DNA from: Ancylonema sp.
Taxonomy: Eukaryota
Assembly: GCA_050230475.1 (NCBI GenBank)
Contig: JBFLGF010000196.1
Location: 1-64,000 of the forward strand
DNA: 64,000 nucleotides
Reading direction: 5' to 3'
Numbering within the stretch: the first letter of the stretch is position 1; each line of letters opens with the position of its first letter. A program made the translations under genes and the position numbers. The notes below the pieces were generated by a model that was given only the letters and a program-made list of their open reading frames with translations, was not told the DNA's origin and did not search any database. This document shows positions 1 through 64,000 of this stretch, one piece after another.

Positions 1-138
1 CCCCGGGGGATAATAATATAAATTTAACGCCTCTGGGCGCGCACCGTGCGCGAGATTTGCGCATCCTTGCGGCACGCGTGCGCGAGCGCACGCGTGCGGT
101 AAACGTGCGGGACGCGCACGCCAAAGACCCATCTAATG
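1..138 (-). mobile_element. End of a non-autonomous hAT-like element, same family as 40780-41250; truncated by the window edge
   Basis: 1-138 is close to the reverse complement of 40780-40930 (GCACGCGTGCG subterminal repeats) and ends in GACCCATCTAATG, matching the TIR CATAGATGGG. Confidence 0.75.
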
Positions 139-1531
139 GGGGTTGAATTATTCAACCCCCATTAAGACGCAATCTAGGCCTTGGCTTGGCGTGGAGATAC
201 AAAACTTACCTGAATCGCCCCTTAAAAGAATAACTATATTTGATGGTTATATTTGTTGTACTTCCTCAAGGTACCCTTGTTATGCTTTTCAAAGAAGGGC
301 CTGGATACTCCTACTTACGAGCCGAGTTCTTGGACTTTCCAGTCCTCCGTAAGGGTGAAGGTTCTTAGAGGCCAAAACATGGGAATGAACTAGACATTAC
401 CGAGTTTAAAAGAAGGTAATTTAGGTGCAAGGCACCGTTGTTGGGGTGGGGCACTTTTATAGAAAATTAATCGCCGAGAAAGGGGAGGGCCAGATAGTGG
501 AGCTTGGAGGGTATGAAAAAATCGAGTGGCTACATCCATAGTTGGGTCATTGGCGCTCGCGTTCCGAGCGCGTACCGAGCGTGCTTGGGTACGAGGGCGC
601 TCGTTACGTACTCGCAATTTTTTCGAGCGGCTCGTACCCATAGAAGGAAAAAGATATGACGTAAAAGGGTTCCGCGACCTAAACGATACGGTTTTATAGT
701 GCTCCCTCGTTACAATGACAAAAAGCTGAAGTAAATTTATGCTTGTAAAGACGTGTCCTTGTACATTGTATAAGTACATTGGCTTCTCGATTTTGAAATG
801 TGTATCGTTGTCTCGGGGAACTGCGTGAGTAAAGCGAAGTGAATAATCACATTTTTTGTTTACATTTTGCCTAAAATAAGTTGCCTTGGGATCATCATAT
901 AATTCCGCGTGTGTGTTGTGATTCAAGGTATACAAGTGCGTAATGAGACCAGTAAATAGGGACTAGCAAAATCCATTTAAATAACTTTACGAGGAGAGTT
1001 GGGGACGTAGGGAAGCAGTAAAGGATTGATTTTGATGATTATGGAGTAAATACAATGGACATGAACAACACGTACAATTTCAAGTAGATTGTCATTTGGT
1101 AATTGTTTAGATCGGTATTTTCTCGATTTTCATACATCGTTATTTGCGAGAAATAGCGTTCTATACACACATACAAGGACATTCATTCAGCAATAAAATC
1201 ATAACAAAATTTGTCCTCAAAGAGTGGCGTCATGCTTACATCGAGGGATTTTTTAATATTGATTATAACATCAATTATTATAAAGTTCCATGAAATTGTC
1301 CTAATATCGAGGTACTTGATGAAGAGGTTCGTGATAACGAGGGGTGGGACATTCAAGACATAGTTGGCTCCACCTCGGGCGGAAAACTTTCCGCCCGGAA
1401 TGCCGTCCGGGGCGGGTTCGCCCCGAGGAATTTGTGGGGCGGAGCCATAGGCCTAAATCCAAAAAACAAAATTGCCGCAATGCGGAGATATCGCCGGTTT
1501 TGTTCCAAACTGACTTCTTGCCTAGTGAACG

Positions 1532-2086
1532 TAGGGCTGTGAACGTTACCGTGACGCTTACGTTTGACGGTGAATTTACGCGTCATTTTGACGCGTAATG
1601 ACGCACACCCTCGGTAACGTTACGAATTACATCGATTCACTACTTTTGGTCATGACGGGCCCGGCATTGCCGTTACCCTGGCAAAAACGTAATCGTAAGT
1701 GTAATCGTACACATACCGTACATAACCGTACACATGCTACACGAAAAAAATCGTATGTCAAGCGTACGTTGTATACATATATGTACAGTAAAATACAAAT
1801 TTACTTTTCCGTACATTTTTTTGTTTCAATGTAAGATAGTACTTGTGAGTAAACACGTGCGATCATTGAACTCGAACAAGTCCGTACGCTTTTATTGGTA
1901 CGTTTTTACACGTGTGACAATGGAAATCCCGGCTTGATATCGACATATCGCCGAAGCTTCGTGTCTTAAATGGCCGAGCGTACAGTGACGCTTCCTGAAT
2001 TCCAAATTACGCGGTTTACGCGTAATCACGTTAATGGTCGGTAATTACGGGGACGAAATCCCAATTACGGTGATTTCACAACCCAA
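1532..2086. mobile_element. Non-autonomous hAT-like element/MITE
   Basis: Termini TAGGGCTGTGAA...TTCACAACCCAA. Flanking 8-mers AGTGAACG (1524-1531) and AGTGTACG (2087-2094) match 7/8. Many TTACG/CGTAA subterminal motifs. Confidence 0.7.
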
Positions 2087-2214
2087 AGTGTACGCCATAC
2101 GCCACACGTCCGACATCATCTAATGTCACGCATCATTACGCCTCCGTGGTTTGGTGTAGTATAATGTGATAACGGAGGGACTGCGGGCACCCCCCAAAGC
2201 GACTGCGGGCACCC

Positions 2215-3456
2215 TCTCATGCCGTTAGAGATCGTTATAAATTAAAGTCTTTTTAATTGTTGATCCGCTTGAAAATTAGCAATTTTGGTTATTGTCGATT
2301 TTTAGTCGTTATATCGAACTATATCGTTATATGAGTTTCGATCGGTCAGACGTTTGATTTGATAATTTTATTATACTCAGTCAATCTAGAAAAGCCGGTG
2401 TACCACTTTTTATATTTTAATTCGGAGTATTTATGTCGTATCGACGAGTTAGTAGATTCCCAATGCGCGCCGAGCTTTATCTCAGTCAGCTAGCCTGGCG
2501 TTTGAACCGCCGCACGTGTTAAATCCAGAACTAGAACAGACAGTCACGATTAGCTGTCTAGTCGATATTTTTTTTCAACCATAGATCAAGATAAGATCTA
2601 GATTACCGCGCGTGTGAAACGGCGCGTCGATTGTACTAAAGCCTAAGTCGCTTTCTTCTGAACTGCCAGCTTCCCGCAGGCAGTTTACGCTGTCTGAATT
2701 TCAACAACTCTTTGCAATCGCCATCTTTGCAATCTATGTGAATTCGTGTATTCTGCAATCGTCAACAATCGTTATCAAGTGTGCCGTTTCGCTTTGATAT
2801 TCTCTATGAATTTCTGCAAACTTCGCGTCGCTCCATCAGCCGTAAGTTCTGTGAAATTGCGTGTTTGCTTGTGCGTGCTGTCGCATCTCAAGTAGTACAA
2901 AAAGCCGTGTGCCGTTTTGCATACGCATCGTGTGAAATTCTGCCGTAGTCAGAATTATCGTTACCCTTGCAAAATCGTGACCCTTGCAAGTCGTTGATTG
3001 TTAGCCGTTTTGCTGACGTCAAAAATCGTTACAATTAGCTGCACCGTTTCGTGCGAGCTCAGTCAGACAATGCACCCTTTGAATTGCCTGCACCCGTTCC
3101 AGATATTGTGAATTGTTTTATTCACGACAACGTTTGATTCCCGACACCAATAGTGAGTACGCACCCCGTCGCAACCAACTATCATTCATTGTGCACCCTT
3201 GTAGAAATTCTATAGCTATTTGCCTTACGTTCTTTTTATTCGTAGCTGTCACCTGTTGTGAAATACGATAACCTCCAACGCGTGATTAACCTTAGTGTTG
3301 TTTCTAGACCTCCCACCACTAATCGTTGAGTGCATCTCAGCTTTCGGCGAGTAGTAGCTACGGCAAACTTCGTTGATAAGTCACATACCGTGCTTGAATT
3401 ACATTCTTTTGTGGTCAGTAGGGATTCAACCTACACCAATCTACTCTAAACTAACA
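2215..3456 (+). repeat. Repeat A1 (LTR 3' portion)
   Basis: Near-identical to 12208-13446 along its length. Ends CTAACA, followed by AGCGGAAGAGC, possibly an eroded TGGTATCAGAGC primer site. Confidence 0.9.
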
Positions 3457-3714
3457 AGCGGAAGAGCTTCTTTACATCGAGGTCTGCAGTTTTCGACACG
3501 TACGAAACCATTTTATTTTATTTTCCAACCCCGTGACCTGTCACCCCTGGTTATTCTCAGCACCGTGGCTTTGGACATATACCATACGAATACTGGCATA
3601 GTAATAACTGTCGATCGAAATCGACCGCAACCAAAGAAAACATTTATGGATTACCTCACCGGCGTACTAGATTTTGGCATTCTAGTGTGTGCAGATTGAT
3701 TGATTGATTGATTG

Positions 3715-4624
3715 TGGTGAAGATTGTGGCGGTGTTCAAGCGGTTCAGCAGCTCAAGTATGAGGGGTAGGGGGCAGCGGTTTTTTATTGTGACCGCGTTG
3801 AGGCCTCCGTAGTCCACACAGAGCCGCAACTTGCCATCGGGCTTCTTAATGAACATCACAGGTGCTCCTCCTGAGCTGGTTGAAGGCCTGATGAACCCAT
3901 TTACAAGGTTGGCTGTTATGTAGGCTTTCAAGGTAGCCAACTCCGGCTCGGAGAGGGAGTAGATCGGCCCCCAAGGTGGATCTTTCCCGGGCAGGAGGGA
4001 AATCTCGAGGTCATACGGGCGGTGGGGGGGAAGGGTGTTTGCAGCCTGCTCCGAGAACACATATGCGAAGTCGTGGTACGCCGGGGGGAGCTTGGCGAGG
4101 ATGGCTGGATCGGGGGGAGGGGGGAGGACAGCGGCTAAAACTGCTGGTTTGGGTAAGGGAAGGGGAGGGGAGGGGGGGGGGGGAGGGAGGCTAGAGACCA
4201 GGCGGTCTGTTGCACAAAGGAGGCTCGTGAAGGACACCTATCCCGCCACCCAGTCGATTGTAGGGTTATGTTCGTGGAGCGAGGGAAACCCCAGCACCAT
4301 AGAGTAGTGGGCCAGACGGGTCACGTCCAGATGCAAGGTCTCGATGTGGTCACCCGGGCATCTGACCTTGGCATCGTAGTAGCAGGTGATAGGGCCTGCT
4401 GCGGGTGGAGTGCCAGCGACCAGTTCGACCGGGATAGGTTGGGGGTGGGGTTGGGTGATCAGGTTATGGTTTTCGAGGAGGGAGGGGTCCACGAAGTTTC
4501 CCGATGCCCCACAGTCGACGAGAGCGACGACGGTAATAAGGGGGAGGGGGTATTGGAGGAGTTGGATGGAAATGGTGAGTTGGCGGGGAGTGGAATGGGG
4601 GGAGGGTGGGGAAAGGGAACCCAA
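3715..4624 (-). pseudogene. Ty3/gypsy pol fragment (protease plus RT N-terminus), with an in-frame stop between the two ORFs
   Basis: ORFs 4238-4624 and 3656-4237 are consecutive in one frame. RT homology stops at IFTTI, before the catalytic DD motif. Confidence 0.85.
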
Positions 4625-4682
4625 ACAGACCCCTCCTAGGACTGAGTGGGGGAGTCGTTTTTTGGCTCCTCAGGCTGCAGAT

Positions 4683-5735
4683 CTAGGAAGCGCACGGATC
4701 TGGACTGGCTTTTGTTGGGACAGTGTGCAAGCACGTGGCCGGCCAGACCACAATAGTGGCACAGATTGCCCTCCTTGCGTCCGGCCGACTCTGTGGGCTG
4801 CAACTTGAGGACCTGGCGGCGGGTCCCATCGATGTCCATGGCGCCACCGAAAGGTGAGGGGGGATTCTGCTGAGGGGGGATCTGATCAGCAGCTCTAGCC
4901 TGGGGGGGGCGTAGGTTAAGCACAAGGGTTTGTCCAGGCGAGCAGCAGCCAGGGCGTTTTCTATGTTCGTCACAAAGGTAACATACTCCGAGAAGGTTTC
5001 ATGGGGTGTCTGAACCTTCAGGATCTCTTGCCGCAGCTCGGGCTTCAGCCTTTCAAAGTAAGTGAAGATTATAGGATGATCTCCCCACCCTTGAAACCCC
5101 CTGACTAAGGTTCTGAACTTGGCGGTAAAGTCCTGAACTGCCCTTGTCTGCTTGAGTTCACGCAGCTGGCGTTCCTTGGTCAGGTTGGAGGGGATGTCGC
5201 CAAAGGACTCACTCAGACCTGCTAGGAGGTTGTCCACATTATAGATAGCGGGAAGGTTTCCTTTTGGATCATGTTGCTGAGTGAACCACTCGCCAGCAGC
5301 ACCAATTAGGAAGGAGGAAAAGTAGAGGACCGTATGGCCAGGATCGGAGAATCTGATAGGAGCCACCCGGATCCGGGTGCGCACTAGCCATAGGAAGGTA
5401 GCCAAACTTGCAGAATCGCCAAAATACTTGTGTAGATCAGGAAGGACCATTTGTGAAGGGGCTGGCTGGTAGGCTGGTTGATAAACAGGGACAGGCTGTG
5501 GGATAGGTGGGGGTTGGGCTGAGATAGGAGATGGGGTGCTGAGGTGCGCCTCCACCACCTTTTGTTTCTCATTAAACTCATTGGATTGAGCAAATAAAGT
5601 CGTGATTTTTTCATCTGTTTTGGCGTGCCGTTCCATATTTTCACTCATTTGCAAACTCATGGCGTTCAAAGTCTCCATAATTTGTTGCATCTCCATGAGG
5701 AAGAATGTGAAACCCCCGGAAAAAACGGCGGCCAA
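4683..5735 (-). pseudogene. Ty3/gypsy gag (retrotransposon capsid domain), frameshifted before the zinc knuckle
   Basis: SSFLIGAAGEWF and LRELKQTRAVQDFTAKFR..LKPELRQE are typical retrotrans_gag segments. The knuckle lies in another frame. Confidence 0.8.
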
Positions 5736-7609
5736 AAAATGAGGTTTTGCCTAAAGAAGAAGTTGGAAAATCCCAATTGTATTCCTATCAAAGTGTTAGG
5801 AGTGGAATAAAACGGAACTCCTAGCAATCTATGTTGCAAGTGCACACACAAGGCAATGACGAAATGAGCCGATAGGATGGAGGCCAATGAGCCGATGATC
5901 AAATGGTTTGGTTGTTATGGTAGGCACAACAAGGTACAAGTACATGAGTTGATAGGAATGCTCTAGAGGCATTCCTATCGGCTAGATATAGGAAAGTCGG
6001 CCCTAGCCGACTCTGGGAACAAATGTGGGATAAATAAGTCAAGGGCGGCTAAGTACACACAGAATGTGGCTAAAGGCACAACTGCCATGACTAAGGACAC
6101 AACAGAATACTCCCTAGGGGCCAGGCGCGGCCGCTAGGGACACAAGTCTCACTATAAAGGGGGAAAACTCGTTATAGGGAAATATGCTCTAGTAGCGCTC
6201 TAGCGCTAACTGTGGGGACCTCGTTAGGGAGCCCTAGTGACTGTAGCGAGGGTCCTAACAAAGAGAGCGAGTCAGAATCTCACCATTCATGTTGATGCTT
6301 CACCCCGTGCAGGTGCAACCATAACCGAGTGGGATAGCCGTGAGACACCAACTTCGTACATGCATCGTCCCATCACCTCATCTCTGGCCTACCTAGAGAA
6401 CCAGGCGAAAGAAAGCACCAATCTCACCCCTAGTGAGACACACAAGGTACTTTACCCTGATCTCCCGGCTCATTATATGATGGCACCACGTCGCTCACCC
6501 AGAGTTGCAGCCATTGTAGACAAGGAAGGACAGAGAGAGGAACGAAGGAAAAATAGTGCTAGAGTCGTTGTCGATGTCAGCACACCCATGCATTCGGCAA
6601 ATCAGGGCTCATCTAGTGACGGTGAAGAACAACAGACTAAAGAACGGTCTCCTTCACCCACTATATATCCAGACACTCCAATTTACCAAGATGCATAGTC
6701 AAAACCAGGGGAGTACCCCACTCCTCACCCTGAAACATTGTTGGAAACCGTTGCTAGAGAAGGAGAAGACTATGGTCGACGACAGGGATACAACACCAAA
6801 ATGTCTGATTCTTTCGAACCACATTTCCCTTTGCAACTGGAACCAGGTACTACCAGAATGCAGCACATGAATGATTCAGATGTGCCACCACCCTTACCCT
6901 TGGCTAAATGTAATACATCGCCACAGGGCAATATAAATAACGTTATTAGCGAATAACAAACACATACGACTCGAACGTAATCGACACGCTATATCCTCAG
7001 ACTGCACCAGCTAGAGATTGTTCAATCAATGAATGAGTGAAAGCTCTGCAGGCTGCGGCGTGTATGTTTGAAGGCGGAGCTCACGATCGAATCGTGCACA
7101 AGCTCATGTTCCGTTGAGGGAAAGCTCCCTCAGCTGACACCGGTTAGCCCAGGCCACTGGAAAGCTCTACGAGCTCAAATGGTCGATGCAGGATGGAATC
7201 CGCAAACGACGGTTGACTTGCGTCATGTACGGCTGAATCCGTACGAATGAACGGGGATTTTGACCCGTCAAAGGACCCGTCGAAATACTAGACAGTTACC
7301 GGCTCCATGCGGGGGCGGTAATATATAATATTAAACAAGTATTAATTGGCGCAACCTTGCGCCAAGTATTAATAATACTTAGGCGGGGCGCAGGCCCGAG
7401 GCCAGCGTCCCTCTCTATAAGCAACTCTGCTTATAGGCGCAATCAATAATTAACTTAATTATCGACAAAACAAGAGTAATGTACGAGTGCACACGTCACT
7501 CCGTTACACTAAAGCTCAAATTCACCATGATCGTCTTCATGAAATTTTGATGCAGCAACGCGCCATGGTTCAGGGAACGGAGTCAGCACTCTAGGAGGCA
7601 GCCGATCTG

Positions 7610-8200
7610 GTGAACTTCATGCAAGACCCTGCAAACGCCCGTACCACCAACCCCGACTTCCTCAAGGACTCAGCCCGACTACCTGCTCACCACAACCGGC
7701 TGGCGAAGCATTACGGCATCACCATGTTGCCTTACCGACGAGGTGTTCTCCTCGTAGGCGATGTGAAACCCGTGGAGAATGTATTAGACACTGGTGCCAA
7801 AGAAACCATGATTGGCGCCAACCTCACCAAACTCCTCCAACTCTCACCCGCTGACCTGCACCCCGGAGCACCATATATTACAGCGTCAGGAAAGACAGAG
7901 TTGAGTTTGGGTAGTACCAAGGAGAAGATTCCCATTACCATTGGGGAAGGCACTGCTCACCCTTGCACTGTGCATCTTCACCTCCATCTGTCACCATCGA
8001 CGGAGTTTGACATCATCCTTGGCAACTCGTTTATTTGCCCGATGGGAGGATACCCTGATTCGTGGGCCGAGACATACATGTATCGACCAGACTTCCGGAC
8101 GGGAGGACATTGTTTGGCAGGCGTCCCTATTGCCATACATGAGACTCACGACACTCCGGCGATCTACATGGCGCGCAAGAAGCAGTTTGCGCATCCTCCC
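7610..8200 (+). pseudogene. Retroviral-type aspartic protease remnant
   Basis: VLDTGAKETMIG, TASG flap and FDIILGNSF are the three conserved retropepsin segments. Confidence 0.75.
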
Positions 8201-10269
8201 GGCTCCAACCGTCGAGGACTTTGGAGTCAGCATACTACACCGACAAAAGCAGAGGACGAGTGCGTCTTCGATGACGACGACGTCACGGTGGTTCCCACCG
8301 TTGATCCCACACCACTCCCTCCGGAGGATCCTCCAGCACCTGAAGCACATGGAGTTAACCATTCTTGTACCCTTGGTCACCACCATCGCTGCAACCCTGC
8401 CACCACCTCCTGGCGTGGGACCCGACTTCATCACCCCGGTGTCATCTCCAGCACCTCGTTTCTCACCCTCGACTTCACCTCTCTCGGAGTACAATGAACC
8501 ACCTCGCTCTACCCTTAGTCGAGAGTTCGATTCGTACTTCCGAGACACCCCCCAGAAACCACGTTTATCGACAGGTACACATTGCACGGCAAATTAAAAC
8601 ACGGTTATTCACCACGGAATTTGAGTGCAGGTCGTTCTCTCCGCTCACCCGTGTTCCCGACATCCCCATTACATGCGGCGATAGCACCCTCGCAACAAAA
8701 GGAAATTGCTGCACCACCCACTGCATCGATGCAACCACTTCCCCACCCGTTACCACCACACCATCGACAGTCAGAGGTACACATTTACCACCCGTCGATG
8801 CATCGCAAACAAAGCCAACACCAATGTACATGTACTTATCTGCTAATGTCGATGCAGCTTCGGTACTTCGAGTCACGGTGCGATCGAAATCTGAGGAGGG
8901 ACCATTACAAGCACCCTTGTCATCTCAGAACCTTGGCAAAGGACAGCAGCAAAACCATCGACAGGAGCAACTTTAACTTGACCTGCTTAACCTCATGGCA
9001 TTGGCTGACCACCTGCACATCGATCGATACGTCGATACCATGCTCCAATGGTTCAACCCAGACATTCAGCTCACCCCGATTGAGCAACTCTACATCATCC
9101 TCACGAGTCCATTTCATGAGCCTCACCACATGACCGTGCCATCGATCGAAGCCATTCGGACTCAAGCTACCTTGGATCGAGTGAAGAGGGAGAAAGCGGT
9201 CAAAGATAAACTCACCGCTGAACTCCGTGCTCTACTTCGGCAAGAGTGGGACGCAGACAAGGAAGCCGATCGCATCCAAGATGCCGAGGACACTACACCA
9301 GTAGACAAACCAACGGGCGATAACGTTGACGCAGAGTTGCTAGCGGGCCGTCAACGCGAAATCGACAACCTTGCTGACGATCTGCAACAAGCCAACCACA
9401 CCATCTTCAACCAGGCTGCGGCATTGCGGGCGAAGGAAGATGCCATCGCAGTCTACCAAGCGGAGAAGAAGAAGGGCAAAGAAAAAGCGGACCTTGTCGT
9501 GAAGCTAGAACTTTCGGAGTCTGACTCCAACGACAACATGAAGAATGTTCCACCTGCGGGATACAAGCATCGAACCACGGTCACCATCGGAGAGCGCACA
9601 AACCAGTCCGGAGTCCACGCGCGGAGTTGCAGCGTCCTATACATCGACAAAGGACGACTCCCAACCCAAAATCAACCAACGCCACAGCCCATTCCGGTGT
9701 ACTTGACTTTTTCCCGGCGTCCCCCACCATCGACACTCCTCAAGGCCCAACCTTCAGTACCCCCTTTTCTCCCCATCCCTTCCCCGCAGCACAATGCAAC
9801 TCAGTTTGCTCAAGACCAGGCAGCAGTCAACGTTATGGCGACGGCTGCACAACGCCAAATGGCACTCCGTGACTACGACAACTTGCGTGACCCCCGTGAT
9901 GGTGACGACCTCGACAAACATCGGGCTCGCTACCATCAGAAGTTCCCGTTTTGGAACCCCAAAGATCAGCATCTCGCCGTGCCTGGATATCCTTACCTCA
10001 TCACCCAACGAGTATTGCCTGCAACATTTTCACCCCAGCAGTTAGTCGAGGAAACTCGGAGAATCTACACATCCCGTAGCGTGAGTGCTGTCGCCACCAT
10101 CCGCGAGGAGCAACTCACCATGGGTCAACGATTGCTGCGTTTGGGAAACCATAAAATCATGCAGGACTTCACCCTTTCTCCACCCAGGCTTCATTGGAAC
10201 GGACGCAAGTTTCAAGGAGCAAAACCTATGCCAGCCGGCATCGCACCCTTTCACCCGTCCATTCTCAGC

Positions 10270-11230
10270 AAAGGCGTGCACATCTATGAACCATTTGGGG
10301 GATCCGACATCAGCATCCTCTACCTCCACTTGGAATGTGGCGACTTTGTGGGGACTTATACGACGCCGTGTACTTCGCCTGCAAAAAGCTCAACGACAAT
10401 TCCCTGGACAACTCCCCGACAGCGCAATTGCAGGTTGCTGCAGTCGTTTGGGGAGCAACATCATCGAGGAAACGGCAAAACCTGCCTTCACGCGCCTCAT
10501 CAACGAGCGTGGCCAACTCGACATTTTGGGGGGGAATTGGATTAGGGAAACGGAGGTCACCTTTAGTCCACTTAGGAGGGGCTTCGATCACCGTGTGTAC
10601 CCTTTCGTGGCGCTGCTCAAGGTTCTGCAAAACCTTTCAGACATCAGGATCACCCTCCTCGTTACATTCCTTTTCACCCACAGGTTTTTGGCTTCACCAC
10701 CCTGGGTAGCAGAGATGTACCCTTTGGTTACCCCTTTCCTTGGACACCCAACCGTCATCGAGGCAACCGCGGTCAACTCCAACAACCGCCGATCAACCCT
10801 TGTGTGGGAGAACCACATGCCAACCCGCCCTCTCGAAGCTTGCTTGCCTGGTGATACCATTGGATGTCAACTTGTTTACATTTTAGAACCAGGTAATTTC
10901 CCGACACCAGTGCTTGCCAGTGATGTGCAACCCCCGATTGTGAACATTGTTGGGCAACCCCGACGTGCATTCCCACCTATCACCCCATACCCCGACAATT
11001 TTGACTTCACCATTGATCCGGCCACCGGTCACCTAGGCGAGGGCATGGTGTATGAACAACAATCTGGCACCTACATTACACCCTCACCCTATGATCTGGA
11101 ACGTGCCATGGGCTTCACCCCGAGAGCCACCGCAGGATGAGTGGGAATGATCCGCACCTATGCTCAGCGTCGCAGCACCCTTGGTTTGTCCCTCGATCGT
11201 CACGTCACCCACTATCTGGCATCCATCATC
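10270..11230 (+). pseudogene. Degenerate C5 cytosine methyltransferase-like (DNMT3-related, retrotransposon-borne) domain
   Basis: Motif I-like GVHIYEPFGG lies in the frame of ORF 8995. After a frameshift, the frame of ORF 10085 gives QFPGQLPDSAI, LDILGGNW, NRRSTLVWEN, ILEPG, GQPRRAFP and LERAMGFTPRAT. Past a premature TGA (11138-11140) the same frame gives QRRSTLGLSLD (motif X-like). No catalytic PC or ENV is visible. Confidence 0.7.
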
Positions 11231-11989
11231 ATGGAAACCTACAACCCATAGGGACAGCGCCTCACCTCAACTCTCAGGTATTCTCCACCATCCTTGTTGA
11301 GGCAGAAGGCCAACTCAACCAAAGTTTCAATGCATCCTGTCACCCAAGCAACAAAACAAAAATAAGAAACCCGTACAATCAATTCTCCTTGCGCCATTAG
11401 CAATCCCACCACCTGTTAATGACGAACCTTGGAAAACCACCGGTGCATCTTCTATCGCATCTAGCTCACCCCAAACATCGACATCTTCGACAACTATTTA
11501 CCCTTGCTCTCATCCAGTCATCACTCAAGCAGAGTCCCTCGGTGCAAATGCAACCAATTTACTTCAAACTGAAAAAGAAATATTGGAATTTTCGGTAGAA
11601 GTTCCGGATTTAATTTGTCACTCACCACCTCTCTGTGAAAAAACCTCACGGTGTACACCTTGGCGAGTAACCACAGTAGATCCTGACCCTGTGTCAACCC
11701 CTGTTGTCTCACCACATGTCAACAACCCACAGTTTCTCTCAAAACAATTTCCTTCACCCTTGCATGCCATTCAACTACAGTATGACTCAGGCACCTCTCA
11801 TCATGCCTATTACTAGAAACCAATGCAATTTGGACATCCTCACCAACCTGGCCGTGTGTGCATTGCATTTGAGAAAACCTATGTCTCGACAGTGAACAAC
11901 AAGAAACCCGGCATTCTGCAATACATCCTAACCTTGCTCCACATCATCTGTCCATGTGTCCCAGCCTCCGACGCAAAGCTTTCGTAGCT

Positions 11990-12001
11990 AGGGGGGGGGA
12001 G
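11990..12001 (+). other. Polypurine tract
   Basis: AGGGGGGGGGAG immediately precedes the TG that starts repeat B1. Confidence 0.75.
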
Positions 12002-13446
12002 TGAGATCTAGATGATGACCAAATACCCAATCCTGATGCTGCTCATCCATACAAGCAGCCAAGTCATCAACCGACATCCGTCACTTTCATCGACGCAGAA
12101 AAATATAAACAGTCAAGTTTTACATATTTTTCCAATCTCTGTCGATTTCTTTGTTTTTGAGAGATTTCGTCGACACGATGTCTACCGACTCTATCTGGCA
12201 CGTCAGCTGTCATGCCGCTAGAGATCTTTAGAAATTAAAGTATTTTTAATTGTTGATCCGCTTAAAAAATAGCAATTTTGGTAATTGTCGATTTTTAGTC
12301 GTTATATCGAACTCTGCCGTTATATGAGTTTCGATCAGTCAGACGTTTGATTTGATAATTTTTTTATACTCAGTCAATCTAGAAAATTCGGTGTACCACT
12401 TTTTATATTTTAATTCGGAGTATTTTTGTCGTATCGACGAGTTAGTAGATTCCCAATGCGCGCCGAGCTTTATCTCAGTCAGCTAGCCTGGCGTTTGAAC
12501 CGCCGCACGTGTTAAATCCAGAACTCTAGGATAGACAGTCACGATTAGCTGTCTAGTCGATATTTTTTTTCAACCATAGATCAAGATAAGACCTAAATTA
12601 CCGCGCGTGTGAAACGGCGCGTCGATTGAACTAAAGCCTAAGTCGCTTTCTCAACTGTCAGCTTCCGCTATCAGTTTACGCTGTCTCGATTTCAACCACT
12701 CTTTGCGATCGCCATCTTTGCAATCTTTGTGAATTCGTGTATTCTGCAATCGTCAACAATCGTTATCAAGTGTGCCGTTTCGCCTTTGATATTATTTGTG
12801 AATTTTTGCAAACTTCGCGTCGCTCCATCCAGCCGTAAGTTATGCGAAATTGCATGTTTGCTTGTGCGTGCTGTCGCATCTCAAGTAGTACAAAAAGTCG
12901 TGTGCCGTTTTGCATACGCATCGTGTGAAATTCTGCCGTAGTCAAATTATCGTTACCCTTGCAAAATCGTGACCCTTGCAAGTCATTGATTGTCAGCCGT
13001 TTGCTGACGTCAGAAATCGTTACAATTAGCTGCACCGTTTCGTGCGAGCTCAGTCAGACAATGCACCCTTTGAATTGCCTGCACCCGTTCCAGATATTGT
13101 GAATTTTTTATTCACGACAACGTTTGATTTCTGAAACCAATAGTGAGTGCGCACCCCGTCGCAACCAACTATCATTCATTATGCACCCTTGTAGAAATTC
13201 TAAAGCTATTTGCCTTGCGTGTTCTCTTTACTTGTAGCTGTCACCTGTTGTGAAGTACGATAACCTGCAACGCTTGATTAACCTTAGTGTTGTTTCTAGA
13301 CCTCCCACCACTAAGCGTTGAGTGCATCTCAGCTTTCGACGAGTAGTAGCTACGGCAAACTTCGTTGATAAGTCACATACCGTGCTTGAATTACATTCTT
13401 CTTGTGTGGTCTGTAGGGATTCAACCTACACCAATCTCTAACTAAA
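12002..13446 (+). repeat. Complete LTR-like unit B1+A2 (~1.45 kb)
   Basis: Starts TGAGATC after the PPT. B1 and A2 are contiguous (..GGCACGTCAGCTGTCATGCCG..). Confidence 0.85.
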
Positions 13447-13647
13447 TGAGATCGAGATGATGACCAAAGGCCCAATCCTGATGCTGATCATCCAGACAAG
13501 TAGCGTCATCAACCGACATCAGTCACTTTCATCGACGCAGAAAAATATAAAAAATCAAGTTTTACACATTTTTCCAAAATCTGTCGATTTCTTTGTTTTT
13601 GAGAGATTTCGTCGACAGGTTGTCTGCCGACTCCATCTGGCACGTCA
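13447..13647 (+). repeat. Repeat B2 (LTR 5' portion), abutting A2
   Basis: TGAGATCGAGATGATGACC...CTGGCACGTCA is a close copy of 12002-12205. ORF-track peptides at 12012 and 13457 are near-identical. Confidence 0.9.
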
Positions 13648-14479
13648 CCCCCCTCCTTTAAGCCCGCAGTCTTTCCCTTAAAATAAGGTAAGTTCAAAAA
13701 ATCATAGCTTCTAAACGCTTTGCGATGATTGAATTGTTTTTTCTGAGTACTGTAGACAAGACTACGAAGTAAATATTGACATATTTTTCCATATTTTGTT
13801 TCCGATCAATGTGGAGTCAAAAAAAAGGAGAGACTTCGGGCTTGTCGAAGGGGGGTTGCCTGCAGTCGCTTTGGGGGGTGCCCCGATTCTCTCCCATGTG
13901 ATAATTAATTGTTAAAAAAAAAAAAAAAAAAAAAACCTGAGATATACAAAAGAATATTAGACGGGTTAAGATAGGAGGCGTACTTAGTGATGTAAAATCT
14001 CGATTACATGTCGGATTTGAATTTTGAAAAGATGTACATGATCTACGTGATCTTAGGAATCTTCTAGAAAAACAATTTAAGACCCTTATCGAAGACACGG
14101 AAGACGCCTGCCACGCGTCTTCGTCTAGTGCCCTTATTACGCCTTCATTTTTTGTGCCGTAAAGTGATGTGGGTAGCTATTCTTACCAGCTTCAGTTTAA
14201 GCTGCGCCACGTTACGTGATTTTACGAATCGCCTGCGTGGTGATTATCCGTTGGCCTCCGCATTCAAATTACCGCGCCCGGGAAGAAGTCACGCGATCTT
14301 TCCTAAGTGACGCATATCTTGTCCATTCTTGAATTTTTAAAGTTCAGTATGTAGCCCTTTGTAGAGGCTACATTTTAAGCTTAAGTAGGTGTTAGGGGTC
14401 GCCGTATTACTTCCGATATGTCATTTCGTTTTCAGCTGATTTTGGCCAAGTTTGAGACCCTACGGCAACGGCCGGAGGG

Positions 14480-17400
14480 GGAGGGACTCAAGGGTCCCTC
14501 CCCCAGCTTTCAGCTTGGGGTAGGCCTTTGATTTACTGCCCCAACAATTGTGGAAAGCACTATACGAGCGCCGCACGGTTGGCACGTCATGTCGCATCAT
14601 GTGTTCCGGCCACTGCATTGAGTGGAGGAGGCCCCACACATGCTGCTTCAACGGCCCTTCCCCGCCTCCCACCTCCGTCTTCGTGGTCGTGGGCCCTCGA
14701 TACTACACTTTTCGATCCTACTGCCACAGGATTGTGCCAGCCGCGCCTATATCGGAAGATCCCTTATGCCATCCGGGTAGAAGTCCAGCGCGCTTTTGTG
14801 CTTCTGCTCCCTCGCTTGAGGGATGACCTTGGGGATATTGCTGCGAGGAAGGTATTTTTGATGTTCCCTGTTTGGTGCCTTCCCCTCCCATACCACGGGG
14901 GTCAGGTTGGCCATAGGGAAACGAGGCGACGTATTACTCGATTTCTTGGGGGGGATTGGGAATCGCTGCATCATGAGCATATTGCTCGCTGTACCCCGCC
15001 CCCTCAGGAGAGAGGCAGCAGCGGAGGGGGGGGGGCGGGGGAGGGGACGGATGGTGGGAGGAGGGAGGGGGGAAGAAGTGGGGGCGTCGGAGGCACAGTT
15101 GGGGAAGGTGGAGGGGGTGGGGGGAATCTTAAACGTGCGCTTCTCTTGGGAAGGTGTGGTGAGCTGTCGCGGTCAGCTCGGGCCCTAGTGTCACAACCTC
15201 TAGCGCGTGGGACGGAAGAGACTGTGGCACACTGCGTGACCCCCAGCTACTCTCCCAGATCCAGCTGCTCTCCCAGATTTTGTTGGGGATTTCAGGCCTC
15301 CCGACGATTTCATTCTCGAAAGGGACTCATTCGCTGTGGCGTTGCGAGGGCCCCCACGCCATTCTGCTGCAGGGTTGTCGGGAGTGGTGTTTGAACATTT
15401 TCGTGACGTTATCGATCCGGATGACCCTGCTAGTGGTTTTGACCTCTTGTTCCACGTGGCTGCTCATGTTGCGCGGGGTCGCATTCCGGCGTCTAATTGG
15501 GGGCATCTCGGCTGGTGGCGTTGGATAAAGGTGGCGGGAGGGGAGGGGAGGGGTTTTATCGTTTGATTAGCCGTGCGATATGCCTTCAGATCCGGGAGCT
15601 TCACGACCATTTCGAATGGTAGCACGGCTTTGCTTTTAAAGGGGGGTGTGAGATGGTAATCTGGGGGGTACGACTTCTTTTGGACGCGCGTTTATCTTGG
15701 GGTGTCATACAGGTGGACGTGAAGAACGCATTCAACACCATCAACCGCCAGGCGTTCTTCGAGGAGCTTCGTGATTCGGGGGGGGGGTTGAGTAGTTTGT
15801 TCCCGTTTGTGCGAGCTTTTTATGGGGGGTCTTCCCCCTTATTCTTCCGTGCTCGTGATTTGGCGGGGGGGGAGGAGGTAGTGGAGTTGGCGTCTTCGAC
15901 CGGGACTCGTCAGAGGGATCCCCTTGGAGGGGTATTGTTCGCCTTCGGACACCAGCAGGCTCTTCGATCCACCGCAGCGGCGTTTCCGGACTGCGCCTTC
16001 CCTTCAATTGCAGATGACACCCATATCGTGGGGTCCCCTCCCCATGTGGTGGAGGCTTTTAAGTTTTTTGTGGAGGAGCTCGCAAAACTCGGCCTTTCCG
16101 TGCAACCGTTCAAGTGTGTGGCGTGGTCACCATCTGGTCGGGAGGTGTTTCCGATTCTTCCGGAGGGGTGTTCTTATGCTACAGATGGCATTCGTGTGTT
16201 GGGGGCGCCTTTTGGAACGAACGAGTTTGTGCGAGGCTTCTTGGCAGCTGCGTTGGAGGAAGATACGTGGGGTCTTCAACAATTATGCCTCCTTGAGGAT
16301 CCGCAGGTGGCCCTCCGCCTACTTACGCAGGTGTTTGCTCGACCATCGTATCTGCTGCGTACTTGCCACCCTACCTCTTCCTTCCTCAACCAGCTCGGGG
16401 GGGAGTATGATGCGACGCTGTGGAGGGTTGTAGAGGTAGATCTATTGGGCGGGGTGGTTGGTTGCACTTCGGACCATATTGGTTTGTCGCGTGACCAAGC
16501 TTGTTTGCCGATCGCCCGGGCGGGTGTGGGTTTGGTTCGTACTCGGGTTCTTGCCCCAGTTGCTTTTATTGGCTCTTATGCTCTCGCCGCACCTGCACTC
16601 GCATCAGCTTTACAGCAGCACGGTTTATCATTCGGCCCGTTTTTCAGCACGGTGGACGAGGGAGGTCTACGAACGCAGGTCGTGCTTCGAGAAGCGCGAG
16701 AGCTTCTTCACCCAACAGCTCGCGCGGCACTGCCTCCATATGCCACCTTGGCCGTGGCTTCTGTTCCTCACTTGCCGACACTTCTTGATGCTACCTACGC
16801 TGCTCCGTTTGAGGTGCTTGTGGCGAGCACCGATCTCGCGACATCGAGGGCGAGGCTTCGGTCCGCCAGTGGACCCGGTGCGGGTCATTGGCTACAAGCG
16901 TCCCCCATCATTCCCTCCCTTCGTATCCCCCCTCCCCTATTCCTTACTGCCGTGCGCTTGCGCCTCGGGTTTCCCCACTGCCTTGCTACCTATGATACGT
17001 GCGCGTGCGGCAACTCTATGGACGCCCTCGGTACGCATCTTATGCGTGCAGTCGAGGGGGGGAGCGCACTTCATCTCATGACTCGGTGCGAGATTCCGTA
17101 TATCACATCCTCCGCGAGTCGGGTCCGCATGTTCAACGAGAACGTACGGGGTTTCTCTTCCGTCTTCCGCTCCGGGCGGTCGTGGGGGGCGAGTGGATAT
17201 ATTGTTATTTCGGATTTGGTGGAGGGGCATATTTTGGTGGATGTGGTCTCATTGCTCACCCCACGCGGCGTGACTTGGTGGATCTCGCGGCTTGTCGAGG
17301 GTTGGTGGCCGCATAAGATGCAGAACGGCGCAAAGAAACTCATTATCGTGATCGCGCGGCAGGGACCAAGTTTATCCCGTTTGCGTTAGAGGCGTACGGT

Positions 17401-17740
17401 GCGCTTTCCGATGCAAGCAATCGGTTATTGGTGGATTGTGCTCACCGTGCGGCGCAACTGAATGGGCGATCGGGGCGGAATGTTAGTTTGTTAGTTACTT
17501 GGTTTCGGCAGAGAGTTTCTGTTGCTTTACAACGTTCTCTAGCACATGCAATCCATAGAACGTTGCGATTGGAAGAGGGTATGGCTCTGTTATTACCTCC
17601 CCCCCCTCCGCGGGTGTTATTGTCGTCAGTAGAGTGAAGGATTGTTGCTCGGTTGTTTTAGGGTTGGGGTTGTTTTCCTTCTTCTGTTCCGTTAGGTTGG
17701 TACGATAACGTTGGTGTTGTACTCAGATGGGGTTCCCATC
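14480..17740 (+). mobile_element. Decayed non-LTR retrotransposon of restriction-like-endonuclease type (CRE/SLACS-like)
   Basis: N-terminal C2H2 finger CPNNCGKHYTSAARLARH. RT motifs QVDVKNAFNTI, GTRQRDPLGG, IADD and GIRVLGAPFG. Downstream WLQASP, CACG..H, HDSVRD, FIPFALEAYG and RQRVSVALQR lie in shifting frames. Boundaries approximate. Confidence 0.8.
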
Positions 17741-18120
17741 GTGCTTGAATGAAATGCGTCTTACTCCAAGCGGAAATTTCCGCCGGGGCCAACTTCCGGG
17801 GCAAATACGCCCGCGGCGAAAATCGGGGCGGAATTTCGGGCCGGAGCATATTTAATGTTAATGTGGCGTGAATTACGCCTCCCTGCTCGGCGCGCAAAGT
17901 TTGTCAGATTGCTGTTCAAGTACAGGGACCGGATTGTGATACACGACAAACCGAAAGCGACATCACAACCTCCGCGCCGAGGGACCGCCGCCGTCAGAAG
18001 GACAGAACACTCTATCCAGTAATCTGCAAATATCCCACCCGCATTCGTTCGCTGATTGGGAGCCCATAATTTCGAGAGTCCGAAGATCACATGAATTTCG
18101 GGTCCAATGCTAGCGAAGTT

Positions 18121-18344
18121 GAGAACGGGGAGCCCGCAGCCCATGAGCTATACAGCCCATGAGCTGCGGGCTGCGCAGCCCCAAAAACACGAGGAGGTCT
18201 TCCGCCGAACCGCCGACTTCCTCCGGTCCCCGCAGCCAATGCGCTCCACAGCCCATGGGCTCTGAGCTCTCCTTGCTCCTCAGCCCGCACCCCAGAGGGT
18301 TTGGGTGGGCTCCCCGATCCTCAAATCTGGGCTCCCCGAATCTG
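18121..18344. mobile_element. Short MITE-like inverted-repeat element
   Basis: GAGAACGGGGAGCCC at the left versus GGGCTCCCCGAATCTG at the right, with internal AGCCCATG repeats. No clear TSD. Confidence 0.45.
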
Positions 18345-18528
18345 ACATACGAACCGGTCGAACCGGCTGTAGTGCGCAATCAATTCTGGCCACCGGAATC
18401 CAGGTTGACACGGCTTTCTGACACCTCAGTCAATCACTCCACTGAATGCATTGCTCTCTCGCCCTTCCGTCTTGTAGTGGTCGTTGACGCCCAGAAGGCA
18501 GCGCAATTTCTCTCTTCGATTAACCGTC

Positions 18529-21500
18529 ATGTCTACCACGTACCGAAAGGAGCCGCCAGTCATGCCAAGCCTTCATCACCCCGTATCCTTGCGCTCTAGG
18601 TCCGGCAAGCTTAGGAAAAACTTGGAGCAGTCGTCTCTTCAGCATTCGAAAGTGACCATGTCTGGTCCCCTTCCACGCCTACACGTACCTCGCTCTCGGA
18701 GCCAGTCTAATATTCATCGCATTGATTATCCGAACTCGTTTCCTGAGCTCCCCCCCCTTCCCCCTCCCACAGGCTTAGCCAACCGCAGTCCTGCGTTCAC
18801 ATCAGAGTCCGATCCTTCCGGTCCTACGTCGCCGAGCTCACCGACTAGTGGTCTGGGCGGCGCACCTCCCCCAGAAACCAAACTGTATGCTGGAGCTAAT
18901 CTCAGCCTCCTTGAGTCTTTGACAGCCGTCACAAATTCCCACACATTCTCATCAGACCTGTCGACCAGCGACTTCCTTCAGTGTCTTCGCCCGCGCCAGT
19001 CTCATCCAATCGCCCAAGCTCCTTCTACCTCATTCTCGGGACCATTGGATCTGCAGGTGGCGTCCGAGAATGCCCAGTTCACGTCTGCCGCTTCTCGGTC
19101 CTTCATGTCGGGGCCGGTCGGTGCGTCTCCTGCTTCAAAGGCAGGCCTGCACATCAATGTTTTCGAGAATCGACGTAAAATAGTTCCCTCCCTTTCCCCT
19201 CCTTCTCAACTACTCTCCAAAATCCACCCACGCGCACGATCACATTCCCCTAACCAAGCAGGATGCCTCAAAATCCCCGCCCCACAACCTCAGCTTCCTA
19301 AGCGGCGGCATCTTTTTGACTTTCGATCTTCTGCTCCCCGGACATCCTCCCTCCCCCTCCAGCCTACTTCTGAACAGCAGGTCTCCTTGAAATCCAGATC
19401 CCGAAGCATTGCGGATCCAATAAACACAGCAGAAGGGCCTGTAGTTTCAGGTTTCACTTCGGGGACATCCAAGTTCAGTGACCGAGGGGAACCCAAATTT
19501 CCTGATCTGGGAAGCTCTAAATTCGCCGCGGTTATCAAGGACGATCCCTTCCGCCTCATCCTTCCATCTGAATCCAAAGTGGAGGAGTCGAAAGCAGATG
19601 GAAGTGGTGGCCAGGGGTCCGAGAGGAAAGGTTATGGTAGGGATGGCTCTCCAGCTATCTTGACGCGGAATGTGTCGCCCAAGCCTCGGCGAGGCTGGAA
19701 GTTGTTTGGGGGGTCCAAGTCGGAGGAAACCGCAGCTCCGGAGATGGCGAAGGAGAAGAAGCCTGCATGGCTGCGGTGGCGGAAAAAGAAGGGGGGCGGC
19801 AAGGAGGAACAGCTGGAACCTGACGCATACCGAGATGTCCCTCGAACACCGGTACAAGAGGTGTGTTTTACGATGCAAAATCCCTGGAATTGAGAGTTGC
19901 TCCGAAATTGTACATTGGGCATTGTACTGTGTTTGGGGTTAGATTCTGAAGGTCTGTTCGCATGCTGGGTGGAGTGTTCTGCGCTGCTACTGTTTGGGAA
20001 AGCAATTGGCCGCTCCGGTCCGGTTGTGTCCGATTCTGTCTCATCATGGATAGGTGAGACTAGAACCAGAAATGCAAGTTTCCAAACGAAGGTGTGTATG
20101 ACAAGAATCGGTTTCGTAGACTGTGACTCGTCAACCTCCTCTTAATCGCTGTCACTATCATAGCTTTTCTAGGTATCAGATGTCAAAAATTATGAATTTG
20201 ATGTCGGGTTTTCATGTCTAGTAGACATATGTTCATGCCAATGATGCTCGCGTCTGCTGATTATGTCCGGTTCTTCATCCAAATTCCACACGGAATGAGA
20301 AGCACGATAGAGCCGCTCGTCAAGGGCAACCAACCTGCAGATTTGCATGTCCTTTTCGGGTTTCCACTCGCTCTGTGCGCTGCTTTGTGGTTTGTCGATT
20401 TTGCTGTCAGATCTGCCCTGTGTGAACTCTACATCTTTTTAACATGCGACAGTCTGTGTTGGCTGTATCGCAGAAAGTCGGGAGGGAGCCCCAGCGAACC
20501 CTTCTGCCGGCTCTTTGGCCCACCTCTCCTCCCTCCACCCACCTCCAACCGTTCCCAAAAGAGGATGAGGCAACAGCCGTGATGGTGGACGAGGAGGAGG
20601 TTCCTGAGACGGAGACGGAAACTTCAGTGGCTCCGAGGCTGCATCCCGAAGAAGAGCGTCGCCTTGGGTTTGAAAAAGGGAGTGAGTCTGGGGTGGTAGG
20701 AGAGGACGACGGGGCAGAGGAGTTTGAGGAAGAAGGATCGCAGAAGATGCGGGCGAGTGGGTCCGAAGTGTCTTCGGGGGAGGGAGAAGAGGGAGAGGAG
20801 GTGTATGTAGGAGAGGAGTACGTAGAGGAGGTGGGAGAGGAGGAGGAGGAGGAGGAGGAGGAGGAGGAGGAGGAGGAATCTGAGAGGTCAGAAGAAGTAC
20901 CTCGCGAGCTGGCTGGTTTCGTGCAGCATGTGGAGATGGAAATGGATGAGCCCAATGAGGACCACAGCGACTACTGCGACTCCTCATCCCAGAGCTCGCA
21001 ATCCGAGAAAGGGCGCAGAGCTCCAAGGGAGTATGGCTCCAAGGGGGTACCCGCCCCCGCCCCCTGGCAAGCCAGTGCTGGCCTTCCCTACAGGAACCAT
21101 TCTGGCAGCGTGCAGACGAGAGACAAGCCCGTGGAGATGAGTGGAAAAACGTTTTCGGGGGAGATGAAGAGCAGGAGGCAGATCCCAGCTGTACCTGCCA
21201 GCGGGGCGCCAGCTGGGGGAGGCATTACCTGGGGCAGTCAGGCAAAGGATCAGAGGAAGGTGGATGCCCTCAAATTCCTTCGTATGCTGGACGCGGGGGG
21301 GGCGGCGGCCGTACGGCAAGTGAGCCAGAAGGTTGCCAGGGGGCGGGGGGGCGAGAGGAGGGCCATGTCCGGCCCGCTGACGTGGCGGGGGACGCCCGAG
21401 AACCCTCGGGGCACCGGGGGGGGGGGGTCATCACAAGAGCAGGTGTGTCTGTGCGGTTCCAGGAGCGGCCACGTGGCACGTCACTGCCCGCAGCGCCCAG

Positions 21501-23551
21501 TAGCCAGGCTGGTGTCGGTCTCAGGGAGCAGAGGGGGGGAGGGAGGGGATGGCAATGGTGTTGGGAAGGTACGATCCTGGTCGTCCATTCAGCCCAGGCC
21601 AGAGGGGGGGGTGGCAGGGGAGTCCTGGGCCCAGATCCGAGCCAGGCAGAGGTCGGACTCCCTAGAGAGGAGGGGCGGGGAAGAGGAGTCGGAGGGAGAG
21701 GGACGGCTATCGACAGCGGTTCGATTTGCATCCTATTCGCAGCCGGTAGAGAGGAACTCGGGGAACCCTAGGGCGTCCCCCCCCCCCCACTGCTGGTCGC
21801 CAGGGTTTAAGGACTCCTGGGACACCCCTTCCCCCACCGCTTCACGGAGCCGATCCCTTCACTATTCCGAATCAGAACGCAATCTTCGGTGGAGGGAAAT
21901 CGAGGACGGGGAAGTGGTGAGCCAGCGGTCCGGCCTCCTCTCCCCCTCCATGGAGAGAAGGGCGAGGGAGGCCTCCCCCAACCGCCAACCGAGCCAACCC
22001 ACCTCCCCCTCCATGAGGGGGATGCAGAGATCGCAGTCAGGGAGTGGGTGGAGCTCTGGATCGAGGGCGGCCTCCCCCTCCTCAGCATCTGCCGCCCCCC
22101 AACTCGCCCACTTCCAACGCCTTCACTCCCGCAGAACCGCTGCGGCTCTAGCCGGGCTCGCCTCCCCTGAGCCCGCCGCGCTTTCCGGACCGATATTGAG
22201 GACCTCGCCCCATCACTCGGCCCAGCTCCCTTCCCCCCCCCACGACCACCAGGCCCCCCTTGCCGCTAAATCCAACCCTCCTGCATTCGACACGTGGAGG
22301 CCTCCAGGGGAGGACCAGCCGCAGTCGCAGCCGCCCCCGCCCCCGCTGCACCCCGCCCCGCCACCCGGCCCTGCCATCGTGGTTGGGATTCCAGTGGCCA
22401 TGATGGGGCAGACGGAGTGGGCGGCGGCACAGCCGCCCCTCCCAGGAATGCAGGTTGCAGTGGGGAATCCGAGGCCCGGGGGGGGGCTGGGGGCCGCCTC
22501 TGCGGCGGGTGGGGGTGGGGGAGGGCGCTCGGATCACCCAATCGCGGCAAATCCTGTGGAAGACAGTGAGGAGATGGGGATGGTGTCAGAGAAGAGGGAG
22601 AGGGAGAGGGGGGGCGGGGGGGGGAGGGCGGGTCGGGGGAGTGGGAAGGGGCGGGGGGGGAAGCAGAAAAGGGGGCCCAAGCCGAGGGTGGTGATCAAGC
22701 CCGCCAAGCCCTTTGAGCTCACTACCTGGGTGCAAAAACTTTTGGACGAAGCAATGAAAGCGGGACTTGCTCCGACCCCCTCCCAGGAAGGCAAGGCAGC
22801 TCTGGTAGTGGCACCTGTATCCAAGGCAGAGGCAACAGAGGGAGGGGGGATGGAGGGGGGGGCACAAGGGGGTGAGGTGGCAGAAATGTGGGCGGCGGGG
22901 GTGGGGGAGGTGGGGGGGGTTGGGGAGGAGGCTGTGGTTGGGGAGGTGGGGGAATTACGTGTGACGGAAGTGGGGGAGGTGGTGGGACTCCGGCAGGCAG
23001 AGGTTGGGGAGGAAGCGGAGTTCAGTTTCGATTGCTTCCGGGGTGTGCCTGCCCTCCTCGTGCAGCCCCCAGTGGAGGAGGAGGAGGAGGGGGGGGGGGT
23101 GGGGGGGGGGGTGGGGGAGAGAACCCGAGGAGCAGCCGAGGCTGTTGCCGCCCCGTCGCACCCAGATGCGGAGTCTGATCCTGGACATGTACATGAACCT
23201 GAACCTGAAACCGGTCTTGCACCTGAACCTGAAGCTGAAGCTGCGGAATCAGAGGACGAGAGTACCATCAAGGAGATTTGTTTGCAGGAGACGGAGGCAG
23301 AGGTCCCCAGGGGGGTGTCTGCAGAGGAGGGGCTGGCCCACAGTCTGGCATTTATGGCCCACTTGAATGGGGGGCGGGTTGGGGTTCCCTCCCCCCAACC
23401 GCCAACCACCCTCACCAGCGAATGGCAGGAGGAGGGGGGCAGGGAGGAGGCGAGCACGGGGGTCAGGCCCCCAACTGTAGCTATAGCGAGTGACAAAATC
23501 CGGCAGCTGGCGAAGGTCTTTGAGGGGGCTAAGGAGGAGGAGCTTTCTTGA
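18529..23551 (+). CDS. Two-exon orphan gene, ~1470-aa low-complexity/disordered Ser-Pro-Gly-Glu-rich protein (exons 18529-19860, 20474-23551)
   Basis: Two long uninterrupted ORFs (469 and 1035 aa) can be joined in phase 0 by GAG|GTGTGT (19861) and TCGCAG|AAA (20473). Contains a poly-Glu tract and a knuckle-like CLCGSRSGHVARHC. No family recognised. Confidence 0.7.
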
Positions 23552-24035
23552 TAGCGCGTCTATCGGGCACGTGTGTGGGACTCCACTTGTTTGTACGCTA
23601 TATGTAGAAAAATATATGGAGAAAGGTTTTTACTGGAATGTAGTTGGGTCGAGTAGGCCACCAAGTCGTTTGTCTCCCGGTTGTTATATTAAGATGGTAG
23701 GCCTGTAATTATTGTGATGTTACATTTATTTATTTGTAGTAGAGAATGTGGGTGTTCATGTGGTTGTCCTACATCAGGACAACCACAGTCGTGTGTTTAG
23801 TTTGTACACTAGCCCAATGTGTTGACTAATCAGAGATGTTGACTATTCAGAGATGTTGTGCAGTGCTCCCAAGGGATGTCACTTAGTTCTCTATCAAGGG
23901 TCCGTGAAGACGTGAGCTCTCGCGTAGTACTTAGTTCAACAAAGTACTACGTTGTTGTAACCACCGCCATTCATTATTTGCAAGAGAAAAATGTCATTCC
24001 CCTTGTTGTCATGGCTTGTTAGGTAGGGTTGAAAG

Positions 24036-26717
24036 TATCGTTGTGAATGTTACGATAACACCTTACACTTACACCCGTACGTAAGATGTAACATAATGTA
24101 ACATAACATAACATGTAACTTTTACGTTTTACGCATAATTCGTAAATTACACGTTACAAGAGCCAAAAGACCTTAAAACGTAATATCCGGTAAAGTTCAG
24201 TCATATGAGTTTATAAATATTACTTTATACAAGAAATATTAAATATATAGATATAGATACATAATTATTTAAAAAAGAAAAAGAAAACATGGGTTTTTAA
24301 AAACCCTGTTACAGAGTTGTACGGACCGGCGAACCGGGGTCCCGAGGTCCCGACTTCAGACCGAGGTCCGTCCTTCTGGGTCAAAAATCCGGACCGGCTG
24401 TTTAGGGTAATATCGGTTTTTGGGGGTTTTATGGTGTTTTCCGTGGAGAAAAAACTCCGGAAGTATCTTTTTCGCAAGTACAATTCTATTTCAAATCTCA
24501 TAAAAATGTCAAGAAACTGTTAGACCTATCAAATAAGTACCGTAATGGGCACCGTAATTTTTTTCTGTTTTTTTCAAAACGATGATTTGTAATAAAGATT
24601 CCGGGAATCCGGTAGTTATTATTGATGATATTTAGCAATGATTTCTTGAAGCCTACATACAATATTCAAAACAAATCCAAATTTGGTATTAATATCAATG
24701 ATTTTTGGTTGATGATTCGGACCTTATAGGTATTAATATAAATGATTACTTTCGGGTTTCAATAATTAATTAAAAATCATTTACGGTGCCCAATACGGTG
24801 ATTAAAACCTGCAATGCATCATTGTAGATAGCGTTTTTCACCACTTTCGAGAGATATCAATTGGGACAATGCTCTAGGTCATTTGGAATGGTTACAAGTA
24901 CTCCATACTTTTTCTTTTCCGTAGTTCTGAAAAAATGCTCATGTGAGGCTCAAAGAAATGTGATGAAGGGTAACCGTATCATGACATTAAATAAAATAAG
25001 AAACACCTATATCAAACATCACATATTTTTTTTTTCCACGCTCACAACCTTAATCAAACTTCTCGCCACCTTACACATACATTCCTCACTTCTCATTTTC
25101 CTATTCTACATAAATAAATGGATAACTTTCGTGTCTATAATTGACTTACCTTATCAAACTCTATCCTTGCCTATCACTCCAAAAATATAACGACTTCTAC
25201 ACCCACGATTTCTATTATATATTTACACCCATAACGCTCTTCACTCTCCACACCACCTTAAATAACCCCCCTCTCCCCACTTCCCACTCCTCACTTTTCA
25301 CTTCCCAATAACATTTCCTCACTCCGAATAACACACTTCCAAGTACCAACTTACACCAAATTTTCAGCCATTTTGTCAATTTTGGATTTCATCATCACAA
25401 TCAATGGACGGTTGGATAGAAACATGCTATTTTGTTTTAGTTATTTATTTAATTTTGCTACAACCTCGCAAGCCAAAAATGACACATGTATGTCACACGT
25501 GTGAAATATATATAAAAAATGAAGCCCCATGTCCTCTTTCCCCGCGGAAAATTGTCTGGCACAAAACCCTAAAAGTTCCCCGGTCCGACCGGGTCCCGAC
25601 TCGGGACCCGGTCCGACCGCGGTCCGAAAATCCAGTGTTGCCGGTCCGTGCAACTATGCCCTGGTAATAGTCAGTCACAATGAATACTAATGTGTTGGAT
25701 AACATTGACAATCTGTCAAGCACCAAGTTTAAAGTGTGAGCGGTCAAGTTGCGGATGTTGGAGTGCGGAGCTCGACGTGTGGTGTCGTGCAAAATCTGGA
25801 TTGGTTAGACGTCTGTTGTTTTTTCAGTCTATAGTACTCGTTATAAGAAATGTTTTGGTGAAAAAATCAAGTGATTTGAAGAAGTATGGAGGGAGCGGTG
25901 AACTTTAGAAGTTCTGAGTACGTGGCAGAATTTAGCGTACGGACAGAATCTTTGAAAGCGTCGATAGATGTCATCTGTGGTCCGATTGGACTGATTCTTG
26001 TTGTGACGTGGTTCAGACAATTAGGAGCAGGTGTCGTGCAGGTTTAGAGATGTGTGGAAAGTGTCATTGGTGTATTTGTTGCCACGTTCGGCTGAGATGC
26101 GGAGGTGTCGAATAATAGTGACGGTGTTCAATATTATATGAGGTGTACTAGTTGAAGGGCTGCCATGTGTCGATATAGAGGTGATGCGATACTGGACAGG
26201 AGTAGAGATACTTTTGTGCGGCTGTATGCCAAGATACATGTGTAAGACTACATATGGCTGAAATACGCCAACAAGTAATAATCTGATTTTGAGGTTCTCA
26301 CGTATTCTCGAAGCGTCGTCTTTGGATGAATGTTGTGATTGAATCATCTATCTTTTGATAGGATTATCGCAATGCAGTGCAGCATGTATTTTTCTCACAT
26401 AATGTACAGTGAATGGCTTCAATGGACTCAAACCTTATTGAATCTGACGGCTGGCGAAACGTCATTTATCAATTTAAGGTCGATGGTATCCTCGCAATCG
26501 TCATTTACGGTAAATTCGCGCATAAATATCTCACCCGTAAACCCCATTTACCATGGAAACTATCTTTATTACCGGTAAGTGTAATTTACCCATGACTTAC
26601 ACTTAACGTTTCGCCTGTTGGTAATTTACCCAAACAGAAAACGTAATCTTACGTTACGCGTAAAAGTATCGTAATTACTACAATCAAACCCAAAAATACC
26701 GCAAATTCACAACGCTA
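24036..26717. mobile_element. Non-autonomous hAT-like element (outer member of a nest)
   Basis: Termini TATCGTTGTGAAT...ATTCACAACGCTA. 8-bp TSD GTTGAAAG (24028-24035) / GTTGCAAG (26718-26725). Its right ~300 bp recur at ~40555-41360. Confidence 0.75.
24312..25658. mobile_element. Non-autonomous hAT-like element nested in 24036-26717
   Basis: TIR CAGAGTTGTACGGACCGGC / GCCGGTCCGTGCAACTATG. TSD CCCTGTTA / CCCTGGTA. GGTCC/GGACC subterminal repeats. Confidence 0.8.
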
Positions 26718-26737
26718 GTTGCAAGATGGATGTTTTA

Positions 26738-27063
26738 GATGGTTGTATCCCTGATAACATTCCGATCCGGATCGGGTCCGATCCGGGTCAGTATCTTCCC
26801 GATCAGATCGGGTCTAATTTAAAGAGGGGGGGGGGGGGGGATTCTGGGGAATACGACGCATTCCAAAGGGTCCCCCCCCCCCCCTTTATTAAACCCGATT
26901 TGATTGGGAAGCTTCCCGATTGTGGCGTATCCAATACGCCACATGGTGCATATGGCGCATCCAGAATATTAAGAAGAAAACTATATTCACCTATCGGTCG
27001 GGGTTCCGATCCGGTTCCGATCCAGCCCTACCTACCTATTGGATTGGATCGGGTACAACTACT
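26738..27063. mobile_element. MITE-like element with GATCC repeats and an internal hairpin
   Basis: TGGTTGTATCCC...GGGTACAACTA termini. Inverted repeat 26795-26911 (G-run versus C-run). Confidence 0.5.
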
Positions 27064-27355
27064 GCCAAGATTCGAGCGACGTGTTTACAGCATGCGTGTG
27101 TGAGTGTTATTAAATGGTGATTCATTCGTGAAAAGTGACTCAATTTGGCCCTATTTATAAGTAAAATAAATCATAAAAAATGCCGTTTTACAAACATAAA
27201 TACTACCATCAAAACGTTCCTATGTGTTGCATAGGGTGCGGCGGTAGTTGTATTTTACATGATGTTAAACGACGATCGCTAGTGAACCTCATATCATGTA
27301 TGGAAACTCAAGTGCATAATATCAACTTACATTACGGATATTGAGTAGTTTGAGA

Positions 27356-27707
27356 CATAGTTGCACGGACCGGCGGACCGGACGTCCCGCTTCCGCACCG
27401 GGGTCCGTCCTTCTAGGTCAAATTGTCGGACCGGCGGTTTAATAATTTCGGTTTTCCTTACGGATTTACCGTGGAGAAAATAAACCGGAAAAAAATATTT
27501 TGTTTATCATTCTACCTTGTGCATTGTGAAAAAATGGAAGAAAAATATACACCTTTAAAATTCCCTGACATGATTATTTCCCCTCGAAATTGCCGGGAAA
27601 AACCAAAACCTAAAATACTCCCGGTCCGACCGGGTCCCGACTTCGGACCCGGTCCGAAGTCTTTGGACCCGGTCCCATAAAAATAATTACCGGTCTGTGC
27701 AACTATG
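27356..27707. mobile_element. hAT-like MITE, short relative of 24312-25658
   Basis: TIR CATAGTTGCACGGACCGG / CCGGTCTGTGCAACTATG. Degenerate TSD GTTTGAGA / GTTTCAAA. Confidence 0.75.
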
Positions 27708-28029
27708 GTTTCAAAAGAGGATGAATCATCTAACTACGGACGAACACATAACATGTATCAACCATCATTAACCCCGCATACGAAAGACCAAAGTGCTGTC
27801 TTTCCATGACGATACACGTAAATCATCATTCTTTAGTCACCACCAAGCCTTAATACATTATTCTAACAAACTAGGGACGTGTCCTTCTACTATACAAATA
27901 AGGAACCCGGAAATGGTACCGAACGTCACGTGGACTTGAAAACTTTGCTCAACAGACACATGTCTTCCGTGTTGAAAGGTGAAGCTTCGTTGGCCACCTC
28001 GTTCTCAGCGGGAACGAACAGGTGGAACG

Positions 28030-31000
28030 CACACTTCAGTACACCGTCTTTTTTTGTCGGCATTAGGACGAAACCGCCTTTTCACCATTTGGCTATCAAG
28101 TAGGCCGGTATGGATTTCAAAACCAAATCTGGGTTCATATCAAATACACGGTCGGAGCGAGGAGCCCAAAAGTAGGCTCGGATCCGGAGCATATACAATA
28201 AAACCCCTACACATAAATCTTCGTTATAAGAAACATTTTGTTATAATAAATTTGAAAAAAAAAACACAGCTTTTGACCCCCCCGGCCAAAACTTCCCCGT
28301 TCTATAATAACAAACCTTGTTATAAGAACCAATCGATCCTTCGCCTATTAATGTCCTTATACAATTCATCCCAATTTCTCCGTAAGAACCGTTTCTAAAC
28401 TCTACAATAATGAAATCGGGTAGGCGAGCTCTTTTTATTCCCGCGGTAAAGTTTATCTCTTCATACGTGATTTACTAGACGGATTCCTTTGGGTGGTACA
28501 AATAGAAAATCACCTTTGCGCGATGTATTGGGTTCACAATTTACGAGAAGTGTTAAACATACATATTCTTCTCAATAAGTTCGTCGTGATTTTTTCAAGT
28601 CTCAAGTTGCTCAACGATGCACACAAGCGTGTTTTGTGGCTAGAAACTGCACATATTTCTTTTGTTTGACACGTTCATCCATTAAAAAACCTAGTGTGGT
28701 TGTTCACAATTATACAAGGTTGCTTCATTCAGGTTGGGTTATGTCTTTAGTTGTTTACGAATATAGTCGGCAAAGTCTTCACCGTGCTCACTGGATTCTT
28801 TCTCTACTTAGTAATAGCCCCTACCCCGTATCACGCAACCCTCTAACCACTACCCACATCTACATCTAGCATTTACATATGTATGTGACACCTATATCTA
28901 GAACTTGGTATCTACATCTAGCGTTTCGGATTTCCATTTCGGCATTATAAGCAACTCTTCATTATCCTACTCAAGCGACACTTTGAAGTTGAAGGCACAA
29001 TTGGTGTACTTTGGCTAGGTCAAGCTAGGCTATGTTGAAAATCTATACCTGTTTTCTTTTCCAAACATTCGTTTCCCCTCATCTCGCCTATGCCTCGAAG
29101 GGCCAGCATTGCAAGCGGCCTACAAATAGAAAGTAAGAATATATCGAAATATGATTCAAAAAAATGATGGCTTGGATAACCATGGCCTCGTTTGGAGGAA
29201 CAGGGATGTGATTTCGGGCCTCTTTAATATATGTGGCAAATGTACGATCTGGAGTCCGAGGCGGCAGAGGTAGAGTGGCGACGGGAAGAGAAAACGGCCG
29301 AATAAAAACAAACAAAAGAGGTGATGACCAAGTGTGCCACCACCGCCGAGGTGCATACCGAGTGGGTCATAGCGGCCAGGTTGAAGGTTAGCGAGGCGGC
29401 CACGAGGCGAGAAGAATCCGGTGAACAAAACGAGGCTCGGGATTGTAGATTAAAAAATAGTCACCCACATAATATTGTAAAAAACAATTTGGTTGCATGT
29501 TGGAGGAAGCCAAGGAGTAGGAGAGGAACGACTGCATTCTTTAATCTAGAGCAAAAAACGGGACAAAAATCGAGCTACATCTAGTGGGTATTGTTGGTCG
29601 AAAGAAAGACAAAATCGGAGTGTTAAGTACCATGAGGGGAGATGCAGCACGAGATAAATGTGGCACCACGCCGTTCTCAGCCGGTGTCCTCGTCGGTGGT
29701 TGTGGCAAACATCCCATAGCAAAGACGGTTGTCGAGCTTCATCCGGTTTTGGGATGATAAAATCAAAACTGGATTTGGTTGCGATTCAAAGGAAGTGAAC
29801 AAACCTAAGGTGAGTATGCGCTTGCGGGTTATTTGAAGGTGTGGAGCGGTAGTCAATAGCAATGCAATGAGCACTTTCGAACTCCCTTAGGATTGTGCTT
29901 TAATGAACATGTTTTGCGATTTTCTACGGATTATATATATATATATATAAAAAAGGCCCAAAATCACTTTTCTATTTCCCCAAAACGAGCCATGGTTATC
30001 CTAACCGGATCTTGTTTCAATCATACGTCAATATAATTATTGCCTAACTTCCCTTTTGCAGGCTGTTTGCAATGTCGGCTCCTCAAGGTATAGGCGAGAC
30101 GAGGGGAAACGAATGTTTGGAAAAGAAAACACGTAAAGATTTTTAATATAGCCTAGCTTGACCTAGCCAAAGTACACCAACTGTGCCTTCATCGTCAAAG
30201 GTTTTTTAGCAACTCCTTATTCTCCTACTCAAGTGTTCCCAATCTTTAACGGTGAAGGCAAAGTTGTGGTATTTGTTGGAGTCTTGGCTAGGCTAAGCAA
30301 AGCTAGGCTATGTTGTAATCTCAACCTCTTTTCATTTCCAAACATTCGTTTCCCCTCGTCTCGCCTATACCTCGAGGAGCCGATATTGCAAGCGGCCTGC
30401 AAAATGAAAACTAGGCAATAATTATACAGACATATGATTATTTAATTTTAAAAAAAACAAAAAAAAAACGGTAAGGATAACCATGGCTCATTTTGTGGAA
30501 ATAGAAAAGTGATTTTGCGACTTTTTTATATATATATTTTTTCGTAGAGAATCGCAAAACATGTTCATCAAAGCACAATCCTAAGGGAGTGCGAAAGTGC
30601 TCATTGCATTGCTATTGACTACCGCTCCACACCTTCAAATAACCCGCAAGCGCATACTCACCTTAGGTTTGTTCACTTCCTTTGAATCGCAACCAAATCC
30701 AGTTTTGATTTTATCATCCCAAAACCGGATGAAGCTCGACAACCGTCTTTGCTATGGGATGTTTGCCACAACCACCGACGAGGACACCGGCTGAGAACGG
30801 CGTGGTGCCACATTTATCTCGTGCTGCATCTCCCCTCATGGTACTTAACACTCCGATTTTGTCTTTCTTTCGACCAACAATACCCACTAGATGTAGCTCG
30901 ATTTTTGTCCCGTTTTTTGCTCTAGATTAAAGAATGCAGTCGTTCCTCTCCTACTCCTTGGCTTCCTCCAACATGCAACCAAATTGTTTTTTACAATATT

Positions 31001-32600
31001 ATGTGGGTGACTATTTTTTAATCTACAATCCCGAGCCTCGTTTTGTTCACCGGATTCTTCTCGCCTCGTGGCCGCCTCGCTAACCTTCAACCTGGCCGCT
31101 ATGACCCACTCGGTATGCACCTCGGCGGTGGTGGCACACTTGGTCATCACCTCTTTTGTTTGTTTTTATTCGGCCGTTTTCTCTTCCCGTCGCCACTCTA
31201 CCTCTGCCGCCTCGGACTCCAGATCGTACATTTGCCACATATATTAAAGAGGCCCGAAATCACATCCCTGTTCCTCCAAACGAGGCCATGGTTATCCAAG
31301 CCATCATTTTTTTGAATCATATTTCGATATATTCTTACTTTCTATTTGTAGGCCGCTTGCAATGCTGGCCCTTCGAGGCATAGGCGAGATGAGGGGAAAC
31401 GAATGTTTGGAAAAGAAAACGGGTACAAATTTTTAATATAGCCGAGCTTGACCTAGCCACAATACACCAACTGTGCCTTTATCGCCAACGTGTTGAAATA
31501 CTTGAGTAGGAGAATAAGTAGTTGCTTACAATGCCGATACGTCATTCCGAAACGTTAAATGTAGATGCTAAGTTCAATATATAGATGTCATGTAAAAATA
31601 TAAATGCGGGTAGTGGTTATAGGGTCGCGTGATATGGGGTGGGGGCTATCACAAACTAAAGAAACACTCTAGTGATTACATTGAATAATATCCCGACCAT
31701 ATCGATAAGTAGCGAAAGCCATATCGAACTATGATCCGAAAGAAAACGACCTAGTACACTTGTAAACAAGCCCAAAGTTTCTCAAAGGATGAGCGTATCA
31801 AGTAAAATAATATTGTCAAATATGCGAGCCACAAAAAACGCTCGATTTTTAACGTTGAGCAACGAGTAACTTGAAAAAATCACGACGAAATTATTCATAA
31901 GAATATGTATGTTAAATAATTATCGTAAAATTGTTAACCCAAAGTGTCGGGCAAAATCGATTTATAATACGTACCACCCAAAGGATTTCGTCGATTAAGT
32001 GATGTGGATGGAAACATAAATCTTATCGCGGGAATGAAAGAGCGCAAAATATTACTCGGCTCCCCAAATTTCAACAGCTTTGAACGGACTTCAAAATAGA
32101 AATTGTGATACATTATGTAAGGATATCAATCGTATTAATTTAATACGCGAAATATTGATTGATAAATGCAACATAGTTTCTTGGAGCATTTTTTTCCAAT
32201 GGTTTTATTGGAAGATTTACCCGTATCATAACTTATGATACATTTTAAAAAAAATCGAAAAACAACAGAAGTCTTATGATTCATAAGACTTCTCTATTTG
32301 TTTGTTTCTTATAGCAAGGTTTTGTATGCCTAAACGGGAAGGTTTTGGGGGGGGGGGTAAAAATCCGAGAAAAAAATTGATGTCAACCAAATGTATCTGG
32401 TAACGAAGTTTTGTGTATCGGAATTGTACTATAGATGCTCCGGATCCGAGGTCACTTTTGGGCTCCGCTATGTGATCGTAGGTTTGGGCTCGGATCACCA
32501 CCGGATGTGAGCCCGGATCGGACTTGAAAAAAAAAAGGGGGTAGAGAGGTAGTTGCGTTCTGCTGCCAACAAAAGAAGATGGTGAACATTTCAGAGTTGG
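28030..32600. repeat. ~4.6-kb quasi-palindrome (foldback-like), centre ~30235
   Basis: Four mirrored ORF pairs have identical translations (29088/31156, 29156/31043, 29321/30887, 29677/30597). Diverged inverted similarity continues outward, e.g. GAGCCCAAAAGT..CGGATCCGGAGCAT at ~28162 versus ~32435-32465. Confidence 0.9.
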
Positions 32601-33174
32601 CGCAAGGGAAATGATAACGGTGGCGACGGAAACACTGCGGAGGAGATGGTGGTCATACAAGAAACGATAGGATAGGTGCGTGACTATTACACAGATGTTA
32701 TCGCGAAAAGGGGGTGCGACGAAGTCGGGCGTCGAGAAGCTTCTCTCCTTGCGAGAGGCTGTTGTCACAAGCTTCGAGTTGAACGCAGCCTCGATGGCCG
32801 CGCACACGTATGCTACTGGCGGTGGTGAGAAGGGAGCGGAGGGGGCTCCTCCCTCCGCTCCAACAACCTCCAATAAAGAAAAAAAGGAGACTTCAAAAAG
32901 TGAGGCGCTTTTTATGTAGACGCCTATGCGCACATGCAGGTGTTGACGTGACTGGCACTTTTGGTTGCGATTATGGTTGTTATTATGGGACCTTAACCCC
33001 ATCACGTCTCAAGACAGGCCAGTACAAAGATCTCGAACTTGATGGAGTTACCACCCATTCTCTCATCCCACTCATGGGCCTAGTCCCAACTATTCTCGTC
33101 GGAGACCTAACTATTCTGGTCCTATTCCTCACTATTATAGTCCTAGTCTTCACTATTCTAGTCCTAGGCCTAAG

Positions 33175-33680
33175 TAGGGATGCGCTCCCCCGTTTATAAT
33201 GAAGAAGAATATGGTGCATATGTCCCGCCCCCCGCCCCTCGTCCCTCGTTGACGGGGGGACACCCCGGATCAGGGTATCCAAGCTGTATAGGTTGTCAAA
33301 ATGGGGACCTAGCTGAAAACGGGGGATACGAGGGGCTATTCGGCGGATTACGATGGACACAGGGGAGGAAACGGCGGAAAACGGTGCGCACAGTGGAGGA
33401 CCCGGGGGAACGAATAGGGGTCGCCGTTGATTCCGTGCATCCAACAACTGAAAGGCCAGAAAGACCTAAGACCCGATACCCCATGTCCCCCCGTAGTCTC
33501 CCACGTGTCCCCCGTTCTTTTTATGTTTCTCTTGTAGCCTCCCCCGCATACCCCGATTTCCCGTTTCCCCAAACTGCGGATGCGTCCCCCGCATTACCCC
33601 GTATTTTGAGAATAAGCATGCGGCGGATCCCTCATAATGGGACGGGGGACGGGGGAGCCGGAGAATGGGGGAGCACCATT
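33175..33680. mobile_element. Degenerate MITE-like element beside the copia 3' LTR
   Basis: TAGGGATGCGCTCCCCC versus GGGGGAGCACC, with GTCCCC/GGGGAC subterminal repeats. No TSD found. Confidence 0.4.
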
Positions 33681-34128
33681 TAAGCTTTTGAGTGATTAGA
33701 CGTGCAGGGGATTTGGTGGGCGACAAAACGAACCGTACGCAAAAGGATCTCTATCACTGATGATCAACGAGACAGGAGTTGCGTGAATGGAACGAATTAA
33801 TTATTGTGATCGCATCGGGGATGGTAATACCCGATGCGTTTTACATGTCGTTGTGTGCCGACGGTCGGTACAATTGACCGTCGGCCTATCGCTGAGTGAA
33901 CTCATCTACGTGTCAACGGCACCTATGCCGGACACTCCTGACACGACTAAAACAAACAAATCACGACACGTAAAGCAATAACGACTCTAAGTGTCGACAA
34001 CAGATCAGGTGCCCGGACACAATCGTGCCCGGCCCCGCATATAAGCACATCTAGGAAATTGCTCCCGGTTAGAGTACGGTTACAATTGGACTAGCAAGCA
34101 TAAAGTATGCTATCCAAATATTCCAACA
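33681..34128 (-). repeat. copia 3' LTR
   Basis: Direct repeat of 39758-40207. Minus strand reads TGTTGGAA...AAGCTTA. Confidence 0.92.
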
Positions 34129-37100
34129 CACCCCCTCAGATGCCATGCTAAAGTTGGCATAGATGTGGACATCCAAGGGACTACCCTAGTTATAGCTAAA
34201 TTATGGCAGAACCATTGCATAGCCTATGAAGTAGTGTGGTCTTTCCTAGCATACAAGCGTGCTAGGGGGGCCTATCTACAAATGCAGCTGATCGGAAGCC
34301 GATCGGAACTTCAAAACGTCGATAGCTCCAGATCCGTAGTCGTTTCGTTTTTCAGGCCGAAGCCCTGAACATACAAACAAATACCACAAGAAAAACAAAA
34401 AACTTAAGAAAATTTTGACTTTTTCACTTTTCATAATGTTTTTTGACTTTTGTACTTTCTTCCAGTCTGGAAACTTCAAAACGGCATAACTTCAAAAGTA
34501 CCGAACATATCAGCACCAAATTTTGACACAAGTTTTGTAACATTGATGAAAAACTACATTCTTAAATTCAGCGCAAACGGACCACTTCAAACTTGAGCAG
34601 ATCTGCACTTTCTGATCTATCCATTAGTGTCCTTAATTGTTCTTAAGTGTTCTTTACGAGGTATTAAGGCAAGAGTGTGACTTAGCTGGATGGGCTGAAG
34701 TTGTTGTACCCTCCCTATATGAACTTCTGCATGAAAGAAACACAAAACACACCCCCTGCCAACATGCATGGCATTCGAAACCTCCATAATAAAATAAAAG
34801 GAAAAGACTGACACCCCCAGTTCAGTATATCCGTCCAAAACCTAGACTTTTGCTGTGTCTGTCCAGTAAAACCTGTGGGAGAGCTTTGATTAGCATATCT
34901 GCTGGTTGATTTGCCCCTGCAAGGTACACATACTTTAGTCTCCCAGTGCTGTGGCATTCCCGTACCCAGTGATAGACCACATTAAAATTGTTTCGCTTTC
35001 TGTCGTTGCACAGGGTTCTGAATCATGGAGAGAGCAGACGTAGATCAGTGTGGATTGTTATATTGTTTGGAAACTTGAGTTCGTGCAAGAGAGACCTTAG
35101 ATAGCAGCATTCTTTAATATACTACAGGCAGCGAATATTCAGCCTCAGTAGTGTTCTGTGCAACAGTAGACTGTTTCTGTGACTTCCAACTCAGTGCTGT
35201 TCCCCAACCGTGGTTACCCATCCTGCCTGTGACTGACTTTCCTGTCATACTGCAGCTGTTCTATGATGCATCACAGTAACCCTTAACTTCAAAGCTGTCT
35301 TTTCCCACAAACGTTAGTCCGTGGTTGACAGTCCCTTCCAGGTATCTGAATAGTTGATGTAGTGCCCTTATGTGTGCGACCCCAGGATGACCCATGTGTT
35401 TAGCCGTTACCCCTAGTGCATATGCGATGTCCAGTCTGGTTTGTTTCAATGGCGTAAATGAGAGATCCCACTTTTCCTCGGAAGTCTGTTATTTCATCAA
35501 GGGTAGGTGGACGGTTTGGTTCATCATCTTGCGTAAACTGTGTTCCAGGGGCGAGTGGAAGTTTTGTTGGATTACATTCATGCATTCCGTACCGTTCTAG
35601 AACCCCCTTCAAGAATCCTAACTGTCCCAGTGTGAGCAGTTTTCTTTGTCTGTCCCTCTTCACTTCCACCCCCAGGGTATGGGTTAGGGGACCCAGATCC
35701 TTGACTTTAAACTTTTTACCCATGTCCCCTTCAAATGTTTTGACCACCATTGCGTTAGGACCTGTGATGACCTGATCATCTACATGAATGCCCAGTATGA
35801 TTCTGCTGTCCCCCTCTCCCCTCATGTATATCAAGTATCCATGACACATTGTTTAAACCCTTCAGATATCATGATTTTTCTGAACATTTCTTGCCACACG
35901 TGGCTACTCTGTTTTAGTCCATACAAAGCACCCTTCAGTCGTAAGACCTTTCCCTCAGCACCCCCTTTATATACATATGGTTGGTATGTTCATATATACT
36001 TCCTCTTCCAGACGTCCATGCAGGAACGCTGTGATTACGTCCATCTGTTCCAGTTCCCAGTCAAAGTGGTTTGCTATAGAGAGGAGTAGAGTGATAGATG
36101 TACTGTCGATTACTGGTGCAAATACTTCATTATAGTCAATTCCCTCTTGCTGTAAAAATCCATGTGCGACCAGTCTAACTTTATATCTTTCAATATCCCC
36201 CTTAGGTGTTATTTTGACCTTAAAAACATAGCGACACCCCACAACCTTTTTACCTGGAGGAAGAACACACACCTAAAAGGTGTTGAAGCAGCGAGATCTT
36301 CAACGAGCGCTCTGTCCCACTAGTCCCAGTCTGGCCTCCTCATGGCATGGTTGAGGGTGAGTGGCTCGGAGGAATTGTTGGATGTTGCGATGCAAGCGTA
36401 GCCAGGGTCTACTGGACCGTTGAAGCTAGTGAAAAAGAAGCTGGGCTCCCACTCAGTCGCTGAGTAGTTGGCGTGTGCCTCGTCGTCGAACTCCTCCCCA
36501 TCACATCACAGAATGTCGCCATACTGGGCAAAGTTGGCTCTGCGTCTGGCCATCTGCCTGGCTCCCCCACCTCTGGGTTCCCCCATTTCTGGGTTCGCAC
36601 CCCCTCCTTGCACCTCCTCCTCCCCTGCATCTCCACCTCTTGCATTGTTGATCCCAGACTGGCTGTCAGACAGCTCAATCGCAATGATGGGGACCTCAGC
36701 AGCTTGTGGTTGGAAGTCGTCGTGCTGAAGATTGTTGGTAGCTGGAGCTAGGGCTGGTGCTGCTGGAGCTGCTGGGGCTGCTGGAGCTGGCATTGGTGGC
36801 ACGACTGCAGGCATGTTGGGGGGAACTGCTGTTGCTGGCACAACTGCTGCTGGTGGCTCATCTTTGGTGTCGGAGAACAGATAAAAGAAGTGTTTTTCTG
36901 CTGCTACCTCAACCTAGAGAGCTCTCCCCCCCATCAGTTTCGGGTACCCCGGCACCTCCTCGAAGAACCGCCCGTCCGTGCGTGCTATCACCCCCACCCT
37001 ATGAGGGTCGAACACGTTGTAGCCTGCACTCCCGGCAGCCATCCCCAGAAACACACCAAAACACGTGCGAGGAGCAAACTTGACCCCTTGCCTGTTCTTT

Positions 37101-39740
37101 TCTGCCCCAAATTTTAAATATTGCACCAGACACCCAAAGTTATGACTTTTGTTCATTTTTAACTTCTTTCCCTCCCAGACTTCAATCGGTATCTTGCCAG
37201 CAAGCGACTTAGTTGGTGTTCTGTTTTTTAACCAGTTTGCATGCAACAGTGCAACATCCCAATATGACTTTGGTTAACCTGACCAAATTAGTATGCATCG
37301 CATCTTTTCTGTCAAAGTTATGTTCAGTCTCTCACATATGCCATGTTTTTCAGCACTGTATGCTTCTGTGGTTTGTTTGTCAATTCCCTTCCCCCCACAG
37401 TAGTTCATCCAGTCCTAAGACACATACTCCCCACCCTTGTCTGTCCTCATAGACTGTAGTGGCAACCCTGACTGTACTTCGAGCAACTGTATAGTGACCT
37501 TTGCTCGGTTCGGTGCTTCATCTTTTGTTTTCAGTAGACTGACAAATGACAGACGTGTGGATACCTCAATCCCTGTCTGAGCATATGTGAAAGCCCCATT
37601 AGCAGACCTAACAGAAAGAGGTCCAATCAGATCCAGATGAATGCGTCCTATCTTGGGGCATGTCCCCAGATCTTCGCTGGCCTTGGCGTGACTCAGTTGA
37701 CTCATTTTACCCTGACAGCAAATCTGACAACCCTTGACCTCAGCTAATTCATATGGACTTAACTTCGGTATGTCCCCACGTCTAACGAAATCTGACATAA
37801 CATCAGCACCGGGGTGACCCAGTTTGTGATGCCAGATCATGCCTGTGGATAAGTTTGCTGTGGTAACCCAGGCATGATGATGGTAGCAACTAGCAAAGTG
37901 AGACCACTAGGCTGTTCCACTACATCTGCCCATTTCACATTCCTTTTTTTCAATTCTGGACCCGTGGGCAGCTGTAAGAAGCTCAGCCCACCTCTTTTGA
38001 CGAGGCATGAAGTCGACACGAGGGTGCAGGCATGCTGCACGCAAAGGTAGGGACGTGGATCAAGTTGAGAGGCTGCACGAAGAACGGTGAGCTGCCGTTC
38101 CTGACTCGGATGTGCACGAAACCCGTGCCCGCTACCTTGTGTGACGAGCCGTCAGCAGTGGTGATGAAGGCTCTTTGCGTGCTCAGGGTCGGGGTATACT
38201 CCACGAAATGTTCACGTTCGGTGAAGATGTGGTCAGTAGCCCTTGAATCCAGGATAAAAGACTCTTTGTGAGAACCAGCAGACAAAGCTCGAGCAACATC
38301 AAATGAGAATGCACCAAAAGCAAGATAATCCACATTAGCATCGAAAGGTATGTCAGCGCGAAGCGAGCAAGTCGTGCCTGTGCGTCAGCCTTTCGAGCAG
38401 CCTCTGGGTTCATCAATGCCATGTCAGATGCTCGTTTTCTACACTTGTCAATTGAATGCCCTAGATTGTTGCAATATCGCACTTGATTTCCCCCCCTGAA
38501 CTTCCCTGATGTACGTGTAACGACATTGGCAGCTGCTGGTGATGCTGCAGGGCACTGAGCAGCTCTATGGCCTGCTTGGTGGCACCTGTGGCATTTCCCA
38601 GCTCCGGCATAGCCTCCTCCCACGGCTGGTGAAGAACAGGCCCTGATGTGGCCGAATTGGCGGCAGTTGTAGCATTCGATGCTACCAGCGTCTCTGCGAC
38701 CAGCTCCACCCCCACCACCAGGTCTGCTGCTGCTTCCAGCTCCGCTACCTCCTCTAGGTCCACCATAGTTTGCTTGGTGACCTCCTGGCAGCGCCCCCCT
38801 CTTCCGCTCGTGAATCTCTTTTCGGACGTCGTCGCGCAGCAGCGCACTCACGATGTGAAGAATCGTGAAGAGGTGTGGTGACGACTCCGACCACGGCATG
38901 AGCGTAGAAACCATAGGGATGTAATGGGTGTTGAGGGAGTTTAGCAGGTTGATCGCTTGCTTCATCGGCGTCACAGGCGCACCCAGGTTCTTCAGGTCCT
39001 GGTGGATCTGCTGCAGCCGCTTCACGTAGGCGTTGTTGAGGTCAGCCTCCGCCTGAATTATAGCGCTCAGCAGCGCTTTAGTATTTGCTATTTCGATAGC
39101 TCCCTGCACCATGTAAAATGTCTTGAGGGCTTCCCACATCCCGGCAGCTGTCGTGCAATCCGTGACGTGCGTCAGCTCCGAAGGACCTAAGTGCTTCACA
39201 ATGTATGACATTGCAGCCAGATTGTCTTCAACCCATTTCTCGAGCTGCGGACTCTGCTAGGAAATCTGCTGCTCCCTAGCCATTCTCTCGATATCCACAT
39301 CGATCCCCCTAGCAACAAGATGCAGCTCATTCTTTGGTGTCAGTGGCATTATAACGTCTGGACGACACCTCCGAAGCAGGCTGTCCCAATCCATGACCAC
39401 ACGATGCAGCTTCTTATCTGCTAACCCATACTTGACCTTAAAGGCCCATCCTGTGTAATCTACTCCTGTAAATTGCGGGATTTGGGATCTATCCGACATT
39501 ATGGCAGCGATTGTATAGGACACGAGAATTCTCATGCCGCAACTCGAGTTCTCAGTGCAATTCCTGCAATGCAGCACTCAACTCGATTCCTTGCACCGCA
39601 ATGTCGAAATTACGTGCAACACCTAACAACTACGGCTAAATTTTCCCTCACTGGCAAAATATACCATTTTCAGAGATCTTTGCAGCGAATCGCGTGGAGC
39701 CTGTAGTTTTTAACCAACACGGCGTCTGAACTAGACCGCA

Positions 39741-39755
39741 CGTGGGCCCATAAAC
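39741..39755 (-). other. Primer-binding site complementary to the anticodon arm of initiator tRNA-Met (half-tRNA primer)
   Basis: Minus strand reads GTTTATGGGCCCACG two bases after the LTR. The plus strand reads GTGGGCCCATAA, as in tRNA(iMet). Confidence 0.75.
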
Positions 39756-39757
39756 TT

Positions 39758-40207
39758 TAAGCTTTTGAGTGATTAGACGTACAGGAGATTTGGTGGGCGA
39801 CAAAACGAACCGTACGCAGGATCACTATCACTGATGATCAACGAGACAGGAGTTGCGTGTGTGGAACGAATTAATTATTGTGATCTGATCGCATCGGAGA
39901 TGGTAATACCCGATGCGTTTTACATGTCGTTGTGTGCCGACGGTCGGTACAATTGACCGATGGCCTATCGCTGAGTGACAACTCATCTACGTGTCAACGG
40001 CACATGCCGGACACTCCTGACACGACAAAAACAAACCAATCACGACACGTCAAGCAATAAATAACAAGTGTCGACAACAGATCAGGTGCCCGGACACAAT
40101 CGTGCCCGGCCCCGCATATAAGCACATCTAGGAAATTGCTCCCGGTTAGAGTAACGGTTACAATTGGACTAGCAACATAAGGTATGGCTATCCAAAATAT
40201 TCCAACA
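39758..40207 (-). repeat. copia 5' LTR
   Basis: Direct repeat of 33681-34128. Confidence 0.92.
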
Positions 40208-40554
40208 CCCTTCTCTTGGACTAACTATTCGGGTCTTAGGCCTAACTATTGTGGCCCTCGTCCTGTGTATTTTGGTTCGAATCCTGACTATTCTTGTCCT
40301 AATCCTGACTATTCAAGTCCCATGCCTATTCGTGTGTCCTAGTAATGGTTATGGTTACGGTTATAGAGAAAACATGGTAAAGGAAGCACAATGGGAACCC
40401 CATCTACCAGACTTAGAGCTCCAAGAGTTGCTGATGATACGACATATGATCGTGAGGAGCCGTCTACACTAGGGGCATCCGGGACTCACCTCAATGAGGA
40501 TGAACTCCGAGATGTAACTCGTTGTCTGACAGTGAGTCACCATGAATACTACCA

Positions 40555-41360
40555 TAGAGTGAATGGCTTAAATGGACTCAAACCTCATCGAATCTGACGG
40601 TTGGCGAAACGTCTTTTGGCAACTTAGGGCGATGTTATCATTACAATCGTCATTTACGGCATATTCATGATTAAATATCTCAACCGTAATGTACACTTAA
40701 GTGTAACTCACCTAATTACCATTAAGTGTAATTTACTCTACATTGCCCTATTACTCTGTCTTACACTATACGTTTAGACCATAGATGGGTCTTTGAAGTG
40801 CGCGTCCCGCACGTGTTCCGCACGCGTGCGCGAGCGCACGCGTGCCGCATGCGTGCGCAAATCTCGCGCACGGTGCTGACCCATAGGCGTTAAAATTATA
40901 TTGTTAAAATTATATTGTTATTACCCGGGGGGGGGGGGGGTACTTCCTAAACCCCAGGGGTGCCGGGATGTTTCCAAATTCATGAAATTTGTTTGGTGAA
41001 CCGGTTACAACGTGGCAGTATTCAATTTAGGGCCTAAGACGTTATATCGAACTACTTACAGTGCAAAATTTAGGGCCTAAGACGTTATATCGAACTACTT
41101 ACAGTGCAAAATGGTCAGTACTCACTACTTAGTCAAATTTCAGTCGATTACATAAATTGTCCCGGTGCGGCACGCGTGCCGCACACCTGCGCGAGCGCAC
41201 GCGTTCGGCACGCGTGCGCAAATCTTGCGCACGGTGCTAACCCATCTATGGTTTAGACCGATGATTACTTGCACACAAAAAAAACGCAATCTTACATCAC
41301 GCATAAAATTATCGTAATTACTACACTCAAATCCAAAACTACGGTAATTTCACAACGCAA
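40555..41360. mobile_element. Right end of a hAT-like element of the 24036-26717 family, interrupted by a MITE
   Basis: GTGAATGGCTT..AATGGACTCAAACC..AATCTGACGG matches 26409-26460. Ends TTCACAACGCAA. Confidence 0.65.
40780..41250. mobile_element. hAT-like MITE
   Basis: Perfect TIR CATAGATGGG/CCCATCTATG and perfect 8-bp TSD GTTTAGAC (40772-40779, 41251-41258). Internal 43-bp tandem duplication at 41024-41112. Confidence 0.9.
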
Positions 41361-41361
41361 T

Positions 41362-41571
41362 CTACTTCACATAACTATGCCGAGTATTCAACGCGCTCGG
41401 GGGGGGGGGGGCGGGGGAGAAAGACATACTCTTCTCTAAACGCAATATCCTAGCATGGATAGCATGTGCTAAAGAGTGCTGCAAAGCAAGTTGACAATAC
41501 CATGACAGTAACAAACTAGTTTGGTGCCCCGACCCGCTGCCCTTCTCCAATGCGCGATGGGTACACACCAT
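41362..41571 (-). mobile_element. 3' fragment of a CRE-like LINE related to 14480-17740
   Basis: Peptide LALQHSLAHAIHARILRLE..PPPP matches VALQRSLAHAIHRTLRLE..PPPP of ORF 17428. Confidence 0.7.
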
Positions 41572-41817
41572 CTAAGAATCACCAAGGTGGTGGTTCACAT
41601 TCTTGTTTCAATTATGAACCTGGTTTTGGTTTTGTATTCTGAAAAAAAACCCAAGGAAAAAAACTTGAATTATGAACGGTAGTTCTGGTAACGCCACTCG
41701 CCCATCCGCCTCATTCGGCGGATGGGACGAGTGGATGGCGTGCGGGCGGGTGAATGGCGGGTAGAAGATGGATTGGGGATGGGCGGCGGGTGGAAACGGG
41801 TGAGGGCCGGTCAAGAC

Positions 41818-42208
41818 CATAGATGTATACGCCCGTCAAAATCTCCGCCGGGCGCCGTCCGCGGGCGGAACGCGAGCGGGAATGTCCACGTGGCGTGCGG
41901 GTATATAGAGCTTTTTTAGGGTTCTGGTGTTTTTAGTTTTTAAAACTCCACATTGATCGAAATAAAAAAATTAAAAGTGCTAATATTAACCACATAGCTT
42001 CATCTACACGAAACATTTTTTTTTCTAAGAATGTCATAAAACGTTTAGAAGCTATGTTTTTTTGAACTTGCTTTCTTGAAATCCCGAAATTCAGCGCGCC
42101 CGGTACGGGCGGCCGGACGGCGCCCGCGGGCGAAATCGCCCGCGGGCGAAATCGCCCGCGGGCGGAGGCGGGCAAAAATATCCCCGCCCGCGGGCGGGTA
42201 TATCTATG
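41818..42208. mobile_element. hAT-like MITE
   Basis: TIR CATAGATGTATAC / GTATATCTATG. TSD GTCAAGAC at 41810-41817 and 42209-42216. CCCGCGGGC repeats. Confidence 0.88.
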
Positions 42209-42216
42209 GTCAAGAC

Positions 42217-42984
42217 TAGGGTGGGCACCCAACCGCCAGCCGCCAACTGCCGACCGCCCGATCGCCGGCTGGCCAACCGCCATTTCAATGGACCTTTGTC
42301 CAACCGGGATACCGCCATCCGACCGCCAACTGCCAGTCGTTCCTGAGTAGGGGCGTGAATAGTCTACGTGTAAGAATTCGAGGTCCAATCAGAATCAAGG
42401 TTAAGAGCTCGATTCTCAACGGCCGATGAAAATCGAGAATACCCGGGGCCTCTTTGGCACAGTTGCATGTACGGACAATGCGAAATACACGTGCGGGACT
42501 CATTTCCCGCAAGAAAATATGTACGGCGTCCTCGCATACCTGTGCACCCACCTAACCACAAGAATCGGACGGAATATAGGGGGGGACGGCCTATGGGAAG
42601 GACTATGTCCGTCGTCCGATCCGATTTTTTTTAAAAAAAGTGGAAAGATTCTGTAGAGAGTATTGCGGATCTTCTGACACCACGGGAATCCTACGGCATC
42701 GGGGGTGGGACGGTGTCCTAAACGACAATCCGGCGATGCAGGGATACTCTCCGCCTTTACATTTCATCGTACAATCCGCAATCGCCTTCCAACCGTCGGC
42801 GGTTGGGTGGACTGGCGGCCGTCGGGCTCTTGACTGGGGTTGGGTGGCGGTTGGGTGGCGGTTGGGAAATTGGACGGCGGATGGACGGTTGGATGGCGGT
42901 TGGAGCACTTGGGTGGCGGTTGGATGCGGCTGGCAGTCGGCCGACCGCCGACCGTTGGGATTCTGGCGGTGGGGTCCCACCCTA
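42217..42984. mobile_element. Non-autonomous hAT-like element of a different family
   Basis: TIR TAGGGTGGG / CCCACCCTA. TSD GTCAAGAC at 42209-42216 and 42985-42992. ACCGCC/GGCGGT subterminal repeats. Confidence 0.88.
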
Positions 42985-43208
42985 GTCAAGACCCACCGCA
43001 GTGATGTGGACCCCCCTATGAGGTGACCGATCAGAGTTGTCTGCCGGGGTTGGGATGCAACTGAATGAGCACCTGCAGAAAAAGTTTATAGGCCTCATGG
43101 GCGCATGGGCCTTCCCGGATTAGGAAACGAAGTCGACAGCTTCCCTTATTCCTCGTTAAGCAGCATAATTCACTGCACACATCTCGATTACTTTTTGTGT
43201 GGAGCATA

Positions 43209-45492
43209 ATGATTGGCCCTAATATACGCTCGGAAGCTGTGGTGTTGATGGACCAGCGACGTGCCATGGAGGTGGAAATTGAAACCATCGTAGCGCGCTT
43301 GAGTGGACCAGATGGACCTGGAGTGAGAGGCAGGCTTGTCGACAGCGAAGTGAGCACATCGATATCTGCAACAAATTATGAGACGTAGACGAGTGCTCTT
43401 ATGCTCTATGTAACAAGATTTTCTCGATGTTCTTAGACTGCAAGTTTTGTGGACCTTAAGAAGCATGGCATAAAAAAACCGTATAACACTGATTCAGTCA
43501 TTTGAAGGAACTGGAACGGAGAGAAATTAGAACTTTGAACTTTGAACTTTGAATGATTCATAGAGCTATTAAAGTCAAGCCAGATAATGTGAAATACAAA
43601 ACACGTCAACACGAAGTCAGCCCATGACTGCATCTGGGGTCACTCATTTCCCCCCCCCCCCCCTAGTACAGCCCGTTGTCCTTCGTGCAGTTGTGACGAT
43701 GGATTCTCCTATCCTTCTTTGAATGTTATGAACTGCGACATTGGTCACTTCATCGCAGGGCTTTCCTTTCAGCCACTTCGATATTCCTGCCGTCCGCCGG
43801 GACCGAGGGAGATTGGCAGGTACACTACAATCTATGGGAAGGATAAGCAAGGAACCTATACGCTTAAGGTACAATATTGATATATCTATCCCCACCACTT
43901 ATTTTTCACTCACTGAGAGACATTTGTGTTGCTGTCCTGTGCGCCCTTCAGAGCTCCACAATGATCACCTCGCTTTAACGGCTCGGATCGAGCGGCTCAT
44001 ACACGACCTTCATGCAGCAGCACCACCTAAACGGCCTGCACACAATTCCCAATCAGCCCTCCAGACAAAAGTAGAGCCCCCGGAGGATACAGATTTACTC
44101 AAGGCAGTGGAAGAGTCTTTTGAAGCCGCTTGTACCGTGCCTCAGAAGCGAGCAGGTCAGGAGTGTCTGTGATGCCCCTGTCTGTCATCAAGGCATGTGC
44201 GACTCGTGTCTGCATGTAGGTGGCAGAGAGATGCTGCATTTTTTGGTCTGAAGAATTTGTATGAAGGTACGGTGTGTATGAAGGCTGATGAGGATGGCTG
44301 ATAAGACTGCACTGTGAGATAGGCTCTGCGGGATGTCAACACTGTATTTGGTACGTGATATGTAGGGCAGGCTTCTGAAACACACAACCTTGTAGCTCAC
44401 AAAAATACTTCCATCCTCGTGCAGCAGAAGAGGAGGCAGGGAATGTCCGTGGAGAAGCCGGAGCTCATGAGGCACAGCAGATGTTTCCAAGAGCAGAAGA
44501 AGCCGCACCAGCAGGGCAGGCTGCAGAATTACCTCTCGCGTCTGTGTCTGTTGCTGCGAGGCTCATGGACACAGATGAACTAGTTGCGCTAGCAGGTAGA
44601 GAGGTTTCATCTGTAAAGGGAGGGGACACTTTTTGCATCCGAAATTCTGTTGGCAGAGAGCAACCGGCTTCAGTCGTGGGAAGCGCAAGATACATAGAAT
44701 CTGACAGGCTGCACGTGGAACCGGACGAGTGTGCAAACGAATCTCCAATATCAAGATTGTTCAGGGGAACTGCTTCCCTGGTGAGGACCGAGTCCTTTAA
44801 GATCAGCCAGAGAAACAGAATTGCAGGAGTGTCCGGGCATGCTTTCTTATAAGCCCGGACGATGTAAGCTCTGGATGCGAAACGCTGTCGCTAAAACTTA
44901 AGGTTGGGGGGATGCTTCTGGGGACCGTTTGGATGTACAGCTCCTTTTGCGGTGATCGATGAGGTGGCAGCGAGCTCCCCAGCAGAAGCGGATGGTATTC
45001 AAGTCGGAGATCTCATCGTACAGTTTGGGGCCGTTACCGCTGGACCTGACTGCATACGCAATGTGGCAGTGGAGCTACAACGAAGTGATGGGCTGCAAAT
45101 TCCTGTGAAGCTGGTTCGGAGAGGGGTAGAAATGGAGCTGCGGGTTGTGCCGCGGACATGGAGCGGTCGTGGGAGACTGGGGTACGTTGTGGGCATGGGG
45201 TTCCTGGGTTCACGTAGGCTACGGGTCCTCTTATCAAGCAAGTTGAGTGGTGAATTCCTCTTGGAGATGTCTCTGATCTAAAAGGTTCATATCATTTTCC
45301 GTGGGTATATCGATAGAGGTTGAGTTACCAAAGATGACGTAATTGGAGGATAGTGTGGGCAGCTCTATTGGTGCTAGGAAGCTTACTCTATGAACTACTG
45401 AAGAGGCTACGTTGCTTTTGGTGTTCTGGCAACCCTTTTCTCATGTGGTTTTGTTGGGTTGTACATGCAGGTGCCATCTGCGACCTCTTTGA
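43209..45492 (+). CDS. PSMD9: 26S proteasome non-ATPase regulatory subunit 9-like assembly chaperone (Nas2/p27, PDZ domain), multi-exon
   Basis: Exon peptides MIGPNIRSEAVVLMDQRRAMEVEI..LVDSE | GFP..DIPAVRRDRGRLA | ELHNDH.. | PFAVIDEVAASSPAEADGIQVGD..PRTWSGRGRLG | CHLRPL* with GT-AG borders. Middle exons uncertain. Confidence 0.9.
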
Positions 45493-45739
45493 GAACGACC
45501 AATGTCTTTCCTTTTAAGTTGCGTACAGGGCCTGCTGTACATACGAGCCTAGTGCTGTTGTTTTCCTGATGTCTTATTTTGGATTTTTAGTTGACGACAC
45601 AATCTGGCCAAAATAATAATATCTTTGAACATATCAGAAAGCCACTTGTAAGTTGATCATCACATACGAGTAAGCTCGTTCAATCTCTTCCTCGTTACAT
45701 GACACTTTAAACTAGTCAAGGCAACAGATTTAGTCACAA

Positions 45740-45889
45740 CATAGTTGGTCCTGATCGAGCGGGGAACATACCCTCCCATGCCGATCCGGATCAGAGGCGC
45801 CAAACATTAGTCGAAATCGATGAACAAAACCCATGTCGAATATTGCGCCGACCCGGATCGAGGATCGGGATGGATCGCGACCAACTATA
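45740..45889. mobile_element. ~150-bp hAT-like MITE
   Basis: CATAGTTGGTC...GACCAACTATA termini with GATC repeats. Confidence 0.55.
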
Positions 45890-46277
45890 ATTCTCTGAAT
45901 GGATTTCTGGCATATTGGCCCCTCGTTTTATGCAACTGCTATAATGATGTATCTACAAACGTTATAGAAGCCATGTAATAGACCACCCACAAACGGCTTA
46001 CAAGAACGGCTTACTCGGATGAGGAGTTAACGAATAAAATGTGTCAACATTCGAGTAGACTTCATCTCACTCTCTTAAAATGTAGCTTTTGTGAATCAGA
46101 TTGAGTTATATGCTTCGAAATACACATGTTCATACGTCGATACACACATCAATGACTTCAGCTAGGAAGAGCAGGTGCGACCATGGGAGTTATTGTGAGT
46201 TTTTTTTTGTATTTAAGAGCATAATTTCTTAAGATGTCAACCCACCAACCCATGGGTTGATCGGTTGCCTGTCAGTT

Positions 46278-49200
46278 TCATCTAAAATCATTTAAATTTG
46301 ATGGTTTCGCGAGCCAGTCTGCTAAAGGCGATGAAGAATCCATTAGCACGGATCGAACGGATTGATACTTAGTGACAAACTTCTGCGATCACAAACTCAA
46401 GACATAAAAATATATCAGCTTAGATAGGACACATGTACAACAAAAACACGAATAGAACTTCAGGCCTGCAAGAAATACTTCCATTGCAGAATCTTTCCAT
46501 TGAACCCCTTGATATTCCATGAACTGTTTGCAAACACGTGAAGAGAGAGGAAGTGTTGAAGTTGTAAACAAATGTGGAAATATTTAAGACTTCCTCTCTC
46601 TTCAATCCTAGAACTCCGAAGCCGCTGGGAAATAGATATCAGCAGCCACCAGAGCCCTGAACCGTGAACACGGCAGAGTTCTATTAGGAGGAACTGCATA
46701 ATTACACGAGGGTACAAATGTACATAGTCTCCAACTGACCTTCAGTTGTTCGTAGCTTTTATTATCCGCATCCGGCAGAATCCCTCTGCAGGCAGCCAGG
46801 CGCTTGAAGCGAGCAAGAAAGGAGGCTCTGCAGATTGCATCCAAGAGGTGAGGTGAAGTAAGTCGACAATCCGTGTGGGGACGGAAAAAAATGCTGACTC
46901 CTTCAAAAGACACGACATACATACATACCATAGAAAGTCATTTCGACAAGGAAGTCATGTCTACAACGACATTTGCAGTATCTGAACGGGATCACAGATG
47001 CATGGTGGCCTCAAGTTCCGAGGCCCACGTGCTTCTTCTCACTTGCACAGGGAAGATCTTGTGGCAGGGGAGAGGGCTCCTTTCTGTGCTGTTCCCTGAC
47101 GTCGTCCTGTTGTGCCCAAGATCACCTCGTGGGCGCCAGCGGCATTCCACGCGATGCTGAATCCGCACGTGAGAGCGGCAGCAGGGTCTGCAGCTCGTGC
47201 CAACTCCGCAGGGGGTGGGCCAGCTGGCAGAAGCAGAGGCTGGGGACAAAGAGCAGGAAGGAGCAGAAGTTGGTCGGTCATGGCCACAATAGGGTCGGTT
47301 GGTGAAAGAGCACTACAGAAGTGCGCCTTGTACCATGACTAAATTCTTTTTTTTTTTTTTTTTTGCCCTTTCCGTGAGCACCCAGCCTATCTCCTGTATA
47401 CAGATCTTGCTGCAAGATCCGGCTGGCGTTTACTACCTGGTTCAGCCTGTATGGTGGTGACAGCTGGCAGGCCAAAGGAGCCAGTCGCCAAATCACAGCA
47501 CGCTCTAAAGCTGACAGCTGCGAGAGGGCAGCAGGTGGGAGGTGGGAGGAGGACGAAGAAGATGGTGGTTGCAAAAGGACAGTGGAGGGGGAGTCCTGGG
47601 AGGCGGAGAGGCAGCAGGGACCAACGACGGGAACTGTGATGGAAGAAAGGTAGAGAGGATCTGGAATGAAGTGGGAAAGCAGCGCTCCTGGATACACGGG
47701 TCATCGGAAATGACAGAGAATTAGAAGAGGCGGGAGGAATATACACAGTCTGCCAATGTCCATGATGCACGGATAGGGATTCCCCGTAGGGTGAGAGTAA
47801 CAAACTAGAGACGAATGCGGGGAGCGGGCAGGATGAGTGAACTTGAAGCTGCTTCAGGGAGTGTAGAGCTTTGAAACAATGAATATGTGGAATCTGACGG
47901 ACTCGCGAGGATTGAGGCAATCCGTGTAGCGATCATAACAGTTCCTCATGATCGTGCGAATGGGTACCCCGATACTCTTCTGCCGCCACTCCGCGTTTTC
48001 TACAATTCTAAAAAGCGAAAAGAACCTAACGAGTTCCTTTTCTGTCCACATGCTGCCCTCCTATATATGTAGATGCACACGAGCTCCAACAATCCCTGCT
48101 TCAATCACCACATCCACCTTCCATCCTTGCCCGATCATTCCTGTTTGTGTACCTTGAAGTCCAACCACATTCCACTTTGCCAACTTGTCGCTGCAGCTCA
48201 TGGACAGCGTCGGATCTCCCCTCCCAGGCTTACGACGTACCAAACCCACGCGTTGAACACCTCCCTCCATCCAACTCGCCGAGGATTCCCACTTTGCGAC
48301 CTCAGCAGTCGCCAGATCTCCCTGGGATTGGCCTTCAGAGGACTCGTGCCTCTCACTGTGTACAAGACCTGAGTGAGCAGTGGGGTTGAAAGAAGGAACT
48401 TCGGTCGCTGCACAGTGCCTTGCCTCCTCCCCATCACTTGCTACTGCTGCAATCGATATGCAGTTGGCGTCCACTGGAGATGCTTGGGGAGCATCAGGTC
48501 GATATATTTTATGGACAATGGGCCTCTGAGTCGTGGCCAGTTTGGCGCCTGTGCGATGGAAGTGGGACTTGAGAGCACTGCATTCAGCGGACTGCAACGG
48601 AACGTGACTTTCTCTGTCCCTCTTCCTTGATAAAGCTTCTGCTTCCCCAAGAGGGTCAGTCACACTGGATGCAGAATCGCGAGCTTCCAGAACCACGTCA
48701 GTTGTCCCGCCACCTGTGGCAAGAGTGGCTATTGGTTGGGCCATGTGGTCTAAGTGGTCGGGTGGCAGCTGAAAAATGGACGCATCGCCACCTGTCACGG
48801 AATGAGGCACCAGAGGTTTGGGTACTCGGGTGTTTCACCCCCATAGTTCTGTACGGCTGGGGCCCCAAGTAGTCATAGTAGCAAGTCATATGGATATAGC
48901 CAAGTGAACGAACATAGTCGAGGCATTTCTTCAGTGATACATTTGTGGTAACCGTACCTACAGATGGGTTGAGAGCAGTAGAGATGAAGATCAAGGCCCT
49001 CTTTCAGCCGAAGCGTATGTCCTCTTCCTGCGGCCTCCAGCACAGGTGAGGCAGCCACTCCCAGCTCCCCACCATTGGAAACCTTCTCAGAGGTCATCGT
49101 TTGATCAATTTCTCCATATAACCACCTGGAACCACCTAGGAAAAATTTCGTGTTACTGCAAGCCGCAGTCATTCAGTGGTCAGGGGCACGAGCTTACTCC

Positions 49201-49902
49201 TGGAAGTAATGTTACCTACAATCATTCTAAAAAAGGAAATTCAAGAAAGGACATTGTAGGAGAGGTTCGAGAATGGGTGTCCCTATGAGTAGGGTCATTT
49301 ATTCTGATAATTTTTGTGCTACGCCTCTACATGGCGATGCTCACTGCATGAGTGCTCTCCGAGCCACCACCTCCGCATGAGCATCATGAATGACGTCACC
49401 TCGCGGGCTCAGACGGGGCTGGCCGATGCATTTGGTGCCTGTGCCGACCGCAACCACACGCATGCCTGCGACCAGCATGCGGCATCAACAACCTTCAGAA
49501 CACGCCAGAAGTCACTATAAGCCATACTGTGGTAGGGCAGCTCTTGTCCAGAGCCCAGATTCAAATATTTCCTTCAGGTTGAGGGTTGCTTTATCATCGA
49601 ACAAATCAAATGGAAAGGGACTCATGGAGATGGACAAAAAGAAATCATTTTCGTAAATGAGAAACACGAAGCAAGTTACACTTTTCCCCTGCATTGAGGC
49701 CCCGTTTTCTGCTTCGTTTCGAGAACGAACATTTTACGTCTCGAAAATCTTCTGTACCTTCCTTTCCCTCCTCTGTGAGCACAAATCCGGCTAAAACGGT
49801 GCCTTCGTTTCCTTGCGGCTTCCCTGTTTTCTTCAGCTTATTGTACTGCATTATGACGGCAGCGGCAACTGCCTCACCAAACTGACCATCCATTATGACC
49901 AT
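46278..49902 (-). CDS. TAD1: tRNA-specific adenosine deaminase 1 (ADAT1/TAD1), multi-exon
   Basis: [55 protein letters not shown] across an intron; [44 protein letters not shown]; last exon ..[13 protein letters not shown]. No dsRNA-binding domain seen. Confidence 0.9.
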
Positions 49903-50335
49903 CTCTGTTCAATAGTCATTCAATAGTCATTCTGCACGACACAGGCTCCAGAAGTACGAAGCCATCGTCACTGAAAGCTAACCAGTTCAATCTGCTTTCC
50001 CCGAAAAATATCCGCGCAGGGACGTTCGCCAATTCATTCAATACTTCCAGAAAAGTACTCGTTCTGTCATTAATTTGAGACTCGAAGTACCGTACATCCT
50101 TTCCGGCCTTTCCGGCCTTTCCGTACAGCCTGGAGTTTCAGCAGTTTTCGTTACAACCGTCACCGGCTCGCTACAGAGGGCAGAGTGCGAACTGGGCTTG
50201 TGTGCCAGAAGAGCTATTTCTGACACCGGGGTCTCGCAAGATAGCAACAGGAGGGTCTGGTGCAGGAAGACTTCGCTCGATTCCTGTGTTGGTGCGACTG
50301 TAATATCTCGCTTGTATCAACTCAGGTCTGAAACT

Positions 50336-56031
<5,696 letters not shown>

Positions 56032-57284
56032 AGAAGTGTTGTTGTTTCTGTCCTAGCTTGGATATATGTATTGGATGTAGGTAGGAACTCAGCAGCTGAA
56101 TGTCTAAGTACGCCCTGGTGGCCCGCCATGATAAGAAGTGTCCACCAGGCTGGGTAGTTTCAGCAGAGCATCATTTGCTGATTAGGTAGTGGAGATATGA
56201 TGTTTGGTTAATCAGAGCAGACATTGCAATGCCTGTTCTAGAATGTAGTTGCAAATTATATCGTGTGGTAGTATGCGCATTTGTTTGCTACGGTAGTCTG
56301 CCTATTTGTTGAGGAAAACTTGGTAAGGTGAATGTCCCTTGACATGAACTTTCTTCGTAATGATTTTTCTTCGCTAGGAATGTAGCTGGATTCTCAAATG
56401 TAGCTGGAGTTTGACATGCACACACTACCCTTCTTCAGATCTGGTCAGGGATAATCACGGGACATGTCTTAAGCCCCACATAAAAACAAACTTTGCTGCA
56501 CTTTTGTTGCACTGAAAACATAGTTGTACCCGCGGAAATGCCCGCACCTAGTTCACACACACATCCGGAACAAAGACTTGTCCATTTGTTTTTCTACTCG
56601 ATTCGAATGATTTCGACTCCTCCCTTTGTTTTTGCCTTCCCATTTTGCATTGTGCCTCTTTGACAAGCGCATTTAAGTATGCCTGAAACAGGGAACAGAC
56701 TAATACGCATTCACTGTTTACAGCATAGTGAGGTTTACACTCCACCGAGCACACTCATGTTGACCTCACAGCGTGGGTGTCAGTCATATGTGCAAAGACG
56801 ACTGAAGAAAACTGCGGATAGGAATTCACTCGAATAGTCACTGATGGCCACTTCCTAACGACTATGGTGTTACAATAAGTGAAACCTGTCGGATACAAAG
56901 TTTACACTACTCAATCACAAATCATGCTGGTACCATATTCACAATGAAACTAAGTCGCCTAATTTCGCGGGCCTCTGCCTCTATTCTACGAAGCCGTTCC
57001 TTGAGATCTGATCCAACAAGGACTTTACATACACAACATTTACAGCTGTCCAACATCACCAAATGCGTTTTTGCTAAGTGCTAACAGCTCTGCGAACAGG
57101 TTGATGGATTGAGTATCCAGGCAAAATAAGAAGCCATGATTGTGGCAAATTGTGGTTATCCGAAGATGTAGGATTCCGTCCACGACAGCCACCTGTGTGG
57201 AGGTATCCAGTAGAAAAACTGATATGATGGTACGTGCTGGCAAATGGTAGAACTGACAAGGACGACAACAATGACAGATTGTGG

Positions 57285-60086
<2,802 letters not shown>

Positions 60087-60640
60087 GGAGAACTCGGACC
60101 TGAATGCGCGATTCAGAAGTGGTCTACATCTGAATAATCAGATTCAATATGAAGCTCTCAAGAAGAAAACAATTTCGAAATGACAGTCATAAGCCCGGCA
60201 CAGCTGGGTAAAACCGGTATTGTATCGATGCATGCGAGATGAAGGAGTTATAAACCTCCACTTTTCTATCGGAAATTCAAATCCTGATGGCGCGCGGGAC
60301 TCCCTTTGTCAGTCGGGTTTGGCCGACCGTCACGTCCGTTTTCCCGTCCGGATGCCCGTCCGTATGCCCGTCCCCACGTCAGCTTGTAACGACCACGTCA
60401 AAAATGGATCTGTCCCACGTGTAATGGCGACACAACGTCGGTCACCTGTTGTTGACTCAACACTACGACTTGGGGGTACCCGTTCTATCCACGTCCAACC
60501 GGCTGACGGGGACATTGGTGCCCCGGTTTTCTACTCGCTGTTCTTCTTGCTCTGATTTTCCTTGACAGATGTGCTGGTGTGGACTTCGCACTGGACAGAA
60601 AGAATACAACCCAACAGGCGGGCCAATTGCGCGAAGTACC

Positions 60641-62628
60641 ATGAACTGCGTCATGACCTCGGCTAGTCAGTTCTTGTCACCACAGTTCAGTTTCTGCAGT
60701 TCCGGGTCGCAATTTTCGGCAAGGACAGTCCCTGTCAGATTAGAGAAGCTTCCTGCAAGGCGTTATCGAAGCTGTTCTATGTCTTGCAGCTCGAATGACA
60801 ATTCAAAGGTGAGGTTTCACTTATGTTCAAATAAGCATGGAATTTCCACTTATTTCACCTGGTTAATGCTGTCGCTGATGGTACCCAGAATGTACAAGCG
60901 GTGCGCTCCGCCTCTACGCTGGTACCAGAAGACTTGATCTCCAGCTCTGTCAGCTTCCGGCTGTCTTGTTTTCGTTTGGGAGCACAAGCTGCAGTGGTCA
61001 CGGTACTGGCAGCCACTATTATGCAATCCGATGTTGCGTCTGCCTACATTGGCGGAGGGCCATACGGGAGGTAAAGCGCTGTCTATTCTGAAAGACTTGT
61101 GGTCCAGTCTCGTCAGTCTCGTAAATCACATTAAAAAATGAGTCCATCATAAGAAGTGCTGCTGTACAAAACCGAAACAAGTAGGACGAAAGCAGACCAA
61201 AAAAAAAAACAAAAAAAAACAAAAAAAAACTGAGGAGCAGGTGGTACAATTTGATATAGCTCCTGTTTCTTTCTTATAAAGAGAGAAACCGCATGGAATA
61301 GCTCGCTGACGCAGGATGTTCAATCGCGGTTGGCAGGATGGTGACCAGGGGCCAGGACTTGACGGGCAAGGACTTTAGCAGGCTTGACCTGACGCAGCAG
61401 GACTTCAAAACGGTAACTCTGAGTGAATCTCACCAAAGTCAGCAAGGGTTTGCTGAAATAAATTCTCTGTTGGCTTGTCAATGTTACTGACACGAGTGTG
61501 CTAAGTGGACTGCAGTCAATCTTACGGCAAGCCAATTTCCATGGCAGCAAACTACTCGGCGCATCCTTCTTCGACGCCGATTTGACTGGTATGTGTGACG
61601 GCACCTGGCCACGGCACTAATTCTCAAGTTCTTTGTGCCAATTTAAGCTTGGGGATTTGGCTTGGTGCTACGCAGGTGCGGACTTATCAGACTCGGATCT
61701 TCGGGGGGCAGACTTCTCTCTTACCAATGCTCAAAAGGTACTAATGACCAATCACATTTTAGACCAAGGATGCTACGAGTCAGGATGTTATCACGTTAAA
61801 GAGAAAGTGATGACTAACCTCCTACCGCTTACCTCCGGTGCAGGCTAATTTCACAAACGCCATCTATGAAGGTGCCACTGTGACTGGCAACACATCCTTC
61901 AAAAATGCGGTCATCACAGGCGCAGGTACGCCCTTTCATGTGTCATCTATGCTCAAGAAGTGAAGTGCTTTGTGAAGCTTTACGATGTCAGATTAAATAT
62001 TGGTAGGAAATAATATCTTGGCATCATTGTAATTGTGTGTGCGTGAACGCACATGAGGGCTCTCATATATTTCTCAGACTCCGCATCTACATCTTGTACT
62101 TTATAGGCCCATCATCTCCTCTTGCTTGCAGACTTCACTGACGTTCTTTTTAGAGAAGACCAACTCAATCTCCTTTGCAAGACCGCAAGCGGGTAAGTTT
62201 GTATCAATACATATCTTCATTTTGAGGTTGTAATCTTGATGAGAAATTCCGCTAATAGATTGATAAGTTCCAAATGTAGAGAATGTTTTGCCCACTTGAT
62301 GGCCTTTTGGTTTGTGAGGAGATTGGTATGCGTTGTGGTCGCGAACCCATCAACTCGCATCTACTCATAAAAAACAATGAAAAGAGAGTACAATTTCTTG
62401 AACATTATGCCCCACAGGGAAGGAGGAGGTAGAGTTAGGAATGCCATTTTTTTGCCTTCATTTCTTTTGAAAGCTTAGTGGAACAAGATTATCCAAGATT
62501 ATCCTTTGTGCTTTGTGCCCCGTATCAACAAGAATCTAAAAGGCTAGAAAGGGGGAATCGGTGTTTTTTTGAGCAGGACAAATCCCGTCACCGGAAATGT
62601 TACAAGAGAGACACTATTTTGCCGCTAG
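60641..62628 (+). CDS. Thylakoid lumenal 15-kDa pentapeptide-repeat protein (TL15-like), multi-exon
   Basis: Ser-rich transit-peptide-like first exon, then GGGPYG | VTRGQDLTGKDFS..QDFKT | SILRQANF..LLGASFFDADLT | GADLSDSDLRGADFSL | ANFTNA..GNTSF | DFTDVLFREDQ..LCKTASG | TNPVTGNVTRETLFCR*. Confidence 0.9.
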
Positions 62629-63221
62629 CCATGCTCATTATACACATGTTGTAAAGATTTGGATGACGGTTTTGTAGGCTCATGATGGGTGAAAGTTTTG
62701 TCTTAATGTATATGAGTCATTGTATGAAGTGAAACATGCATGCAATTTGATGCGTACTTGTTGTATTTAAGAAGTGTGTTTTGTAAATTTGAACACCCAG
62801 GTGGTGGCAAAAATGTCTCCCCAATTTCGTTACCACATCAGCGACGCTTCTTTCAAGAGACCTTGTCATATTGAACGCCGTGACTGGATCATTGGAGACT
62901 TTCCTTGATGCTATAACACCCTCTTTGTGGCTTTCGCAAAGCCACATACGAGCGGTCTTTTGGTCTTCTTGGTAAAAATGACTCAAGGATGTCCACGAGT
63001 GTGTAAAACATGGACACAAGTTGATGAGTTGCGGCACTCGTGAAAAGCTAAAAAAGGTGAACGGATGGAATTGCGGGGAGGTGGAGTCGTGATAGTCCTC
63101 CTCTTGAAAGATACCCTCGAGTGCAAGATGGGTGCCACCCCATACCAAATGGCACCATGTGGAACTATGGGCCCCCATATTCTTGAGCATCAAGTTTGTC
63201 AAGGTAGCAAGGAGGCAATCG

Positions 63222-63802
63222 TCACTTATGGAGTTGCTTTGCACGCCAATCCAGAAGATCGACTTCCTCGTCCTCGTCACTGTTGTCATCTGACTCTGCA
63301 TTATTTCCGTCGTCCCTTGGTTTCTTATCAACCATTACAGCATCTAAAGATCTCTTTGTAGCAGCGTCCTCCTTCTTTCTTCTCAATGCCTCCACCCTGT
63401 CTTGAATAGACCTGCATAAATACGTCCTTTCCATGTCAGAAGCAAGTGGCATTTACAGGTGGCACTAACACCGTAACAAGCTTCACTAAAACAAGAAAGA
63501 GTTTTCCATTTGCAAAAGGGTAAGAGGCATACCGCTGGATGATATTTTCCAATTGTTCTCGCTCCTCTGCAGCCTCGGCCTGCACCCAATCCTTCAATCA
63601 ATGGTTCAATTTGTAAGCAAGCCTTTCGATTCGTAATCCTGACTAACCCCCATACTCCCTTGGGTGCCAATGAAACTACGAGGCCCATATTCACCCTACA
63701 TAAAATAAAAAAATAAAAAATCTCACGTCTTCTTCAGCTTGCCGCGTGTCCACCACCTCGAGGTCCTCAGCCATAACTTTCTGAAACTCGGTCATTTCGT
63801 CC
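63222..63802 (-). CDS. 3' exons of a ZNF830/CCDC16-like gene (5' part outside the window)
   Basis: Exon DEMTEFQKVMAEDLEVVDTRQAEED and a terminal acidic tail SDDNSDEDEEVDLLDWRAKQLHK*. DWRAK is the typical C-terminal motif of this family. Confidence 0.7.
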
Positions 63803-64000
63803 CTGCAGCATACGGAGAATGATTGATGATGTCGGATGTCTTCTGGTCATGCTTCATCTGAGAAGGGTGACAGATAATCTTCGAGACTAGGGAACATCAT
63901 TGAGTGGAACAGAGCACCTTCACTAGCATGCATATATGCGTGTTAAATGAGGAACCAAACTCAGACTCAAGTTCAACTAGATAGGAACATTTAGTAAAGA

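Follow-up and report, generated by a model that had tools for sequence, protein, structure and literature searches.

Split direct repeats are usually taken as the mark of tyrosine-recombinase elements, and insertion of PAT, Ngaro, and VIPER elements is conservative, through a shared core. Two-LTR circles are generally regarded as by-products, a dead end for most retroelements. The layout A1-B1-A2-B2 defines PAT, Ngaro, and VIPER (PMC4157794, PMC6681497), and Symbiodinium has DIRS-like elements with Dnmt3 and an A-B-A-B layout (PMC5890265). The permuted layout is not new outside such elements: it has been published once, for KnitGypsy-Dnmt3 of Klebsormidium nitens, which combines Gypsy domains with repeats arranged as in a DIRS retrotransposon (A-coding-B-A-B) (de Mendoza et al. 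2018, PMC5890265). Passages of that account that deal with the element do not describe its ends, its target duplication, its primer, or a mechanism. A further relevant system is foamy virus, whose integrase acts on the palindrome at the two-LTR junction, cutting each strand after CA so that 5' overhangs of 2 nt remain (PMC1180852).

The window analyzed here is a 64,000-nucleotide stretch of Ancylonema sp. DNA (contig JBFLGF010000196.1). An earlier note on this DNA had described an A-internal-B-A-B retroelement, and repeat alignment confirmed the layout A1-inside-B1-A2-B2 at 2215-13647, with the following repeats.

2215..3454, + strand: A1, the left element end (93.9% to A2; junction table)
12002..12205, + strand: B1 (starts TG, ends CA; 90.7% to B2)
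12208..13445, + strand: A2, the remainder of the complete 3' LTR (starts TG)
13447..13647, + strand: B2, the right element end (ends CA)

A1 (2214-3442) and A2 (12207-13437) were 93.9% identical over 1238 columns, and B1 (12002-12205) and B2 (13447-13647) were 90.7% identical over 204 columns, bearing out the proposed layout and repeat positions. One boundary shifted: the A1 repeat stands, but its likeness to A2 stops at 3454 rather than at 3456. K2P distances were 0.048 for the A pair and 0.084 for the B pair, a borderline difference in divergence (Fisher p = 0.055), and the first bases are TC in A1 versus TG in A2. The suggestion that B plus A acts as a single LTR was supported; B1 would be the first 204 bp of U3, and A1 would comprise R and U5 preceded by the final ~48 bp of U3. 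The left element end lacks B and the right end has an additional B, so the element does not have two complete terminal LTRs; its ends are imperfect inverted repeats. This geometry supports the earlier description of a two-LTR circle opened within one LTR.

The element lies within a MITE.

2164..2172, no strand: left target duplication of the host MITE, 9 bp, ATGTGATAA, identical to 13896-13904
2173..2214, + strand: left arm of the host MITE, split by the retroelement; inverted repeat with 13854-13894, 85%
13648..13895, + strand: rest of the host MITE, including the right arm; inverted repeat with the left arm
13896..13904, no strand: right target duplication of the host MITE, 9 bp, ATGTGATAA, identical to 2164-2172

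The likeness of the left arm to the opposite arm (41 nt, 85%) breaks at the insertion and continues past 13648. With identical flanks and arms that span the insertion, the retroelement entered the host MITE as one unit, as the earlier note had concluded from the terminal inverted repeats and the 9-bp duplication. That note had also pointed to CACCC at both junctions. The letters are there (2210-2214 and 13646-13650), but a shared core is not supported, because the CA of the right-hand CACCC is the last two bases of B, B1 included, and only CCC is external to the element at both junctions. CACCC occurs 187 times in the window, both strands counted. The target duplication at the insertion, within a C-run, can be read as 3/3 (CCC), 3/4, or 4/5 (CACCC versus CCCCC), and the opposite MITE arm favors 2 to 3 bp. 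Gypsy target duplications are usually longer than this, at 4 to 6 bp.

Further copies of the family were present in contigs of one public run (X1), which may be the window's own source, and of a run of another study (X5). Among the loose-end rows listed (24 of 752), 46 X1 contigs left the reference after 12205, the final CA of B, with a flank agreement of 0.37, and 2 X5 contigs left it there too; one X5 contig listed began at 12208, the first TG of A, after unrelated DNA. These contig ends show a recurrent breakpoint, with the same CA end in 48 contigs from two studies among the rows listed; evidence for the left end comprises 2 cases, the window copy and the one X5 contig. The X5 flanks lacked CACCC, and the X1 right flanks agreed at only 0.37. 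B was repeatedly preceded by the end of A. Summed contig depth, which is not copy number, was ~12x for A and ~6x for B relative to the inner segment 11500-11954, suggesting that short A-B units are many in number. The family is abundant, with a shared right end across many copies. Matches to a 15-nt B-end pattern (114 stretches in viral contigs) and a 21-nt B-end pattern (3 stretches in metagenome contigs) were attributed to chance, as all 117 loci together yielded a single 24-bp match to the window by blastn.

At the B1|A2 border, the recurrent breakpoint coincides with a palindrome.

12197..12216, no strand: internal attachment-like palindrome around CA-GC-TG (spacer GC at 12206-12207; 8/10 pairs)

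Only 2 of the 1651 centers in B1-A2-B2 reach 8 pairs (shuffle rate, 0.00044), and no palindrome was present at the A2|B2 join (score, 0 to 2 of 10). The GC spacer was absent at both ends of the window copy (CC|TC and CA|CC) and at the few X5 ends with letters listed (GA|TG and CA|CA). Ends without GC are the state that integrase processing would leave. The likeness to the foamy virus two-LTR junction would extend from the palindrome to a cut after CA on both strands, with 2-nt 5' overhangs yielding processed-like ends (PMC1180852). However, the foamy virus palindrome is the new end-to-end junction and the provirus is colinear (PMC1180852), whereas the palindrome of this element is inherited and sits 204 bp into U3, giving a permuted insert.

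The interior of the window copy is a mosaic.

3674..6260, - strand: nested Gypsy element of another family, 3'-truncated (Pfam PF03732, PF13650; RT start by tblastn)
4241-4669, - strand: nested Gypsy protease (Pfam search)
4686-5750, - strand: nested Gypsy gag (Pfam search)
5794-6260, - strand: nested Gypsy LTR, TGTTAGGA..TCCTAACA (11-nt self-primer match)
7595..8497, + strand: aspartic protease frame of the A/B family (domain about 7739-8131, motif LDTGA; PF13650 E 1.6e-6)
8977..10290, + strand: open frame between the protease and the DNMT-like domain (position only)
10270..11230, + strand: Dnmt3-like domain with a frameshift close to its start (tblastn E 3e-21 to P0115)

The minus-strand Gypsy fragment (about 3674-6260) keeps only the start of its RT, as judged by tblastn. 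The 8977-10290 frame matched neither Pfam nor the protein relatives. The Dnmt3-like domain had no direct Pfam match and was recognized by tblastn; its catalytic PC and ENV motifs are altered (GNWIR stands opposite GWPCQ, and ENV is missing), and it is a derived, likely inactive relative. Pfam and tblastn searches of the window copy found no RT, RNase H, or integrase of its own family, and no recombinase was found in any of the 54 frames of at least 60 aa inside the element. The window copy is a non-autonomous or deleted relative rather than an autonomous member of the family, and it is old, internally rearranged, decayed, and dead. An impression by eye that 3457-3710 is Copia-like had no Pfam support, and a search of 6260-10300 for additional solo LTRs flanked by target duplications gave three weak candidates, which were rejected.

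An exhaustive protein search recovered 108 relatives of the element's protease, including gag-protease-DNMT polyproteins; word-based searches of longer proteins with the DNMT-like frame and the protease gave no match. PF00145 followed the protease in 5 of the 24 protease relatives scanned, and one protease relative is a Klebsormidium nitens protein. Among 47 relatives of this PF00145 DNMT, 44 match 10270-11230, and both catalytic motifs are kept in the 16 best-scoring ones; the PC-motif pattern is narrow (matching 3 of 21 rve-bearing relatives and 27 of 47 overall), and its misses are uninformative. The earlier note had proposed scanning relatives for a tyrosine recombinase versus an rve integrase, and the outcome was rve: 21 of the 47 list PF00665 (rve) and none lists PF00589, a count confined to the relatives' own proteins, which would overlook a recombinase encoded in another frame. 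The D-D-E spacing was present in 4 of 6 relatives checked. P0132 and P0136 have the order protease-DNMT-RT-RNase H-integrase, and it is this order of domains (protease-RT-RNase H-integrase) on which the Ty3/Gypsy assignment of the relatives rests. Neither P0054 nor a 17-protein alignment gave a locus in searches of viral contigs.

Judged by these similarities, the coding remnants (aspartic protease and Dnmt3-like domain) belong to Gypsy-Dnmt3 polyproteins. The A-coding-B-A-B repeats, the protease followed by a Dnmt3-like domain, and the K. nitens protein among the relatives are all points of likeness to KnitGypsy-Dnmt3, from which the window copy differs in lacking RT, RNase H, and integrase, in its changed DNMT motifs, and in its nested Gypsy fragment (PMC5890265). 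The link between an integrase and permuted repeats on one molecule comes from a figure legend (PMC5890265). The earlier note had counted an rve integrase, along with conventional ends in other copies, as a sign that this copy arose by accident; that rule fails, as an rve clade and fixed permuted ends co-occur here and in Klebsormidium (PMC5890265, Fig. 4 legend).

The second repeat junction, A2|B2, bears on how the cDNA may be made.

2236..2241, + strand: TATAAA, candidate core promoter (sole TATA/polyA-type hexamer found in A1)
2264..2279, + strand: candidate transcript 5' end and self-primer (8-bp helix, then a bulge and 4 further bp)
3451..3462, + strand: candidate primer-binding site, core 3455-3462 (complementary to 2264-2279)
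11990..12001, + strand: polypurine tract abutting B1 (purine run directly before TG 12002)
13446..13447, no strand: A2|B2 join, putative end-to-end junction of linear cDNA (one extra base)

The polypurine tract followed by TG at 12002 was found as previously reported. The likeness of A2 to A1 ends with the base that precedes the candidate primer site; one base follows, and then the TG that in B1 follows the purine tract. As far as the letters tell, the A2|B2 join is placed where the polypurine tract and the candidate self-priming site would set the cDNA ends. After A1 there is no TGG-type primer site, only the candidate self-priming match, and 2000-14000 had no Rfam match and therefore no tRNA-like part. 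The stretch described earlier as a possible eroded primer site is better read as a candidate self-priming site, with an 8+4 bp duplex, than as an eroded tRNA site. The duplex between 2264-2279 and the A1 border is the best in A1 (-16.9 kcal/mol). It lies 23 nt past the TATA box, where none of 150 shuffles and 3 of 340 windows from the interior did as well, but without the TATA prior it is unexceptional, as 39 of 150 shuffles equal it somewhere in A1. The A2 counterpart of TATAAA reads TAGAAA, and the best A2 duplex is elsewhere than at the equivalent position. The arrangement recalls Tf1/Tj1-type Gypsy elements, which lack a tRNA site and have a primer site that pairs with the presumed start of their own RNA; their LTRs, however, are conventional and paired (PMC4600332), and the match here is a candidate of 8+4 bp. 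Chlamydomonas Gypsy-7a was rejected as a precedent; its LTRs are near-conventional (PMC9940879).

The element is of a known kind, and the mechanism that we infer for it is testable. The reading that we favor, with a probability of roughly 55%, is that ordinary LTR reverse transcription would be followed by formation of a two-LTR circle by end joining and then by integrase cleavage at an attachment site moved into U3. Transcription would start ~50 bp inside A1, past the TATA box, so that loss of B from the left end would cost no transcribed sequence. The minus strand may be self-primed, Tf1-style, by the RNA 5' end just after A1 and the plus strand primed by the purine tract, giving a linear BA-inside-BA, the ends of which would be joined to form the A|B junction. 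Integrase from an autonomous relative would cut CA-GC-TG after CA on both strands, the GC overhangs would be lost, and insertion of the TG..CA ends would duplicate a short stretch of target. A circle opened at the site in the 5' LTR would yield A-inside-BAB, a form that could be transcribed again. A broader proposal, which we hold tentatively and at a little under even odds, is that a green-lineage Gypsy clade has relocated its integrase attachment sites: these would no longer be at the cDNA ends but within U3, in the form of a preformed CA-GC-TG junction just upstream of the promoter, making two-LTR circles the obligate integration substrate.

It is possible, although we consider it unlikely, that the same family and DDE integrase operate with an inherited A|B junction. 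Read-through of B2 and strand transfers of the PAT/Ngaro type would then rebuild A..BAB, and the palindrome would be cut on linear, lariat, or multimeric cDNA. Seven of the eight X1 A|B joints listed differ by no more than 1 nt from one length, and the same join occurs in one X5 contig; such uniformity would suit an inherited junction and precise joining equally. However, the A end at the join of the window copy is ~6 to 7 bases longer than at the common join, and the additional bases match the continuation of its own A1 as far as the candidate primer site. The purine tract and the candidate primer site are also positioned as ordinary LTR reverse transcription needs.

Insertion of a PAT/kangaroo/Ngaro-like element, or a passenger of one, by a tyrosine recombinase via a short shared core such as CACCC is improbable. 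The split direct repeats A1-B1-A2-B2 are indeed those of PAT, TOC, kangaroo, Ngaro, and VIPER (PMC4157794, PMC6681497), a palindromic junction would suit a recombinase site, and the Dnmt3-bearing elements of Symbiodinium share the layout (PMC5890265). Those groups encode a tyrosine recombinase, however, whereas the relatives here encode an in-frame rve integrase, and the purine tract, TG..CA ends, and lost 2-bp spacer also set this element apart from the PAT/Ngaro group (PMC4157794, PMC6681497). Conservative recombination should leave the GC spacer at one end, but at the few ends with letters the spacer is lost and the flanks are unrelated. With the right-hand CA belonging to B and no CACCC in the X5 flanks, CACCC was rejected as a recombination core, and the site-specific tyrosine recombination that the earlier note had entertained is disfavored.

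The note's other option, a one-off capture of a two-LTR circle from a conventional BA..BA Gypsy element, or a later rearrangement of one, is very unlikely. The age and internal rearrangement of the window copy would suit it, and conventional ends may occur among the other 728 of the 752 loose-end rows, but the breakpoint is family-wide, coincides with the palindrome, and recurs as a layout in Klebsormidium (PMC5890265). Equally remote is DNA-level cut-and-paste of A..B as a TG..CA unit, with the locus a tandem dimer of a long (A-inside-B) and a short (A-B) unit, for although the imperfect inverted ends and the excess depth of A and B fit it, it gives no role to the purine tract at inside|B1 or to a retrotransposon protease, and short A-B units would also result from A1/A2 recombination or if a circle were cut at both of its palindromes.

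Circle-dependent integration becomes directly testable in a high-copy family in which split repeats go with a DDE integrase and the putative cut site is a palindrome whose 2-bp spacer is lost. Tools that rely on repeat layout, LTR finders and DIRS classifiers alike, would overlook or misclassify such families in the genomes of algae and bryophytes. If the broader proposal is true, split direct repeats would be the footprint of forming a circle first and then cutting within the LTR, whichever enzyme is used, and the clade would model a step between LTR retrotransposons and PAT/Ngaro elements.

The A-inside-B-A-B layout claimed in the earlier note was confirmed. The two A repeats are 93.9% alike and the two B repeats 90.7%, with no further A or B copies within the window. 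The claim that A to B arrived as one unit also held, as the arms of the host MITE continue across 2215-13647. Both 9-bp MITE flanks are identical, and the likeness of the left arm to the right arm picks up again after 13648. Therefore, 2215-13647 entered later than the MITE, and its ends are A1 and B2. The K2P distances between the A repeats (0.048) and between the B repeats (0.084; A versus B, Fisher p = 0.055) indicate that the insertion is old.

Repeats, nested element and junctions (parts separated by slashes)
2214-3442: repeat A1, 93.9% identity to A2
3674-5750, minus strand: nested element of another family (gag, protease, RT start), LTR at 5794-6260
12002-12205: repeat B1, 90.7% identity to B2
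12207-13437: repeat A2, 93.9% identity to A1
13447-13647: repeat B2, 90.7% identity to B1
Left junction: CACCC / TCTCATG
Internal junction (B1-A2): CACGTCA / GC / TGTCATG
Right junction: CACGTCA / CCCCCC

Parts of 11800-13460 are contained in 14 of 15 listed public sequencing runs, and contigs of four (X1, X2, X3, and X5) were used. X1 and X2 derive from a single sample, possibly the one from which the window comes. Two further studies supplied X3 and X5, both metagenomes, the latter sampled on a glacier. In X1, 10157 contigs match 11500-13445. Among the loose-end rows listed (24 of 752, which undercounts left ends as well as conventional ends, should there be any), at least 46 X1 contigs depart from the reference after 12205, with flank agreement of only 0.37. 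At least 2 X5 contigs depart there too, and at least 1 X5 contig starts at 12208, preceded by unrelated DNA. A's end precedes B repeatedly: 8 of the 12 joint rows listed with letters jump from 13434-13437 to ~12000. These shared departures and starts, together with A's end before B, indicate that the family termini are TG-A and B-CA. Across 11500-13445, summed X1 contig depth stands at a ratio of ~12:6:1 (A to B to the inner stretch). Depth is not copy number, but this ratio may point to an abundance of short A-B units.

Three signals (the purine tract, TATAAA with its duplex, and the A2 end) would make B+A the unit of ordinary LTR reverse transcription. Directly before B1 lies the purine tract. 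TATAAA occurs once in A1, at 2236, and 23 nt downstream lies the best duplex of any A1 window with the A1 border (2259-2280 with 3451-3462, -16.9 kcal/mol). This duplex, equalled at the same place by 0/150 shuffles and 3/340 interior windows and somewhere in A1 by 39/150 shuffles, is a candidate for the Tf1-type self-priming of reverse transcription treated in a portion of PMC4600332. In A2 the TATA is altered and the best duplex lies elsewhere; contig depth at 12264 is mostly G, as in A1. The likeness of A2 to A1 ends one base before the candidate primer site, followed by one base and then B's TG, and the A2-B2 join is probably where linear cDNA ends would meet. An attachment-like signal sits apart from this join, at B-A, where an inverted repeat centered on CA-GC-TG pairs at 8 of 10 positions (reached by 2/1651 centers and 0.00044 of shuffled positions); the A-B join scores 0-2 of 10. 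The GC spacer is missing at both ends of the window's copy and at the X5 ends among those listed.

We favor, at a probability of about 0.55, a two-LTR circle that a DDE integrase, acting in trans, would cut at the internal palindrome. We infer all four steps: RNA would run from just inside A1 to A2, the linear cDNA being BA-inside-BA; the cDNA ends would be joined into a two-LTR circle; the integrase would make a staggered cut after each CA of the palindrome; and, with the 2-nt overhangs lost, insertion would follow with a short target duplication. According to a part of PMC1180852, foamy virus integrase performs such chemistry on its own circle junction. Counting against the model are the ambiguous target duplication, which matches at 3/3 or 4/5 positions inside the C-run, or spans 2-3 bp judged by the MITE's other arm, and the near-uniform length of the listed A-B joints. 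The circle opened within an LTR, as proposed in the earlier note, is supported, whereas CACCC recombination at both junctions is not, because the right-hand CACCC takes its CA from the end of B; the likely cutter is a DDE integrase.

When all 54 of the element's frames that reach 60 aa were scanned against Pfam, the matches were two proteases and a gag; RT, integrase, and recombinase were all missing. The nested truncated Gypsy element (3674-6260, minus strand; LTR 467 bp, self-primer match 11 nt) is presumably Tf1/Tcn1-like. Broken plus-strand frames at 6260-6960 resemble the start of a gag-like protein, with no Pfam match, and could be a remnant of the family's own gag. A non-coding AT-rich stretch with short hairpins (7260-7500) separates the nested pieces from the protease frame. 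Elsewhere in the window are a remnant of a non-LTR-type retroelement directly right of the MITE (14456-17389, plus strand; weak C2H2 finger, RT domain PF00078, E 9e-8), a 3.6-kb foldback with internal subrepeats (28428-32043; 85.5% match to its own reverse complement), a Copia-type element (33679-40208, minus strand; LTRs 92.6% alike, gag frame PF14223), and host gene pieces encoding an adenosine-deaminase (editase) domain and a katanin p60 MIT domain (48061-48834 and 59115-59696, minus strand).

The plus-strand protease has 108 relatives, among them a Klebsormidium nitens protein, and in 5 of 24 scanned a C5 methyltransferase domain lies downstream of the protease. The 10270-11230 stretch matches the Dnmt3-like methyltransferase (DNMT) domain of relatives (E 3e-21; 44/47), with altered catalytic PC and ENV motifs. 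These 47 are the proteins retrieved with the DNMT of P0054, a related protein, as the query. A DDE integrase (rve) is listed for 21/47 and was found in 7 of 12 rescanned. Among individual relatives, P0132 and P0136 have the order protease-DNMT-RT-RNase H-integrase, with DNMT between protease and RT; in P0148, P0150, and P0140 its place is after RNase H and before integrase. None of the 16 relatives that match the window's domain best has rve, which suggests that lack of RT, or a split frame, is widespread in the group. Many relatives, known here from proteins alone, stop after DNMT, for example, Marchantia Mp4g09160 and Mp8g17980. Judged by the relatives and by the habitats of the runs, the host is likely a streptophyte alga.

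An A-B junction simply inherited by each copy, with the same DDE integrase, is a possible but clearly weaker explanation. It would also account for 7 of 8 listed A-B joints lying within 1 nt of one length, but in the window copy the join has ~6-7 additional bases of A. Insertion by a tyrosine recombinase, the enzyme raised in the earlier note, is doubtful: it is absent from the element's 54 frames and listed for 0/47 relatives, versus 21/47 for rve. A one-off event, such as the circle capture once suggested, is very improbable given family-wide ends at TG-A and B-CA and the same breakpoint in contigs of X1 and X5, and DNA-level movement of the unit is just as remote.

PAT, Ngaro, and VIPER, as presented in parts of PMC4157794 and PMC6681497, have only the layout in common with the window element. 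Searching titles and abstract beginnings (subscription papers and theses being outside the scope) found no mechanism for such a layout. In de Mendoza et al. (2018, PMC5890265), the legend to Fig. 4 gives KnitGypsy-Dnmt3 repeats as in a DIRS element and domains as in Gypsy; the paper's main supplement may describe the ends, and a literature search by the name KnitGypsy met it only in that paper. The window element matches KnitGypsy-Dnmt3 in layout, protease, and DNMT but is not an autonomous member, lacking RT and integrase and having changed catalytic motifs. The window element works like the KnitGypsy-Dnmt3 family, and its layout is genuine, is shared across the family, and belongs to a type noted before in print.
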